From an uncultured Methanobrevibacter sp. (lineage in GTDB: Archaea > Methanobacteriota > Methanobacteria > Methanobacteriales > Methanobacteriaceae): a DNA stretch of 32,000 nt. The notes under the pieces are model-generated. The model worked only from the letters and a program-made list of their open reading frames with translations, had not been told where the DNA came from and searched no databases. The stretch is taken from NCBI RefSeq assembly GCF_947166415.1, contig NZ_CAMVEE010000015.1, positions 1,413 to 33,412 of the forward strand, given 5' to 3'. Of this stretch, positions 1-32,000 are shown piece by piece. Position numbers and translations under genes: made by a program. Within the stretch, counting starts at the first letter, position 1. The number at the start of each line of letters is the position of its first letter.

Positions 1-970
1 TATCGGATGTGCCGTACTTCCAAGATTTTTCCTAAAAAATGACGGCAAAATCGCTATCGAATTTAATAGAAACGATATGTATTCAATCGGATTCTGCCTG
101 ATGATTGTGAGCATCTTGTTTTTCTTCATCAGCATAGCTTCAGTTGGCGGAATTCCAATATTGAAACCTTCAATAAGGTATCTGCTAAAACCTGCATTCA
201 CCATGCCAGTATTCCTAATCATACCTGCAACCTGTTTAATAGCCAGCGTTTATCTTAAGGATTATCAGGATGAAAAAATCACACGCCAGCAAACAAGATT
301 CAGATTCCTATTATTGCTCATCATAGACTGTGCAATATTATTGACTTTAGGGTATAGGACACCACTACTTGCATCATTTCTCATCATAATAATGATAGGT
401 TACTTTGGAAATATCGTTTCACCATGGGAAGTTATAGTTGGAGCATTAATTGGTGTATGTGCAATCATAGGAATTGGATATTTTAGATCAATTAAAGAGT
501 TAACACTGACCACAGCAACCAGCCCAATTGCCAGTTTGCAAAACAGGGCAGATTTTACATTGCACGTTTTGAATCTGCTTGACAGGATTGGTGGAACTTT
601 CGGCATGCTGCATGGACATCTTTTGGCAAGCTCCATTCCTGGAAGTGACCTTGGACCTAGGATGCTGGTTGGAAAGTTGATTGCATGGAGAAGCGAAGTT
701 ACAATAACCCCGACATTGATTGGGCAGATGGTGGTCGACTTCGGAAAGGTTGGAGTTGGAGTTGAGATGTGTGCTTTAGGATTCATCTTAGGCATAGGAT
801 TTAAAATAATGAGAGCCACCAAAAACTATTTTTATATCGGATTATACAGCCTAATTTTAACTTATTCTATTTTAGGCATTGAAACTGGAATATTGGACAT
901 TCAGGTTTTACTATATTTCACAATAGCTATTTTTATCTATTTAACCTACCTTGTAAAATCAAGAAATTAG
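1..970 (+). CDS. Polytopic integral membrane protein, probably 5'-truncated by the window edge
   Basis: The reading frame of the 77..970 ORF is open from base 2 of the window (IGCAVLPRFFLKNDGKIAIEFNRND precedes the first Met), so the gene probably starts upstream. The translation is a series of hydrophobic helices. No catalytic motif was recognised. It is only loosely reminiscent of Wzy/oligosaccharide-repeat-polymerase type proteins. Confidence 0.45.
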   Translation, partial: IGCAVLPRFFLKNDGKIAIEFNRNDMYSIGFCLMIVSILFFFISIASVGGIPILKPSIRYLLKPAFTMPVFLIIPATCLIASVYLKDYQDEKITRQQTRFRFLLLLIIDCAILLTLGYRTPLLASFLIIIMIGYFGNIVSPWEVIVGALIGVCAIIGIGYFRSIKELTLTTATSPIASLQNRADFTLHVLNLLDRIGGTFGMLHGHLLASSIPGSDLGPRMLVGKLIAWRSEVTITPTLIGQMVVDFGKVGVGVEMCALGFILGIGFKIMRATKNYFYIGLYSLILTYSILGIETGILDIQVLLYFTIAIFIYLTYLVKSRN

Positions 971-989
971 CATATTTTTTAACCATTTT

Positions 990-1205
990 GTATTACTAAA
1001 TTTAAAGAATAATACTAAAAAGTATTACTTTAATAACCTTTATATATGGCTATAACATTTAAATATTAAATGTCAAGCTACAATAATGTTTTGTTAACCT
1101 TTAAATTTAATAAAACTCCCAATTAACTTGATATTACTAAAAACAAATGAAAATAATACTTTTTGTTAATACTCAGTATTTAAATAAACTGGAAAAAAGT
1201 ATTAC
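990..1205 (+). promoter_or_regulatory. Promoter and leader of the Ni/Co ECF transporter operon, with clustered GTAWTAC heptamers
   Basis: Exact GTATTAC at 990-996, 1022-1028 and 1199-1205. One-mismatch copies: ATAATAC 1009-1015 and 1153-1159, ATATTAC 1131-1137, TTAATAC 1166-1172. Box A TTTATATA lies at 1039-1046, preceded by TAATAACC. The string AGTATTACTTTAATAACCTTTATAT is nearly the same as the promoter modules at 25035-25060 and 21235-21260 read on the minus strand. Confidence 0.6.
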
Positions 1206-1228
1206 TTTACATAAATGGAGGAATGAAA

Positions 1229-1867
1229 TTGCATATACCTGACGGATTTATACCTATTGCACAATGTCTAGTATACTATGTAATATTGATTGTTGCATTA
1301 TACTTCTCTGTGAAATGGGCAAGATCTAATTTAGATGAAAAACGTATACCTCTCTTAGCTGTGCTTGCTGCCGGTATCTTTGCAATCATGTCCATGAACA
1401 TGCCAATTCCATTCGGTACAAGTGGACATATGGTTGGGGGAGCATTAGTAGCAATTGTATTCCTTGCTCCTGAAGCGGCTGTTTTAGTATTTACCGTAGT
1501 ACTACTTATTCAAGCTCTCATCTTCGGAGACGGAGGAATTACTGCATTAGGTGCAAATGTATTGAATATGGCAATAATTGGAGGATTTGTTGGATTATAC
1601 ACCTTTAAATTCTTACAAGGAACAATTGGAAAATATCCTGCTGCCGGAATCGGAGCATGGTTAGCTACCGTAATTGCAGCTTTAGCTTGTGCAATTGAAA
1701 TGGCAATAGCTGGAACTTTCCCTGTAAACGTGGGCATTCCATCAATGGTATTATACCACTTCTTTATTGGAATAATCGAAGCAGTATTAACCGTAATCGT
1801 TCTTGTCGCCCTAGACAAATTCAGACCAGATTTGCTTGCATGGAATAAAAGTGAAGGAGATGCATAA
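1229..1867 (+). CDS. cbiM: ECF transporter substrate-capture component CbiM/NikM (Ni/Co)
   Basis: N-terminus ..HIPDGF.. followed by multiple TM helices is typical of CbiM/NikM, and the gene sits in M-N-Q-O order. The ORF track starts at ATG 1223, but GGAGG (1217-1221) is only 1 nt from that ATG. It is 7 nt from TTG 1229. Starting at TTG gives the canonical M-H-I-P-D-G N-terminus, whose N-terminal amine and His2 bind the metal in characterised NikM/CbiM proteins. Confidence 0.85.
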   Translation: MHIPDGFIPIAQCLVYYVILIVALYFSVKWARSNLDEKRIPLLAVLAAGIFAIMSMNMPIPFGTSGHMVGGALVAIVFLAPEAAVLVFTVVLLIQALIFGDGGITALGANVLNMAIIGGFVGLYTFKFLQGTIGKYPAAGIGAWLATVIAALACAIEMAIAGTFPVNVGIPSMVLYHFFIGIIEAVLTVIVLVALDKFRPDLLAWNKSEGDA

Positions 1868-1868
1868 A

Positions 1869-2171
1869 ATGGATAAAAAAGATACATATTTAATTGTTGT
1901 TGCAGTGGTCATTTGTATTGTAATTTGCTGTCTTTCACCATATATTGCATCCGGTGACCCAGATGGTCTTGAAAAATCTGCAGAAGATTCTGGACTTGCA
2001 GAAGACTTCTCAATCGAAGAAATCAAAGGAATTCCTAATGCGGTATTCCCAGATTATGCATTTGCAAACGATCCTGATAACCAAGCATTACAAATTGTAG
2101 CCCTTGTGATAGGTGCAATATTGACCTTGGTAGTAGGATACGGAGTTGCAGAAATTGTTAGAAACAGATAG
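1869..2171 (+). CDS. Small two-TM PDGLE-motif protein, the N component of the Ni/Co ECF transporter (NikN/CbiN-like)
   Basis: About 100 aa with N- and C-terminal TM helices and the motif GDPDGLEK (PDGLE). It lies directly after cbiM. AGGAGA at 1854-1859 abuts ATG 1860, so ATG 1869 (MDKKDTYL) is the better-spaced start. The track ORF from 1836 overlaps the cbiM 3' end. Confidence 0.7.
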   Translation: MDKKDTYLIVVAVVICIVICCLSPYIASGDPDGLEKSAEDSGLAEDFSIEEIKGIPNAVFPDYAFANDPDNQALQIVALVIGAILTLVVGYGVAEIVRNR

Positions 2172-2207
2172 AAATTAAATTATTTAATTTCTATTTTCCC
2201 TTTTTTT
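2170..2207 (+). terminator. Perfect 11-bp palindrome plus T7 tract between the N and Q genes (possible internal attenuator or terminator)
   Basis: AGAAATTAAAT (2170-2180) and ATTTAATTTCT (2182-2192) are exact reverse complements. They are followed by attttccc and TTTTTTT (2201-2207). The structure sits in a 118-nt gap inside the M-N-Q-O gene order. Confidence 0.4.
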
Positions 2208-2289
2208 AAAAGTAATTGAAATTTTCTGAAATTGACATGACAAAATAATAATATATTACTAATTTTTAATATTATAGTAGTGAATAACC

Positions 2290-3120
2290 ATGGTAGACAT
2301 AACGCAGATAATGAGATTTGATGATTTGGCATCAAAAAACAGTCCCATCCACAATCTTGAAGGACGAATAAAATTAATTTCAACCATATTCATAATTCTT
2401 GTTTGCGTTGTTTCAAAAGAGATTTTCATACCCATAATACTGGAAATACTGTTATTGATTATTTTAAAAATAGCCGACTTGTCATACATAGATTCTGCAA
2501 AAAGGCTATTGATGTTGCTTCCTTTCGGTGGAGCAATCATCATATTCCAGCCATTCATTCAGCCGGGAAACATACTCTGGAGTTATTCATGGCTGCATGT
2601 TACTGACGTCGGATTGAATTGGGCGATTCTGCTGCTTGTACGTATGATTGTTTGTTTAACTGCAATCATCATATACTCATCAACAACACCCCTGCAGGAA
2701 ATGGCCAGCTCCTTTAGAAAGCTGAAGATGCCAAGGGATTTGGCTATGATACTGTCAATCATGGTTAGGTTCTTGTTTCTGTTTGTCGATGAACTTGCGG
2801 CAATCAGAAAAAGCCAAAAATCAAGAAACTTCAGTATCCACTCCAAAAACACTCCCTACAAATGGAGAGTGAAGCAGGTCGGATATACAATAGGCATGAT
2901 GTTTTTAAAGTCATATGAACAGGGAGAAAGAGTTCATAAAAGTATGGTGAGCCGTGGCTTTTCCGATGCATCTGAAATGTTCAGCGAAAAGAAATCCCCT
3001 GAACGCAGCGATTACGCTTATCTAATAATAATTATTGTAGTTGTAATAGTCCTTGAAATAATCCTATTCAAATATGGTGGACAATTAGGTTACTTCGGTC
3101 AGAATTTAGCAATTAATTAG
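2290..3120 (+). CDS. cbiQ: ECF transporter transmembrane (T) component CbiQ
   Basis: 276-aa multi-TM protein located between the N component and the ABC ATPase. It has the CbiQ/EcfT-like length, topology and Arg-rich cytoplasmic coupling segment (AAIRKSQKSRNF). Confidence 0.75.
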   Translation: MVDITQIMRFDDLASKNSPIHNLEGRIKLISTIFIILVCVVSKEIFIPIILEILLLIILKIADLSYIDSAKRLLMLLPFGGAIIIFQPFIQPGNILWSYSWLHVTDVGLNWAILLLVRMIVCLTAIIIYSSTTPLQEMASSFRKLKMPRDLAMILSIMVRFLFLFVDELAAIRKSQKSRNFSIHSKNTPYKWRVKQVGYTIGMMFLKSYEQGERVHKSMVSRGFSDASEMFSEKKSPERSDYAYLIIIIVVVIVLEIILFKYGGQLGYFGQNLAIN

Positions 3121-3128
3121 GTGAAATA

Positions 3129-3968
3129 ATGGAACATATACATTTGGAAACAAAAAACTTAACTTTTACATATCCCGACGGTACTCAAGCTTTGAAAAAT
3201 GTAAACATTAAAATCAGAAAGGGAGAAAAGATAGCCATTATGGGACCTAATGGTGCTGGAAAATCAACATTATTCTCACATTTCAACGGTTTGAGCGAAC
3301 CTACCTCTGGCCATGTTGAAGTGGACGGCGAAAAGATAGTTTTTGAAAGGGACGAACTGCTAAAGGTTAGGCAAAAAGTAGGAATAGTGTTCCAGGATCC
3401 AAATGACCAGCTGTTTGCACCTACAGTCAAGGAAGATATTGCTTTTGGACCTATGAATCTTGGTCTTGACTATGATGAAGTCGAAAAAAGAATCAAGGAA
3501 TCCTTGGAAATGGTTGGAATGTCCGGCTTTGAAGACAAGACACCTCACCACTTGAGTGGAGGTCAGCAGAAAAGGGTTGCAATTGCAGGCATTATTGCAA
3601 TGAGACCTGAAATAATGATTCTTGATGAACCGACTGCAGGACTTGACCCTGAAGGTGTTGATAAGGTACTGAACATATTGAATAACCTAAATGAAGAAGG
3701 AATAAGCATCGTCATTTCATCACACGACATAGAGATGGTAAACCACTTTGCATACAAGATATTCGTTTTGTATGGTGGTGAAATAATCGCTGAAGGAGAC
3801 AAGCACCAAATATTTTCAGATAAGGAATTATTAAAAAAAGCTCATTTAAAAGCTCCGATAACTACAGAGATTTTATATAAATTGAAAGAAAATGGATTGG
3901 ATGTTGATACAGAAAAAATCAGCATTGAAGAAACAGTAGAGGAAATATTAAAAGCTAAAAATGATTAA
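3129..3968 (+). CDS. cbiO: ECF transporter ATP-binding (A) component CbiO
   Basis: Walker A GPNGAGKST, ABC signature LSGGQQKRV, Walker B ILDEPTAGLD, H-loop SSHD. AGGTGA RBS at 3119-3124. Confidence 0.9.
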   Translation: MEHIHLETKNLTFTYPDGTQALKNVNIKIRKGEKIAIMGPNGAGKSTLFSHFNGLSEPTSGHVEVDGEKIVFERDELLKVRQKVGIVFQDPNDQLFAPTVKEDIAFGPMNLGLDYDEVEKRIKESLEMVGMSGFEDKTPHHLSGGQQKRVAIAGIIAMRPEIMILDEPTAGLDPEGVDKVLNILNNLNEEGISIVISSHDIEMVNHFAYKIFVLYGGEIIAEGDKHQIFSDKELLKKAHLKAPITTEILYKLKENGLDVDTEKISIEETVEEILKAKND

Positions 3969-4162
3969 TTTGTTGCATTTTTACCTTTTAACTTATTTTT
4001 TAATTTTTTAATGAATTCGAATTCCTGGTCCAGCTCAGGTGAATTTGCAAAGCCACAATTAGGGCAATGAATGCTGTTACACCCATGCTTCCCACAACTG
4101 GAACATCCACGATTTTCCAATTGGGTTTCATCAAATTCAAAACCGCACATTCTGCATTTCAT
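3965..4162 (-). CDS. Small Cys-rich zinc-ribbon protein at the end of the feo cluster
   Basis: 65 aa with CxxC...CxxC...CxxC spacing (MKCRMCGF..CSSCGKHGC..CPNCGF) and a Lys-rich tail. It lies downstream of feoB-feoA on the same strand. Its stop codon shares the tetranucleotide TTAA (3965-3968) with the convergent cbiO stop. Confidence 0.55.
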   Translation of the reverse strand: MKCRMCGFEFDETQLENRGCSSCGKHGCNSIHCPNCGFANSPELDQEFEFIKKLKNKLKGKNATN

Positions 4163-4216
4163 TATATAACACCGTTAATAAAATCAGTTTAAAAAAAATA
4201 AATAAAAACATTGAAG

Positions 4217-4447
4217 TTATTCCACTTCAATATTTTCAGCTTCTTCCTTACGAAGACATACGTCATATCCTTTAATAGTCATTTCAATTGGATCTCCCAA
4301 GGTAGCTACTTTTTTAACTTGAATTTTAGCTCCTTTAACGAAACCCATACCTAACAAATGTCTTCTTAAATCGACATCCCCAGTGTCATGATACTTAACC
4401 AAAGTTACTGTTTCACCAGGTTTAACATCTTTTAATGTCCTTGCCAT
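4217..4447 (-). CDS. feoA: FeoA-family small protein (SH3-like ferrous iron transport accessory)
   Basis: 76 aa. The pattern L.D.KPGE...V.........RRHLLGMGF.KGA.I.V......GDPIE..IKGY...LRK.EA..I.V is typical of FeoA. GGTGAT RBS present. Confidence 0.8.
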   Translation of the reverse strand: MARTLKDVKPGETVTLVKYHDTGDVDLRRHLLGMGFVKGAKIQVKKVATLGDPIEMTIKGYDVCLRKEEAENIEVE

Positions 4448-4467
4448 AATATCACCATATGCATTAA

Positions 4468-4540
4468 TTTTTAGGTATACAAAAATTCGTTATATTATAT
4501 TCTATAATAACAACTATATAAATATTTAGTTATGGCTAAA
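4468..4540 (-). promoter_or_regulatory. Possible feoA promoter with degenerate iron-box-like sites
   Basis: On the minus strand, box A TTTATATA (plus 4515-4522) is flanked by TTTAGTTATGGCTAAA (4525-4540) and TTTTTAGGTATACAAAAA (4468-4485). Both keep only part of the TTTAGG-N4-CCTAAA palindrome seen upstream of feoB. Confidence 0.35.
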
Positions 4541-4632
4541 AATTTAAAAAAAATGATAATTAGAAAATCTAATCATCATCCTTTTTTGGAATTTTTACGC
4601 CTTTTATTCCGCTTTTACTGCGCATATCATCA

Positions 4633-6651
4633 CTATCCGAATCCTGCTAATTTTCCAATGTTGAAAATCAAGAATGAAACTATATATGCAGTCACTAAAG
4701 TAATGGCACACATAGTTGCCGCCCATTTATAACTGTTTGTTTCCTGTTTGATTGCACCGATAGCTGCGAAACATGGGGTGTACAACAAGGTAAATGCCAT
4801 GAATGAAAACGCGGACAATGGGGTGAAAGTATCATGTACCAAACTGGTAATACCTTCTTCGTCATCCTCTTCCATACCTGCAAGAGTACCGAAGGTTGCA
4901 ACAACAACTTCTTTAGCAGCCAAACCGGCAATGATTGCCACAGCAGCTTGCCAAGTTCCGAATCCTAAAGGAGCAAAGATTGGTGCAATAACGTTACCTA
5001 TCATACCTAATACACTTTGAGCAGATCCGTATTCAACACCCAATGGGAAAATGCTTAATGCCCATAAAACGATTGAACAAGCAAGAATGATTGTACCTGC
5101 TTTTCTTAAGAATCCTTTTACTTTTTCCCAGGTGTGTAATAATACACCTTTGATGGATGGTATTTTATAAGTCGGCAATTCCATAACAAATGGAGTTGAT
5201 AGTCCTTTGAATAATGTCCTCTTAAGGATAGCTGCAACAATAAGTGCAACAGCAATACCTAATAAATAGATTGCAAGCAATACGTTACCTTGATTGTCAG
5301 CGAAAAATGCTCCTATGAAAATAGCATAGATAGGCAATCTTGCAGTACATGACATGAACGGAACAAGCATCATAGCAAGCATACGGTCCCCTTCATTTTC
5401 CATGGTTCTTGTTGCCATGATAGCTGGAACACCACATCCGAATCCTAAAATCATAGGGATGAAAGCTTTACCGTGAAGACCTACAATCTTGTGCATGAGT
5501 TTATCTAAAGTGAAAGCAGCCCTTGCCAAGTAACCACAGTCCTCCAATATACTTAAGAACAGGAACATGAGAATAATAATTGGCAAGAAAGTGAGAACAC
5601 CACCTACTCCACCTATGATACCATCACAGATGAATGATGCAAGATATTCGTTTGCAATAAATCCTCCAATGAATTCACCTAAAGCGCCGAATGCCTGGTC
5701 AATCATATCCTGGAAAGGAGCTCCGATAGTAAATGTTAATTGGAACATCACCCACATTATAATAATAAATATGAATGGGGCTAAAATCCTGTTAGTCACA
5801 ATCTTATCAATTTTATCAGTAGTAGTCTCTTTTTCAACAGCAGGTCTTTTAACAGCTTCGGCCATTAACCCATCGATAAATGCATATCTTGCATTTGCAA
5901 TGACCTCTTCAGGACCTTCCTTATAAACATCATGCAAATGTTTACTTACTTTATCCACTTCAACCAATATTTTGGATCCATAACTGGACTGTTGAACTTT
6001 TTGAATTACAATAGAATCTTTTTCTAATAATTTGATGGCAGTCCAGATTGAAGGAACATCCAATAGATTGCTGTCCTTTTCAATAACGGCCTGAAGCTCA
6101 GATAAATGTCCTTTAATATCATTGCTGTAAGCTAACTTTTCACTAGAGTCAACAGGATTTTTAGCGGCTTTTTCAACAGCATTCAATAAATCTTCAAAAC
6201 CGTCTTTTGTTTTCGCATTAATTTCCACAACTGGGAACCCTAAAAGTTCACTCATCAATGGAATATCAATTATGTGCTCTTTTTTCTTTGCAAAATCATT
6301 CATGTTAAGTGCCATTACCAAGTTAGCACCCAATTCCATCATTTGAACTGTTAAATATAAATTACGCTCCAGATTAGCAGCATCAACCACATTGACAATC
6401 ACATCAGAATCGTCATCTACAATGAAATCTCTTGAAACGATTTCTTCCATAGAATGAGCGCTTAATGCATAATTACCTGGCAAATCGACAACATCATACT
6501 CATAACTTCCATGTTTAAAATGACCTTCCGCCCTTTCAACGGTTTTTCCAGGCCAGTTACCTACATGTTGACGCATACCAGTTAATTGATTGAATACAGT
6601 AGTTTTACCCACGTTAGGGTTTCCTGCTAATCCTACAATTAATTTTGTCAT
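4633..6651 (-). CDS. feoB: Ferrous iron transporter FeoB (N-terminal GTPase plus membrane permease)
   Basis: G1 motif GNPNVGKTT, G3 DLPG and G4 NMND, followed by a long polytopic C-terminal domain. 672 aa. GGGAG RBS. Confidence 0.92.
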   Translation of the reverse strand: MTKLIVGLAGNPNVGKTTVFNQLTGMRQHVGNWPGKTVERAEGHFKHGSYEYDVVDLPGNYALSAHSMEEIVSRDFIVDDDSDVIVNVVDAANLERNLYLTVQMMELGANLVMALNMNDFAKKKEHIIDIPLMSELLGFPVVEINAKTKDGFEDLLNAVEKAAKNPVDSSEKLAYSNDIKGHLSELQAVIEKDSNLLDVPSIWTAIKLLEKDSIVIQKVQQSSYGSKILVEVDKVSKHLHDVYKEGPEEVIANARYAFIDGLMAEAVKRPAVEKETTTDKIDKIVTNRILAPFIFIIIMWVMFQLTFTIGAPFQDMIDQAFGALGEFIGGFIANEYLASFICDGIIGGVGGVLTFLPIIILMFLFLSILEDCGYLARAAFTLDKLMHKIVGLHGKAFIPMILGFGCGVPAIMATRTMENEGDRMLAMMLVPFMSCTARLPIYAIFIGAFFADNQGNVLLAIYLLGIAVALIVAAILKRTLFKGLSTPFVMELPTYKIPSIKGVLLHTWEKVKGFLRKAGTIILACSIVLWALSIFPLGVEYGSAQSVLGMIGNVIAPIFAPLGFGTWQAAVAIIAGLAAKEVVVATFGTLAGMEEDDEEGITSLVHDTFTPLSAFSFMAFTLLYTPCFAAIGAIKQETNSYKWAATMCAITLVTAYIVSFLIFNIGKLAGFG

Positions 6652-6763
6652 TAACCATTCTCCCTTTTTATTTAACTTCGATAAATTACATTTATTTAAA
6701 TAAAGGTAATTTATACACTAAAAAAATTATTTTTAGTTTAAGTCCATACCGAATATATCAAAA

Positions 6764-6925
6764 ATTAGGTTAACCTAAACATAATTTATTATTATGATTT
6801 TATGATATATAAATATTTAGGCATACCAAATAATTTAAAATTTAGGTACGCCTAAAAATTAGAAAGGTTTATATACTATGATGATCAACATTTAATACAA
6901 GTGATGAAATTTAGGCACACCTAAA
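6764..6925. promoter_or_regulatory. Divergent promoter region with four iron-box-like palindromes (TTTAGG-N4-CCTAAA)
   Basis: ATTAGGTTAACCTAAA 6764-6779, TTTAGGCATACCAAAT 6816-6831, TTTAGGTACGCCTAAA 6841-6856, TTTAGGCACACCTAAA 6910-6925. Box A for feoB lies on the minus strand around 6803-6818. A canonical AGAAAGGTTTATATA at 6861-6875 on the plus strand points away from feoB. The first site matches 13 of 14 positions of the start of the classical DtxR consensus, TTAGGTTAGCCTAA (quoted from memory). Confidence 0.65.
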
Positions 6926-7125
6926 TTATGCCTAAACATTGCTTTAACAAACATTATTTATTAGTCAAAAAACAATAAAATCTCCAAATATAGACAAATA
7001 TTAAATTAGCTTTCACAATTTTCTAATTTAATATTCGGGAAATCTTTGGACGGGATTTCCAAAAACACGCAATTGGTGTTTAACTCTCCTCCATATATTA
7101 AACACCAATTAATCCCCTCTTTTTT
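6898..7125 (+). ncRNA. Candidate iron-box-controlled small RNA, copy 1
   Basis: Plus-strand BRE/TATA at 6861-6875, operator 34 nt downstream, and no credible ORF. A conserved 25-nt core ATTAGCTTTCACAATTTTCTAATTT (7005-7029) differs by 1 nt from the paralog at 17113-17137. Hairpin GGAAATC/GATTTCC at 7038-7060. Terminal hairpin GGTGTTTAA (7075-7083) / TTAAACACC (7098-7106) with loop CTCTCCTCCATATA, followed by T6 (7120-7125). The 5' end is inferred, not observed. Confidence 0.5.
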
Positions 7126-7139
7126 AAAAAAAATAATCT

Positions 7140-7631
7140 TTAAGGACCCTCGCCATCATAAGTTGAGGCATCATCATATATTTCCTCATCCCAATAATTA
7201 TACTCAATATAATCATCGATTTCCTGATTCAGACCCCAATGATGGTCATCATAATAGGTATATGGATTAAAAGAATTTTTAGAATATACCGTGACTATGT
7301 CGGTTTTCTCGGCGGTTTTATAATGGGAATCGCCGTCGAATTTGACATTTACATTGTACATTCCAGGATCATATTTCAATCGGATTTCACTATAAGGCTT
7401 ATATGCCCATTTATAATTTCCATATTTGTCTGTGATATTATAATGAATGGTCCCCTTACTTTTTATAGATTTTCCATGACTATCAACCAATTTAATTGTG
7501 ATGTAACCGTTATTACCGTTACCATTATCAGAACTGATTTTGACTTTGACATTCTCTTTAGCGAATGCCGGTGCGGTCAACAATAAACAAACAGAAACAA
7601 AAACCAGCAGCATAATGATTTTCCTATCCAT
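7140..7631 (-). CDS. Secreted protein with signal peptide, beta-rich domain and acidic Tyr/Asp-rich C-terminal tail
   Basis: GGTGAT RBS 5 nt before ATG 7631 (MDRKIIMLLVFVSVCLLLTAPAFA, signal-peptide-like). The track start at 7655 lacks an RBS. C-terminus: YTYYDDHHWGLNQEIDDYIEYNYWDEEIYDDASTYDGEGP. Confidence 0.6.
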   Translation of the reverse strand: MDRKIIMLLVFVSVCLLLTAPAFAKENVKVKISSDNGNGNNGYITIKLVDSHGKSIKSKGTIHYNITDKYGNYKWAYKPYSEIRLKYDPGMYNVNVKFDGDSHYKTAEKTDIVTVYSKNSFNPYTYYDDHHWGLNQEIDDYIEYNYWDEEIYDDASTYDGEGP

Positions 7632-7747
7632 TGAAATCACCCATATAATGTGCATATATTGTTACTAATACTATTTAAGTCTTTAAAGAATGTTGAATAA
7701 AACAACATTTAAATCATTTAACACCCAAACATAGTAACGGTGATTGA

Positions 7748-8209
7748 ATGATAGACTATGAAGACATTATGAAGGATGCGCCGCATCTGATTTGCTATTT
7801 GATTTCATTGTCCAAAACACATGATTTTTACATAAATAAGCATATTAAAAACGAAACTGAAATTTTGCCGAGCCAATATTACATGTTGATGTTTTTATAT
7901 CATGAAATGGGAACCAACCAATCTGACATTGCAAAAGCCTGCTTAATGGACAGAAGCGGAGTTTCAAGGGCTTTTAAAGATTTTGAAGAAAAAGGATTGA
8001 TAACAAGAGAAATAGATGAAAACAATAAAAGAGCCTATAAAATTGCATTGACCCAAAAGGGAATCGAAACAGCCCAATTTTTAGAAAGAAAAGAATTAGA
8101 ATGGGATGAAATGATTTGTGAAGAACTGGACATTTCACGTGATGAATTGTTCAAAACACTATCTGAATTGTCCTTAAAATCATTGTATTTCAACAGAAAA
8201 CATTTCTAA
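7748..8209 (+). CDS. MarR-family winged-helix transcriptional regulator
   Basis: 153 aa. The central wHTH segment QSDIAKACLMDRSGVSRAFKDFEEKGLITRE..ENNKRAYKIALTQKG is typical of MarR/SlyA. GGTGAT RBS at 7738-7743. Confidence 0.75.
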   Translation: MIDYEDIMKDAPHLICYLISLSKTHDFYINKHIKNETEILPSQYYMLMFLYHEMGTNQSDIAKACLMDRSGVSRAFKDFEEKGLITREIDENNKRAYKIALTQKGIETAQFLERKELEWDEMICEELDISRDELFKTLSELSLKSLYFNRKHF

Positions 8210-8916
8210 TCATATCCGTCGGATACGAGATATTCATCGATATAATCATTATCACCATAATCATAATGGTCATAGTACCAGTCAGGATCCCGTTCCGCTA
8301 TGGTGTATGGAGAATCATCAACCCCTCCATAATGACTGTGCCCGCTGCCAGAACTTGAATAATATGTTGATTGAGTCTGGTAAGTTGGGAAAAACTCATT
8401 TTTATCCAAATCAAGAATATGATATAACAGTTTGGATTCGGAATAGGTAATCTTATCAGAATTAATGATAATTCCATATATGCTTTCTGTTTTTGGACTG
8501 TATTCCATGAAGCACAATCCACCATCACTTCCAGTGACATAATCTGATATGTATAATATCTTGTCATGATTAAAAACACTATACCTGCTAGGATCTACCT
8601 TCCAAACAATCATATACCCTTTATCACCCGAAGTGTCAACATAAGAGATGTTTTTTGCATCGCTCCAAGACAGATTAGTTATCTTGTTGGTGTCGAAATA
8701 GCCATCAGGAATGTTCTTCTCGCCAACTTTAACGCAATTGTCCAAAGTGGCAACCAATATGCCATCTCCCCCAATGTCCTCAACAACCTTTTCACCATAA
8801 ACTGCCCTGGAAGGCGGGAAAATCATATTGGATACGGTACCCACAACGAATCCAACTATCAAAATGAAAATTAATAATGCAACTAAAAAAACGACTATCT
8901 CTTTTGCTTTTGACAT
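8206..8916 (-). CDS. N-terminally membrane-anchored extracytoplasmic protein with acidic Tyr/Asp-rich C-terminal tail
   Basis: A single N-terminal TM helix (IVVFLVALLIFILIVGFVVG) is followed by a soluble domain. Then comes a Ser/Gly/His stretch (SSSGSGHSHYGG) and the tail DPDWYYDHYDYGDNDYIDEYLVSDGYD, which resembles the tail of the 7140..7631 product. Confidence 0.6.
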   Translation of the reverse strand: MSKAKEIVVFLVALLIFILIVGFVVGTVSNMIFPPSRAVYGEKVVEDIGGDGILVATLDNCVKVGEKNIPDGYFDTNKITNLSWSDAKNISYVDTSGDKGYMIVWKVDPSRYSVFNHDKILYISDYVTGSDGGLCFMEYSPKTESIYGIIINSDKITYSESKLLYHILDLDKNEFFPTYQTQSTYYSSSGSGHSHYGGVDDSPYTIAERDPDWYYDHYDYGDNDYIDEYLVSDGYD

Positions 8917-9055
8917 AATAATATATAAACAAATTATATACTATTATACTTATCGTTTTTAAATACCGATTAATAAAATAAATAATTAAAAATCACTTAA
9001 TTTTTCAATATTAGCTTCAACAAAGCTTAAATTACAGCTCATACAATTAATAGCT

Positions 9056-10309
9056 ATGATAGAATTAGTCATTGCTTGTTTTATAGGCATATCAATCGGA
9101 ACGTTAACCGGGATGATACCTGGAATACATGTCAATACGGCTGGCGCAATACTCTTTGCTTCTTCAGCCGTTCTGCTTCAGGCATTGTCTGCAGAATTTC
9201 TTTGTGTTGTAATGGTTTCGATGTCCATAGCTCATGCTCTGATTGAATTTATCCCATCTATGCTTTTGGGAGTGCCGCAAGAGGGAACTGCAACATCAAT
9301 TCTTCCTGGACATCGGATGGTTCTCCAGGGCAGATCAAAAGAAGTGATAAGAATCGTTTCTGTTGGAGGATTCGGAGCGATTATAGTGACAATAGCAATG
9401 CTTCCGATTTTTGCAGTTGCCCTTCCGATTTTGCATGAATTTACAAAACCGTTTACATGGATTATCCTATTGGTCGCATCGATTTATCTGACATACCACT
9501 TGACAAGCTCCCGAAGGGATTTTGTATGGTCCCTGCTTCTCTTCACACTATCCGGAATTCTGGGCTGGACTATATTTCAAACACCAATCTCCTCCGGAAT
9601 TTCAATGATGTGCACATTTTCAGGACTGTTTGGAATAAGCACTATCTTGTTTAGCCTAAATGACTCCTCAACAATACCCCATCAAAACAAGTTTTATGAG
9701 CTGAATCTGAATTTCGACAAAATGAAAAGTATATTTGCAGGAGGAATAACCGGCGCGATATTGGGTTTTCTTCCGGGTTTTGGACCTGCCCAAGGGACAG
9801 TCATTGCACAGGCAGCAAGTGGAACAGACGATAACAGCGATGATGATACCGTCAATTTTTTACTTGCAACTTCTGGACTGAACATATCAGATTGTCTTTT
9901 TTCATTGATTGCCATTTACATCATAGGAAATCCAAGAAGCGGAATTGCAGTCTACATGTCCTATCTGATATCTGAAATGACATTGAATCACCTGATAATA
10001 TTTATTTTCGCATCACTCCTTGCAGTATCTGTATCTTTAGCAATATCCTTGAAATTGGGCGATTCATTTTCAAAAATAATGGATGGTATTGATTATAAGA
10101 AACTGTCAATAGGGGTTGTTCTGCTTCAGATCTTAATCCTATACGTCTTCATCATTTATTATCAGGGCCCAATTTTCTACATGACCCTCGCTTTAGTCAC
10201 ATCGACTGCACTGGGACTCCTTCCCCATTACATTGGAGTTGGAAAGTCCCATCTTATGGGTGTTTTAATCATTCCTGCAATTGTAATTTATATGCAGATG
10301 TTTTTCTAG
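9056..10309 (+). CDS. Polytopic membrane protein, TctA/DUF112-like
   Basis: 417 aa and highly hydrophobic. The motifs G.L.GMIPGIH and LGFLPGFGPAQG recall the repeated G..PG motifs of the TctA (DUF112) family. Assigned from memory of the family only. Confidence 0.45.
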   Translation: MIELVIACFIGISIGTLTGMIPGIHVNTAGAILFASSAVLLQALSAEFLCVVMVSMSIAHALIEFIPSMLLGVPQEGTATSILPGHRMVLQGRSKEVIRIVSVGGFGAIIVTIAMLPIFAVALPILHEFTKPFTWIILLVASIYLTYHLTSSRRDFVWSLLLFTLSGILGWTIFQTPISSGISMMCTFSGLFGISTILFSLNDSSTIPHQNKFYELNLNFDKMKSIFAGGITGAILGFLPGFGPAQGTVIAQAASGTDDNSDDDTVNFLLATSGLNISDCLFSLIAIYIIGNPRSGIAVYMSYLISEMTLNHLIIFIFASLLAVSVSLAISLKLGDSFSKIMDGIDYKKLSIGVVLLQILILYVFIIYYQGPIFYMTLALVTSTALGLLPHYIGVGKSHLMGVLIIPAIVIYMQMFF

Positions 10310-11211
10310 ATAACCAATACGTTGTTTGCTATTTTTTCTGCCTTTTCGGTTATCTCAGAAATGTCTGAACCAGGAAATGCGTCAATGACGCACAGTTCAG
10401 CATTGCCCACATCCAAATCCTCAAATGGTTCGTTATGTATTTCAAATCCTTCGGTGATTTCATTGAGTTTTAAGTTTCTTTTTAGTGTTTCAATTGCTTC
10501 AGGATAGATGTCGTTGAAAATCACCTTTTCAAATCCGTATTTCAATAAATAAATTCCTATGGCTCCCCCACCACACATCCCATCAATAGCTACTGCAGGG
10601 CTGATTTTGTTGTTTTCAAGATAATTGTGCAGTTTTACCAGTTTAGTTTCAGTGGTCATTGCAACTTCAATATGGCTTTTGGACTGGTTTTTGGTCAAAA
10701 TAAGCTTTTCACCAAGCAGTGTCCTGACAACATTTGTTTGTTCATCGTTTCCCTGAAGCAATTCGAAGTGGCTGATGTCGGAATCTTTGTCAAACTGACC
10801 GGCAACATCAGAGGGACTTCCTTTCAAAACCCCTTTAACTTCTGAAACTTCGTTCATCAGCCTTGCGGCAACAGCATCGTTAAAATCAGGGTGAAGCAAT
10901 ATCAACATTTCATTTCCTATGAATTGTGGGTTTAAGCTACTGTAATAGAATGTTGATAACGGCACCGGCGAATTTCTCCTGAGAGTTGCCTTTTCTCTGA
11001 CGATTCCCTCCTCAATCATGATTTTTAGAATATGTGCCATCACTATATCAATTGGCCTTTTTCCGCATGTGCATCTCATGAAATCATCATCCAAATTGTC
11101 GAAATCATCATAGTCCATTATCGGAGAAAACTTTTTTATCTGAATATCTTGACAGTTTTCACATTCTTTTATTGCTTCAATATTCTCATTTAGATTTTCT
11201 TTGGTTATCAT
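10306..11211 (-). CDS. SAM-dependent methyltransferase with N-terminal Cys-rich region (Trm1-like motifs)
   Basis: The C-terminal half has the class I MTase motif I IDGMCGGGAIGIYLL..G..KVIFNDI and a motif IV-like VIDAFPGSD, comparable to D-x-DPFGS of Trm1. ATG 11211 is preceded by GGGG 8 nt upstream. The track start at 11223 is a GTG. Confidence 0.5.
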   Translation of the reverse strand: MITKENLNENIEAIKECENCQDIQIKKFSPIMDYDDFDNLDDDFMRCTCGKRPIDIVMAHILKIMIEEGIVREKATLRRNSPVPLSTFYYSSLNPQFIGNEMLILLHPDFNDAVAARLMNEVSEVKGVLKGSPSDVAGQFDKDSDISHFELLQGNDEQTNVVRTLLGEKLILTKNQSKSHIEVAMTTETKLVKLHNYLENNKISPAVAIDGMCGGGAIGIYLLKYGFEKVIFNDIYPEAIETLKRNLKLNEITEGFEIHNEPFEDLDVGNAELCVIDAFPGSDISEITEKAEKIANNVLVI

Positions 11212-11344
11212 AGTAAACCCCACAATTATTCAATATTATATTATTGTTTTAACTCAATAATTATGCTTTTGAAAGTAATAAAAACTTTATTAATTAGTAT
11301 TACCAACCCCAATAATATCAAAAAACGATTTGCAGGTTATTAAA

Positions 11345-12775
11345 ATGAAAAATAAGCACGATTTAAGCAATAATAATGTGATACCACAATATAATATCCT
11401 TAAACAAAATTACACTCCTGAGGAAAAAATTATTTTAAATGAAATCCGTGAAACATTAGTGGACATGGCAGTCTCAAGCGGTGAAAATTTCCAAGCCGAC
11501 GAGGAAAAGCTGTACAGTGACATAAAATCATTTCTGTTCAACAGACTGTCCGGCAACATATCTAATGACTACCTACATGAATTATCTGGAAAATTACTTC
11601 GAGACATAATTGGATATGGGAAAATCGATTCATTGATTCAGGACGATGATCTAGAAGAAATAATGGTAATTGGAGTCAATAAGCCCATTTTTGTCTATCA
11701 CAGAAAATACGGTATGATGAGAACAAATGCCGAATTCGAAAATGAGCGGGAGCTGTTGGATCTGATTGATTCCATGGCGCGCCAAATCAATAGGCGAATC
11801 GATCAGGAATCACCAATTTTAGACGGCAGATTGATGGACGGTTCAAGAATCAATGCAACAATTCCCCCAGTTTCGGCAGATGGACCCTCCTTAACCATCC
11901 GTAAATTCAAAAAAGACCCATTGACCATCATTGATTTGATAAAATCAAAAACGATTTCCCTCGAATTGGCTGCATTTTTCTGGCTGTGCTTTGACGGTTT
12001 GGGAGTGAAATCTGCAAATGCAATCATCTCAGGAGGGACAAGTTCCGGCAAAACAACGACATTGAATGCATTATCAGCATTTATAAATCCAAAGGAAAGA
12101 ATTATCACGATTGAGGATACATTGGAACTTCAAATACCTCATGAACATGTTATAAGAATGGAAACAAGGCCTCCCAACACTGAAAACAAAGGAGAACTGA
12201 CTATGGATGACCTGGTCAAGAATTCCCTTAGGCAAAGACCTGACCGAATAATTGTTGGTGAAGTCAGGGCTAATGAAGCTACAACATTATTCACCGCATT
12301 GAATACCGGCCATTCAGGATTTGGAACCCTTCATTCAAACAGTGCTCGTGAAACCATCACCAGACTAACGACCGAACCCATGTCCGTTCCAAAGATAATG
12401 ATTCAAGCCATCGATTTTATTATAATGCAAAGCAGAATCTACGCTCCCTCCGGTGTCGCCTACAGGAGGATAAGCGAAGTTGCAGAAGTGGTGGGGATTG
12501 AGGAAGACACCATACAGTTAAACAGGATATACGAATGGAATCCTGAAAAGGACATTATTGAAAATGTTGGGATAACCAGCAAAACATTAACTCAGATAGC
12601 AAATTTGAGCGGCAAATCATTATATGAGCTTTCAAAGGAAATTGAAAACAGAAAACTTATCTTAAAACATATGCTGAATCATAAAATCCACAACGTAAAC
12701 GATGTCAATGCAGTTCTGGCATTATACTATGACAATCCCCAAAAAGTCCTGAACAGAGTAATATTAAACAGGTGA
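11345..12775 (+). CDS. Type II/IV secretion-family ATPase (archaeal type IV pilus/archaellum FlaI/PilB-like)
   Basis: Walker A GGTSSGKTTTLNAL, the RQRPDRIIVGEVR box, and the His box GHSGFGTLHSNS. The first ATG is at 11345; the track start at 11330 is TTG. Confidence 0.85.
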   Translation: MKNKHDLSNNNVIPQYNILKQNYTPEEKIILNEIRETLVDMAVSSGENFQADEEKLYSDIKSFLFNRLSGNISNDYLHELSGKLLRDIIGYGKIDSLIQDDDLEEIMVIGVNKPIFVYHRKYGMMRTNAEFENERELLDLIDSMARQINRRIDQESPILDGRLMDGSRINATIPPVSADGPSLTIRKFKKDPLTIIDLIKSKTISLELAAFFWLCFDGLGVKSANAIISGGTSSGKTTTLNALSAFINPKERIITIEDTLELQIPHEHVIRMETRPPNTENKGELTMDDLVKNSLRQRPDRIIVGEVRANEATTLFTALNTGHSGFGTLHSNSARETITRLTTEPMSVPKIMIQAIDFIIMQSRIYAPSGVAYRRISEVAEVVGIEEDTIQLNRIYEWNPEKDIIENVGITSKTLTQIANLSGKSLYELSKEIENRKLILKHMLNHKIHNVNDVNAVLALYYDNPQKVLNRVILNR

Positions 12776-12824
12776 TATCATTCTAAAAAGATTCTTTATA
12801 ATTGTTGGAGGCATAACTCTAAAA

Positions 12825-13679
12825 TTGACAGATTCAATAAGGGAATTTCCAATAAAAGAAATGAAAAATGAACCTGAAAACGATGAAGTCACCGCGAAAA
12901 TATTTTCAAGATTTGATTTTGAACAGGAAAATCCTTCAAAAGAAAGCAGAATAGACGAAACTAGAGAAATTCTGATTAAGCACATGCTAACAAAAAGGAT
13001 TTTACCAATTTACGTGACTTTATTTGTTTTGATTGCTATCCTTGCAGGTTTGGAGCTGGCTGGAATTTATTTAACTTTCCTATCAATGACATGTGTCTTC
13101 CTCATTTATTATCCTCAAATCAAAGAGAAAAACAGCTATGCAAATTTGAATCGGGACCTGCCATACGCTTTGAGACATATGGGGATTGAGTTAAAATCCG
13201 GAAAAGGATTGCACGACACGCTACATACAATAAGAAATGCGAATTATGGGGTGCTCTCTGAAGAATTCAATAGGGTTCTGGAAGAAGTAAAATATGGCAA
13301 GCCTACTGAAGAATCACTTTTGGAAATGTCCCATCGGGTCAAATCTGAAGGGCTTAAAAGAACAATACATCAAATCATCGGAACTTTGAGAGTTGGAGGA
13401 AATTTGGCAAACAGCTTGGATGTCATCGCACAGGACATATCATTTGAGACCCGAATCAAATTAAAGGAATATTCGCAAAAATTAAATTCTTTCATCCTGA
13501 TTTATACATTCATAGCCATTTTAGCCCCCGTCGTCATACTTATTATGGCAATGGCCGGCTCTACCGTAATGGGAGACCTGATATCCGGAAATTTATTATT
13601 AATAATATATTCCCTCTTCTTCCCTTTGATTGTCATGTTTATGGGAATGCTTATTAAAAAACTAGAACCTAATATATGA
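12825..13679 (+). CDS. T2SSF-domain membrane platform protein (TadB/C, FlaJ-like, single domain)
   Basis: A cytoplasmic helical segment (LPYALRHMGIELKSGKGLHDTL...EVKYGKPTEESL...GGNLANSLD) is flanked by TM helices, and the gene lies directly after the ATPase. The start is either TTG 12825 (immediately after an in-frame TAA; GGAGG about 12 nt upstream) or ATG 12861. Confidence 0.7.
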   Translation: MTDSIREFPIKEMKNEPENDEVTAKIFSRFDFEQENPSKESRIDETREILIKHMLTKRILPIYVTLFVLIAILAGLELAGIYLTFLSMTCVFLIYYPQIKEKNSYANLNRDLPYALRHMGIELKSGKGLHDTLHTIRNANYGVLSEEFNRVLEEVKYGKPTEESLLEMSHRVKSEGLKRTIHQIIGTLRVGGNLANSLDVIAQDISFETRIKLKEYSQKLNSFILIYTFIAILAPVVILIMAMAGSTVMGDLISGNLLLIIYSLFFPLIVMFMGMLIKKLEPNI

Positions 13680-13701
13680 AAAAATAAAAAAAAGAAAGGA
13701 A

Positions 13702-14421
13702 TTAACCAAAGAAGTTCTCAATTCCTTTTGATGCCAACAATCCTACAAAGGCACCTTGTTCATCCATAATAATATTGCCTTTTGAGTATTGGTCAACTGC
13801 AGCATTAACCATAGCGGATTTTACAGAAGGCTCCTTTGCCTTTTGAGCTGCCGCCTTAACAATACTAAGTACCGCGTCAGCCCGAGATACGCCATTACCC
13901 CAATCCTCTTCACGAATAATGTCGATTCCGCTTGCAGTAGTTTTTGTTCCATTTACCTCAATCTCACCGGCTGCGGAAAGTATTGCATCTAATGCCTTGC
14001 TGTTAATTGCCACGACATTGTCTATGGATTCGTTTGTACGGTATTCCACAATTTCCTTAGCAAGCCTCATTCCTTCAGCATTGTCTGCACTGTAAAAGGC
14101 ATCATGCATCAGCAATGCTGATCCTGCACCTTGCTTTTGATATTCTTCCGGTTCAGAAGCGGTTGGATGTGTCATCCCACCAGGATAAAATGCGGAATAA
14201 TTCTTTAAATTACCATTTTCCAAATGAATGATAAATGCCATATCACATGCGCCCATACCCGGTCTGTCTTCACTTTCGTCAATGGCACAGACCAAAATAT
14301 TCTTATTTCCATTGGATAATTCGGAATGGTCACCCATGAAAAGCGCACCTGCAATTATTAAAACTAATCCAATAAGAACTACAATTAAAATGGCAATGAT
14401 AAGCTTTTTTGTCCTACCCAT
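13702..14421 (-). CDS. Membrane-anchored extracytoplasmic protein, LytR-CpsA-Psr (LCP)-like
   Basis: An N-terminal TM anchor is followed by NILVCAIDESEDRPGMGACDMAFIIHLENG... and ...IDNVVAINSKALDAILSAAGEIEVNG. These parallel the LCP pattern (N-ILLLG-D.R...RSDT-M...; ID-Y--VNF-GF---VDALGG--V). The similarity is weak and judged by eye. Confidence 0.4.
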   Translation of the reverse strand: MGRTKKLIIAILIVVLIGLVLIIAGALFMGDHSELSNGNKNILVCAIDESEDRPGMGACDMAFIIHLENGNLKNYSAFYPGGMTHPTASEPEEYQKQGAGSALLMHDAFYSADNAEGMRLAKEIVEYRTNESIDNVVAINSKALDAILSAAGEIEVNGTKTTASGIDIIREEDWGNGVSRADAVLSIVKAAAQKAKEPSVKSAMVNAAVDQYSKGNIIMDEQGAFVGLLASKGIENFFG

Positions 14422-14793
14422 AGTAAAACCTACCTTTAATTAATTTTGTAAGGGAGTATATTTTTTTTATCGTACTTAAATATTACCACATAATTGAACA
14501 AAATAATAAAAATTACTTACAATTGCAGCCAAAAAATAAACACCATAATCTTTTCAAGATACTTTTCTTCTCTTTTTTATCTTCTTCAATAGAACAGCAT
14601 TTAGCTTTGTTTTCTGTTTTGACCATAAAAATCAACTAAAAATTTGATATGTGGAAATTAAATATGAAAATCATATTTAATTTCTTGAGAGTAGTTATAT
14701 GTCTTAATCAACTAAGAAAATTTGTTATTAATCAATTAAACAACAATAATCGGAGCCTTATATGGTTTAAAACCAAGACATATCGCAATTAAA

Positions 14794-14877
14794 TTTAGGC
14801 ATTCCTAAAATTAATCACTAATTATAATATTCATCTCAGACTATATAAATGTTTCTAAATTTTTAGGTTTACCTAAA
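14794..14877 (-). promoter_or_regulatory. Third operator-TATA-operator module (iron-box-like), pointing toward 14421
   Basis: TTTAGGCATTCCTAAA 14794-14809 and TTTAGGTTTACCTAAA 14862-14877. On the minus strand, AGAAACATTTATATA (plus 14842-14856) lies between them. Spacing and orientation match the modules at 6841-6925 and 17203-17289. Confidence 0.55.
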
Positions 14878-14986
14878 AAATGAGGGGATTCTGACTTCAA
14901 GCAGGAAAACAAAAATGAGAAAAATTCAGTTAACTTATTATTTAACAAAACATAAACAATTAATTATAAATCATGGGGAACATCTG

Positions 14987-16030
14987 ATGGGAAAAAATAG
15001 AGTCGAATGGATTGACCTTGTGAGGGCTATCGCAATTTAACCGTTTTATATATCCATGCAACCGATGGAATTTTCATCATTTCATCTGATGCAATACTGA
15101 ACTACACTATTTATTCAAGAATATTCAATTTTGCATCCCTTTTCATCGGTCGTATAGGCGTCCCTTTCTTTTTAATGATAACCGGGTATCTGCTATTGGA
15201 TAGGCACTATGATGATGAGCGTGTCCGTAAGTTCTGGAAAAAAAACTGCAAATGACTAATCATAATTACTGTCATCTGGTCAATAATTTATGCAATAAGC
15301 CTTCAGGTAATTACAGTTGAAAGTGCCCAAGTTAACATTTCAGAAGCCGGAAACTTATTCTTCAGTCACATGTGGTATATGCCTATGATTATCGGAATGT
15401 ATCTTTCAATACCATTTGTTTCCGCGGCTCTTGAGCGATTTGACCCGAAAACAATCTATCAGGCAACTATAGTGTTTACACTATTGGCATTCCTGCTTCC
15501 ATTCATTACAACAGTAATGGCCATGCACGGCATCCAAAATGTCAATATCCAATATTGCCTCGGATTCAGCGGAGGAGTTTATGGAATTTATATAATTCTT
15601 GGATATTTAGTTAAAAAAGGATTGTTTAAAAAGTATTCTTCCGGCAAATTGGGAATACTTGCAATAGTATCATTTTTAATTTGCGTAGTGTTCCAGTATT
15701 ATTCATTCATTAAGGGATATGATTTTTTCCTATGGTATGAATTCCCATTCGTTTTGACCGGATCATTCGCATTGTTTGAACTTTGCTCTAGAATGGACAA
15801 TGTTAGAGCATACCCTCTAGTTAAATTCTTATCAAAATACTCATTTGCAGTCTTTTTAGTGCACAACATATTCAGATTGCCGTTGCTTCCACTTGTTGTG
15901 CTGCTTCCTTATTCAGAACCGGTCAAAAGCAATAATACTTTGGATTTTATTGATAATCTTCAGTTACATTGCTACTGTAATAATCTATAGAATCCCAAAA
16001 TTTGGAAAATATATTCTGTACATGAGATAG
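14987..16030 (+). pseudogene. Acyltransferase family 3 (OafA-like) gene disrupted by two frameshifts and one nonsense codon
   Basis: MGKNRVEWIDLVRAIAI then TAA at 15038. The sequence continues one frame over as LTVLYIHATDG...GVPFFLMITGYLLL (typical acyltransferase-3 N-terminus). An in-frame TGA lies at 15253-15255. The 15370..15990 ORF (HMWYMPMIIGMYLSIPF...) continues. A further shift near the A-run around 15925 restores ILLIIFSYIATVIIYRIPKFGKYILYMR, ending at TAG 16028-16030. Confidence 0.75.
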
Positions 16031-16031
16031 T

Positions 16032-16883
16032 TTAATCAAATATCTCTTTTATTTCTTTAAATGCACTTCTTGCTTCAGGAATTGGAAAAAGAGGATATAT
16101 ATGGAATAATCCATTTCCAGTGATGAACTTTACGTTAACACCATCATCTTCCAGATTTTTAACATACCTTTTTATGTCCTTGTAAAATATTTCGTCTGTA
16201 CCTGCAAAGATTAATGTATCGGCCAAACCGGCATTATCCCCAAATAGCGGACTTACCCTATAGTCGTGAGTGTCTAAATCACTAGCCCATGATTTACCTA
16301 CCTCTTTAAGGCCGATTTCGCCTAAAATCACATCATTTTCACTGTCATAAGGAGGATTACTCATTGACACATCAACCCATGGCGAAAAGCTTATGATTCT
16401 CTCCGGTTGAGGCAGACCTATTGTTTTTAGATATTGGCAAAATGAGTGGATAAAACCGCCGCCTGCAGAGTCCCCCATCAAAGTTAAATTGCCCCTCTGA
16501 ATCAGCATTTCATACAACCCTGTGATTACATCATAAGTTTGCATAGCGCTACTTTTAGGAGCAAGCGGGTAAACAGGTGCAACAACATATGCATCCAGCT
16601 TTCGTGACAGCAAAAAACAATATAATAAATGCTGATAATTTATTTCCATAACATAAGCTCCACCATGCATGTACAAAATAGCATTCGTAGCGTTTTCATC
16701 CCCAAATGTGAAAACAGGTGTTCCACCAATGTCACTGCTTTTGAAAATACCCTTAGGAAGTTTGCTGTCTGATGGATTTTTTAACAAATCCTCAACCTTT
16801 TCGGCAGAATCCATGAAATCGGGTTTATTGAATCTCAAAATGAATTCCTCTATTTTTGCAATGAAAAATTTTTCGCCTGACAT
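16032..16883 (-). CDS. Alpha/beta hydrolase, esterase/lipase of the HSL (fold-3) type
   Basis: Oxyanion-hole motif HGGAY and the nucleophile elbow GDSAGG. 283 aa. Confidence 0.8.
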   Translation of the reverse strand: MSGEKFFIAKIEEFILRFNKPDFMDSAEKVEDLLKNPSDSKLPKGIFKSSDIGGTPVFTFGDENATNAILYMHGGAYVMEINYQHLLYCFLLSRKLDAYVVAPVYPLAPKSSAMQTYDVITGLYEMLIQRGNLTLMGDSAGGGFIHSFCQYLKTIGLPQPERIISFSPWVDVSMSNPPYDSENDVILGEIGLKEVGKSWASDLDTHDYRVSPLFGDNAGLADTLIFAGTDEIFYKDIKRYVKNLEDDGVNVKFITGNGLFHIYPLFPIPEARSAFKEIKEIFD

Positions 16884-17020
16884 ATTGTAATCATCAACAT
16901 TCCTTAAAGGAGTGAAAAGAAATATTTTTAAACTCCCCTTATTTTCTCAAAAAATAATATCTTTTTAAAAATTATATAGAGAAGTTATATTTTTTCTAAT
17001 TAATATATTATGATATTTTC

Positions 17021-17230
17021 AAAAAAATAGATAATAGGTGTTTAAAATTGAGGTGATTTTTAAACACCGAAGAGTTATATGGAAAATTTGGCAGATAATT
17101 TTCCGAAATATCAAATTAGAAAATTGTGAAAACTAATTCGATATTTTTAAAGATTTTGGAGATTGTATATTCGACTGATAATATACGTGTTAAGAGAAAA
17201 AATTTAGGCGTGCCTAAATTTCTGTTCTCA
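17021..17230 (-). ncRNA. Candidate iron-box-controlled small RNA, copy 2 (inverted paralog of 6898-7125)
   Basis: Minus-strand CGAAACCTTTATATA (plus 17253-17267) with an operator 34 nt downstream (17203-17218). Conserved core at 17113-17137 and AATCTCCAAA at 17155-17164. Hairpin GGAAAATT/AATTTTCC at 17081-17104. Terminal hairpin 17037-17068 whose minus-strand loop reads AATCACCTCAAT, followed by T7 (plus A7 at 17021-17027). No credible ORF. Confidence 0.5.
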
Positions 17231-17289
17231 TATAATTAGTAGTTGGCCATAGTATATAAAGGTTTCGGTATTTTTTAGGCATGCCTAAA
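17203..17289 (-). promoter_or_regulatory. Operator-TATA-operator module (iron-box-like) driving the copy 2 RNA
   Basis: TTTAGGCGTGCCTAAA 17203-17218 and TTTAGGCATGCCTAAA 17274-17289 flank the box A at 17253-17260. Confidence 0.6.
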
Positions 17290-17410
17290 TTTTAGCCATG
17301 GTTTTATCCAAATATAGCACGTGTTATATAACAGATTGTATAAAATAATATATAAATATTTCGGCTAACCAAAAAAATAGAATAAAAAAATAATAAAAGA
17401 TTGAAAGATC

Positions 17411-17680
17411 TTACATTAATCTTCCAACACCAGTAATTTCAAAACTAGCAACGCCGTCAATAGCTTGAACCATTTCTTCAACAGCTTCAGATCCACCTTC
17501 ACCGTCTTCGGTGATGAATTGTAAAATTACAGCAACTAAACCAAATGCAATTGGTTCTTCTGAAATTTCGTGAACTGTAGCGCCTTCAGGCATTGATGTT
17601 TTAATAGCTTCTTTAATACTTTCCAAATCAATATCTGGACTGTCTGGCATGATTTTCATAGTGGTTAATACTTCACCCAT
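17411..17680 (-). CDS. Translation elongation factor aEF-1 beta
   Basis: 89 aa. MGEV...MKIMPDSPDIDLE.IK..I.......V..I.EEPIAFGL.A......V.D.EGG.EA.EE....I.GV.S.E. is the typical archaeal EF-1beta pattern. GGAGG RBS. Confidence 0.88.
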   Translation of the reverse strand: MGEVLTTMKIMPDSPDIDLESIKEAIKTSMPEGATVHEISEEPIAFGLVAVILQFITEDGEGGSEAVEEMVQAIDGVASFEITGVGRLM

Positions 17681-17701
17681 TATAATTCCTCCATTTTAAA
17701 C

Positions 17702-17863
17702 TTATGGTCCTTCAAATCCGCATTCGCATTTGTAAGCGTGACCAAAGGTACGGCATTTTTCACATCTTGCTATTTTTGCTCCACAAATCGGACATTCAAA
17801 TTCTACGAATGGTCCAGTTAATGGAATTTCTTGTTTACATGAAATACATTCAACAGTTTTCAT
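17702..17863 (-). CDS. 53-aa zinc-ribbon protein (below the ORF-track length cutoff)
   Basis: Minus-strand translation: MKTVECISCKQEIPLTGPFVEFECPICGAKIARCEKCRTFGHAYKCECGFEGP. It has four CxxC-type pairs and lies between the kinase-fold gene and aEF-1beta. A small Zn-ribbon gene next to EF-1beta is a common archaeal arrangement. Confidence 0.7.
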   Translation of the reverse strand: MKTVECISCKQEIPLTGPFVEFECPICGAKIARCEKCRTFGHAYKCECGFEGP

Positions 17864-17865
17864 TT

Positions 17866-18534
17866 TTAATCACCTATAATTTGTGTGTAATTGAAGTTAT
17901 AATCATTTATATTATCATCTAAAAGAGACAAAACCCTTTCAGGATACTTCCCATTCACAACATAACAATTAGTCCCAAACTCTAATAAAAGAGAAGGTAA
18001 CATTACATCAATCGATGACTCTTGAAAAGTTAGTAAATTTGATGCATCGATTTTACTTATGAATGTTGAACCAGGCTCTTTTGGTTCTTGGGTATATATA
18101 CCATTTACATTTGTTACTATAAAAAGGTTCGCATTTAAGATATGGGCAACATAGGCTGCAATGGAATCTGAAGTGACATCCCATGAGCATTCGAACGGAT
18201 CTTCCTTTTTCAAGAAATCGGAAACTACAAAAATAGGAGTGAAACCTTCGCAGGATATTTTCTCAGCTTCATTAATTGAAAACGCCAATTTTGTGGATTC
18301 TGCCTTGTCATTGACCAATTTAGCTATTATATCCATGCAATCAATAGCTGTCCAGTGATTTGCTTCCTTGGAAAATCCTATTTCATCATCATATTTGCGA
18401 ATGAGGTTTGCAAATTCGCCTCCGCCTAAAATAATAAGAGAATTGGTATCCTTTAATTTTTCAGCCAGGTTTATGGCATGTTCAGGAAACAAACTTCCCC
18501 CAATCTTAACAACATGTTTTATGATAACAATCAC
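17866..18534 (-). CDS. Amino-acid-kinase-fold protein (possibly the methanofuran biosynthesis kinase MfnE)
   Basis: N-terminal VVKIGGSL and later ILGGG, VTSD and VTNVNGIY are amino acid kinase superfamily hallmarks. The roughly 220-aa stand-alone form in methanogens has been assigned to MfnE. That assignment is from memory and unverified. Confidence 0.5.
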   Translation of the reverse strand: MIVIIKHVVKIGGSLFPEHAINLAEKLKDTNSLIILGGGEFANLIRKYDDEIGFSKEANHWTAIDCMDIIAKLVNDKAESTKLAFSINEAEKISCEGFTPIFVVSDFLKKEDPFECSWDVTSDSIAAYVAHILNANLFIVTNVNGIYTQEPKEPGSTFISKIDASNLLTFQESSIDVMLPSLLLEFGTNCYVVNGKYPERVLSLLDDNINDYNFNYTQIIGD

Positions 18535-18578
18535 GACCCCGTTTAATTAAAAGTAGATATGATTAAATGATAGTTTGA

Positions 18579-18917
18579 CTATAAAAGTTTTAAATCGCCG
18601 GTCACTTCATCGATGATTTCATCCTCATCAGGTCCCAGAGCCAAAACTGTAACGCTTGATGTAGGTATCTGAGTACGTCCAGCATCAACTACAAGATAAT
18701 TGACAATGCCCTTTTCATCTGCCGCTTTCTTAAGCTCTGTAAGCTCCTCGAGAGTCTGAACCTTTAAAACCACCTTTGCATAGGCCTCATTTTCCCATTT
18801 TCTAATCTTGTCTGAAGGTGACTTCTTATATGCTCCAATTGATCCGTGACAACATTGGGCTGCGATTTTTCCCTTTCGCATTTTCAAATCTGTTCTGACT
18901 ATCATTACCTGTTTCAT
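18579..18917 (-). CDS. pth2: Archaeal-type peptidyl-tRNA hydrolase Pth2
   Basis: 112 aa. KQV.IVRTDLKM.KGK.AAQ..H......Y............W...G..KVVLKV....EL........G.....V.DAG.TQIP..S.TVLA.GP is the Pth2 family pattern. Confidence 0.88.
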   Translation of the reverse strand: MKQVMIVRTDLKMRKGKIAAQCCHGSIGAYKKSPSDKIRKWENEAYAKVVLKVQTLEELTELKKAADEKGIVNYLVVDAGRTQIPTSSVTVLALGPDEDEIIDEVTGDLKLL

Positions 18918-19033
18918 ATTATCAGTATTAGATATCTAGTTATGGTTTAAAAAAGTTTTTGCAAATATTATTGAAAAATTTAATTAATAGTAAAAAGAGA
19001 ATTATTAATGATTATATTTATAGGAAGATAATA

Positions 19034-20812
19034 ATGACTCGTATTTCAATTTTAGACAAAGACCGATGTCAGCCAAAAAAATGTGATTATCTCTGTATTC
19101 ATTACTGTCCAGGTGTTAGAATGGATGAGGACACCATAGTAATTGATGAAGATACTAAAAAACCGCTGATATCTGAAGAATTATGTGAAGGATGCGGTAT
19201 CTGTACCAACAGATGCCCATTTGATGCGGTTACCATTATCAACTTGCCTGAAGCCGCCGGCGATCCGATACACAGATTTGGTCCGAACCAATTTGAACTG
19301 TTTGGACTTCCTACACTTGAAGAGGGAACAGTATTGGGTCTTTTAGGTCAGAACGGTATTGGAAAATCCACAATAATGAATATCCTGGCAGGCAACTTAA
19401 TACCAAACTTTGGAGACTTCGAAAATCCTCCTGAAAACTGGGATAAGGTGATTGAATACTACAAAGGCTCAGCACTTCAAAAGTATTTCCAGGATTTGTC
19501 CGAAGGCAATGTTAAAACCATCTTAAAACCACAGATGGTCGACAAGCTTCCAAAAGTTGTTAAAGGTAAAGTAAGAGACCTGCTCACCAATGTAAATGAA
19601 AGGGACAAGCTTGACTACGTTACAAAAGAATTGCAGCTTGAAAACGTTTTGGACAGAAAAATGGAAAACCTGAGTGGAGGAGAACTTCAAAGGGTTGCGA
19701 TAGCTGCAACAGTGCTTAGGGAAGGTGACTTCTACTACTTCGACGAACCAACATCCTGGCTTGACGTGTCACAAAGGCTTAATGCTGTAAAGGTAATCAG
19801 GTCTCTGGCCGAAGAGGGAAAAAGCGTTTTGGTAATTGAGCACGACCTTGCTACATTGGATGCTCTTTCAGACAACATACATATCCTATACGGTACTCCG
19901 GGCGGATATGGTGTAGTGTCCGGAAGAAAAGGAGTTCGTTTAGGAATCAATGCTTACATCAAAGGATTTTTGGCTGAAGAAAACGTCAGAATCAGAAGAA
20001 ACGCCATTGAATTTACAATAAGGCCGCCTACTCCAGAAGATGAAGGCGAAGCGATTGCAAGCTACACAGACATCCGCAAGGATTATGACGGATTTGAATT
20101 GAGTGCCGACGAAGGTGAAATATTCTATGACGAAATCGTGACCGCATTCGGATCAAACGGTATCGGTAAGACCACATTTGCAAAGATGCTTGCAGGCGTT
20201 GAAGAGCCGACCTCAGGAGAAGTAGATGAGGAAGTTACAATCGCATACAAACCTCAATACATAGTTACAGATTTTGAAGGCAGTGTAAGCGACTTTTTAT
20301 ACATGAACGCACCAAGTTACGGAAGCAAAATCTTTGAAAGTGAAATTATGACTCCTTTCGGATTGAACGACATGCTCGACAAGCCTGTCAAAGGCTTGAG
20401 TGGAGGGGAACTTCAAAGACTAGCTATTGCTTCAACACTTGCAGCGGATGCTGAAATCTATCTTTTTGATGAACCGACCGCATTTTTGGATGTTGAACAG
20501 AGGTTAATAGCTGCAAGAGTAATCAGAAAAATGATTGAAAGTAGAAATGCCGCATCACTTATCGTTGATCACGATATCGTATTTATCGATTACATCTCAG
20601 ATAGGGCAATGGTATTTGACGGTACACCTGGTTTGAACGGTCATGCTTCAAAGCCAACTGACTTGAGAAATGCAATGAACGAATTTTTAGGAAATCTCAA
20701 CATTACATTCAGAAGAGATAAAGAAACAAAAAGGCCTAGAGTTAACAAACTCGACAGTTACAAAGACCGTGAACAAAAAGAAAAAGGAGAATATTATTAC
20801 TTGTCAGATTAA
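19034..20812 (+). CDS. ABCE1 / RNase L inhibitor-type ribosome recycling ATPase
   Basis: N-terminal di-cluster ferredoxin domain ([15 protein letters not shown]...[20 protein letters not shown]). Two ABC cassettes follow (GQNGIGKST / [12 protein letters not shown] / FDEPTSWLD and GSNGIGKTT / [12 protein letters not shown] / FDEPTAFLD). ATG 19034 gives the conserved MTRI start. The track extension from 18959 is not supported. Confidence 0.92.
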
Positions 20813-20904
20813 ATATTCCCTATTTTTTATCTTTTTTTAAAAACTTCCATCCAATATAGATATCAAAAACACGCAATACTTCATTATTAATAGAAAAATA
20901 GTTT

Positions 20905-21211
20905 AAAAAAAAATAGTTATTAAAGTTGAGGAGGAACCTTAATAACTATAGAGAGGCTAAATTATTACAATAGCATGACAAACGACATCTGACTGGCTGA
21001 CTAATGTAATAATTATTCTTAAATACTATGAAGCATGAAAGATCACTCACCATCTTTCAAACATTAGTGATTAGTTCACTAATCTTTGAAAGGCAATGAA
21101 AGATAGAGTGTAAATAGCTATTACTAGCTATTTACGTTAGTTAGTTATATGACCAATTTTAAAATTGAGGTATGGACATATAAATTATCAAACAGGGAAA
21201 TTTGATAATCT
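20905..21211 (-). ncRNA. Candidate structured non-coding RNA, unit A (stand-alone, own promoter)
   Basis: Minus-strand order: promoter module (21205-21265); 5' hairpin TTATCAAA/TTTGATAA (21185-21208); hairpin GTAAATAGCTA/TAGCTATTTAC (21110-21135); long hairpin CTTTCAAA-ATTAGTGA...TCACTAAT-TTTGAAAG (21054-21092); terminal hairpin 20913-20949 with minus-strand loop GGTTCCTCCTCAACT; then T8-9 (plus A-run 20905-20913). The architecture is shared with unit B. The 5' end is inferred. Confidence 0.5.
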
Positions 21212-21265
21212 ATACTATACTACCTAGTAATAACCATATAAATGTTATTAAAGTATTACTATTCA
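21205..21265 (-). promoter_or_regulatory. Duplicate of the Flp-like operon promoter module, facing unit A
   Basis: GATAATCTATACTATACTACCTAGTAATAACCATATAAATGTTATTAAAGTATTACT matches 25005-25060 with about 5 mismatches over about 56 bp. On the minus strand it reads GTAATAC, 10 nt, TTTATATG, GTTATTAC. Confidence 0.6.
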
Positions 21266-21534
21266 TAACAAGCTTTAAATTAGAAATAAAGATGTCAGTT
21301 TCTTTTAAATAAATTAAAAATATGCCCCAACCCAAATTATTCGAAAAGGACAGCCCAACATTCCCCGACGAAAAAAAATAATAAATTAAAAAATCATTAA
21401 AATAATCTTAAATTAAAAAATACTTCCTTAAAATAATTCGCAAATACAAACATGAACTTTAAATAGATATTTCATTAAAAAGATAAAAATAAAGGAGTAA
21501 AATTTGATTTTATCCCCAAACATATTAAAAAATA

Positions 21535-21566
21535 AAATGTAATACTTTTTTAAAAAATAATACTAC
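21535..21566. repeat. 32-bp element GTAATAC-N11-ATAATACTAC (copy 1 of 2)
   Basis: GTAATACTTTTTTAAAAAATAATACTAC (GTAATAC 21539-21545, ATAATAC 21557-21563) is nearly identical to 25342-25369, with the same 11-nt spacing. Confidence 0.55.
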
Positions 21567-21646
21567 ATAGAATAATATTTTTTTATAAAAAAGTAATATA
21601 ATTGTTGAACCATCCAAGAATACAAATTGATTCCAAAAATTAATTT

Positions 21647-21996
21647 AAAAAAAATAGCTATTAAAGACAAGAGGAGCTGATTACTTTAATAGCTATTGTA
21701 GACAGTGAAAGAAACCCATATATGATCATACAAATCTCTTTTTTGATTATTAATTATCTTACATTGATGGAGAAAATAAGCAATATCAATTGGTTATGCC
21801 AACAACCAATATTGCCCGGCTAATGATGAATTATCAACATAAAGATAATTAATTGAAAAATAATCAAAATATTGCTATTCTAACTATTTTTCTAACATTA
21901 GTGATTAACACACTAATCTTAGAAAGACAGTTGAATAATGAGAGTAAATAGCAATAAGCTATTTACAATCATCATATCTGACTATTTTTTAAAACT
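21647..21996 (-). ncRNA. Candidate structured RNA, unit B (3'-UTR position of the Flp-like operon)
   Basis: It begins directly after the mvhD-like stop (21997-21999) with no intervening T-tract. Hairpin GTAAATAGC/GCTATTTAC at 21944-21966. Long hairpin TTTCTAA-ATTAGTG...CACTAAT-TTAGAAA at 21889-21925. Terminal 14-bp perfect hairpin AATAGCTATTAAAG/CTTTAATAGCTATT (21653-21697) with minus-strand loop TAATCAGCTCCTCTTGT, then T8 (plus A-run 21647-21654). Confidence 0.5.
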
Positions 21997-22404
21997 CTAT
22001 TTTAATTCCAATGGCCCAAGTTTTGAGAGAGTTTTATGAAATTCTTCCATAGTTCTCTGAAATTTTTCACCTTCGGATGCTGAAATCCATTCATGACGGA
22101 ATCTCTCTTTTTCAATCCCAAACTCTTCAAGAATATCCTCTACAATTTTTGACCTTCTGGACCATTTGTAGTTACCTGCGTCATAATGGCAGTCACCAAT
22201 ATGGCACCCACCTACAAATACTCCATCGGCACCTTCCTGAAATGCTTTGAAAATCATTGAAGGGTTGATTCTTCCAGAGCACATTACACGAATAATTCTG
22301 ATGTTTGGAGAGTATTGCATACGTGCAGTTCCTGCTGTATCAGCACCACCATAACAACACCAGTTACATAATAAACCTACGATTTTTAAATCATCTGCCA
22401 TCAA
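21997..22404 (-). CDS. MvhD-like iron-sulfur protein (methyl-viologen-reducing hydrogenase delta subunit family)
   Basis: 135 aa. The pattern C.WC.Y.GAD.AG..R.QY....R.IRV.CSGR......AF..GADGV.V.GCH.GDCHY is diagnostic of MvhD/FlpD-type proteins. Confidence 0.85.
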
Positions 22405-22412
22405 ACCACCTC

Positions 22413-23552
22413 TTATAATTCTGTTTTTTCTGGACTGTATAATGGAGGTTTGATATCATCTAAAACTCCAGCTACATAACCAGTTCTATTATAGTATTTT
22501 TTCTGCAATTTATCGAAAATCAATGAAACAGGAATGTCCATCGGACAAACATCATCACATTGGCCACAATCCACACAACTGAAACTCATGTGTGATAGCC
22601 TTACTCCCTGGAACGCTATTGGGAGAGGAGGGATGTTTGCTTCATCCTTGAAGTATGGTTTGTTCAATTCACAGTTTTCGAAGCACCAACAGATCGGACA
22701 AATGTCACGACATGCATAACAGCTAATACATCTGCTCCATTCATCCATTTCACTAACCAGTGGATAAGTGGCATCCTGATTCTTTTTAGCCATTTTGATC
22801 ATGATATTTTCAACTTTTGATCTGCCTTCAACAGCAGGCTCGGAAGGAGACTTGGTTTCAAGAATTCCTGCCTTTTTTGCACCATCTATTAATTCTTGGC
22901 CTTTTTCATCATTGATTTCTATGAATGTCCAGCCGTCCTCTGCTCCCCAGTTTCCACAGGCGATGTTTGCCTTTCTTGGGATTTTCACATCACATCTCTG
23001 GCAGTTTTTACGGCGTCCGTAACCTTCATTTTCAAGGTCATGGATTTTGACTGCCTCTTCGGAACCGTCTGCAAGTTCAATGATAAACTGTCCCTTATCG
23101 ATTTCTTCACTTATGACATCATCAGGATTGGCTTCATAGAACAGGTCAATCATCTCTCTTCCGCTAACAGGAGATACTGTTCCACCACAATTTAAACCAA
23201 TCATGTAAATATTATCCTTATTAATTTTGTGTCTAACTATAAGCTCTTCAACAGCCCTCATATCACATGGTTTGACTGTAAATGCAACTTTTTTATCAAA
23301 GAAATATTTTTGAACAAGATCACCAATCATTGTTGGAGCACAATGATAAGATCCTGCAGTTTTTAATAAATCCTGTGAATCAGTGATGAAAACAGGAAAA
23401 GCATCATAAACATCATCTTGAGGACTTAATGCCAAAACACCATCAACCAATCCTTCATCCAGCAAATATTTGAGAATGCTGGTTACGGCCCCTCCGCATT
23501 CACCAGCTTCATGAATTTCATTATTTTGAGATTTTGCTAAAACATAACTCAT
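22413..23552 (-). CDS. FdhB/FrhB-family F420-reactive flavo-iron-sulfur subunit with C-terminal 2x[4Fe-4S] ferredoxin motifs
   Basis: N-terminal [21 protein letters not shown] and AGS.Y are FrhB/FdhB-like. The C-terminal motifs are [16 protein letters not shown] and [16 protein letters not shown]. Confidence 0.8.
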
Positions 23553-23561
23553 ATTATCCCT

Positions 23562-24575
23562 CTATTTGTTTAATTCCCCGATAACTTCAATAATACCTAA
23601 ATTATCAGACCCAATTACGCAATTGAAATTTTGTACTTCTCCCATTGCATTTACAAAAGACCCGTCTTGTTCCAACCATGTTTTAACTGGAACAACAATG
23701 TTTGAGATTTTTGTAGTATCATTTTCACAGCAGGCAAAAGTGATAATTTTAGATATTTTAGTAAAATCATAATCGAATTCATCTACAACATCGTCATTGA
23801 AAACCAGCAGCAATTTAGTATTATCAAACAACTCCACCATTTCATCTGCGGATTTTGAATCAATGATATCTAAAGCACCTTTTGTATTAGGTTTACTGAA
23901 AACAGGTAGGGCTTTACAATTTAAAGATTCTATTTTATCCAAATCACCCGCTTCATCCACATAATTAAATACAACGACTGAAGAATCATCAATCTCTCCT
24001 TTGAATTTATCTAAAAATTCTTGAACTGAAGAGTTGGAAATTTCATCGGCAATATTGAAAGTAACTGCATTTTCATTTTTGCTTAAGGCATATATCTTGG
24101 CATCATTCTGTTTCGCATGAACAATTCTTCTTCCAATTAACGGATTTTCATACAACAAATCACCAATTACAAATACTTTGCTTGCATTTGCAATCTCATC
24201 ATATGAGGCCACATCCTCAAAATTCTTCAAATCATTTGCATAAAATCCAATATTAAAACCGTTAGATTCTGCGAAATCCTTAATTGCAGCAATATCTTCA
24301 ACACTACAATTACCAGAACAAATTACAGATACGTCTGATGCATTAGCTGATTTAATTTCATTTGAAGCGTCTGCAATTGAATTAGTCAAATCAACATTTT
24401 CGAATTTATTTTTAAAACAATCAATGGAATTTCTTCCATTCAAACAGTTTTTACCAGCGTTAACTGGATGCCTTTTATAGGGAAAAGTCCCAACAATTTC
24501 TTCACCATCTAAAATCACATTTATACCACAACCAACACTGCATGAAGGGCATAACGTGTGTTTAATTTCAAACAT
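23562..24575 (-). CDS. Truncated FdhA-like molybdopterin-oxidoreductase-family protein (N-terminal [4Fe-4S] domain retained, catalytic motif not seen)
   Basis: CPSCSVGCGINV...PVNAGKNCLNGR is the N-terminal Fe-S motif of formate dehydrogenase alpha / Mo-bisPGD enzymes. At 337 aa it is about half the usual length. No Cys-His (or TGA-encoded Sec-His) dipeptide is present anywhere in the translation. Confidence 0.65.
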   Translation of the reverse strand: MFEIKHTLCPSCSVGCGINVILDGEEIVGTFPYKRHPVNAGKNCLNGRNSIDCFKNKFENVDLTNSIADASNEIKSANASDVSVICSGNCSVEDIAAIKDFAESNGFNIGFYANDLKNFEDVASYDEIANASKVFVIGDLLYENPLIGRRIVHAKQNDAKIYALSKNENAVTFNIADEISNSSVQEFLDKFKGEIDDSSVVVFNYVDEAGDLDKIESLNCKALPVFSKPNTKGALDIIDSKSADEMVELFDNTKLLLVFNDDVVDEFDYDFTKISKIITFACCENDTTKISNIVVPVKTWLEQDGSFVNAMGEVQNFNCVIGSDNLGIIEVIGELNK

Positions 24576-24592
24576 AATACATCACCAAATCT

Positions 24593-24943
24593 TTAAAAAG
24601 CAGCATTCAAATTTATTGTAGAACTAATATCCTCTTTAAATAGCTCATAACTTGACTGTCTAGTCAATGAAATCATATTCATCAACATAGTGCATGCATG
24701 ATGGAAAACGATTTGAGAACATTCTTGTTGGATGAATTCTTCAAAAATGTCTAATCTGATCAATCCTTCAACCTTAAAATTTAAATTCAAATTTGAGGAG
24801 GATTTTAAAACAATAATATAGTTTATATCCCTTTGGTCAGTATTTGTATATTCGACAGCCCAATCAACATCCAAATTTAAATTAGTATTTTTGGGATTGT
24901 AATCTTCTCTAATCATGGCCATTCTTTCTACAGTAATTTCCAT
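24593..24943 (-). CDS. Hypothetical 116-aa protein, first gene of the Flp-like operon
   Basis: ATG 24943 (MEITVERMAM...) is preceded by GGAGAG 6 nt upstream. The track start at 24985 is a TTG with no RBS. No motif was recognised. Confidence 0.5.
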   Translation of the reverse strand: MEITVERMAMIREDYNPKNTNLNLDVDWAVEYTNTDQRDINYIIVLKSSSNLNLNFKVEGLIRLDIFEEFIQQECSQIVFHHACTMLMNMISLTRQSSYELFKEDISSTINLNAAF

Positions 24944-25004
24944 ACTACTCTCTCCAATTATTAAAATAATCTCCAAATTATTCAAATTAAAAGAATTAAT
25001 TAAA

Positions 25005-25063
25005 ATAATCTATACCCTACTAACTAGTAATAACCATATAAAGGTTATTATAGTATTACTCTC
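25005..25063 (-). promoter_or_regulatory. Promoter module of the Flp-like operon
   Basis: The minus strand reads AGTAATACTATAATAACCTTTATATGGTTATTACTAG. GTAWTAC lies at plus 25053-25059, 10 nt from box A (plus 25035-42), and the inverted repeat TAATAACC/GGTTATTA straddles the TATA box. The module sits about 60-100 nt upstream of ATG 24943. Confidence 0.65.
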
Positions 25064-25337
25064 AAAATTGGAAGTTTTTAAGACAATAAAGATAAAATAA
25101 GCTTTAAAAAAAATCAAAACACAAACCACATATCTTTATTTCATGAAAAAATGAATGAGGTTGATTTTTTAAGAAAAAATAATAATAGCAAAAACTGCAC
25201 AAATAAGACGTAAACAACGAAATAAGTTAATAAAATGATTATCTGCATTAATCGATAAAGCATTCCATCCAATTTATAAAAATAATGAAATATGTTGAAT
25301 TAAAGAGTGAAAATATTATTAAAACTATAAAGATAAA

Positions 25338-25369
25338 AGTAGTAATACTTTTTATAAAAATAATACTAC
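25338..25369. repeat. 32-bp element GTAATAC-N11-ATAATACTAC (copy 2 of 2)
   Basis: GTAATACTTTTTATAAAAATAATACTAC (GTAATAC 25342-25348, ATAATAC 25360-25366). It lies between the hcgG-like 3' end and the Flp-like promoter. It also forms an imperfect palindrome, AAGTAGTA...TACTACTT. Confidence 0.55.
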
Positions 25370-25402
25370 TTCAAAACATACTTTTATTTAAAAAATTATT
25401 AT

Positions 25403-26899
25403 CTAAACTATTGTTAATGCATCAGGCACTTTCTTCAAAATACTGTCCCTAACTGGAATCATTGTTGAAGAAGCAATTGAAAAGTCAGCACTATCTGCTG
25501 CAGCCTTATCATCCTTTTCAGCAATGATAGTTGCATTTAATTCATTTTGCAAGTTATCAACAGTATTTTTCAATACCCAATCGTCGATGTCTGAAATTAC
25601 AATTTCATCAACGAAACTATCCAATTCATTAGCGATTACCCATGAAATAAACCTTCCACCATGTAGCGCTATTGTATTTCCCTCGGCCAATTCAACAATA
25701 TCCTTTAATGTATGCTTTAACTCAATGTTTTGATACATTCTGGAATTAACCAACGTTGCCCAATGGGCATCACCAACATGATACTCACCGATTTTTCTTG
25801 GATATACATAGTCAGGCCCTGCAATCTTAACGGCAGTTGTTAATGACAATAAGTCAGGTCTTTGGACCGGAAGGCCCCTATTTGGGAATTCCTCGTTAAT
25901 AATCTGAATAATTCTTGGAAGTCCGAATTTTCCTCTCTTGGCAGTTCCAGGCTCAAATCCACACATATATCCATGATGATTTTTTTGAAAACCTGTAATT
26001 ACCATATTCAAACCGGATCTCAGGCCCACCCTTACTTCATGTTCATAAGCTCCATTTGTCGCAACCACCTTTCCTGGAGACAATATTCTTGCAGCAGCAA
26101 TTGTCTTTGCAAATGCCTCTGAAGTGTTTTCACATCTATTGAACGGACCTCCTTCAACAACAATAACATCTGCACCAATTTCAATGGATTTTTCAAATCC
26201 AGTGATTACTTCATCATAACCGTCACCAACAAACATGATTGATTCCAAGCCCCTTCCATACTTTTTAGCCAGATTTGCAATATCTTCAGCTTCCCTTAAT
26301 GGAGCCGCATGACCATCCCCTGTCTGTTCACAGGTGACATTTACCGCAACGGAGGAAGACAATTTAACCCATTCCTCTTTATCATCTTTTTCGGCGAGTT
26401 CCTTATCAATCAATCTTTCATGAATTCTTCCACGAGGACATTCAGTAAATGCAGGACCCTTATTATAACATTCGCCGCCACACCCACTGATGTTTTTAGG
26501 AAGTCTCATCGCACCATTTTCACCGAAGTGATCCAAATCCAGAGGCACATCAACAATTTCATGTACCTTCCTCATCACTTCAACACCTCTCATTCCGAAT
26601 TTTTCGGCTATGTCTGAAAAAGCGTATGCACAAATATGAATTGGAGCACCAAACATATCGGCCAATCGGCAATTACCCAACAAATCCATTAACTCCAAAT
26701 CTGATGCACAAGTTCCAACGACTACCTCTGTTAAATCGCAGCCTAACGGAAATCTTTTAAATTGCATTCCCAATTTCATTGTTTCTTCAAATGACAATTC
26801 TGAAATTGCATCAACTACGGATGTTACATCCTTATTCATTTTTGATATTTCAATTGCAGCTTCATCATCATAAACAGCTTTTTTAATCAAATCATACAT
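25403..26899 (-). CDS. 498-aa protein divergent from hmd, probably the FeGP-cofactor biosynthesis protein HcgG (fibrillarin-like C-terminal domain)
   Basis: It lies divergently adjacent to hmd and near hcgABC. A Cys cluster CGGECYNKGPAFTEC is present, along with a central barrel-like region (VGDGYDE...VVEGGPF). The C-terminal Rossmann-like segment (IALHGGRFISWVIANELDSFVDEIVISDID) fits the reported fibrillarin-like domain of HcgG. The assignment rests on context and impression, not on alignment. Confidence 0.45.
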   Translation of the reverse strand: MYDLIKKAVYDDEAAIEISKMNKDVTSVVDAISELSFEETMKLGMQFKRFPLGCDLTEVVVGTCASDLELMDLLGNCRLADMFGAPIHICAYAFSDIAEKFGMRGVEVMRKVHEIVDVPLDLDHFGENGAMRLPKNISGCGGECYNKGPAFTECPRGRIHERLIDKELAEKDDKEEWVKLSSSVAVNVTCEQTGDGHAAPLREAEDIANLAKKYGRGLESIMFVGDGYDEVITGFEKSIEIGADVIVVEGGPFNRCENTSEAFAKTIAAARILSPGKVVATNGAYEHEVRVGLRSGLNMVITGFQKNHHGYMCGFEPGTAKRGKFGLPRIIQIINEEFPNRGLPVQRPDLLSLTTAVKIAGPDYVYPRKIGEYHVGDAHWATLVNSRMYQNIELKHTLKDIVELAEGNTIALHGGRFISWVIANELDSFVDEIVISDIDDWVLKNTVDNLQNELNATIIAEKDDKAAADSADFSIASSTMIPVRDSILKKVPDALTIV

Positions 26900-26972
26900 G
26901 AAAATTTACTCCAAGACAGTTATTAACTAATATATTTTTCAGTGAAATCTTTAATAAATATGTTTCGATTTT

Positions 26973-27097
26973 GTATTACTGAAAATTAATTAAATCAATT
27001 GTATTACAAAATAAAAAGTAATACTAAACTATAATATTCCAAACAAATAGTATTATCAGTATTACTAAAAATAATAAAATAATAGAAAAAATAATAC
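26973..27097. promoter_or_regulatory. Dense GTAWTAC heptamer cluster in the divergent hcgG-hmd control region
   Basis: GTATTAC at 26973-26979, 27001-27007 and 27059-27065. GTAATAC at 27018-27024. Near copies: GTATTAT 27050-27056, ATAATAC 27091-27097, GTAATAA 27182-27188. GTATTAC-N10-GTAATAC forms an inverted pair at 27001-27024. Confidence 0.6.
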
Positions 27098-27228
27098 TAA
27101 ATAAAGACCAATGTAAAGATTTAAATAGTACTACTTTTTAAATATAAATTATTACTGCATAGAATAAAAAACCATAATTAAGTAATAAAAAAGCAATATG
27201 ACACATTTAGACCATGCAGTAAAACTTT

Positions 27229-27285
27229 TTTATATAGTTTAAACTATTGGAAAAGTTCTGTTAAAGATATATTTTTTAAGGAGAC
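27229..27285 (+). promoter_or_regulatory. hmd copy 1 box A promoter and Shine-Dalgarno
   Basis: AAAACTTTTTTATATAG contains TTTATATA at 27229-27236. AAGGAGA at 27279-27285 lies 6 nt before ATG 27292. Confidence 0.6.
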
Positions 27286-27291
27286 GAAAAA

Positions 27292-28305
27292 ATGAAAGTA
27301 GCAATTTTAGGTGCAGGATGTTACAGAACACATGCTGCAAGTGGAATTACCAACTTCTCAAGAGCTGTAGAAGTTGCTGAAGCAACCGGTAAAGAAAACA
27401 TTTCCATGACCCACTCCACAATCGAAATGGGTGCAGAATTATTAGAATTAGCAGGTGTAGACGAAGTAGTAGTATCCGACCCAGTATTCGACGGAGACTT
27501 CACCGTAGTAGAAGACTTCGACTACGCAGACGTAATCGCAGCTCACAAAGCAGGAACCCCCGAAGAAGTAATGCCAGCAATCAGAGCAAAAGTCACCGAA
27601 TTAGCAGAAACCGTACCAAAACCAGCTAAAGGCGCCATTCACTTTACTCACCCTGAAGACTTAGGAATGAAATGTATCAACGATGACGCAGAAGCAGTAG
27701 CAGACGCTGACTGGGTAATGACCTGGTTACCAAAAGGCGGAATGCAAAAAGAAATCATCGAAAAATTCGCACCTAACCTAAAAGAGGGCGCTATCCTAAC
27801 CCACGCATGTACCATTCCAACCACCAAATTCAACGACATTTTCGAAGAATTAGGCGCAAAAGTAAACGTGGCTTCATATCACCCAGGTGCAGTACCTGAA
27901 ATGAAAGGACAAGTATACATTGCAGAAGGATACGCTGACCAAGCAGCTATCGATACCTTACTCGACTTAGGTAACAAAGCAAGAGGAGCAGCATACACAT
28001 TACCAGCAAACTTATTAGGACCAGTATGTGACATGTGTTCCGCAGTAACCGCAATTACCTACGCAGGTATCTTAGCATACAGAGACACAGTAACTCAAAT
28101 CTTAGGTGCTCCGGACGACTTCGCACAAATGATGGCAAACGAAGCATTGACCCAAGTAACCGCATTAATGAACGACGAAGGTATTGCAAACATGGATGAA
28201 GCATTAGCACCATCCGCATTAACCGGTACCGCTGACTCAATGAACTTCGGATCATTAGCAGAAATCGTTCCTACCGTATTAGATTACTTAGGCAAAGAAG
28301 AATAA
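27292..28305 (+). CDS. hmd: H2-forming methylenetetrahydromethanopterin dehydrogenase ([Fe]-hydrogenase) Hmd, copy 1
   Basis: MKVAILGAGCYRTHAASGITNFSRA is the hallmark Hmd N-terminus. 337 aa. THACTIP contains the Fe-ligating Cys region. Codon usage is strongly biased. hcg genes are adjacent. Confidence 0.93.
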   Translation: MKVAILGAGCYRTHAASGITNFSRAVEVAEATGKENISMTHSTIEMGAELLELAGVDEVVVSDPVFDGDFTVVEDFDYADVIAAHKAGTPEEVMPAIRAKVTELAETVPKPAKGAIHFTHPEDLGMKCINDDAEAVADADWVMTWLPKGGMQKEIIEKFAPNLKEGAILTHACTIPTTKFNDIFEELGAKVNVASYHPGAVPEMKGQVYIAEGYADQAAIDTLLDLGNKARGAAYTLPANLLGPVCDMCSAVTAITYAGILAYRDTVTQILGAPDDFAQMMANEALTQVTALMNDEGIANMDEALAPSALTGTADSMNFGSLAEIVPTVLDYLGKEE

Positions 28306-28319
28306 ACACAATAAGTTTT

Positions 28320-28360
28320 AATTGTTGATTTTTATCAACAATTAATTTAACTTATTTTTT
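28320..28360 (+). terminator. Hairpin plus T6 after hmd copy 1
   Basis: AATTGTTGAT (28320-28329) tttt ATCAACAATT (28334-28343), then TTTTTT at 28355-28360. Confidence 0.5.
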
Positions 28361-28436
28361 AAGTGTTTAAAAAAAAGAACCCTTAAAAAATAAGTTAATT
28401 TTTATACTTATGAAAAATTGGAGATTGGTGTTAAAA

Positions 28437-29582
28437 TTGTTAGAAAAACTTAAAAAAATATTCGGCGTTAAAGATGCAGTAGAAACTGTTGAAGCAAAAA
28501 CTGTCGATGAAAAAATTGAAGAAGAAATCATAGCCGTAGAAGAAACCGTTGAAAAAACAAAGAAAATGAAAGTGGCAATTTTAGGTGCAGGATGTTACAG
28601 AACACATGCTGCAAGTGGAATTACCAACTTCTCAAGAGCTGTAGAAGTTGCTGAAGCAACCGGTAAAGAAAACATTTCCATGACCCACTCCACAATCGAA
28701 ATGGGTGCAGAATTATTAGAATTAGCAGGTGTAGACGAAGTAGTAGTATCCGACCCAGTATTCGACGGAGACTTCACCGTAGTAGAAGACTTCGACTACG
28801 CAGACGTAATCGCAGCTCACAAAGCAGGAACCCCCGAAGAAGTAATGCCAGCAATCAGAGCAAAAGTCACCGAATTAGCAGAAACCGTACCAAAACCAGC
28901 TAAAGGCGCCATTCACTTTACTCACCCTGAAGACTTAGGAATGAAATGTATCAACGATGACGCAGAAGCAGTAGCAGACGCTGACTGGGTAATGACCTGG
29001 TTACCAAAAGGCGGAATGCAAAAAGAAATCATCGAAAAATTCGCACCTAACCTAAAAGAGGGCGCTATCCTAACCCACGCATGTACCATTCCAACCACCA
29101 AATTCAACGACATTTTCGAAGAATTAGGCGCAAAAGTAAACGTGGCTTCATATCACCCAGGTGCAGTACCTGAAATGAAAGGACAAGTATACATTGCAGA
29201 AGGATACGCTGACCAAGCAGCTATCGATACCTTACTCGACTTAGGTAACAAAGCAAGAGGAGCAGCATACACATTACCAGCAAACTTATTAGGACCAGTA
29301 TGTGACATGTGTTCCGCAGTAACCGCAATTACCTACGCAGGTATCTTAGCATACAGAGACACAGTAACTCAAATCTTAGGTGCTCCGGACGACTTCGCAC
29401 AAATGATGGCAAACGAAGCATTGACCCAAGTAACCGCATTAATGAACGACGAAGGTATTGCAAACATGGATGAAGCATTAGCACCATCCGCATTAACCGG
29501 TACCGCTGACTCAATGAACTTCGGATCATTAGCAGAAATCGTTCCTACCGTATTAGATTACTTAGGTAAAGAAGAAGAATAA
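28437..29582 (+). CDS. hmd: Hmd copy 2, with an N-terminal E/K/V-rich extension
   Basis: From ATG 28566 the sequence is the same protein as copy 1 plus one extra C-terminal Glu. The frame stays open upstream to ATG 28410. There is no SD before ATG 28566. TTG 28437 is preceded by GGTG (28427-28430) in the same ttGGTGttaaa(a)TTG context as the hcgA start at 29702. Alternative starts are 28410 and 28566. Confidence 0.85.
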   Translation: MLEKLKKIFGVKDAVETVEAKTVDEKIEEEIIAVEETVEKTKKMKVAILGAGCYRTHAASGITNFSRAVEVAEATGKENISMTHSTIEMGAELLELAGVDEVVVSDPVFDGDFTVVEDFDYADVIAAHKAGTPEEVMPAIRAKVTELAETVPKPAKGAIHFTHPEDLGMKCINDDAEAVADADWVMTWLPKGGMQKEIIEKFAPNLKEGAILTHACTIPTTKFNDIFEELGAKVNVASYHPGAVPEMKGQVYIAEGYADQAAIDTLLDLGNKARGAAYTLPANLLGPVCDMCSAVTAITYAGILAYRDTVTQILGAPDDFAQMMANEALTQVTALMNDEGIANMDEALAPSALTGTADSMNFGSLAEIVPTVLDYLGKEEE

Positions 29583-29589
29583 GTTAAAA

Positions 29590-29627
29590 TGTTGGATTTA
29601 ATCCAACAATTATTTAACTTATTTTTT
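29590..29627 (+). terminator. Hairpin plus T6 after hmd copy 2
   Basis: TGTTGGAT (29590-29597) tta ATCCAACA (29601-29608), then TTTTTT at 29622-29627. It is homologous to 28320-28360 but differs by paired stem changes. Confidence 0.5.
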
Positions 29628-29701
29628 AATTGTTATCTGAAAATAGCCATTAAAAAATAAGTTAGGATATTTAATTTAATAGAGTTTAAGTTGGTGTTAA
29701 A

Positions 29702-30700
29702 TTGATTGATGAAATTTTAAACAAAGCAAAACAGGGACAGAAATTAAGCGATGAAGAATTTTTAGAGTTGTTGAGGATAGATGATGATAAAAATTTGGAA
29801 AAATTATTCGAAACATCTGCCGAAATACGTAATAGTCAATCAAAGACAATAAAATTAACATCAACAGTGCATATTACAAACAAATGCCAAATTCAGCCAA
29901 GATGCAAATATTGCGGATTTGCTGAAGAAACCTCATCAAAAGGATACTACAATGCATTCTATAAATCTGATGATGAAATATTAAAAGCTGCATTGTCCAT
30001 AACCGAAGCACATATTCCTCGCGTGAGCTGTTCCGGAGGATATGGGTATAAAGGAAAGCAGGCCGTGAATGCATGCAGAATCGTTAAAGAAAACACCAAC
30101 CTGGAGATACTTGTTAATGTTGGTGGAGATTTAACTTCAAAATCAATTGAAAAGCTTGCAGAACTTGGAGTGGATACAGTCTGCTGCAATCTGGAAACAA
30201 TAAACGAAGAGGTTTTCAAAAAAACAAAACCTGGAGATTCCCTTTCACAAAGAATTGAAACCTGCAAATTAGTATGTGAAGCAGGAATTGGATTATCCTC
30301 AGGACTGCTTTTAGGCCTTGGTGAAAGTCCTGAAGACAGAATCAGACATTTGCGTTTCCTGGGCAAGTTCAAGACACTTGAAGAAATCCCAATAATGGGT
30401 TTTAATCCTTATGATGATACCCCAATGGCTGATTACCCCCCATTCCCTTTGAAAGAACAATTGAAAATTGTCGCTGTTACCCGAATAATGTATCCTGACA
30501 TTAGAATTACAATGCCGACACCGACTGTTGGGCCTGAAAATGTCGAATATTCCCTCAAAGCGGGGGCAAATAATCTGGCAACAGTTATTGCAGACAATTA
30601 CCCTCTTGAAGTTAAAGGAGTTGGAGCTCCGGAGTATGGGAACTATTCTGAAGTCGTTAATGTGATTGAAAAATTAGGCCTCATACCTCAAACTATTTAA
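29702..30700 (+). CDS. hcgA: Radical SAM enzyme HcgA (FeGP cofactor biosynthesis)
   Basis: The cluster motif CQIQPRCKYC has the unusual CX5CX2C spacing reported for HcgA rather than CX3CX2C. The fold is BioB/ThiH-like in length (332 aa). It lies directly downstream of hmd. TTG start with a GGTG SD. Confidence 0.8.
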   Translation: MIDEILNKAKQGQKLSDEEFLELLRIDDDKNLEKLFETSAEIRNSQSKTIKLTSTVHITNKCQIQPRCKYCGFAEETSSKGYYNAFYKSDDEILKAALSITEAHIPRVSCSGGYGYKGKQAVNACRIVKENTNLEILVNVGGDLTSKSIEKLAELGVDTVCCNLETINEEVFKKTKPGDSLSQRIETCKLVCEAGIGLSSGLLLGLGESPEDRIRHLRFLGKFKTLEEIPIMGFNPYDDTPMADYPPFPLKEQLKIVAVTRIMYPDIRITMPTPTVGPENVEYSLKAGANNLATVIADNYPLEVKGVGAPEYGNYSEVVNVIEKLGLIPQTI

Positions 30701-30724
30701 TCCTCCTTTTTTATATGTGATATT

Positions 30725-31207
30725 ATGGCATTTGAAGAAATGATAAGAAATGCATTTGAAGAATCTAGAAACAACACCAGATTCGGGGATACCCTTGAAG
30801 AGCTGAATGAACTTCAGGAATATATCAAAAATGCTGAAAAGATATACGTTCCCAACAAAAACGGGATTAAAGTAGAAGTGCTGAACAGCGTTTTAAATGA
30901 GTATGGCCTGCCAGAAGCTAAAATACTTCAAATCAATACAAACACAGCGGATACAAGCAGGATTCCTGCTCTTGCAAAAGCGTATATGGCACTTGACCAA
31001 AGCGATGCTGATTTAATAATAGCTAGGGGAAGGTTAGGAATTCCGGGTTCAGGATCCTTGCTTATCTTTATTGACAACAAGGGAAGAATATTGACTGCTG
31101 GAACTTCCCCGTCACATCTGATTCATAAAAAAACAATCGAGGAAGCGGTTTATAAGGAAGCATGCGAAGCGCTTGAAAAGATTGGTTTTGAAAAAAAAGA
31201 AGGTTGA
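30725..31207 (+). CDS. hcgB: HcgB-like protein (pyridinol guanylyltransferase of FeGP cofactor biosynthesis)
   Basis: 160 aa, positioned between hcgA and the hcgC-like gene. Size and order match the conserved hcgA-B-C arrangement. No independent motif check was possible. Confidence 0.6.
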   Translation: MAFEEMIRNAFEESRNNTRFGDTLEELNELQEYIKNAEKIYVPNKNGIKVEVLNSVLNEYGLPEAKILQINTNTADTSRIPALAKAYMALDQSDADLIIARGRLGIPGSGSLLIFIDNKGRILTAGTSPSHLIHKKTIEEAVYKEACEALEKIGFEKKEG

Positions 31208-31996
31208 ATGATGAATATTGATACTGGAATAACCTCAGAAGTCCTTACGATTAAATCTGAAACAAAATTAATTGATATTTTCAATAAGATTATTTCAAAG
31301 AAATCGGAGACCGTTTATGATTATGTTGAAAGCCTGAATATCGACAAATCAAGTAAGATAATTGTAATTGGAACTTATTTTACCGGTGTGGGAATTGTAA
31401 AAAAATTAAGTGAAAAATACGACAACATACTATTGGCTGACATCTATCCTCATCTGGAAGACTTATTGTATACTGAAATAGGGGGAAAACTCCAACATAA
31501 AGTTAAATTTACATCAAACCTCGATTTAATCTATTCTGGAAGTATTGTGATTGACACAACAGGTTTTGGTGGAATTAGCGTGGATGAAACATCAAGACTT
31601 GATGTTGACGGATTCATAATAGAAGACCCTGTCGCTGAAGACAATGACAGGCTTCTTGAAGAAAAAAACAACATTCACGAAAGGCTGAATGCAGTGAAAT
31701 GTCCAAACAAGGCAATCTTGAAAACAAAAGGAATAGACAGCAAAACCTCCGGTACAATGACCCTGACGATTGGTGTTTTAACCAATCTATTGAATAAATG
31801 CCAAAAAGAGGAAGGAGTACTTTATTGTGCATGCGAAATGGGCTTTCTTGAAGAGGTAATATTTAAGGAGAAAAACATTGGAAAATTCATTGATTTGATA
31901 AATGTTCCCTCATTAAAGATATCAACAATCAAGCCCTTTGATTTAGAGGAATTGATTCTTGAAGAAATAGATAAAATAAATTCAAAAATGATTTAA
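31208..31996 (+). CDS. hcgC: HcgC-like Rossmann-fold SAM-dependent methyltransferase (FeGP cofactor biosynthesis)
   Basis: 262 aa. The Rossmann-like KIIVIGTYFTGVGIVKKL....NILLADIYPHL fits HcgC. It abuts the hcgB stop (TGA ATG ATG). Size and order fit HcgC. Confidence 0.6.
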   Translation: MMNIDTGITSEVLTIKSETKLIDIFNKIISKKSETVYDYVESLNIDKSSKIIVIGTYFTGVGIVKKLSEKYDNILLADIYPHLEDLLYTEIGGKLQHKVKFTSNLDLIYSGSIVIDTTGFGGISVDETSRLDVDGFIIEDPVAEDNDRLLEEKNNIHERLNAVKCPNKAILKTKGIDSKTSGTMTLTIGVLTNLLNKCQKEEGVLYCACEMGFLEEVIFKEKNIGKFIDLINVPSLKISTIKPFDLEELILEEIDKINSKMI

Positions 31997-32000
31997 ATGA

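Follow-up and report, generated by a model that had tools for sequence, protein, structure and literature searches.

The intergenic regions of a 32,000-nt stretch of DNA from an uncultured Methanobrevibacter sp. (contig NZ_CAMVEE010000015.1), here called the window, contain repeated copies of a 9-bp palindrome, AGTAWTACT, that is conserved among relatives, marks the promoters of cbiMNQO, hmd, hcgG, elpXABC and a non-coding unit, and is found directly upstream of nikR genes in another archaeal lineage. It is best regarded as the conserved operator through which, most likely, NikR controls a nickel-limitation regulon, with an architecture unlike that of characterized NikR boxes. On this view, each AGTAWTACT unit would be bound by a nickel-responsive transcription factor, most probably the ribbon-helix-helix (RHH) sensor NikR, that represses this regulon, a reading to which we assign a probability of about 0.7. 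Since the late 1990s nickel has been known to govern the choice of methanogens between [NiFe]-hydrogenases and the iron-only Hmd, and in 2025 the whole electron-flow pathway (Hmd plus Elp) was shown to be rewired at environmentally realistic nickel levels. In the searchable literature we found neither an account of how methanogens sense nickel and coordinate the Hmd/Elp switch nor a NikR site tied to hmd, hcg, elp or a non-coding RNA. The motif provides a concrete conserved cis-element together with a candidate regulator and makes the switch testable in the genetically tractable M. thermautotrophicus; it is also of relevance for the trace-metal control of rumen and digester methanogenesis.

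Putative operator sites and the genes they mark in the window

The window is AT-rich (~35% G+C), and Hmd similarity assigns it to a Methanobrevibacter of the rumen type: its Hmd is 94% identical to the best genome matches and 86-88% identical to Hmd from M. thaueri and M. millerae. The genes cbiM-cbiN-cbiQ-cbiO for an ECF transporter (1223-3968, plus strand, assigned via NCBIfam) are accompanied by feoB (4633-6651, minus strand), a gene for a FlaI-like ATPase (11330-12775, plus strand) and the gene for RLI (18959-20812, plus strand), which is followed by a 1.2-kb non-coding stretch (20813-21996). The adjacent four-gene operon on the minus strand (21997-24985), termed 'Flp-like' in the original prediction, is elpXABC, formerly named flpECBD (PMC12350162). 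It encodes an ElpX of 130 aa without family match (24593-24985), a truncated FdhA-like ElpA of 337 aa that matches the N-terminal Fdh-alpha/NuoG segment only (23562-24575), a FrhB/FdhB-like ElpB of 379 aa (22413-23552) and a VhuD/MvhD-like ElpC of 135 aa (21997-22404), and thus has the small ElpX, the FdhA-like ElpA devoid of a molybdopterin domain, the FrhB/FdhB-like ElpB and the MvhD-like ElpC by which the complex is defined (PMC12350162). The operon resides near hmd, and its gene order and Pfam content are those of the M. thermautotrophicus locus. Beyond it are found hcgG/hmdC for FeGP cofactor biosynthesis (25403-26899, minus strand; TIGR03958, 722 bits), two tandem hmd genes encoding identical proteins (27292-28305 and 28566-29582, plus strand) and hmdB/hcgA (29702-30700, plus strand). 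A tRNA scan of the window returned no hit.

GTAWTAC, the core heptamer, is present in 13 exact copies in the window, twelve of them intergenic, and every intergenic position given in the original prediction was recovered. The single coding copy reported for feoB also exists but starts at 4847 instead of 4846 (4847-4853); we regard it as incidental. For the whole window 2.8 copies are expected, and 13 were reached in none of 100 shuffles. For the 6.0 kb of intergenic DNA that was modelled, Markov models of orders 0-3 predict 0.7-1.3 copies versus 12 observed, and dinucleotide shuffles performed per segment yield 0.73 intergenic copies, with 12 reached in 0 of 2000. The intergenic excess (12 versus about 1) therefore holds with AT-rich composition modelled. 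GTAWTAC ranks first among the over-represented intergenic 7-mers of the window and is confined to 5 of its 24 intergenic regions, the other 19 being free of the motif. Together with the cross-species controls described below, the shuffles and Markov models rule out chance and base composition as the source of the copies.

Upstream of the cbi/nik promoter, a first unit, tGTATTACt (heptamer at 990-996), forms a 32-bp pair with the unit at 1022, and a degenerate unit with one mismatch, aTAATAC (1009-1015), is situated between these two exact ones. The core promoter module (1021-1045, plus strand) consists of AGTATTACT, 9 nt and the TATA-like TTTATAT (1039-1045), and the same arrangement is present in locus L031. 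The leader of cbiM contains a further AGTATTACT unit (1198-1206), positioned just before GGAGG and 24 nt ahead of the start codon. Since the operator precedes cbiMNQO, the transporter is predicted to be nickel-specific (nikMNQO). The elp promoter (25036-25060, minus strand) and that of the non-coding unit A (21236-21260, minus strand) are built alike from AGTAATACT and a TATA box. The long string that had been claimed for the three promoters is an exact 25-mer, AGTAWTACTWTAATAACMTTTATAT, at all of them (1021-1045 on the plus strand, 21236-21260 and 25036-25060 on the minus strand); it arose in 0 of 100 shuffles, and its heptamer is indeed placed exactly 10 nt before TTTATAT (box A).

The elp and unit A promoter regions share a 56-nt block of 91% identity, i.e. 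they are paralogous, and their motif copies are therefore not independent. A second block shared by the two regions, GTAATAC-N11-aTAATAC, lies 286-289 nt off, the DNA between having diverged. This block 2 is present at 25342-25366, 37-61 nt past the hcgG stop codon, and in a copy flanking the TATA-like TTTTTTAAAAAA at 21539-21563; it is kept at the 3' end of hcgG even without a neighbouring elpX. The clear paralogy of the two promoters, with their second shared block ~287 nt away, would also be expected if the copies had simply been carried along when promoter cassettes were duplicated, or formed an unspecific element of strong promoters, and played no nickel-specific role. We consider this highly improbable, because the other 19 intergenic regions lack the motif, the position of the unit relative to TATA varies and the motif is kept while its flanks diverge; its recurrence next to nickel genes from more than one genus and phylum already contradicts such an origin.

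The divergent spacer of hcgG and hmd harbors an operator cluster (26973-27097) with exact units at 26973, 27001, 27018 and 27059 and one-mismatch partners at 27050 (GTATTAt) and 27091 (aTAATAC). The putative hmd TATA box, TTTAAATAG (27120-27128, plus strand), was placed by means of a conserved alignment block, and a near-unit, tTATTAC (27149-27155, plus strand), is found near the presumed hmd transcription start. A single heptamer upstream of the gene for the FlaI-like ATPase (11297-11303) had been listed among the intergenic copies in the original prediction. A site is present in only one of eight FlaI-like orthologues, and we reject this copy, which is probably incidental, as a member of the regulon.

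Conservation among relatives and anatomy of the unit

A scan of the genome collection with Hmd retrieved 77 loci, mostly from distinct Methanobrevibacter species and a few from Methanobacterium. In 78 Hmd loci (1.1 Mb), 383 heptamers are located in 190 kb of non-coding DNA versus 48 in 915 kb of coding DNA, and all 23 composition-matched control palindromic heptamers have 11-49 non-coding matches each; these loci share ancestry, so that independent events are fewer than the raw counts suggest. A heptamer cluster 220-350 nt upstream of hmd is found in most loci, and many have pairs ~2.0/2.3 kb and 5.7/6.0 kb upstream of hmd, corresponding to the elp and unit A regions, and a further cluster ~8 kb downstream of hmd. 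The latter represents the upstream region of the orthologous cbiMNQO operon and exhibits the same promoter-proximal and leader-proximal layout as the window; the leader sites, clustered between -20 and -70, are kept in 22 cbiM orthologues. When sites within 500 nt upstream of the gene were tallied, they were present for 56 of 60 hcgG, 54 of 79 hmd (a family that includes second copies), 22 of 23 cbiM/nikM and 20 of 20 elpX orthologues, and by manual tally nearly all non-coding sites belong to one of these four genes or to the non-coding unit region. The regulon originally put forward, in which the genes of the Ni/Co transporter are joined with the Flp-like operon, the hcgG-hmd region and a non-coding unit, is thus supported by a motif that is kept upstream in dozens of species and present in the orthologous promoters of hcgG, hmd, cbiM and elpX. 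In an alignment of hmd upstream regions from 13 species with a mean column identity of 49%, the invariant columns are those within the AGTAWTACT units, and this retention amid diverging flanks points at a functional site.

Further genes associated with the motif in relatives are all concerned with nickel or metal acquisition, in agreement with the nickel link suggested at the outset. The gene for a nicotianamine-synthase-like protein is preceded by sites in all five of its five copies, that for a NikA/OppA-type binding protein has three sites, and additional neighbours are cobN followed by a DUF2162 transporter gene and a gene for an FmdE-domain protein divergent from cbiM. The motif offers a sequence-based distinction of nickel from cobalt ECF transporters and can serve to locate more nickel-acquisition genes, such as those for nicotianamine-like metallophore synthesis, CobN/DUF2162 systems and P-type ATPases.

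Beyond Methanobrevibacter, the 624-nt spacer between the divergent elpX and hmd of M. thermautotrophicus (49% G+C) contains exactly two heptamers, one directly after the elpX TATA box (TTTATATAT-GTAATACT) and the other within the leader of hmd, 25 nt ahead of its ATG, and the upstream region of mvh in the same locus is free of the heptamer. In Methanothermococcus, one heptamer is situated 20 nt before the hmd start. Nickel limitation of M. marburgensis raises the levels of Hmd, ElpXABC, a NikR1 homologue and CobN1 according to proteomics, with CobN1 and the NikR homologue among the proteins made only under this condition; Elp, encoded next to hmd, replaces the [NiFe]-hydrogenase Mvh, and its induction by nickel limitation is known for both M. 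marburgensis and M. thermolithotrophicus (PMC12350162). Transcription of hmd and mtd is nickel-regulated (PMC3087415). In the M. marburgensis switch, Hmd plus Mtd and ElpABC-Hdr take the place of Frh and Mvh, and the window resembles that organism in having hmd beside elpXABC with the same subunit make-up; that study, which rests on proteomics and structures, identifies neither a cis-element nor a regulator mechanism (PMC12350162), whereas here the cis-element is defined from sequence.

A logo built from 414 distinct sites shows that information is confined to A-GTAWTAC-T, with A at -1 in 80% and T at +1 in 78% of the sites and none in the outer flanks. GTATTAC and GTAATAC, described earlier as one palindrome with a flipped centre, do form a palindrome but are reverse complements of each other, W denoting orientation only. 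The orientation of the centre base is random with respect to neighbouring units, and all four combinations occur at the 32-bp spacing. This random orientation and the symmetric flanks (A at -1, T at +1) argue for recognition of double-stranded DNA. They speak against a heptamer that acts in the RNA, where a protein or small RNA would bind it as a leader element near the ribosome-binding site. Copies 20-30 nt before the starts of cbiM and of hmd from M. thermautotrophicus and Methanothermococcus would be in keeping with such a role, but most copies reside upstream of TATA and hence outside the respective mRNAs, and we regard this option as scarcely credible.

Measured start to start, neighbouring units show a main spacing peak at 31-33 bp (85 pairs) and lesser ones at 9-11, 41-43 and 52-54 bp, and one promoter often arrays three to six sites. 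Across the species examined no exact pairs were found at 19-23 bp, the N13/14 geometry; when one mismatch is allowed, partners at 31-33 bp appear for 30% of the sites, compared with only 4-5% for 18 or 21 bp. The dissimilarity to a simple N13-14 NikR box that had been noted in the original prediction is thereby substantiated, with 31-33 bp as the dominant distance. Its list of spacings (N6, N10, N12, N15, N19) has to be replaced, as exact copies in the window are separated by N25, N21, N10 and N34. Pairs at 32 bp are formed in the window by 990/1022, 27018/27050 and 27059/27091. Lrp/FL11-type operators, which are 13-15-bp palindromes, do not fit a logo with information in 9 bp only. Operators of the TrmB type follow the consensus TACT-Nx-AGTA / TATCAC-N5-GTGATA and do not fit either, the half-sites AGTA and TACT being present here in the opposite order around a 1-bp centre.

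Occurrence at nikR genes and the identity of the regulator

A metagenome scan with the bare DNA pattern AGTAWTACT-N22-24-AGTAWTACT yielded at least 120 loci. About half of the 120 matches listed are located within ORFs or tandem satellites (e.g. L084, L085, L146 and L149), and these were set aside as unrelated. Among the matches listed, a Pfam census of 84 adjacent outward-facing ORFs at intergenic matches revealed, next to the operator, at least six ORFs for P-type ATPases, at least five each for NicO/NiCoT nickel permeases, CbiM and NikR_C, at least four for CobN, at least three for SBP_bac_5, at least two for NAS and at least one for FmdE. Using NikR from E. coli and P. horikoshii as queries, tblastn identified nikR in at least eight contigs among the 120 matches listed. 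In all eight, the palindrome pair is situated directly upstream of nikR, 7-70 nt from its start. A TATA-like box is enclosed by the two units, the second of which is followed by the nikR start after 7-30 nt, and several contigs have a nickel transporter gene (a NiCoT-sized ORF; cbiM-like in L119) diverging from nikR on the other side of the pair. These contigs have 45-59% G+C, so that chance occurrence of the pair is negligible. The only two named relatives of their NikR subgroup stem from a Nitrososphaerales archaeon and an unclassified soil archaeon, which would place the contigs in Nitrososphaerales-type soil archaea. AT-rich contig L203 is an exception in its N13 spacing, with GTAATAt-N13-GTATTAC ending 1 nt before a nikR-cbiM operon.

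The dimensions of the unit would fit an RHH protein. Its half-sites are 5 bp apart and thus fall within one major groove, such that the 9-bp palindrome suits an RHH dimer, as judged from established RHH-DNA and NikR structures. Each DNA-binding domain of the NikR tetramer is such a dimer (PMC7055735). By analogy with the nikR-associated pairs, NikR would therefore be the binder in Methanobrevibacter as well. Alternatively, a nickel-regulon operator (or one of an H2/energy regulon) might be bound in Methanobacteriales by a different factor, e.g. an uncharacterised RHH or HTH protein of small size. The spacing departs from that of NikR boxes, hmd responds to H2 supply too (PMC3087415) and none of the 78 loci has a nikR gene within 10 kb of hmd, leaving the sites in Methanobacteriales without a NikR gene nearby. 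The upstream regions of Pyrococcus nikR lack the heptamer, so that the motif is not general to archaeal NikR. A homology search with P. horikoshii NikR returned Thermococcales only, the NikR clusters that were inspected have named members from Altiarchaeota, Atribacterota and Aminicenantales only, and none of the contigs inspected for AT-rich-looking NikR representatives is from Methanobacteriales. We nevertheless consider a factor other than NikR unlikely: an identical pair is found at nikR in eight independent contigs from another phylum, several with a divergent nickel transporter gene, the motif precedes the nikR-cbiM operon in L203, the regulon is concerned with nickel acquisition throughout, and NikR is nearly universal in Methanobacteriales, being encoded in 99 of 102 genomes (PMC10617489).

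In the mechanism that we propose for NikR as the regulator, the units, single or typically paired 31-33 bp apart, are positioned just upstream of BRE/TATA, bracketing or abutting TATA, or in 5' leaders. When nickel is sufficient, the nickel-loaded regulator would occupy them and block initiation or elongation of transcription, so that cbi/nikMNQO, hmd, hcgG, elp and a small non-coding RNA (unit A) are repressed. Under nickel scarcity, the sites would be vacated and the whole gene set expressed together, including the F420H2-dependent Elp complex, which would stand in for the [NiFe]-hydrogenase Mvh. Arrays of units may allow cooperative occupancy, and the 31-33-bp spacing may require a binding mode that is extended or bends the DNA, or else tetramer-tetramer contacts.

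Binding is presumed to need nickel. We infer that the effect is repression from the placement of the units, which is mixed: they are located 10 nt upstream of TATA at cbi, elp and unit A, abut TATA on its downstream side at elpX of M. thermautotrophicus, bracket TATA at nikR of Nitrososphaerales, and reside in leaders near the ribosome-binding site for cbiM and, in two genera, for hmd. Placement that varies in this way, around the core promoter as well as downstream of it, typifies archaeal repressors and thus favours nickel-dependent repression. The same factor could also act as an activator from upstream of BRE/TATA under nickel limitation, recruiting TFB/TBP. The fixed distance of 10 nt from TATA (about -45) at cbi, elp and unit A is typical of activators in archaea, abundant NikR1 protein is confined to nickel limitation (PMC12350162), and H. 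pylori NikR is able to activate (PMC7055735). On the other hand, unit positions vary, TATA-abutting, TATA-bracketing and leader sites are of the repressor type, and the fixed geometry stems in part from the paralogy of the elp and unit A promoters, so that activation appears possible but distinctly less probable than repression by NikR.

Relation to NikR boxes and the non-coding units A and B

Characterized or predicted NikR operators are GTATGA-N16-TCATAC in E. coli, GTGTTAC-N13/14-GTAACAC in delta-proteobacteria and TATWATT-N11-AATWATA in H. pylori. Like bacterial NikR operators, the present motif is found at nickel uptake genes and, in the Nitrososphaerales-type contigs and L203, at nikR. 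GTAWTAC resembles the half-site GTRTKAY, and the proposed single mismatch to the delta-proteobacterial half-site GTGTTAC proved correct. The form GTaTTAC even makes up the left half of the predicted site GTaTTAC-N13-GTAACAC that precedes the Fe-only hydrogenase genes hydAB in D. desulfuricans (PMC545781), and the logic would be common to both cases, in that a nickel-free hydrogenase is silenced once nickel is in excess. Occasional N11 (block 2) and N13 (L203) arrangements are further points of resemblance. Unlike bacterial NikR boxes, each unit is a perfect 9-bp palindrome that is able to stand alone, its context is archaeal TATA/BRE, and the regulon includes genes for core electron flow in methanogenesis. 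The pair spacing of 31-33 bp corresponds to about three helical turns versus two in bacterial NikR and exceeds that in the E. coli NikR-DNA complex by one turn. NikR sites at nikMNQO of eight methanogens were predicted by Rodionov et al. 2006 (J Bacteriol 188:317), as cited in PMC10617489, and in line with our assignment cbiMNQO-type systems under NikR control are taken there as nickel transporters; the motif may already be in print for the transporter.

Unit A (~20830-21215, minus strand) is a structured RNA candidate that possesses its own elp-type promoter with operator and ends in a hairpin and a T-run. As in Fur-RyhB and in H. pylori, where NikR controls the small RNAs nrr1, nrr2 and isoB (PMC7055735), a putative metal-regulator operator thus precedes a structured RNA, and a candidate nickel-controlled small RNA is a reasonable reading of unit A. 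A searching of Rfam gave no credible family, either for the window at the gathering threshold or for positions 20780-22020 at E<=1. We know of no mechanism by which Frh and Mvh are downregulated under nickel limitation. It is tempting to speculate that one NikR-type operator, bound in a three-turn mode, runs the whole nickel-free electron-flow programme of hydrogenotrophic methanogens, including, in this clade, unit A as a nickel-sparing riboregulator that lowers Frh/Mvh, a scheme that we regard as doubtful. The paralogue of unit A, unit B (21610-21996, minus strand), follows directly after the elpC stop codon and is probably a 3'UTR or a processed RNA. Both units are confined to one Methanobrevibacter clade, where they are kept together in 13 loci, and they have in common a core of ~95 nt with two hairpins comprising 29 pairs, seven of which show compensatory changes.

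Operator pairs beyond the window

In metagenome contigs, the operator pair AGTAWTACT-N22-24-AGTAWTACT is repeatedly situated directly upstream of a gene for a heavy-metal P-type ATPase (contigs L101, L103, L156, L183 and L187), and a second operator pair is often also present directly upstream of the ATPase gene in this same set. The encoded proteins are approximately 32% identical to a heavy-metal P-type ATPase from Methanobrevibacter, and it is possible that they constitute an additional nickel transporter within the regulon. Seven further matching contigs (L084, L085, L146, L149, L158, L168 and L179) contain tandem satellites rich in GTAWTAC, with periods of about 9, 27, 32 or 64 nt and up to 83 copies of the heptamer per contig. 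These are unrelated to the regulon and matched the search pattern through repetition and not through a nickel context. In Methanobacterium (loci L059, L061 and L062), the heptamer pairs upstream of elpX, the first gene of elpXABC, are 57 bp apart and not 32 bp, such that pair spacing varies between genera.

Block 2 at the 3' end of hcgG

Block 2 (GTAATAC-N11-aTAATAC, window positions 25342-25366) has counterparts at the Hmd loci L035, L037, L038, L040, L041, L045, L065 and L071. Its heptamer(s) are retained 57-107 nt past the hcgG stop codon even where elpX is absent from this place. In such species the position of elpX is taken by a different, convergently oriented gene (family f30), and what the site drives may thus be an antisense transcript or an independent one instead of elp.

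Tandem hmd genes and the region preceding hmd

The two hmd genes of the window (27292-28305 and 28566-29582) are arranged in tandem and encode 100% identical proteins. The gene could have been duplicated very recently, or the tandem pair could be an effect of the assembly. The 260-nt spacer upstream of the second copy is devoid of heptamers. An open reading frame at 28410-29582 would join a 52-aa extension (28410-28565) onto this second copy, and a 390-aa protein of the same length as its product is found in public record P0001, the Hmd part being 100% identical. In several species (loci L004, L008, L017, L022 and L031; columns 500-598 of A3, the alignment of hmd upstream regions), a short ORF (MVLSKLKEK...) with its own Shine-Dalgarno sequence immediately precedes hmd and may represent a leader peptide or upstream ORF.

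A second palindrome

Another palindrome of 16 bp, TTTAGGY-NN-RCCTAAA (for example TTTAGGCATGCCTAAA), is unrelated to GTAWTAC and occurs in the window upstream of feoB (6816-6936) and at 14794-14809, 17203-17218 and 17274-17289. GCCTAAA is present in nine intergenic copies versus 0.9 expected, concentrated upstream of feoB. The palindrome also adjoins the hcgG promoter at loci L004, L008 and L017; the promoter slot held by GTATTAC at 26973 in the window is occupied by it in other species. It may be an iron-type (DtxR-like) operator, a reading that would suit the iron cofactor of Hmd.

Follow-up and report, generated by a model that had tools for sequence, protein, structure and literature searches.

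Iron-sparing small RNAs are central in bacterial metal homeostasis. For RyhB in Enterobacteria, and likewise for PrrF1 and PrrF2 in Pseudomonas, a metal repressor controls a small RNA (sRNA) that turns down iron-rich proteins; these bacterial RNAs are Fur- and Hfq-dependent and about 90-110 nt long. Trans-acting sRNAs of archaea include sRNA154, sRNA162 and sRNA41 of M. mazei and s479, SHOxi and sRNA132 of Hfx. volcanii. Pairing at ribosome-binding sites is known for some of them, and a link to nutrient or metal supply (nitrogen, zinc, phosphate or oxidative stress) for some. In Staphylococcus, IsrR is a genus-wide, Fur-regulated RNA of 174 nt with a Fur box in the promoter and a second one just past the start site, and its C-rich single strands are set against Shine-Dalgarno (SD) sequences in an AT-rich genome (PMC9410917). 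MrsI (ncRv11846) of Mycobacterium is an iron-limitation sRNA with an IdeR site near its start site (PMC6016810). On the archaeal side, TroR of Hfx. volcanii has the ChIP-seq motif TTTAGGC-NNN-CCTAAA, present in tandem copies, and represses iron-uptake promoters when iron is replete (PMC10783522).

Here we describe a predicted RNA gene in a 32-kb stretch of Methanobrevibacter DNA, analysed as a whole and called the window below. On balance we favour, with real reservations, the reading that 6897-7125 on the plus strand specifies a stable, non-coding RNA of some 225 nt with a regulatory role, gated by a repressor and pairing with mRNAs in trans. The RNA family to which it belongs is probably new in archaea and probably an iron-limitation riboregulator, and it is a strong candidate for the archaeal counterpart of the bacterial iron-sparing small RNAs. 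No earlier description of an archaeal iron-sparing sRNA was found in Rfam or in the literature searched. Rfam 15 at gathering thresholds gave 0 matches over the whole window, with the RyhB, PrrF, FsrA, snoRNA and riboswitch models included, and at E up to 10 the interval 6700-7200 gave only chance-level matches, none of them anywhere near its cut-off, the best with 24.9 bits against a cut-off of 80 bits. A C/D-box snoRNA, suggested by GUGAUGA at 6901-6907 and a weak snoZ182 match, was rejected, the motif being missing from other copies. The gene, called copy 1, is laid out as follows.

6841-6856 (no strand assigned): operator box 1, TTTAGGTACGCCTAAA, from a palindrome scan, at about -58 to -43 from the predicted start
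6861-6875 (+): BRE-like AGAAAGG and TATA box TTTATATA (6868-6875), pointing rightward
6897-7125 (+): predicted sRNA, copy 1, about 225-229 nt, with both ends predicted and unmapped
6899-6944 (+): P1, the 5' hairpin, from the fold, with operator box 2 within its upper part
6910-6925 (no strand assigned): operator box 2, TTTAGGCACACCTAAA, at about +12 to +27, inside P1
6957-6979 (+): P2, a short A/U hairpin, from the fold, in a variant form in copy 1
6979-6990 (+): single-stranded linker AAUCUCCAAAUA with an invariant CUCC, a candidate seed
6997-7035 (+): P3, a 13-bp hairpin with loop CUUUCACAAUUUU (7010-7022), from fold and alignment
7038-7060 (+): P4, hairpin GGAAATC/GATTTCC, with both-side changes in 7 of 8 pairs
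7071-7110 (+): P5, the terminal hairpin with the 14-nt loop CUCUCCUCCAUAUA (7084-7097), from the MFE fold
7120-7125 (+): oligo-T (T6) terminator, from the sequence

This architecture is established directly, while transcription from it is inferred, the start of copy 1 resting on TATA spacing and the conserved ATACAAGTGA, and its end on the T6 run. A sequence-only reading of the same DNA had placed a box A (AGAAAGG-TTTATATA) at 6861-6875, firing in the plus direction away from feoB, and this assignment is borne out across the family, in which the sites upstream of the copies are kept almost without exception (box 1 in 68/69, TATA in 68/69 and box 2 in 65/69). The methanogen box A consensus is AAANNTTTATATA, and the BRE/TATA of copy 1 fits it. 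All 33 genome-derived copies carry the promoter block GAAAnnTTTATATACTATG and the motif GAAAnn-TTTATATA, each with few substitutions, and share one layout of operator, BRE/TATA, a spacer of about 23 nt and the ATACAAGTGA start region. Judged on sequence, copy 1 meets what would be expected of an independent archaeal transcription unit, with an oriented BRE/TATA about 25 nt upstream of its unmapped start and an oligo-T end. A scan for sigma-70 hexamers and bacterial terminators was unsuited to this DNA, as its loops were limited to 3-8 nt, it missed the terminal hairpin, and its promoters were at chance level. The T6 tract that had been noticed behind the terminal hairpin is present, and it directly abuts A8 (7126-7133), the T8 terminator on which the convergent gene 7140-7655 ends; the same abutment of T run and A run is repeated in the loci that face feoAB (type 1). 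A terminal run of at least four T is found in 72/72 distinct copies, with five or more in 60 and four in 12, and at these T4-only ends some read-through is possible.

The gene-free character of the stretch, which the sequence-only reading had also claimed, was confirmed: the longest forward ATG ORF in copy 1 has 16 codons (MPKHCFNKHYLLVKKQ), and no ORF is conserved in position or frame on either strand among the 33 genome-derived copies, the absence of ORFs being a direct observation. A conserved ORF at the corresponding loci of relatives would have refuted the proposal of an sRNA, and none was found in these 33 copies. The one ORF on the list for this stretch, 7046-7270, is merely a mechanical TTG frame, and it continues in antisense into the following gene.

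The operator, TTTAGGYNNRCCTAAA, is identical to TTTAGGC-NNN-CCTAAA, the motif that ChIP defined for TroR, a DtxR-family iron repressor of Haloferax. The window contains 8 occurrences of the palindrome TTAGGNNNNCCTAA where 0.99 would be expected, an 8-fold enrichment and a count reached in 0 of 100 shuffles, and its matches are grouped at three promoters, namely that of the sRNA, that of the divergent feoAB and a third one. These and the second copy of the sRNA are located as follows.

4217-4447 (-): feoA, ferrous iron transporter (Pfam), divergent from the sRNA
4633-6651 (-): feoB, ferrous iron transporter (Pfam), divergent from the sRNA
6764-6832 (-): feoB promoter, with TATA at 6806-6813, TTTATATA read on the minus strand
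6765-6778: feoB box TTAGGTTAACCTAA, near the start site
6817-6830: degenerate feoB box TTAGGCATACCAAA, abutting the TATA box
13702-14877 (-): unit of the third promoter, with a conserved leader, a 37-aa Cys-rich ORF (14516-14626) and a DUF4012 gene (13702-14421)
14794-14809 and 14862-14877 (-): boxes of the third box-TATA-box promoter, which has no sRNA body; TATA at 14842-14849
17020-17289 (-): copy 2, with RNA at 17020-17234, box 2 at 17203-17218, TATA at 17253-17260 and box 1 at 17274-17289

The suggestion that the promoter is gated by an iron box finds support in this arrangement, in which two operators bracket the sRNA promoter and likewise the feoB promoter. Box 1 is common to the sRNA promoter and the divergent feoB side, and the sharing of an operator with feoAB is observed directly. 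Divergent feoAB/sRNA synteny with boxes on both promoters recurs in at least 13 loci, both feoB boxes are kept beside feoB in the type 1 loci examined, and the gene after the sRNA is convergent in type 1 loci (at least 13, copy 1 included). Type 2 loci have the element on the same strand as a Cys-rich ORF and DUF4012 genes and upstream of them, and a separate box-TATA-box promoter stands between the element and the Cys-rich ORF in 4 of the 5 such loci examined, as well as in M. intestini, where feoAB stands opposite a row of four box promoters belonging to three sRNA-like units and the Cys-rich/DUF4012 operon. The same regulon probably includes the Cys-rich ORF/DUF4012 unit as well. By operator criteria (the motif in more than one copy and the same operator on feoAB), the sRNA qualifies as a putative member of a DtxR-family regulon. 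The identity of the repressor is inferred. Pfam found no DtxR-family gene in the 32-kb window, and tblastn with C. diphtheriae DtxR found no match in the retrieved loci, which were not whole genomes. That the metal is iron is inferred only from feoAB and the TroR analogy, and iron responsiveness is likewise an inference. A Co/Ni transporter operon, cbiMNQO, adjoins feoAB.

A second copy of the element had been postulated from a 25-nt core (7005-7029) said to recur at another locus. The core is conserved there and is really part of a longer block of 57 nt (6986-7042), whose complementarity to 17100-17156 (the copy on the opposite strand) amounts to 82%, and when copies 1 and 2 are aligned the same layout is seen in both. 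Copy 2 lies downstream of the aEF-1beta gene and is followed by an unrelated hydrolase. Covariance model R1 matches copy 1 at 6894-7123 with 94.4 bits (E = 1.5e-23) and copy 2 with 103.5 bits, and both copies fold far below shuffled sequence (z = -5.4 and z = -8.3, respectively). In all, 33 full-length copies were recovered from 27 Methanobrevibacter genomes; some 42 further copies came from metagenomes by a pattern independent of the first one, giving 75 copies, of which 72 are distinct. Many genomes carry tandem copies, and the unit is also found away from feoB.

Conservation and covariation of this family are established directly. A two-sequence seed with Infernal realignment was used because MAFFT-only alignments misplaced P1 and P4, and structure-guided alignments are biased toward the model structure. 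Among the 72 distinct sequences 96.2% of cells pair, both-side changes occur in 42 of 52 pairs, and the covariation score of 0.269 compares with 0.110 in shuffles, of which 0 of 500 attain the observed value; slid controls do not exceed 0.060. The genome-derived sequences alone agree with this, with both-side changes in 34/52 pairs. Moreover, G-U outnumbers A-C by 118:33, an excess that identifies the plus strand as the RNA; this strand assignment is part of what is directly established.

The family architecture consists of five hairpins, P1 to P5, followed by the oligo-T run. Two of these had been proposed beforehand, at 7038-7060 and 7075-7106, and both stand, the latter extending to 7071-7110. 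The outer stem of P1 shows both-side changes in 6/6 pairs, its insertions are asymmetric, and the hairpin is retained in at least three copies without box 2. P2 has the family consensus AUUAUU-AGUC-AAUAAU, with a closing pair that is U-A in 55 sequences and C-G in 11. The P3 stem has covarying pairs (A-U/G-C and U-A/C-G) and many G-U, and the P5 stem, GGUGUUUA/UAAACACC, is conserved. Three unpaired elements are near-invariant, namely the linker, the P3 loop UUUCACAAUUU and the P4 loop AUCUGCCAA; copy 1 is atypical in the last, carrying UUUGGACG instead of the family consensus. Sequences chosen without reference to the P3 loop core CACAAUUU still conserve it to at least 97%. The linker, which includes the 10-nt stretch AATCTCCAAA (6979-6988) touched on only briefly in the sequence-only reading, turns out to carry the invariant CUCC; CUCCAAA is present in 71/72 distinct copies, the family form being CUCCAAA(A)U, and in each of the two sequence sets selected independently of one another the linker is conserved to at least 97%. 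The terminal loop had been put forward as the anti-SD element. In copy 1 this holds, but as a family-wide feature it does not, since CUCC or CCUC occurs in the P5 loop of only 44 of the 72 distinct copies and is clade-specific.

A possible mechanism can be sketched from these elements. Two DtxR-family (TroR/IdeR-like) operators, with centres near -50 and near +20, would sandwich the BRE/TATA. When iron is plentiful, a metal-loaded repressor would occupy these sites and keep the sRNA, feoAB and the Cys-rich/DUF4012 units off, and when iron is scarce all three units would be derepressed together. The unpaired linker, P3 loop and P4 loop may then base-pair in trans with mRNAs, with CUCC covering the GGAG of the Shine-Dalgarno sequence, which would reduce translation of dispensable iron-rich proteins in the manner of RyhB, IsrR and MrsI. 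CUCC is indeed complementary to the SD sequences used in the window. Both the action in trans and the iron-sparing targets are inferred. Sequences complementary to the linker, the P3 loop or the P4 loop were not enriched in the window, a sliding duplex-energy scan of its 32 kb found no significant target complementarity, and the same motifs in about 0.5 Mb of related loci, a small genome fraction, showed neither enrichment nor a recurrent site. A match at the cbiQ start site in M. smithii-like contigs was discarded, as it is not conserved in the window. The one attractive site, in the 5'UTR of an fdh-like Fe-S operon, was followed through four orthologous loci; the whole UTR is conserved, and the site is lost in the most distant ortholog, so that it is indistinguishable from general UTR conservation. 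Only tentatively, as an idea that could well prove wrong, do we propose the fuller scenario of a first archaeal iron-sparing riboregulator: present in multiple copies under DtxR-type control and co-induced with feoAB under iron limitation, it would use its CUCCAAAAU linker and loops to throttle Fe-S methanogenesis enzymes (formate dehydrogenase, Mvh/Hdr-associated proteins and hydrogenases), coupling iron in the gut or rumen to methane output.

Other explanations of the same data have to be weighed. The RNA could be real and metal-regulated and nevertheless bind a protein or ligand, as decoy, scaffold or sensor, with P3 (AAUUAG-CUUUUCACAAUUUU-CUAAUU) as the recognition module. The inner stem and loop of P3 are both at least 97% conserved in sequence, beyond what pairing needs, a pattern that suits a protein-binding module no less than a seed; no convincing mRNA targets were found, and a protein-site reading of similar sequence-conserved stems was also raised by the IsrR authors (PMC9410917). 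Against this, three separate unpaired motifs are conserved, including the SD-complementary CUCC, and the absence of targets weighs little because only a small fraction of any genome was searchable; we regard such a role as unlikely, although it should be kept in view. Also improbable, in our judgement, is a repressor that responds to Mn, Zn or Co/Ni instead of iron and places the RNA in another metal-homeostasis circuit. The DtxR family does contain Mn and Zn sensors (TroR, MntR, SirR), FeoB-type transporters can carry Mn in some organisms, and the cbiMNQO operon is a neighbour of feoAB; however, the motif matches the site of TroR, a shown iron regulator in Haloferax, and the operator flanks the feoAB promoter, whereas the palindrome scan of the window did not find it upstream of cbiM, where a cluster of a different repeated motif, AGTATTACT, lies instead.

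It is very doubtful that the element is a cis-acting leader or attenuator of the downstream gene, forming the 5'UTR of the Cys-rich ORF and DUF4012 gene where it lies upstream of them. Its same-strand position in type 2 loci would suit such a role, and the T4-only ends make read-through plausible, but the next gene is convergent, with abutting terminators, in type 1 loci (at least 13), the downstream genes of most type 2 loci examined have a promoter of their own, and copy 2 precedes an unrelated hydrolase. A cis leader or riboswitch should always lie upstream of its gene and be co-transcribed with it, which is not the case here. We give scant credence to the view that no functional RNA exists and that the palindromes act as DNA, serving feoB and the convergent gene as operators and a bidirectional terminator. 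While an operator does sit inside P1, and P5 can also fold on the other strand near the 3' end of 7140-7655, this leaves unexplained the excess of G-U over A-C, the asymmetric insertions in P1 and its survival where box 2 is lost, and the occurrence of the unit in tandem and away from feoB, with a full consensus promoter pointing into it. Finally, a small encoded protein can hardly be entertained. Short ORFs exist in single copies, such as the one of 16 codons in copy 1, and reverse-strand TTG frames reach up to 48 codons, but none is conserved in position or frame, the indels are not multiples of three, and the reverse-strand fragment IKLENCEKLI is reached from differing frames and interrupted in about one third of copies.

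If the preferred reading of an mRNA-pairing, repressor-gated sRNA holds, its setting is of some consequence. Methanogens are among the most iron-demanding organisms, with Fe-S enzymes in nearly every step of methanogenesis, and Methanobrevibacter dominates among the methanogens of the human gut and the rumen. The family offers a precise handle, in the form of coordinates and candidate seeds, on post-transcriptional iron reallocation in an archaeon, and permits a test of SD occlusion by an sRNA in Methanobacteriales. It also defines a candidate DtxR-type regulon in the genus, comprising feoAB, the sRNAs and the operon of Cys-rich peptide and DUF4012. Should the RNA restrain Fe-S methanogenesis enzymes, this would have a bearing on methane mitigation.

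Among described systems, the TroR regulon of Hfx. volcanii uses the same operator, TTTAGGC-NNN-CCTAAA, with several per promoter and at iron-uptake genes, but it belongs to a haloarchaeon, and the main text on this regulon names no sRNA among its members (PMC10783522). The known archaeal sRNAs are unrelated in sequence to the Methanobrevibacter family, and none was found described as controlled by an iron repressor; the family has much deeper comparative support than they do, but no experimental support. As with PrrF, its copies occur in tandem or as paralogues, and each has an operator of its own. MrsI has in common with it a DtxR-family site in the promoter and a seed that is a short conserved unpaired sequence, whereas MrsI is bacterial, has a single seed-bearing 5' hairpin and a 19-bp IdeR box, and shows no homology to it. 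IsrR, for its part, is a bacterial, single-copy RNA with a sigma-70 promoter, Fur control, a Rho-independent terminator and proven targets, and there is no sequence or structural homology between the two; nevertheless, the Methanobrevibacter RNA is like IsrR in being stand-alone, of a similar size class and genus-wide, in having two repressor boxes, several hairpins and a terminator, and in the conservation of some stems in sequence, and the pyrimidine-rich single strands of IsrR hit SD sequences, the very interaction predicted here for the CUCC of the linker.

The predicted sRNA (copy 1, 6897-7125, plus strand) sits within a 488-nt intergenic gap with feoB on one side and the gene of a 171-aa protein on the other; a neighbouring protein is 100% identical to an NCBI entry for an uncultured Methanobrevibacter sp., and among named species M. 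thaueri comes closest (83%). The features of this locus are as follows.

4217-4447, minus strand: feoA, downstream of feoB
4633-6651, minus strand: feoB, bordering the gap
6861-6875, plus strand: box A region, AGAAAGG-TTTATATA
6899-6944, plus strand: hairpin P1, housing operator box 2
6957-6979, plus strand: hairpin P2, in a variant form in copy 1
6979-6990, plus strand: linker AAUCUCCAAAUA, single-stranded
6997-7035, plus strand: hairpin P3, with loop CUUUCACAAUUUU
7038-7060, plus strand: hairpin P4, its loop atypical in copy 1
7071-7110, plus strand: terminal hairpin P5
7120-7125, plus strand: T6, terminator
7140-7655, minus strand: gene of the 171-aa protein, convergent to copy 1
7748-8209: MarR-family gene, beyond the 171-aa gene

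An earlier sequence-only reading had proposed an iron-box-gated sRNA at 6861-7126, and all features it listed were found where it had placed them, namely the box A, AATCTCCAAA at 6979-6988, a conserved core near 7005-7029, hairpins at 7038-7060 and 7075-7106 with the loop CUCUCCUCCAUAUA, the T6 tract, and the lack of a plausible ORF (the longest forward ATG ORF has 16 codons). The second locus it had pointed to also holds, since a copy at 17020-17295 (minus strand) aligns with copy 1 along the entire unit, spanning operator, BRE/TATA, operator, linker, three hairpins and T run.

These two copies belong to a larger family. When the 19-mer common to both was scanned against one genome per prokaryotic species, 29 loci were recovered in 27 Methanobrevibacter assemblies, the other matches being scattered chance ones in unrelated taxa. 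A covariance-model search of Methanobrevibacter genomes, as the sequence-only reading had suggested, was seeded with two near-identical members whose five-hairpin structure was checked by hand, and it matched 33 full-length copies (36-242 bits), including a tandem pair in M. intestini WWM1085 and tandem second copies lacking the 19-mer in three related loci (L009, L045, and L080). Moreover, an independent pattern consisting of the P4 loop and P5 stem detected about 42 further copies in metagenomes, some of them far more divergent (34-80 bits). No matching family was found in Rfam. Degenerate or truncated copies were also observed on related contigs (L073 5015-5072, minus strand; L044 4214-4408; L145 1456-1648), comprising a P3-only remnant, one without P4 and half of P5, and one without promoter and P1, which indicates that sRNA copies turn over within the genus.

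We are highly confident that the plus strand of copy 1 carries a real, conserved, structured RNA gene. Folding is far more stable than that of shuffled sequence (z = -5.4 for copy 1 and -8.3 for copy 2). Among the 32 distinct genome-derived sequences, 96.6% of cells pair and both-side changes occur at 34 of 52 pairs, with a covariation of 0.263 against 0.105 in shuffled alignments (0/500 reach 0.263) and at most 0.074 with slid partners; the full set of 72 distinct sequences gives 96.2%, 42/52, and 0.269 against 0.110 (0/500 reach 0.269). These counts were made on model-guided alignments, and because such alignments are fitted to the structure, the figures lean towards it. RNAalifold on a plain MAFFT alignment already reveals A-U/G-C and U-A/C-G exchanges in P3. 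G-U outnumbers A-C by 118 to 33 (39 to 10 in the smaller set), an excess that would be expected only if the plus strand of copy 1 is the RNA, as we infer from sequence.

The unpaired motifs are nearly invariant. Of the 72 distinct copies, 71 carry CUCCAAA in the linker; conservation of the P3 loop core reaches at least 97%, even among sequences chosen without reference to it, and the P4 loop has the family consensus AUCUGCCAA. The anti-Shine-Dalgarno terminal loop of the sequence-only reading does exist in copy 1, but it is not family-wide: CUCC/CCUC occurs in the P5 loop of only 44/72 copies (28/32 in the genome set, 16/40 in the metagenome set) and is therefore a clade feature, leaving the linker as the family-wide candidate for such an element. 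Every copy is closed by a T run, of five or more residues in 60 copies and of four in the other 12.

The palindrome TTAGGNNNNCCTAA ("iron box") occurs 8 times in the 32 kb against 0.99 expected (0/100 shuffles reach 8), at three places only: 6765-6924 (four), 14795-14876 (two), and 17204-17288 (two). One layout recurs in all 33 genome-derived copies: TTTAGGnnnnCCTAAA, a gap of 9-11 nt, GAAAnnTTTATATACTATG, a gap of about 17 nt, ATACAAGTGA, and box 2. Where upstream sequence is available, box 1 is found in 68/69, TATA in 68/69, and box 2 in 65/69 copies. The sequence AAA-NN-TTTATATA corresponds to the classical box A consensus of methanogens, and its orientation directs transcription of the sRNA rightward, away from feoB, in agreement with the sequence-only reading. 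On the other strand the feoB promoter has a separate TATA (6806-6813) with a further box on either side; both boxes are kept beside feoB in the related loci examined. The sRNA operator equals TTTAGGC-NNN-CCTAAA, the ChIP-seq motif of TroR, the DtxR-family iron regulator of Haloferax volcanii, of which promoters usually carry several and either of two copies is enough to repress iron-uptake promoters under iron-replete conditions (PMC10783522). Co-regulation of the sRNA with feoAB by a DtxR-type repressor is considered probable; that the promoter is iron-gated is argued by analogy, mainly from the TroR motif match and the operator common to feoAB, without measurement.

The sRNA recurs in two syntenic positions. 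Type 1, found in at least 13 loci, reads feoA-feoB (minus), sRNA (plus), 171-aa gene (minus), MarR, TctA; the sRNA T run abuts an A run, read on the other strand as the terminating oligo-T of the convergent gene, so that both units end back to back without overlap. Type 2, found in at least 10 loci, has the order ABCE1, Pth2, amino-acid-kinase-family gene, zinc-ribbon gene, aEF-1beta, one or two sRNAs, and DUF4012. In 4 of 5 type 2 loci examined, and in M. intestini, an extra box-TATA-box promoter follows the sRNA and leads into a leader (about 230 nt) and a 37-aa Cys-rich ORF, both conserved, and then DUF4012; the third box cluster of the window (14794-14877, minus strand) is the promoter of this operon. 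M. intestini merges both types, feoAB facing first three sRNA-like units and beyond them the Cys-rich/DUF4012 operon, with four box promoters in a row. Since the operator is found at feoAB, the sRNAs, and the Cys-rich/DUF4012 operon, these form a small candidate regulon.

Several neighbours deserve a record of their own. The 171-aa protein (hydrophobic N-terminus; acidic, aromatic-rich C-terminus) gave no significant match in a family search, with only sub-threshold Ig-like ones (Big_3_5, Filamin); in at least 13 loci its gene stays convergent to the sRNA and adjoining feoAB, and the protein, of unknown function, may have some connection with iron uptake. The Cys-rich ORF MVKTENKAKCCSIEEDKKEKKSILKRLWCLFFGCNCK (14516-14626, minus strand; L054 4658-4765 and L069 4105-4197 in related loci), located between the box-TATA-box promoter and the DUF4012 gene, is apparently unannotated, has no match in Pfam or NCBIfam, and is kept in at least 10 related loci, M. 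smithii/intestini-like contigs having it as a ...CCE...FFFGCCK variant; possibly it is a metal-related peptide of the sRNA/feoAB regulon. The operon leader (14627-14877, minus strand; L054 4371-4660, L069 3780-4100, and also L076, L007, and L037) has a P1-like hairpin at its start and also includes a UUGGUUUU..AAAACCA hairpin, ACUCCGAU, and a AAAUUAAAUAUG...CAUAUUUAAUUU hairpin. This leader may represent another structured RNA akin to the sRNA. In other genomes this operon directly follows the sRNA; here an acyltransferase-3 gene (14975-15990, plus strand) and an alpha/beta-hydrolase (16032-16883) stand between it and copy 2. The former is seemingly disrupted, its C-terminal 206 aa alone forming an ORF (15370-15990) and the acyltransferase-like sequence upstream of 15370 seeming broken by stop codons.

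A stand-alone regulatory RNA is the best-supported reading. An element acting at the DNA level only is argued against by the G-U bias, by copies located away from feoB, and by P1, which is more than a DNA palindrome because it is kept in at least three copies without its embedded operator and tolerates one-sided insertions. A small protein, which the sequence-only reading had named as refuting if conserved in relatives, is countered by the absence of any ORF conserved by position or frame on either strand. Evidence against a cis-leader is the convergent downstream gene in type 1 loci and the separate downstream promoter in most type 2 loci examined. Action through protein or ligand binding cannot be excluded, P3 being conserved in both stem and loop, and neither can the sensing of a metal other than iron.

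For the stand-alone RNA, we propose that it would be silenced by a DtxR-type repressor in its metal-loaded state and released, along with feoAB, when iron is limiting, whereupon its unpaired motifs, on account of their near-invariance, may pair in trans. CUCC is complementary to GGAG-type ribosome-binding sites of the window, such as GGAGAGAG before the fdh-like operon (molybdopterin oxidoreductase, FdhB-like Fe-S protein, MvhD). That the sRNA is an iron-sparing base-pairing regulator remains a tentative idea, held with rather less than balanced confidence. No target was established, and no enrichment of target complementarity was detected in the window and about 0.5 Mb of related loci. The most suggestive site, AAUUUGGAGAUU with UUGGAGAGAG in the 5'UTR of the fdh-like operon, is kept in 4/5 orthologous loci, but the UTR as a whole shows 84% conservation and the site has been lost from the most distant ortholog. 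Anecdotal complementarity was seen between the P4 loop AUCUGCCA and the MvhD start region UGAUGGCAGAUGA (22386-22425, minus strand), and between linker plus P4 loop and the cbiQ start region UUUUGGAGAUUAAUAAUUGGCAGA of M. smithii-like contigs (L126 2598-2625, plus strand), the latter not conserved in the window.

Apart from the sRNA, the near-palindrome AGTATTACT/AGTAATACT has 36 matches (at most 1 mismatch) against 7.9 expected, with intergenic clusters (989-1206, 21252-21564, 25052-25367, and 26972-27226) upstream of cbiM (Co/Ni transporter), the fdh-like/MvhD operon, hcgG, and hmd; at the fdh-like/MvhD operon it flanks the TATA box and is kept in 4 orthologous loci. This motif could be the operator of another regulon, possibly one responding to nickel. 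Two hmd ([Fe]-hydrogenase) paralogues in tandem, at 27292-28305 and 28410-29582, have 300 nt in common (27289-27588 and 28563-28862), and the reported 100% identity suggests recent gene conversion; the regions following the two genes likewise resemble each other (81 nt, 77% identity). The 52-aa N-terminal extension of the second hmd ORF is probably a mis-called start.

The closest functional parallels of the sRNA are all bacterial. IsrR has two Fur boxes, one just past the start site, is conserved genus-wide, and, in an AT-rich genome, targets SD sequences with C-rich single strands (PMC9410917); MrsI has an IdeR site near its start (PMC6016810); and PrrF1/2 are tandem paralogues. That a metal repressor, also one of the DtxR family, can control an sRNA is well known from bacteria. 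In the literature searched there was no archaeal example of an sRNA under a metal repressor and no description of any Methanobrevibacter sRNA. What is new is an RNA family in another domain of life, multi-copy and five-hairpinned, with an archaeal promoter and terminator.

Follow-up and report, generated by a model that had tools for sequence, protein, structure and literature searches.

A structured RNA family of Methanobrevibacter that occurs as the trailer of the elpXABC operon and as a predicted stand-alone gene

The window analyzed here, a stretch of 32,000 nucleotides from an uncultured Methanobrevibacter sp. (contig NZ_CAMVEE010000015.1), carries on its minus strand an operon (21997-24943) that consists of elpX/flpE (24593-24943), elpA/flpC, which encodes a truncated FdhA (23562-24575), elpB/flpB (22413-23552) and, as the last gene, elpC/flpD (21997-22401). 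The operon genes were assigned by Pfam and NCBIfam matches, and the architecture agrees with that of ElpXABC (PMC12350162); for ElpX/FlpE (116 aa) we failed to detect a match in either database. When the frames were read, neither flpD nor the other ORFs of the operon showed an internal stop, that is, the in-frame UGA expected next to a SECIS element. Between ABCE1 and flpD/elpC lies a gap (20813-21996) with a GC content of 23% versus about 35% and many inverted repeats. As the first-pass annotation had claimed, neither strand of this gap has an ORF that reaches 60 codons; the longest encodes 41 aa, and the short ORFs (41 aa or less) sit in variable loops or in a variable middle region, none of them appearing conserved when read against the alignments. 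The gap accommodates two structured units on the minus strand, unit A (20905-21212), an RNA of approximately 308 nt from its predicted start to the end of its U run, and unit B (21647-21996), a structured trailer of approximately 350 nt that begins right after the flpD/elpC stop codon.

The computed fold of unit A is far more stable than those of shuffled sequences (-88.1 vs. -47.3 +/- 4.2 kcal/mol, z = -9.6), and cannot be put down to chance. Hairpin H0 (21183-21210; GAUUAUCAAA...UUUGAUAAUU) occupies the predicted 5' end and, by reading of the sequences, has its homologue in the 5'-terminal hairpin of the elpX leader; among orthologues, the base of the H0 stem does not vary, the pairs higher up covary (AU:6, UA:3, GC:2) and the length of the loop is anywhere from 3 to more than 25 nt. 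It is followed by P1 (21146-21182), a helix of AUAUG...CAUAU plus ACC/GGU around the loop CUCAAU (21164-21169). The P1 loop, CTCAAT in DNA, is invariant in 14 unit A sequences, the helix is formed in single-sequence folds of 7 of 13 orthologues, and ACC/GGU pairs are replaced by GGC/GCC in orthologues when read by eye; since RNAalifold did not call this helix, we consider P1 tentative. Next comes H1 (21110-21135), a perfect 11-bp hairpin with the sequence GUAAAUAGCUA-GUAA-UAGCUAUUUAC, and then a C/U-rich linker (21093-21109; ACUCUAUCUUUCAUUGC) in which CUCUAUCUU is close to invariant in unit A and whose AUCUUUCA occurs again at 21034-21041. H2 (21043-21102) is a three-tier hairpin with a core at 21054-21092; this core (UUUCnAAGAUUAGU...ACUAAUGUUnGAAA), which includes a G-G mismatch, is almost invariant, 98.6% of the cells are paired, and the outer tier covaries and is rich in G·U (UG:32, CG:7, UA:7; GU:37, AU:12). 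The middle region (20961-21042) is not conserved, with an identity of 0.39-0.49 that equals that of the spacer, and in three orthologues (L020, L023 and L033) it contains an additional CCCUCCUC. A C/U tract, CCUCUCU (20950-20956), precedes the terminal hairpin (20913-20950), which exposes CCUCCUC in its loop (20928-20934) and is followed by a run of eight to nine U (20905-20912), an archaeal termination signal; in some orthologues a T5 run is located 10-25 nt further downstream. Across 13 orthologues, the terminal stem (GUUAUUAAAGU/ACUUUAAUAAC) is invariant and CUCC is present in 13 of 13 terminal loops, in line with the initial description of a C/U-rich loop. All four hairpins previously ascribed to unit A (H0, H1, H2 and the terminal one) thus are present, including the perfect 11-bp stem, the stem-loop with its U run and the two-tier stem at 21054-21092, although the latter extends to about 21043-21102.

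As had been noted, unit B repeats three of these hairpins in unchanged order, namely H1 at 21944-21966, H2 at 21882-21932 and the terminator hairpin at 21654-21697, the last followed by a U run that forms the 3' end. In addition, unit B contains a long-range helix that encloses UUCAUCAUUAGCC and a variable hairpin, followed by a conserved UUUUCUCCAUC and another hairpin. The terminal stems of the two units (GCUAUUAA/UUAAUAGC in unit B) differ by one compensatory change from U-A to C-G, and the H1-H2 linker of unit B varies in sequence while staying C/U-rich, often with CCUCC. The fold of unit B is likewise stable relative to shuffles (z = -8.4). The 35 non-redundant unit B sequences that were compared include those of the present window and of metagenome contigs. 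The position of the element is fixed: in all 35 species genomes recovered, a number that is no survey given the origin of the scan pattern in the element itself, unit B directly follows the flpD/elpC stop codon, and in each of the 31 loci with a flpD match (from 29 distinct genomes) its H2 is found 70-115 nt past that codon. Judged from this placement, unit B is a conserved 3' trailer of the elp operon, a point absent from the first-pass annotation; it is on the same strand, directly after the stop codon, and shares the terminator of the mRNA, as a 3'UTR element does and unit A does not. Unit A instead displays the sequence features of an independent (predicted) transcription unit, namely a TATA promoter, a hairpin with a U run and no ORF longer than 41 aa.

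The pairing is backed by extensive covariation. In alignments made with MAFFT, which were not fitted to the structure, 97.8% of the cells of the 5' domain shared by the two units are paired (49 sequences), and two-sided changes occur at 14 pairs versus 4.7 +/- 1.4 in shuffles (0 of 500 reaching the observed number) and at no more than 5 pairs in slid controls, so that the hairpins withstand the check for covariation proposed at the outset; H1 shows such changes at 8 of its 11 pairs. For unit B as a whole, 97.9% of the cells are paired, with two-sided changes at 14 pairs versus 4.6 +/- 1.5 in shuffles (0 of 500). Moreover, G·U cells greatly outnumber A·C cells (119 vs. 9), which indicates that the folded molecule is RNA made from the minus strand. 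Conservation along unit A is markedly uneven, at 0.96 for the promoter, 0.63-0.83 for the hairpins and 0.06-0.5 for the spacer and the middle region; the preservation of promoter, hairpins and loop while the spacer decayed implies selection on a product, and one that has no ORF to stabilize. No Rfam 15 family reaches its gathering score in the window, and at E <= 10 only chance-level miRNA and snoRNA matches appear (14-23 bits against thresholds of 60-208; the best has 22.8 bits, its threshold being 60). Units A and B are paralogous members of an undescribed family of structured RNAs.

A scan of 185,579 species genomes with the H2 motif, which is no survey because the pattern was derived from the element itself, yielded 37 stretches, 36 of them in Methanobrevibacter, and all of these stretches adjoin flpD or sit between flpD and ABCE1. 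Unit A orthologues of 275-340 nt were found in at least 15 Methanobrevibacter genomes, which, together with the near-invariant promoter, the compensatory changes and the G·U excess on one strand, upholds the original proposal of a stand-alone structured RNA gene on the minus strand. The family is confined to a gut and rumen clade of Methanobrevibacter (thaueri, millerae, YE315 and relatives). In distant elp operons (L043-L047, with FlpD 72-80% identical), no homologue of the element was found downstream of flpD, and in one other genome of the Methanobacteriales elpC is followed by a simple terminator hairpin only; consequently, the nickel switch discussed below cannot generally operate through this RNA. 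A metagenome scan with the pattern of the unit A terminal hairpin returned 120 loci of which 2 (L162 and L165) are genuine, this AT-rich palindrome being too generic. The only match in a scan of viral contigs is a chance hairpin, not a homologue, and the element is not viral.

These patterns also bear on the notion that the locus is a DNA-level feature rather than an RNA, be it a MITE-like repeat, a replication origin or an array of protein-binding palindromes, as the AT-rich gap with its abundant inverted repeats, and the boxes in the spacer described below, might suggest. We regard this notion as scarcely credible. The element is present in one or two copies per genome, invariably at one locus, the interval between flpD and the following gene, and with an unchanged orientation relative to flpD, which disposes of the concern that a mobile MITE-like repeat had been mistaken for a gene; its loops differ in length by about 3 to 14 nt while their arms stay fixed, the G·U excess implies that the pairing works on one strand only, the GC skew does not turn at the site, and there is the already mentioned chance nature of the sole viral match.

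The promoter module of unit A (21226-21260, minus strand; AGTAATACTTTAATAACATTTATATGGTTATTACT, 35 nt) consists of a TATA box (TTTATATG, 21235-21242) set between inverted TAATAAC/GTTATTA and AGTAATA/TATTACT repeats, and the center of the TATA box is located about 26 nt upstream of the predicted start of the RNA. This module has a twin in front of flpECBD/elpXABC (25026-25060, minus strand), from which it differs by 2 mismatches over 35 nt, with 0 such matches expected by chance. It is found upstream of every unit A and every flpE/elpX, with a mean pairwise identity of 0.96 over 8 species. Unit A accordingly does have an archaeal TATA promoter of its own, nearly invariant among orthologues, as had been proposed; the further suggestion that this promoter is shared with the Ni/Co transporter holds in part, inasmuch as a partial copy, without the downstream GGTTATTACT, precedes cbiM (about 1021-1050), whereas the full-length twin fronts flpE/elpX.

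The similarity to the elp locus is not limited to the promoter. Collinearity with the hcgG-elpX intergenic region extends over the 420 nt that precede unit A, and the homology of unit A to the trailer begins at the flpD stop codon. Because the upstream region duplicates that of elp, unit A is a fusion of promoter and leader of elp with the trailer of the operon, a second point absent from the first-pass annotation: as this collinearity indicates, it was born by the joining of a duplicated elp upstream region, with promoter and leader hairpin, to a duplicated trailer, with the loss of the four intervening ORFs. The origin of unit A is a clean example of the birth of an RNA gene from the promoter, leader and trailer of an operon.

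Such an origin fits with a purely cis-acting function, in which unit B terminates and stabilizes the elp mRNA by blocking 3' exonucleases and unit A is a tolerated, transcribed by-product without a target. Indeed, unit B always directly follows the operon and ends in a hairpin with a U run; the central domain of B has been wholly lost from unit A, the middle region of which evolves neutrally; and no specific target was found. Furthermore, unit A is truncated in one locus (L006) and absent from another (L040), and many species have unit B only, which shows that unit A is dispensable. Nevertheless, archaeal termination needs a U run alone, so that a trailer of 350 nt with six helices and covarying long-range pairing far exceeds what a stabilizer would require, and in 13-15 genomes unit A has retained its promoter at 0.96 identity along with hairpins that covary and a loop motif that does not change, even as the adjacent spacer decayed to 0.06-0.5. 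We consider a function limited to cis rather improbable, albeit the strongest of the competing explanations.

Another function that could be envisaged for the trailer is that of a conditional terminator, such that unit B sets the read-through from elpC into the next gene, mtd in many species, and unit A is a relic. At several loci (by eye, at least L009, L016, L026, L028, L031, L032 and L042), an ORF on the same strand, putatively Mtd by its N-terminus, begins 45-110 nt after unit B, and the 3' arm of H2 has alternative partners, an upstream AAUUGU or a downstream GAUUAUU, each with some support. However, the genes downstream of unit B vary by species (NAS, a ferritin-like ORF or mtd), and in the window and 14 other genomes, where ABCE1 converges and nothing lies downstream on that strand, the element is fully conserved. 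Such intercistronic control thus appears to be very unlikely. A riboswitch or 5' leader was rejected on similar grounds, given that unit A is followed only by the convergent 3' end of ABCE1 and that the genes after unit B differ.

The core of H2 raises yet another possibility. Of its 13 paired positions, 12 do not vary in the 35 unit B sequences even though compensatory changes would preserve the helix, which points to a protein that recognizes the core and away from a role in structure alone. Conceivably, H2 with its G-G mismatch and the repeated pyrimidine-rich tracts serve as docking sites for an Lsm/SmAP-like or a ribosomal-type protein, and the RNA titrates or delivers the docked protein when elp is on. 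The repetition of AUCUUUCA-type motifs around H2 and the constraint on the C/U tracts, which are held in composition and free in sequence, agree with such a scaffold or sponge. Yet the element is not linked to any gene for a candidate protein, and in 6 of 14 unit A orthologues the G-G mismatch is replaced by a G-C pair, so that the mismatch is not essential; on balance, we view this explanation as unlikely.

Apart from the promoter itself, the spacer between the two units contains a cluster of GTATTAC/GTAATAC boxes (21535-21603), candidate transcription-factor sites in the form of an inverted repeat, which is located just downstream of the unit B terminator and about 300 nt upstream of the unit A promoter. 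The cluster is conserved at 0.75-0.83 over 8 species, against 0.06-0.5 for the flanking spacer, and has a collinear copy upstream of elpX (25335-25365). The motif GTATTACT occurs 9 times versus 0.87 expected, in all cases in intergenic regions, near cbiM, elpX, unit A and hcgG/hmd; no such box was found upstream of mvh in YE315. The boxes in the spacer are probably DNA sites, and through this motif they appear to link unit A to cbiMNQO, hmd and hcg. Thus, operator-like repeats seem to be common to the promoters of nickel uptake and of nickel-independent enzymes, as seen in the enrichment of the motif.

ElpXABC takes the place of the [NiFe] hydrogenase Mvh under nickel limitation (Nature 2025), and recent work showed that the entire electron flow passes through the Hmd/Elp route under nickel scarcity. 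In nickel-limited Methanothermobacter marburgensis, to the homologues of which the known proteomic response pertains, the ElpXABC, Hmd and HcgG proteins rise and MvhAGD vanish, while MvhB stays and mvh transcription is reportedly unchanged (PMC12350162). The idea of a metal-sparing regulator is strengthened, short of proof, by the twin promoter that drives the nickel-limitation operon elpXABC and by the GTATTAC boxes that tie in cbiMNQO, hmd and hcg. The RNA family is wired, physically as well as transcriptionally, to the Hmd/Elp route, and as such is a candidate for the post-transcriptional side of the nickel switch.

Given these connections, the hypothesis that we favor, tentatively and at somewhat less than even probability, is that of a trans-acting RNA that is induced by nickel limitation and the CUCC motifs of which act on the Shine-Dalgarno sequences of mvhD, mvhG and mvhA. 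Under this hypothesis, unit B would be made as the 3' trailer of the elpXABC (flpECBD) mRNA and unit A as an independent minus-strand transcript with a predicted length of about 300 nt. As the two forms have the same promoter module, with its TATA box within GTAATAC-type repeats and with further boxes putatively in common with cbiMNQO, hmd and hcg, the RNA is expected to build up upon induction of elp, i.e., under nickel limitation. H0, H1, H2 and the terminator hairpin would provide stability and present the unpaired C/U-rich motifs, namely the CUCCUC of the terminal loop, CUCUAUCUUU of the H1-H2 linker and CUCAAU of P1, which would reduce translation by pairing in trans with purine-rich Shine-Dalgarno regions. 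As targets, the strongest candidates are mvhD, mvhG and mvhA, cistrons of the [NiFe]-hydrogenase that Elp replaces.

Several features of the sequences are compatible with this hypothesis. Every unit B contains at least one CUCC or CCUC motif, and the antisense strand has almost none; the position of CUCC shifts between the linker and the terminal loop depending on the species, although a few unit B orthologues are without CUCC in linker and loop alike. On the side of the targets, within the same clade, GAGGAG precedes mvhD, mvhG and mvhA in one locus (L175) and mvhD and mvhA in YE315 (L178), where mvhG has GGAGGAA; it is missing from mvhB in both loci that include this gene (L177 and L178), and within 25 nt of the start in 0 of 29 genes of the window. 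For the loop from the window and the start region of mvhD, the pairing energies are -15.7 to -16.3 kcal/mol, compared with -13.9 kcal/mol for the best of the 30 window genes scanned. However, the complementarity to mvhD, mvhG and mvhA spans only 6-9 nt and falls within generic strong Shine-Dalgarno sequence; no extended pairing with mvh was detected, the longest Watson-Crick match being UCCUCCUC against the mvhD ribosome binding site, and the unit A loop of YE315, GGCUCUC, pairs poorly. A search for targets in the window, with the P1 loop, the linker, the pre-terminator tract and the terminal loop against 30 start regions, gave ordinary Shine-Dalgarno matches (e.g., cbiM GGAGGAA at -13.2 kcal/mol), and comparison of the unit B loop and linker with the elpX, A, B and C ribosome binding sites across species showed no pattern of co-variation. 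Full-length duplexes of units A and B with YE315 start regions were dominated by AT-rich artefacts and hence uninformative.

In its most elaborate form, which as a complete chain we deem unlikely, the hypothesis casts units A and B as an archaeal "nickel-sparing" riboregulator. When nickel runs out, a NikR-like repressor on the GTAATAC repeats would free the elp promoter together with its duplicate; the RNA would be made both as the trailer of the elp mRNA and as a stand-alone transcript; and its CUCCUC-type loops would block mvhD, mvhG, mvhA and perhaps frh, with mvhB spared. If so, a single transcriptional event would install Elp at Hdr and remove Mvh, which would account, in this clade, for the loss of MvhAGD with retention of MvhB and of mvh transcription that is seen in Methanothermobacter.

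The closest analogy among archaea is sRNA41 of Methanosarcina mazei, an intergenic sRNA by which the ribosome binding sites of polycistronic ACDS mRNAs are masked (Buddeweg et al., 2018, as summarized in PMC5867862). The resemblance lies in a methanogen sRNA with a tie to nutrient limitation and in the proposed pairing of pyrimidine-rich motifs to the Shine-Dalgarno regions of several cistrons of one operon. The two differ in that they have no homology in sequence or structure, the targets in the present case are candidates only, and the element, with 5-7 helices, is 3-5 times the usual size of an sRNA and exists as an operon trailer as well as a stand-alone gene. Among bacterial RNAs, RsaE/RoxS of the Firmicutes similarly direct several exposed C-rich loop or linker motifs against the G-rich Shine-Dalgarno sequences of multiple mRNAs; here the motifs are CUCC/CCUC, not CCCC, and lineage, size and architecture are different. 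RyhB, PrrF and FsrA are metal-sparing sRNAs for iron, and the present family would be like them in its connection to a regulon for metal limitation, to which a transporter for the uptake of the metal and metal-free replacement enzymes belong, and in the predicted shutdown of the synthesis of metal-requiring enzymes; however, the metal would be nickel, the organism is an archaeon, and both the (NikR-like?) repressor and the targets are hypothetical. To our knowledge, no nickel-sparing sRNA has been described in archaea.

Few regulatory RNAs are known to us in methanogens, and a literature search found none described for Methanobrevibacter, the genus in which M. thaueri, M. millerae and their relatives form part of the presumed dominant methanogen group of ruminants. 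The family could thus offer a nickel-responsive regulator in major producers of methane; and even if the model of its targets is wrong, a conserved six-helix trailer of approximately 350 nt on an operon of core energy metabolism calls for an explanation. In its genomic setting, this trailer resembles the 3'UTR-derived sRNAs of bacteria, of the CpxQ, SroC and DapZ types, in that unit B begins at the final stop codon of the operon, shares the operon terminator and would be made whenever the operon is on. Besides being archaeal, it is distinguished from these by the route to a separate gene, which leads through a duplicated operon promoter as opposed to the internal promoter of the DapZ type.

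The gene-free gap at 20813–21996, between ABCE1 (18959–20812, plus strand) and an MvhD-family gene (21997–22401, minus strand), contains no ORF longer than 41 aa and has a G+C content of 23% vs. about 35% in its surroundings, which bears out the gap described in the first-pass annotation. Its minus strand carries two related units, namely unit A (from about 21212 to 20905), a candidate stand-alone structured RNA, and its paralogue unit B. In the 5′ to 3′ direction, unit A consists of the 5′ hairpin H0 (21183–21210), the tentative helix P1 (21146–21182), which encloses an invariant CUCAAU, the perfect 11-bp hairpin H1 (21110–21135), a linker rich in C and U, the long hairpin H2, which has three tiers (core 21054–21092), a middle region that is not conserved, a CCUCUCU tract and, just after it, a terminal hairpin (20913–20950) with a CCUCCUC loop that is followed by eight to nine U. 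The original observation is confirmed, beyond chance: all coordinates assigned to unit A proved correct, and the folds depart strongly from random expectation (z = −9.6 for unit A and z = −8.4 for unit B). Searches for tRNA and Rfam matches to the two units returned none.

The shared H1+H2 domain was aligned in 49 sequences using MAFFT, with structure not used in the fitting. Standard pairs occupy 97.8% of the cells, and 14 pairs are altered on both sides, compared with 4.7 ± 1.4 in shuffles (0/500) and at most 5 in a slid-partner control. Similarly, for unit B (35 sequences, five helices including one long-range), 97.9% of the cells are paired, and 14 pairs are altered on both sides vs. 4.6 ± 1.5 in shuffles. 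Thus, hairpin conservation and covariation, by which the first-pass annotation had suggested judging the element, were both found in related genomes. The helix cells contain 119 G·U but only 9 A·C combinations, and the arms are fixed, with loops of freely varying length between them; this G·U excess and the free loop lengths indicate that the molecule that pairs is the minus-strand transcript, as opposed to duplex DNA or the other strand. The reading of unit A as a putative stand-alone structured RNA is supported by these comparisons.

When the H2-core pattern was scanned over one genome per species (185,579 species), 37 stretches matched, of which 36 come from Methanobrevibacter (M. thaueri, M. 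millerae and a large number of MAGs from rumen or gut, among others); because the pattern was derived from the element itself, this count does not measure the species that are devoid of it, and the scan shows a constant location where the motif occurs rather than a rate of absence. At every locus with an flpD match, the H2 core of unit B is encoded on the flpD strand, 70–115 nt past the stop codon, and the other matches represent unit A, located between unit B and ABCE1. Profile searches identified full-length unit A orthologues of 275–340 nt in 15 genomes; one of these is the complete Methanobrevibacter sp. YE315 sequence, where the gap is empty in the gene calls accompanying the locus. Contigs that encode an FlpD identical to that of the window but have a different downstream gene still contain a diverged unit B, with compensatory changes that preserve the hairpins. 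The element is absent downstream in the more distant elp operons examined (FlpD 72–80% identical) and is accordingly specific to one clade. The first-pass annotation had envisaged a MITE-like repeat present in many contexts; this is not the case, given that each genome has one or two copies in a fixed place, and a mobile repeat was rejected. More generally, the possibility that the element acts at the DNA level, as a MITE or otherwise, is contradicted by the G·U asymmetry, the low number of copies and their constant surroundings, and is hardly credible. A viral origin was also rejected after viral contigs were scanned.

Mean pairwise identity among eight species is 0.96 in the promoter of unit A, 0.63–0.83 from H0 to H2 and 0.72 in the terminal hairpin, vs. 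0.39–0.49 in the middle region and 0.06–0.5 in the inter-unit spacer. This conserved promoter, AGTAATACTTTAATAACATTTATATGGTTATTACT, whose TATA box lies some 26 nt before the base of H0, precedes every unit A and every flpE, in agreement with the earlier claim that unit A has a promoter of its own. In the terminal loop, CUCC is invariant in 13 of 13 sequences despite varying flanks. Judged by sequence, selection maintains unit A as a gene in its own right. A purely cis role, in which the structures stabilise or terminate the mRNA and unit A is a by-product, is hard to square with this selection and with the complexity of unit B, and we consider it unlikely. The invariant H2 core suggests a protein-binding scaffold, an option to which we assign a still lower likelihood. 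A conditional terminator controlling read-through into mtd would be compatible with some species but misfits those with nothing downstream, and appears distinctly improbable. At one locus (L006; 2860–3130, minus strand), unit A is truncated past the linker, such that the promoter, H0, P1, H1, the CUAUCUUUC linker and a U run are retained and H2 and the terminal hairpin are missing; at a related locus (L040; 2948–3028), it is absent altogether. Unit A is therefore not essential, and the short version may be either the minimal functional part or a case of lineage decay.

The stretch of about 420 nt that leads up to unit A matches the hcgG-flpE intergenic region collinearly, through the GTATTAC boxes, a T-rich block (TTATTATTTTTT), the promoter and the first leader hairpin; in the window, the spacer between units B and A (21234–21654) is the collinear paralogue of 24986–25402, between hcgG and elpX (flpE). 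Hence the whole upstream region, and not the promoter alone, was duplicated. Homology between the two units starts at the flpD stop codon which, together with the upstream collinearity, implies that unit A is the operon promoter and leader joined to the trailer, with four ORFs missing. Given its presence in only a subset of the unit B-bearing genomes, unit A looks like a derived copy. Units A and B are a regulatory or structured non-coding RNA family that is unusual in occurring in two forms and in the way it arose; considering the lack of an Rfam match and that literature searches found no paper on a Methanobrevibacter regulatory RNA, the family seems to be new.

The operon encodes ElpX/FlpE, a protein of 116 aa for which no family was matched, a truncated FdhA in which the Fe4S4 domain is retained and the molybdopterin domain is incomplete, one protein resembling FdhB/FrhB and one resembling MvhD. 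ElpXABC, as described by Nomura et al. (Nature 2025, PMC12350162), has the same organisation. When nickel was strictly limiting for Methanothermobacter marburgensis, Elp took the place of the [NiFe] hydrogenase Mvh at heterodisulfide reductase, the levels of Hmd and HcgG went up, and the MvhAGD and FrhAGB proteins were lost but MvhB stayed (PMC12350162); mvh transcription was reportedly unchanged in an earlier study. Also present in the window are the genes of a Ni/Co ECF transporter, cbiMNQO, together with hcgA, hcgB, hcgC and hcgG and two hmd genes. We infer that unit A would belong to a nickel-limitation-responsive regulon. The tandem hmd genes (27292–28305 and 28410–29582) share a 100% identical 300-nt stretch (27289–27588 and 28563–28862), indicative of recent duplication or gene conversion, and each is followed by a similar hairpin-containing trailer of 81 nt (28317–28397 and 29584–29664, 77% identical). 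A nicotianamine-synthase-like gene (Pfam NAS) adjoins the element in L002–L004 (1080–1901); a 276-aa ORF in the same place in L041 (2958–3788) is similar by eye, and L020 and L033 perhaps also have such a gene, judging from gap length. It lies downstream of unit B in one group and is convergent on unit A in another. Enzymes of this type make metal chelators, and this neighbor is one more hint at a metal theme.

The octamer GTATTACT occurs 9 times vs. 0.87 expected, always in intergenic regions, near cbiM, flpE/elpX, unit A and hcgG/hmd. The GTATTACT/AGTAATAC boxes map to 990–1029, 1199–1206, 21253–21260, 21535–21603, 25053–25060, 25335–25365 and 26973–27098, one being a GTATTAC-N10-GTAATAC palindrome (27001–27024), and the cbiM promoter also has the ACTTTAATAACnTTTATAT core; in YE315, no GTATTACT-type box was found upstream of mvh. 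The repeats on either side of the TATA box resemble the operator of a repressor, and the boxes collectively look like operators of one metal- or H2-responsive regulon, with NikR as a guess for the regulator. A separate motif, TATATAAATATTTAGG-N-CCTAAAAATT, whose core TTAGG...CCTAA is palindromic, occurs on both sides of feoB (4633–6651), at 4515–4549, 6806–6840 and 6831–6865, and once more at 17345–17376, and may be an iron-responsive repressor operator.

Outside the helices, the recurrent sequence-level constraint is on unpaired C/U-rich motifs: CUCAAU, CUCUAUCUUU, the UCUCUCU tract and the CUCCUC loop in unit A, and, in unit B, the conserved UUUUCUCCAUC plus CUCC/CCUC, which some species have in the H1–H2 linker and others in the terminal loop. 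Such motifs are nearly absent from the antisense strand. Being complementary to purine-rich Shine-Dalgarno sequences, these motifs could pair with them in trans, as has been proposed for Methanosarcina mazei sRNA41 (PMC5867862). GAGGAG precedes mvhD, mvhG and mvhA on the L175 contig, and mvhD and mvhA in YE315 (clade membership confirmed via the MvhD cluster), where mvhG has GGAGGAA instead; mvhB lacks it in both loci that include this gene, and 0 of 29 window genes have it within 25 nt of the start. For the window loop, pairing with the start region of mvhD is predicted at about −16 kcal/mol, vs. −13.9 for the best of 30 window genes. Such pairing fits the biology, in that Elp replaces Mvh and MvhB is spared, but the case is weak because the 6–9 nt of complementarity fall in a ribosome binding site of a generically strong kind, neither unit was found to form a longer duplex with mvh, and the YE315 loop departs from CUCCUC. 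The RBS-occluding, metal-sparing mechanism raised in the first-pass annotation is plausible and better motivated than before; we hold trans action linked to nickel to be possible, at somewhat below even chances, and its specific nickel-sparing, mvh-silencing version to be quite doubtful.

With respect to mvh itself, a promoter-like TTTATAT upstream suggests a leader of about 190 nt for mvhD (YE315, L178, 5686–6000; also L175, L176 and L177), whose ribosome binding site reads UAUAGAGGAGGAG; the sites are of the GGAGGA type at mvhG and mvhA, and GGGGGU or GAGGUG at mvhB, which fits a predicted separate translational control of mvhDGA and mvhB. Furthermore, H1 (21944–21966, and also 21110–21135) and the unit B terminator hairpin (21654–21697) share the self-complementary core AAUAGCUAUU, so that the 3′ arm of the terminator, together with the U run, is a potential second partner for the 5′ arm of H1, and such pairing could yield an alternative long-range fold or dimerisation.

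Follow-up and report, generated by a model that had tools for sequence, protein, structure and literature searches.

A clade-specific structured RNA at the 3′ end of the elpXABC operon of Methanobrevibacter and its sibling under a duplicate of the elp promoter

The window, that is, the whole stretch of 32,000 nucleotides analysed here, carries on its minus strand the operon that an earlier note on this DNA had called "Flp-like" and that is now named elpXABC (PMC12350162) (Table 1). The product of its last gene, ElpC, is 99% identical to a protein of Methanobrevibacter sp. YE315. In Methanothermobacter marburgensis, elpXABC takes the place of the [NiFe]-hydrogenase Mvh when nickel is limiting; Elp, Hmd, HcgG, and a nickel transporter rise, the MvhAGD proteins vanish, and mvh transcription is reported to be unchanged (PMC12350162). 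That nickel controls the induction of Elp has been documented for two species only, M. marburgensis and M. thermolithotrophicus (PMC12350162); for elp and for the two RNA units described below, nickel control in Methanobrevibacter is presumed by extrapolation from a different genus. None of the elp or RNA loci that we retrieved contains a NiFe-hydrogenase gene.

Table 1 Features of the elpXABC locus and of units A and B (window coordinates)
Feature	Position	Strand	Description and basis
elpXABC promoter	25005..25060	-	Copy duplicated before unit A; repeat family D5, alignment
elpXABC operon	21997..24985	-	Pfam hits; gene names from PMC12350162
ElpX	24985-24593	-	
ElpA	24575-23562	-	FdhA-like, no MopB domain; Pfam
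ElpB	23552-22413	-	FrhB/FdhB-like; Pfam
ElpC	22404-21997	-	MvhD/FlpD family; Pfam
elpC stop codon	21999-21997	-	TAG
Unit B	21647..21996	-	elpC-3′ structured RNA, P1-P7, from elpC stop codon to T-run; RNAfold, nhmmer, covariation
B, P1	21944..21966	-	Hairpin GTAAATAGC/GCTATTTAC; covariation, predicted independently by RNAalifold
B, P2	21889..21925	-	Two-tier hairpin with G-G 1x1 internal loop, TTTCTAA-G-ATTAGTG / CACTAAT-G-TTAGAAA; most conserved sequence of the family, common to unit A
B, P3	21859..21888	-	Hairpin AAUAGUUAGAAUA/UAUUUUGAUUAUU; G-U-rich, 96.8% of cells pair
B, central domain	21749..21853	-	Long helix P4 enclosing two conserved strands and hairpin P5
B, strand in P4 domain	21829-21818	-	UCAUCAUUAGCC, conserved; first element enclosed by P4
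B, P5 loop	21802-21794	-	UUGGCAUAA; second element enclosed by P4
B, strand in P4 domain	21777-21768	-	UUUUCUCCA, conserved; third element enclosed by P4
B, P6	21708..21741	-	Hairpin AAAGAGAUUUGUAUG/UAUAUGGGUUUCUUU; 95.1% of cells pair, 6 pairs with double changes
B, linker P6-P7	21698..21707	-	CACUGUCUAC, near-invariant, single-stranded; conserved alignment columns
B, P7	21647..21697	-	Terminal hairpin, 14 bp, loop UAAUCAGCUCCUCUUGU, then T-run; presumed 3′ end
B, P7 arms	21697-21653	-	AATAGCTATTAAAG / CTTTAATAGCTATT
Unit A promoter	21212..21260	-	AGTAATAC-TTTAATAAC module (21260-21244); TATA box TTTATATGG (21242-21234)
Unit A	20905..21212	-	RNA gene: P0, P1, P2, P3, variable middle, P7 (loop UUCCUCCUCAA), T9; RNAfold, covariance model R1
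A, P2	21092-21054	-	CTTTCAAA-G-ATTAGTG / CACTAAT-G-TTTGAAAG
A, terminal hairpin	20949-20913	-	ATAGTTATTAA(GG) / (CT)TTAATAACTAT

Unit B, a series of hairpins of about 350 nt, begins directly at the stop codon of elpC, which encodes the MvhD-like protein, with only a run of four T in between. The earlier note had placed it there, and all hairpin sequences that it quoted were found on the minus strand where it had located them. Its report of eight U after the terminal hairpin of unit B also holds, two of the eight T being the last bases of the stem, and nine T follow in unit A. The predicted fold of unit B is far more stable than those of dinucleotide shuffles (RNAfold z = -8.1). By nhmmer, unit B matches directly after elpC were found in 55 of 80 genome loci, as well as in metagenome contigs. 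The RNA occupies this place at approximately 65 Methanobrevibacter loci. Every elp paralog of the clade has it immediately behind the elpC stop, and the tandem pair in locus L003 is no exception. Mean identity to the window is 80% for unit B, 66% for the third codon positions of elpC, and 61% for the 300 nt downstream, and the alignment contains several near-invariant single-stranded stretches. No conserved sense-strand ORF was found in the unit B family. On the antisense strand, ORFs of 18-33 aa lie near a conserved TCATCAT block; their start varies, and they are absent from some orthologs.

The case for an RNA structure is carried by covariation. Among 54 B-type sequences, 88.7% of the cells of a seven-helix model (P1-P7) pair, as against 36-55% in register-shifted controls, and double changes affect 37 pairs (152 cells), compared with 19-29 pairs (43-63 cells) in slid controls; the observed values were reached by none of 500 shuffles. 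Across 64 sequences of types A and B, 96.5% of the cells of the 5′ domain pair and 14 of its pairs show double changes. RNAalifold recovers P1, P2, P4, and P7 independently. The abundance of G-U pairs identifies the transcribed strand as that of the elp genes, and covariance-model scores are 68-116 bits in the sense and 26-42 bits in the antisense orientation. Compensatory and G-U-compatible changes thus exceed those in shifted and shuffled controls. Unit B is a genuine structured RNA, specific to the clade and encoded on the strand of the elp genes. Both compensatory differences between units A and B to which the earlier note had pointed were confirmed: in the outer tier of the two-tier hairpin, A to T in one arm is matched by T to A in the other, and in the terminal hairpin T to C is matched by A to G. 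Its broader claim, that selection acts on structure rather than on an encoded peptide, had been staked on covariation among many homologs and survived that comparison, and it likewise agrees with the lack of a conserved sense ORF.

The individual helices differ in how they are maintained. In P1, 8 of 12 pairs show double changes (for example, C-G in 53 and U-A in 11 of the 64 sequences). For P2, 98.5% of the cells pair in the 64 A and B sequences and four pairs show double changes; its G-G mismatch has become G-C or C-G in some lineages. The first pair of P3 is GU in 23, AU in 22, and GC in 19 of the 64 sequences and is unpaired in none; one strand of P3 could also be used by a competing alternative extension of P2. 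P3 further contains a conserved T5 run, which could give partial termination in an archaeon. For P4, 87.9% of the cells pair and seven pairs carry double changes (54 sequences), and the central domain adopts the same architecture when each ortholog is folded alone, even though the arms of P5 differ wholly between lineages. In P7, 96% of the cells pair, and one pair that is AU in 26 and GU in 24 of the 54 sequences fixes the strand; the T-run that follows is interrupted in several orthologs. Beyond pairing, P2, the P5 loop GGCAUAACC, and the linker before P7 are conserved in sequence across all lineages; the linker occurs once in the window. Two tertiary or long-range pairings were considered and rejected. 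UUAGCC could form a pseudoknot with the P5 loop GGCAUAA (six pairs and a bulge), but the variants, on inspection, do not covary; the 5′ motif GCCAUAU could pair with AUAUGG, the 3′ strand of P6, but the L033-type lineage has not retained this pairing.

Unit A, on the same strand, is related to unit B only in part. The earlier note had described one hairpin series in both; this holds for P1-P3 (78% identity over a 76-nt core) and for the terminal hairpin, whereas the middle ~150 nt of the two units are unrelated and unit A has an additional 5′ hairpin, P0. Unit A is likewise stably folded (RNAfold z = -8.5 against dinucleotide shuffles) and scores 87.7 bits with covariance model R1 in the sense and 33.2 bits in the antisense orientation. 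Orthologs were found in 13 species, with three further copies upstream of elp; in these 13 species P0-P3 and P7 are conserved and the middle region is free to vary. The promoter of unit A is almost invariant in the same species and, like P0-P3, is conserved far beyond the neighbouring intergenic DNA, in species where ElpA shares just 55-57% identity with the ElpA of the window. Decayed copies of unit A were seen in loci L025 and L017.

The promoters of unit A and elp are 91% identical over 56 nt and share a second block ~330 nt upstream, so that at the sequence level unit A indeed has, as had been suggested, a copy of the elp promoter; altogether, ~400 nt of elp upstream architecture are present at the unit A locus. 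Judging from the usual archaeal spacing between TATA box and start, transcription of unit A would begin near 21212. The two units thus share P1-P3 and P7, one of them with a promoter of its own, as in sibling sRNA pairs, and to judge from its sequence unit A is an independent, maintained gene under a duplicate of the elp promoter. A module AGTAWTAC-TTTAATAAC-TATA is common to the promoters of elp, unit A, and a cbiM/nikM-type transporter in the window; other loci have it at corresponding positions, and the hmd-hcgG spacer contains related sites. Its half-sites GTATTAC/GTAATAC loosely resemble the published NikR box, GTGTTAC-N13/14-GTAACAC, but the spacing does not match, and the module remains only a candidate for such a site. 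No copy of the AGTAWTAC module was found within unit B or upstream of it inside elpC. Unit B follows the stop codon on the strand of the coding sequence and would end where the operon does; this position, flush with the stop, and the lack of a promoter module upstream fit a 3′ UTR or a 3′-derived sRNA, which unit B most probably is.

The family of units A and B is not found in Rfam. A scan of the whole window with the 4227 models of Rfam 15 gave no match at the gathering score, and at E<=10 the region 20700-22100 returned only noise of miRNA and snoRNA type (14-23 bits, against cut-offs of 60-208). No tRNA or tmRNA was found in a dedicated scan, our literature search found no relevant described Methanobrevibacter ncRNA or flpD element, and a search of M. 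olleyae-type, Methanobacterium, and other distant loci with covariance model R1 was negative. A mobile element or MITE was rejected, since there are one or two copies per contig, always linked to elp or RLI, and no matches to the P2 motif in viral contigs; all 16 metagenome contigs with the P2 motif carry either elpC-3′ copies or RLI-adjacent A copies. An archaeal C/D box sRNA should carry, on the transcribed strand, a C box (RUGAUGA) and a D box (CUGA) separated by ~50-70 nt. No such boxes are conserved on the sense strand, AUGAUGA at the 5′ end being confined to the window and its closest relatives, and boxes drawn from the conserved TCATCAT and TCAG are antisense and ~160 nt apart, in conflict with the strand evidence. 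The C/D box and K-turn readings were both dismissed because the strand is wrong and conservation is lacking.

Several known systems offer partial parallels. Bacterial 3′ UTR-derived sRNAs with sibling genes include CpxQ, SroC, and DapZ. Like these, unit B lies at the 3′ end of an operon, shares the terminator hairpin, and would follow its parent operon in expression, and it has a paralog, unit A, with its own promoter; unlike them, it is archaeal, much longer at ~350 nt, built of seven helices, and conserved throughout, with no known context of an Hfq- or ProQ-type chaperone. Loops rich in C and U that resemble the anti-Shine-Dalgarno sequence occur in sRNA41 of Methanosarcina mazei, and C-rich loops in RsaE and RNAIII of Staphylococcus aureus; units A and B, too, expose CU-rich loops that could mask ribosome-binding sites in polycistronic mRNAs, but there is no sequence or structural homology to these RNAs, and the loop motif is only partially present in unit B (27 of 54). 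RyhB, PrrF, and FsrA are metal-sparing sRNAs. The candidate place of A and B in a metal-limitation regulon, with a promoter module shared with a Ni/Co transporter and nickel-free replacement enzymes (PMC12350162), recalls these RNAs, although the metal would be nickel rather than iron and the repression of nickel-enzyme mRNAs is hypothetical. As in the NiCo riboswitch (czcD motif), a structured RNA would occur in a nickel-related context, but unit B lies 3′ of the operon rather than in a 5′ leader and has no Rfam match at the gathering score. P7 resembles an intrinsic terminator, a hairpin of 13-14 bp followed by 8-9 T. Archaeal termination needs oligo-T only, and, in contrast to a terminator, P7 has a stem sequence conserved far beyond such a need and a T-run interrupted in several orthologs.

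The terminal loops of both units in the window contain CUCCUC, in agreement with the earlier note. Among the B orthologs, the terminal loop contains CUCCUC in 17 of 54 and CUCC or CCUC in 27 of 54, and the central internal loop contains CUCC in 43 of 54; CUCC is present in the terminal loop of all 12 RLI-adjacent A copies. The Shine-Dalgarno sites of mvhD, mvhG, and mvhA read (A)GGAGG(A), and those of mvhB and mrtB GAGGUG; the mvh sites come from four mvh loci fetched through MvhD homologs, and one locus that was looked up, P0111, turned out to be bacterial. GGAGG is rare in the genomes examined: a rough count over a redundant sample of 584 ORFs gave 3%. Complementarity between the CU motifs and GGAGG(A) of mvhD, mvhG, and mvhA extends over only 7-8 nt and is generic in kind, and the same Shine-Dalgarno core of mvhDGA occurs in a Methanosphaera-like lineage, a genus outside those scanned for the RNA family. 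RNAduplex comparison of A and B with the 29 start regions of the window was uninformative in such AT-rich sequence.

The most likely reading, at slightly less than an even chance, is that units A and B are co-induced riboregulators acting in trans, B as a 3′ UTR or 3′-derived RNA and A as an independent sRNA. Unit B would form the long 3′ UTR of the elpXABC mRNA, from which it might be set free, and unit A would be transcribed from its own copy of the elp promoter. Because that promoter is a duplicate, both RNAs are expected to accompany the induction of elp, which, if M. marburgensis is a guide, would take place under nickel limitation. Their unpaired pyrimidine-rich motifs resemble the anti-Shine-Dalgarno sequence of 16S rRNA and could pair with ribosome-binding sites of the GGAGG type in target mRNAs; the terminal loop offers CUCCUC, the central internal loop UUUUCUCCAU, and the stretch before P7 CACUGUCUAC. 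A more specific proposal, that A and B are an archaeal, nickel-specific counterpart of RyhB, induced by nickel limitation together with the Elp/Hmd bypass and stopping translation of mvhDGA, and perhaps of frh and other nickel enzymes, by masking their GGAGG sites, appears unlikely; if true, it would explain the loss of Mvh proteins in spite of reportedly undiminished mvh transcription.

Methanobrevibacter of this clade are the main rumen methane producers. To our knowledge, 2025 brought the first description of how methanogens shift electron flow from nickel-dependent to nickel-free hydrogenases and back, and few archaeal regulatory RNAs are so far both conserved and supported by structure. 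A large and strongly conserved RNA at every elp operon of the clade, with a sibling under a duplicate promoter, offers a testable candidate for a post-transcriptional layer of the nickel switch; as a possible RNA regulator of this metabolic change, the A/B family is a good prospect. An RNA embedded in a 3′ UTR that also has a paralog standing on its own would be a particularly clear archaeal case.

Among the other explanations, a DNA-level element, in which the palindrome AATAGCTATT and inverted repeats act as an operator or as recombination or replication signals, is hardly credible. The word ATAGCTAT does occur five times in the window (0.6 expected), three of them in units A and B, and is present in both arms of P1 and P7; however, the P1 variant AATAGTTATT/AATAACTATT has arms that are not palindromic yet still pair with each other, and G-U pairs and the sense/antisense asymmetry of covariance-model scores suit RNA, not duplex DNA. 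Its minor variant, a peptide-coding role, was rejected, given that no sense ORF is conserved and the antisense ORFs are short, with variable start. It is also very improbable that unit A, and possibly parts of unit B, are slowly decaying leftovers of tandem elp duplications from which the coding part was deleted. The tandem elp operons of L003, each with a unit B, the elp upstream architecture of ~400 nt at the A locus, and the decayed A copies in L025 and L017 would be expected from such a history, but the A promoter and P0-P3 outlast the flanking intergenic DNA where ElpA is only ~55% identical, unit B is more conserved than synonymous-like sites, and the helices are preserved by compensatory changes.

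Two further readings concern a protein partner and an action in cis. Seven helices and near-invariant stems, P2 above all, exceed the usual need of a base-pairing sRNA and may point to a bound protein or to some other role. A protein-binding RNA (a scaffold, decoy, or RNP component), with the invariant stem of P2, its G-G mismatch, and the conserved loops as recognition sites and a Lsm/SmAP-type protein, another RNA-binding protein, or a nickel-response factor as its would-be partner, is consistent with the conservation of sequence itself in P2, the P5 loop, and the linker across all lineages, and with a size and modular two-domain architecture beyond those of typical base-pairing sRNAs. We nevertheless regard it as improbable, as we recognised no known protein-binding motif, sense-strand C/D boxes, or Rfam match, and no co-varying partner gene in the neighbourhood. 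Somewhat less doubtful, though still rather unlikely, is a purely cis-acting 3′ UTR that protects the elp mRNA from 3′-to-5′ decay, sets termination or processing, or tunes elpC translation; even then, unit B would rank among the longest conserved structured 3′ UTRs known in an archaeon. Such a role would not require the near-invariant single-stranded stretches, which a stabiliser could do without, nor does it account for unit A, which retains P1-P3 and P7 behind its own, strongly conserved promoter, is attached to no coding sequence, and in some species lies upstream of elp. It does accord with the placement of unit B flush with the elpC stop in every elp paralog and with the stable hairpin and T-run at its end. 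In M. olleyae-type genomes, a different region of ~400 nt, likewise conserved and rich in hairpins, follows elpC, which suggests that a structured 3′ end, and not its sequence, may be what matters.

The hairpin series that the earlier note reported directly behind the elpC stop codon is real, and its reading as a structured RNA holds. All hairpin arms quoted for this element (unit B) were found in place, both paired substitutions claimed between unit B and its stand-alone sibling, unit A, are genuine, and the terminal loop of each carries CUCCUC, followed by a run of eight T residues in B and nine in A. Within the AT-rich window (G+C ~35%), the folds of both units are far more stable than those of dinucleotide-shuffled sequences (z = −8.1 for B, −8.5 for A). 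The proposed paralogy of the two units stands for a ~130-nt 5′ block (78% identity across its 76-nt core) and for the terminal hairpin but not for the middle regions, which are unrelated. The promoter of unit A is indeed a copy of the elp promoter, the 56-nt core promoters being 91% identical. The window belongs to a rumen-type Methanobrevibacter, its ElpC sharing 99% identity with that of Methanobrevibacter sp. YE315.

To assess the structure, the centroid fold of the window copy was mapped onto 54 B-type sequences aligned with MAFFT. Paired cells amounted to 88.7%, compared with 36–55% when the 3′ partners were slid by 1–3 columns, and changes on both sides were seen at 37 pairs (152 cells) versus 19–29 pairs (43–63 cells) with slid partners; the observed pairing and covariation were attained in none of 500 shuffles. 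Thus, the selection on structure that had been argued from two substitutions is borne out across the homologs. Pairing reaches 86–97% in P1, the two-tier hairpin P2, P3, the long-range helix P4, P6, and the terminal hairpin P7; P5 is poorly aligned by MAFFT. When orthologs were folded singly, the central domain displayed the same architecture in every case, namely P4, the conserved strand UCAUCAUUAGCC, P5 with loop UUGGCAUAACC, the conserved strand UUUUUCUCCAU, and the P4 return strand, with P5 arms unrelated in sequence between lineages. The 5′ domain, compared over 51 B-type and 13 A-type copies, has 96.5% of cells paired and double changes at 14 pairs. Unguided RNAalifold recovers P1, P2, P4, and P7, along with a basal extension of P2, AAUUGUC/GAUAGUU (alignment A5, columns 55–61 with 102–108), which is mutually exclusive with P3. 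This extension shows some double changes (C-G 38, U-A 8, but C-A 14); at the position shared by the two helices, 14 of 64 cells are broken for the extension and none of 64 for P3, which is therefore the better supported, and the extension may represent an alternative conformation. Many pairs alternate among A-U, G-U, and G-C, and R1, a covariance model of the 5′ domain, scores 68–116 bits on the elp strand and 26–42 bits on the opposite one, indicating that the structure is that of an RNA read in the elp direction.

A scan with ElpC, restricted to one genome per species, yielded 80 loci, 55 of which, all from Methanobrevibacter, contain a full-length match to the unit B HMM directly after the elpC stop. 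Several elp operon paralogs exist in this clade and the seven-helix RNA accompanies every one of them. Metagenome contigs were also searched with the P2 motif irrespective of context, which retrieved 16 contigs, all with copies 3′ of elpC or A-type copies adjacent to RLI/ABCE1; the same search of viral contigs gave no match. Mean identity to the window is 80% for unit B, higher than for third codon positions of elpC (66%) or the 300 nt downstream (61%); unit B is thus under purifying selection. R1 gave no hit among M. olleyae-type, Methanobacterium, and other distant loci; across the loci scanned, the family is limited to a single clade of Methanobrevibacter. A search of Rfam returned no family match. 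The RNA has a modular make-up: some B copies (L024, L027) are devoid of the 5′ domain, and all that L047 retains is a TCATCAGCC motif and P7. In seven M. olleyae-type loci (L055–L057, L059–L061, L063), elpC is directly followed not by unit B but by a different hairpin-rich region of ~400 nt, some arms of which change in pairs (TATTAC/GTAATA versus AATATT/AATATT); the region is possibly an analogous 3′ RNA or a very diverged one.

Among 16 aligned A-type copies, 13 share the position seen in the window, with unit B on one side and the convergent RLI gene on the other; three are found upstream of the operon, between hcgG and elpX. The RNA comprises a 5′ hairpin with a variable loop (P0), P1, P2, P3, a non-conserved middle, and P7 with the T-run. 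In the intact RLI-adjacent copies, the P7 loop contains CUCC in 12 of 12 cases and CUCCUC in 10. The sibling gene is driven by a duplicated elp promoter: the regions upstream of A and elpX have two blocks in common, the core promoter and another ~330 nt farther upstream, and the promoter GAGTAATACTTTAATAACATTTATATGGTTATTACTAGTTAGTATAGTATAGATTATCA of unit A is nearly invariant, even in species with ElpA only ~55% identical to that of the window. Unit A probably originated by tandem elp duplication with loss of the coding part and is now maintained as a gene. The A-type copies of L017 and L025, from which P2 is gone, look decayed. One contig (L003) carries tandem operons, elpXABC-B followed by elpABC-B, each with a 3′ RNA copy, which illustrates the type of duplication probably behind unit A.

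The operon, called Flp-like in the earlier note, is elpXABC. When nickel is strictly limiting, Methanothermobacter marburgensis loses the [NiFe]-hydrogenases Frh and MvhAGD and induces ElpX/A/B/C, Hmd, HcgG, a nickel transporter, and a NikR homolog, with Elp standing in for Mvh in donating electrons to Hdr (Nomura et al., Nature 2025, PMC12350162). The authors add that MvhB stays constant and that mvh transcription was reported not to decrease, which would be compatible with post-transcriptional control. The window gathers the same functions: a CbiM/CbiQ/ABC Ni/Co transporter, feoB, two hmd genes, hcgB/C/G, and elp. The palindrome AGTAWTACT occurs seven times in the window (0.25 expected), in the cbiM, elp, and unit A promoters and in the hcgG-hmd spacer, which is filled with several GTATTAC/GTAATAC half-sites. 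The three promoters, of which the first serves a cbiM/nikM-type transporter, follow one module, AGTAWTAC-TTTAATAAC-NTTTATAT, placed immediately before the TATA box. At equivalent positions of other loci the palindrome recurs, for example in front of elp in M. olleyae-type and Methanobacterium genomes. The half-sites loosely resemble published NikR boxes, GTGTTAC-N13/14-GTAACAC (PMC545781), with different spacing. We regard the sites as a candidate operator for a regulon responding to nickel limitation.

Coordinates of the elements discussed in the text
Feature	Coordinates	Strand	Remarks
MvhD-like ORF (elpC)	window 22404-21997	minus	Pfam FlpD, E = 1.4e-54
elpC stop codon TAG	window 21999-21997	minus	hairpin series of unit B immediately 3′
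P2 basal extension	window 21930-21876		
AGTAWTACT and half-sites	window 990-1029, 1198-1206, 21244-21260, 25044-25060, 25341-25349, 26973-27066		
CbiM/CbiQ/ABC transporter	window 1223-3968		
feoB	window 4633-6651		
AT-rich repeat copies	window 4515-4549, 6806-6865, 17345-17376		
Tandem hmd genes	window 27292-28305, 28410-29582		
Identical hmd stretch	window 27289-27588, 28563-28862		
81-nt blocks after hmd	window 28317-28397, 29584-29664		
A-type genes with promoter upstream of elpX	L013:6530-6930, L014:6380-6780, L017:6574-6970		
A-type copy of L025	L025:11070-11470		
Tandem elp operons	L003:7455-14315		
Post-elpC region, M. olleyae-type (example)	L061:10403-10860		first bases TTAGACTGTTGAACAAT; conserved among these genomes
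mvh loci examined	L103:2780-5620, L104:70-1480, L100:2795-4200		

Unit B would be co-transcribed with elp, because it abuts the stop codon and lacks a promoter module of its own. The two RNAs would then be induced alongside elp, probably through nickel limitation, and could act in trans via their anti-Shine-Dalgarno-like motifs; the unpaired pyrimidine-rich motifs are conserved. In four mvhDGAB loci fetched for a look at potential targets, the ribosome-binding sites are (A)GGAGG(A) at mvhD, mvhG, and mvhA, and GAGGUG at mvhB and the neighbouring mrtB. The mvhD site is complementary over 8 nt to the unit A loop UCCUCCUC, a short and generic match. In a rough survey of a redundant sample of 584 ORFs from Methanobrevibacter loci, GGAGG was present upstream of ~3% and GGAGGA of 0.9%; the same cores occur at mvh genes of a Methanosphaera-like lineage, itself outside the RNA scan. 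This pattern fits selective masking of Mvh translation, without constituting proof.

A purely cis-acting role of unit B, as a stabilising or terminating 3′UTR, is plausible, given that M. olleyae-type genomes have a different but likewise conserved hairpin-rich region in the same place; however, it leaves unit A and the invariant single strands unexplained. Binding of a protein would fit the P2 stem, which is invariant in sequence. Covariation to non-palindromic arms, the strand asymmetry, conservation exceeding the neutral proxies, and the lack of any conserved sense-strand ORF in the family contradict readings as DNA-level palindromes, as neutral remnants, or as peptide-coding sequence. Literature searches for a description of this family found none; what is new is the breadth of conservation with the full P1–P7 model, the recognition that the operon is the elp system of nickel limitation, and the common promoter module linking A and B to a candidate nickel regulon. 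A 3′UTR-embedded RNA with a free-standing sibling is already known in bacteria but unusual in archaea, and the A/B family is unusually large and structured.

Other features of the window deserve mention. The tandem hmd genes share a 300-nt stretch of 100% identity, suggestive of either gene conversion or a recent duplication, and the second ORF has an N-terminal extension of 52 residues. Behind each hmd gene lies a hairpin-rich block of 81 nt, the two blocks being related (77% identical). Finally, an AT-rich repeat, (A)TATATAAATATTTAGG..CC(T)AAA, is found at both ends of feoB and again near 17345, and could be a promoter or operator common to iron-related genes.

Follow-up and report, generated by a model that had tools for sequence, protein, structure and literature searches.

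The window, a stretch of 32,000 nt on a 43,836-bp contig from an uncultured Methanobrevibacter sp., carries two hmd genes in tandem whose starts are 1274 nt apart and whose coding cores form direct repeats with 260 bp between them (Table 1). Both stand in the hmd–hcg association that served as one test of Hmd membership: hcgG is encoded upstream of them on the other strand, and hcgA, hcgB and hcgC follow downstream, with hcgD–F coming next at the related locus L078. The inverted repeat on the promoter side of copy 1 is also found upstream of hmd in relatives, with complementary central bases (G..C at 17 loci, A..T at 14). No tRNAs or short-period tandem repeats were found in the window, and Rfam gave no match in the flanks or elsewhere in it.

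Table 1. Features of the hmd–hcg region, in window coordinates
Feature	Position	Strand	Basis or remark
hcgG (hmdC), FeGP-cofactor biosynthesis, divergent from hmd	25403–26899	−	Pfam PF10113, E 7.5e-243; NCBIfam TIGR03958, 721 bits
Inverted repeat TTACTGCAT...ATGCAGTAA	27146–27228	+	adjoins candidate hmd TATA box on its upstream side
Candidate hmd TATA box TTTATATA	27229–27236	+	read from sequence; putative role
Shine-Dalgarno GGAGAC, hmd copy 1	27280–27285	+	relatives keep GGAGAC(A)6ATG
hmd copy 1, canonical [Fe]-hydrogenase, 337 aa	27292–28305	+	NCBIfam TIGR01723; Pfam HMD_N and HMD
Flank A (linker)	28306–28436	+	orthologous to flank A in 9 other genomes, 74–98%
Flank A hairpin AATTGTTGAT-TTTT-ATCAACAATT	28320–28343		
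Flank A T6 tract	28355–28360		
Flank A palindrome arm TTAAAAAATAAGTTAA	28383–28398		
TTAAAAAATAAGTTA element in flank A	28383–28398		common to both 3′ flanks
A-specific motif TTTTATACTTAT	28400–28411		
TTTTATAC in flank A	28400–28407		
Flank A Shine-Dalgarno GGTG	28427–28430		
Copy 2 leader, 43 codons, TTG start, (M)LEKLKKIFGVKDAVETVEAKTVDEKIEEEIIAVEETVEKTKK	28437–28565	+	conservation of frame and start
hmd copy 2 core, 338 aa	28566–29582	+	profile matches as for copy 1
Flank B	29583–29701	+	
Flank B hairpin TGTTGGAT-TTA-ATCCAACA	29590–29608		
Flank B 22-nt palindrome arms	29615–29636 and 29643–29664		
Flank B T-tract	29622–29627		
Flank B Shine-Dalgarno GGTG	29693–29696		
hcgA (hmdB), radical-SAM enzyme, TTG start	29702–30700	+	TIGR03957, 497 bits
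hcgB	30725–31207	+	hcgB/hcgC: Pfam PF11576 and PF06690
hcgC, complete 262-aa ORF, stops 4 nt short of window end	31208–31996	+	hcgB/hcgC: Pfam PF11576 and PF06690

Ungapped comparison of the cores (27292–28302 against 28566–29576) gave 2 differences in 1011 nt, both of them synonymous (GTA/GTG at position 9 and GGC/GGT at position 1002), and copy 2 has one additional GAA codon ahead of its stop. The length and identity of this repeat are far outside chance expectation. On the 5′ side there is no similarity beyond position −3, three nucleotides upstream of the ATG. Searched against TIGR01723, the equivalog model for Hmd, both copies scored 563 bits (cut-off 341); they also matched Pfam PF22616 (E 6e-115) and PF03201 (E 4e-36), and reached only 82 bits on the HmdII/HmdIII model TIGR01724, whose cut-off is set at 167. 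Judged by these profiles, both are bona fide Hmd and not HmdII/III. The core is 65–70% identical to crystallised Hmd enzymes along its entire length, and catalysis with the FeGP cofactor is predicted. C-ending codons make up 80% of the NNY codons in hmd, compared with 19–52% in the other genes of the window.

Both 3′ flanks contain a hairpin, a T6 tract, TTAAAAAATAAGTTA and TTGGTGTTAAA(A)TTG. They are 77% identical over 81 ungapped nucleotides (28317–28397 against 29584–29664) and 72% identical over about 131 aligned columns up to the start codons, whereas the cores are 99.8% identical. One G:C pair separates the two hairpins, through a loss or gain on each arm. As a paired indel left the hairpin columns of a MAFFT alignment structurally inconsistent, the alignment was not used for counting pairs and each flank was folded on its own; the hairpin was found in 59 of 59 folded flanks, with compensating stem variants. 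The Shine-Dalgarno and start context of hcgA has a duplicate in flank A, and TTAAAAAATAAGTTA is probably an hcgA-type promoter that now lies upstream of copy 2 as well. These results bear out the preliminary description of the locus, which had the cores differing by two synonymous sites and an extra GAA, the 3′ flanks homologous yet far more diverged than the coding sequence, and paired changes between the terminator stems; it had also proposed an alignment of the 1274-nt units, coding sequence against flanks.

Counted from the TTG at 28437, the product of copy 2 is 381 aa long. The leader frame is open at all 11 linker-bearing loci, with 36–49 codons and in frame every time. It starts at one fixed position after a conserved TGGTG, with ATG, TTG or GTG as the initiation codon, and synonymous changes occur in its Leu, Ile, Gly and Lys codons. 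The peptide begins (M)LEKLKKIFG and continues as a K/E-rich linker; the sequences DAVETVEAK and TVDEKIEEEIIAVEETVEK were noted among leader peptides. Codon 1 of the copy 2 core is TTT or TTC in L028, L030, L078, L079 and L080, and at these five loci the leader must therefore be translated. Translation in vivo is likely in the window organism too. The predicted products of the two window copies are not equivalent: the conserved leader at its N-terminus makes that of copy 2 an isoform distinct from the other, which may have a separate function. Read without the leader, the core N-terminus would be MKVAILGAGCYR.

Against the solved structures 4JJF, 6YK9, 2B0J and 6HAC the core (query residues 44–379) aligned end to end (E 3e-153 to 2e-127) and the leader was unmatched, the solved chains aligning from their own residue 1 (6YK9: 5) at the core Met, query residue 44 (6YK9: 45). 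AlphaFold gave the leader low to medium confidence, with pLDDT below 50 at residues 1–21. A description of an N-terminally extended Hmd isoform was not found in the literature, to which the conserved 43-residue leader is apparently new. The leader occurs in three arrangements in rumen Methanobrevibacter: in the tandem, in dispersed copies, and in a single gene whose short leader is bracketed by two Shine-Dalgarno/ATG pairs. A scan of JGI metagenome contigs with a degenerate DNA pattern for the start of the leader gave no match, and a subsequent protein scan revealed no new tandems, only dispersed leader–hmd copies.

Several other readings of this region were set aside. A 390-aa ORF from the ATG at 28410 was dropped as a gene model for copy 2 because that ATG is not conserved; the model is over-extended, and L087, the nearest relative, has a stop in that frame. 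Membrane targeting by the leader as an amphipathic helix is now speculation only, the hydrophobic moment of 0.49 being matched by 18% of shuffles. Derivation of the leader coding sequence from the first hcgA codons was not significant (9–12 of 21 nt past the start codon, the top 3–19% of the null), and the securely homologous part of leader and hcgA is the Shine-Dalgarno and start block only.

The tandem is present in, or implied by, 11 further Methanobrevibacter contigs (L028, L030, L078, L079, L081, L024, L087–L090 and L080); they have a homologous linker and stem from different samples and assemblers. Across 10 genomes, flank A and flank B each form an orthologous group. Flank A matches flank A of other genomes at 74–98%, compared with 66–79% for any flank B, and both window flanks match those of L087 at 98%. 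Within single genomes the A–B identity is 70–78%, in 10 of 10 cases. Because the flanks are orthologous between genomes, yet so dissimilar within each, the tandem duplication of hmd is on this comparative evidence old, predating the divergence of the genomes compared. The preliminary description had likewise called the duplication old and had suggested comparison with relatives, among which the tandem recurs in independent assemblies and flanks A and B are diverged in every genome. In a tree of hcgA the tandem, short-leader and single-copy states are intermingled, and in L088 and L090 an hmd cassette resembling that of the window (96% and 90% aa identity) stands beside an hcgA only 80–81% identical to the window's. 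A strictly vertical account thus runs into difficulties, caused either by exchange between lineages or by chimeric contigs.

The cores cluster by genome, with 91.6–99.8% identity within genomes against about 85% between the two clades. Synonymous divergence (dS) is 0.004 between the window copies, against 0.18–0.46 between genomes; the test of paralogues against orthologues gave 0.004–0.29 within genomes and 0.27–0.46 between them. dN is low across all comparisons. The cores within a genome differ at 2 positions in the window, 13 in L030, 19 in L078, 33 in L081 and 85 in L028, mostly at the ends. The longest identical runs, of 959, 886 and 619 nt, come from the set L030, L078 and L081 (permutation P ≤ 5e-6). 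Thus the marks of concerted evolution are present: paralogues within a genome are closer than orthologues between genomes, independent evidence makes the duplication older than the divergence of those genomes, and relatives show mosaic tracts with breakpoints that vary by lineage.

Sites that distinguish copy 1 from copy 2 in relatives were informative on the direction of exchange. Both window copies are in the copy-1 state at 14 of 16 such sites (L087), 14 of 15 (L088) and 7 of 7 (L090), and in their 3′ regions the window copies share 99% identity with copy 1 of L087, compared with 92–93% for its copy 2. Related genomes have copy-2-specific 3′ signatures in common. The copy-1 state in both copies indicates that copy 1 recently overwrote copy 2, up to the 3′ end. 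Among the genomes compared, complete homogenisation is peculiar to the window genome, and its relatives retain the copy-2-specific 3′ end. We conclude, with a probability of roughly 0.8, that the cores are near-identical through gene conversion after an ancient tandem duplication, copy 2 being read with its leader from TTG 28437; the recombination mechanism itself is presumed from the sequences. Conversion or dosage selection had been offered in the preliminary description. Conversion is upheld by the dS values and the tracts, while dosage selection alone is insufficient, copy 2 being a leader isoform.

An assembly artefact had been named as the trivial alternative: two copies that really differ, with the interior of the repeat collapsed and one consensus threaded through both. 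The 992-nt identical stretch exceeds short reads or typical inserts, and many contigs of MAGs are broken within hmd or at its edge, showing that assemblers have difficulty there. Position 9, position 1002 and the GAA codon, the sole differences, lie no more than 10 nt from unique sequence, which a collapsed repeat resolved by coverage would also give, and in L030 and L078 the differences are likewise confined to the ends. However, the tandem and its linker were assembled independently in the 11 other contigs, and interior differences were resolved by assemblers elsewhere (L028, with 85 differences; L081, with 13 at nt 75–228). Copy 2 resembles copy 1 at nt 822–1001, a stretch that adjoins unique flank B, and the diagnostic sites at 968–984 are only 30–45 nt from that flank, so single reads must link them. 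An artefact can thus account neither for the tandem arrangement nor for the 3′ end, where conversion is real irrespective of assembly. For the interior of the repeat, whose near-identity could be inflated by assembly, we consider it unlikely.

Near-identical cores would also follow from a very recent simple tandem duplication without conversion, the divergence of the flanks being merely apparent. Flanks as similar as the coding sequence had been envisaged for that case, and the 72–77% observed is far from the value for the cores. Moreover, the linker, leader and flank-A-specific characters are common to 9 other genomes, whose cores stand at dS 0.18–0.46 from the window, and the 3′ end of copy 2 is distinct in the nearest relatives; such a duplication is highly improbable. 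We give equally little credence to purifying selection and extreme codon bias alone, acting on a highly expressed, dosage-sensitive enzyme. The strong codon bias of hmd and the low dN in every comparison are in keeping with it, but dS between genomes sharing the duplication is about 100 times the within-window value, and selection would not yield sharp-edged identical blocks or copy-1 states at copy-2 diagnostic sites. The window-like cassettes beside a distant hcgA in L088 and L090 suggest recombination between lineages at this locus, and the cassette might have been replaced by DNA of another strain instead of by exchange between resident copies. Import would, however, make the copies alike only if the donor was already homogenised, and the window flanks match those of L087; we regard it as very unlikely.

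Gene conversion between resident copies probably proceeded as follows. The duplicated hmd heads the hcg cofactor-biosynthesis cluster of a rumen-type Methanobrevibacter, and the duplicated unit began near the hmd start codon, crossed the hmd 3′ flank and reached the ribosome-binding site and start codon of hcgA or beyond. Copy 1 has its own promoter and a strong Shine-Dalgarno, and copy 2 would be read from TTG 28437 after the duplicated hcgA-type Shine-Dalgarno, with the 43-residue leader fused in frame. Non-reciprocal homologous recombination between the cores, within one chromosome or between chromosome copies, would then repeatedly overwrite one with the other. The non-homologous leader and the diverged flanks would set the limits of the tracts, whose ends vary by lineage. 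In the latest event in the window genome, copy 1 was copied into copy 2 over a tract beginning at position −3 and reaching nt 1001 or beyond, which erased the copy-2-specific C-terminal signature still present in the nearest relatives. More tentatively, and with less confidence than even odds, copy 2 may be a distinct undescribed [Fe]-hydrogenase isoform and not a spare dose, in which a K/L/F-rich helix (M-L-E-K-L-K-K-I-F-G) and a charged K/E-rich spacer start from a captured hcgA-type initiation region. This module could confer separate localisation, partner or regulation, with conversion keeping the catalytic core in step with the main enzyme and the leader outside the tract.

The tufA and tufB genes of Salmonella and E. 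coli are duplicated bacterial genes in concerted evolution by gene conversion. As in hmd, two very highly expressed copies stay near-identical by non-reciprocal recombination while their surroundings diverge. The tuf genes, however, are dispersed, inverted and encode identical proteins, whereas the hmd copies are close direct repeats in an archaeon, and one of them has an extra N-terminal leader untouched by conversion. In archaea, Archibald and Roger reportedly described in 2002 gene conversion among chaperonin (thermosome) paralogues. Gene conversion is established as a process that keeps multigene families homogeneous and makes genome copies equal in polyploid archaea (PMC8223754). In these cases too homologous recombination homogenises paralogous or allelic sequence, by machinery that we assume for hmd; some were deduced from partial tracts in phylogenetic conflict, others shown between chromosome copies. 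No report of gene conversion in hmd was found in the literature searched. Additional hmd-family genes are known from hydrogenotrophic methanogens as HmdII and HmdIII, paralogues that form a separate, distant clade, and M. smithii is without an hmd paralogue (PMC2739858); the window copies are instead true Hmd. The genome paper on Methanobrevibacter millerae SM9, which like the window organism belongs to the M. gottschalkii group with more than one true hmd, mentions 'additional copies of hmd' in a single sentence (PMC4987999), and arrangement, leader and homogenisation are not described there.

The hmd locus thus offers a clean archaeal instance of concerted evolution with comparative data, in which the age of the duplication, the tract edges and the direction of the last event are legible from sequence. 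Hmd is among the most abundant enzymes of hydrogenotrophic methanogens, and ruminant methane formation is dominated by the M. gottschalkii-type clade. At hmd, short-read MAGs of this clade are systematically broken or collapsed, which leads to under-reporting of copy number and isoform content. A putative Hmd isoform with an extended N-terminus, absent from the solved structures, is widespread in rumen metagenomes; if its leader is translated and functional, it would pose a testable question on the localisation or regulation of [Fe]-hydrogenase.

The locus reads hcgG (minus strand), hmd, hmd, hcgA, hcgB, hcgC, two tandem [Fe]-hydrogenase genes being surrounded by genes for FeGP-cofactor biosynthesis, on a window taken from a 43.8-kb contig. 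Each hmd copy scores 563 bits with the Hmd equivalog model, and both fall under the cut-off of the HmdII/III model; HmdII and HmdIII, distant paralogues (PMC2739858), are a separate matter from the tandem copies. The nearest species representatives are uncultured rumen or gut Methanobrevibacter (up to 94% amino-acid identity), and ENA metagenome contigs reach 97–98%. Codon bias is much stronger in hmd, where 80% of NNY codons end in C, than in the other window genes (19–52%), which fits very high expression.

Features of the window and their positions
Feature	Position	Remark
Region of low G+C	21001-22000	G+C 23%
Trio of ORFs	22413-24985	FrhB/FdhB-like (379 aa), molybdopterin-oxidoreductase-like (337 aa), 130-aa ORF, in that order
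Motif copies, hcgG-hmd intergenic	26990-27110	several (A)GTAATACTAAA / AGTATTACT; repeat families D9, D10
Inverted repeat upstream of hmd	27146-27228	TTACT[G/A]CATGG ... CCATG[C/T]AGTAA
hmd copy 1	27292-28305	reading frame
Hairpin, flank A	28320-28343	arms AATTGTTGAT/ATCAACAATT
Palindrome, flank A	28346-28398	
Leader of copy 2	28437-28565	43 codons, start TTG
hmd copy 2 core	28566-29582	reading frame
Hairpin, flank B	29590-29608	arms TGTTGGAT/ATCCAACA
Palindrome, flank B	29615-29664	

Matches of the 337-aa ORF are limited to an Fe4S4 domain and a C-terminal fragment, and the 130-aa ORF is without a family match. The trio also adjoins hcgG in two related loci (L078 and L082), where motifs like those of the hcgG-hmd intergenic region are present as well. 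In the low-G+C region, tRNA, Rfam and tandem-repeat scans gave no match, and no ORF of at least 110 aa was found between 20812 and 21997.

The two hmd copies lie 1274 nt apart, start to start. Ungapped comparison of their shared coding parts (cores) gave 2 mismatches in 1011 nt, at positions 9 (A/G) and 1002 (C/T), both synonymous; copy 2 has an additional GAA codon ahead of the stop. On the 5′ side, similarity ends 3 nt upstream of the ATG. Identity between the sequences following copy 1 (flank A, the linker) and copy 2 (flank B, before hcgA) is 77% across 81 ungapped nt, or 72% across about 131 alignment columns. Alignment therefore confirms the preliminary description of near-identical genes with homologous yet far more diverged 3′ flanks, and all the flank elements that it listed were found.

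The same tandem or its linker was found in 11 other contigs, from differing samples and assemblers. Two complete copies are present in L028, L030, L078 (a 374-kb scaffold) and L081; copy 1 is partial in L024, L079, L087, L088, L089 and L090, and L080 contains only copy 2 and its linker. When flanks A and B of ten genomes were aligned, A-to-A identity was 74–98%, whereas A-to-B identity was only 66–79% for any pair, and 70–78% inside each of the ten genomes. Flanks A and B are thus separate orthologous lineages, and the duplication is older than the split of these genomes. Judged from these comparisons of copy number and flank divergence, the tandem is real and the duplication old, as had been proposed.

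The cores of copies 1 and 2 differ at 2 sites in the window, 13 in L030, 19 in L078, 33 in L081 and 85 in L028; core divergence between the two clades is about 15%. Synonymous divergence is 0.004 between the window copies; comparing the window with other genomes that carry the tandem gives 0.18–0.46. The within-genome differences are unevenly distributed, with longest identical runs of 959 (L030), 886 (L078) and 619 nt (L081; permutation P ≤ 5e-6 each), and the L028 core is a mosaic of 97–99% and 76–90% blocks. A copy-2-specific signature persists in the final 100–190 nt of hmd in relatives (NDQGIEQ...SLGEIV in L087–L090, SELVPTM in the L028 group). These patterns support concerted evolution of the cores, and with it the earlier interpretation that gene conversion keeps the coding parts identical.

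The direction of the last conversion was examined at sites where the two copies of the nearest relatives differ. With L087 as reference, 14/16 such sites are in the copy-1 state in both window copies, with L088 14/15 and with L090 7/7; identity of the two window 3′ regions is 99% with L087 copy 1 and 92–93% with L087 copy 2. Copy 2 was thus overwritten by copy 1, as far as nt 1001 or beyond, and this postdates the split from the L087 lineage. As the diagnostic sites lie 30–45 nt from the unique flank B, conversion at the 3′ end cannot be an assembly artefact. Short reads are unable to phase a perfect repeat of 992 nt, and the identity of its interior may for that reason be overstated.

Many short-read MAG contigs of the clade break at or inside hmd, beginning there (L016, L019, L021, L027, L046) or ending within it (L065–L068, L071, L073–L077); several k141 contigs end about 150 nt into the gene. 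Such breaks are to be expected of genomes in which hmd is likewise a near-identical repeat. By hcgA, the nearest relative is L091 (94% aa), which has one hmd (1866-2991); the region upstream of it is of the copy-1 type, and its 3′ end and flank B are of the copy-2 type. The cause is either collapse of the repeat in assembly or a genuine deletion through unequal crossing-over. In L088 and L090 the cassette from the end of copy 1 through flank A and leader to copy 2 is window-like (96% and 90% aa), and flank B and hcgA are those of the other clade (80–81% aa), which indicates inter-lineage recombination at the copy 2 3′ end or chimeric metagenome contigs. In the hcgA tree, tandem loci are intermingled with short-leader and plain single-copy ones. 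Repeated changes in copy number are probable, and some inter-lineage exchange or contig chimerism at the locus is likely.

A stem-loop immediately precedes the T-tract in 59/59 folded flanks, with a conserved core stem (TTGTTG/CAACAA). The window hairpins differ by a paired change, one having a G:C pair that is missing from both arms of the other, and the stem variants compensate (GAT/ATC, GGT/ACC, GGA/TCC, GTGTTG.../...CAACAC, ATG.../...CAT), so the paired terminator-stem changes noted previously preserve structure. A 22-nt palindrome, TTAACTTATTTTTTAAT...ATTAAAAAATAAGTTAA, is nearly invariant in 60 flanks and has no Rfam match; it links the post-hmd oligo-T tract to TTAAAAAATAAGTTAA before hcgA or the leader. 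Arm 1 would be the hmd oligo-T terminator and arm 2 part of the hcgA promoter. The inverted repeat upstream of hmd recurs in 31 related loci, with 36–51 nt between arms, its end directly preceding a candidate TATA box and its central base covarying (G..C in 17 loci, A..T in 14); as a site or a structure, it may regulate the expression of hmd.

At the end of the linker an open frame continues into copy 2. This leader is open in 11/11 linker-bearing loci (36–49 codons), and all indels preserve the frame. Its start (ATG, TTG or GTG) is fixed 9 nt past a conserved TGGTG, and residues 1–10 (M-L-E/D-K/R-L-K-K/N-I/L-F-G/S) are conserved, their codon changes being synonymous or conservative, such as Leu TTA/CTT and Ile ATA/ATT. 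In L028, L030, L078, L079 and L080, codon 1 of the copy 2 core is TTT/TTC, so that a copy 2 product is possible only with the leader. From their reading frames, the two copies are non-equivalent. Before the leader, the block TTGGTGTTAAA(A)NTG with Shine-Dalgarno sequence and start codon aligns with its hcgA counterpart in flank B, and the hcgA initiation region was therefore part of the duplicated unit; beyond this block, similarity between leader and hcgA was not significant. In all solved Hmd structures the first residues align to the core Met and the leader is not covered. AlphaFold gives a confident core, pLDDT <50 for leader residues 1–21 and a helix at 23–41 (pLDDT 55–65).

Many single-copy relatives have a short in-frame leader ahead of hmd, MVLSKLKE(K/R)F...KGDKK, of about 20 codons (L004–L013, L017, L022, L023, L026, L029, L032, L050, L051, L058, L066, L070 and L082–L086; for example L082:3985-4063), resembling residues 1–10 of the tandem leader. 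It is flanked by two Shine-Dalgarno/ATG pairs (GGAGAC-ATG ... GGAGGC-ATG), and a single such gene might yield long and short isoforms. Dispersed hmd copies without hcg neighbours (L025:4170-5282, L109:2983-4098, L099, L107, L108, L110) have an hmd-type upstream region and leaders beginning MLLDKLKELFG..., MVLEKLRAVFS... or MVFEKLKAIFA...SVDEKIEEKIEEK; core codon 1 of L107 is ATT, so its leader is required.

A literature search found no paper on tandem hmd, hmd conversion or an N-terminal extension; the M. millerae SM9 genome paper mentions 'additional copies of hmd' but describes them no further (PMC4987999). Gene conversion homogenising gene families and genome copies is established in archaea (PMC8223754). 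Concerted evolution through gene conversion is a process of known type, and the enzyme too is known; what is new here is such conversion at hmd, together with a conserved leader-bearing isoform.
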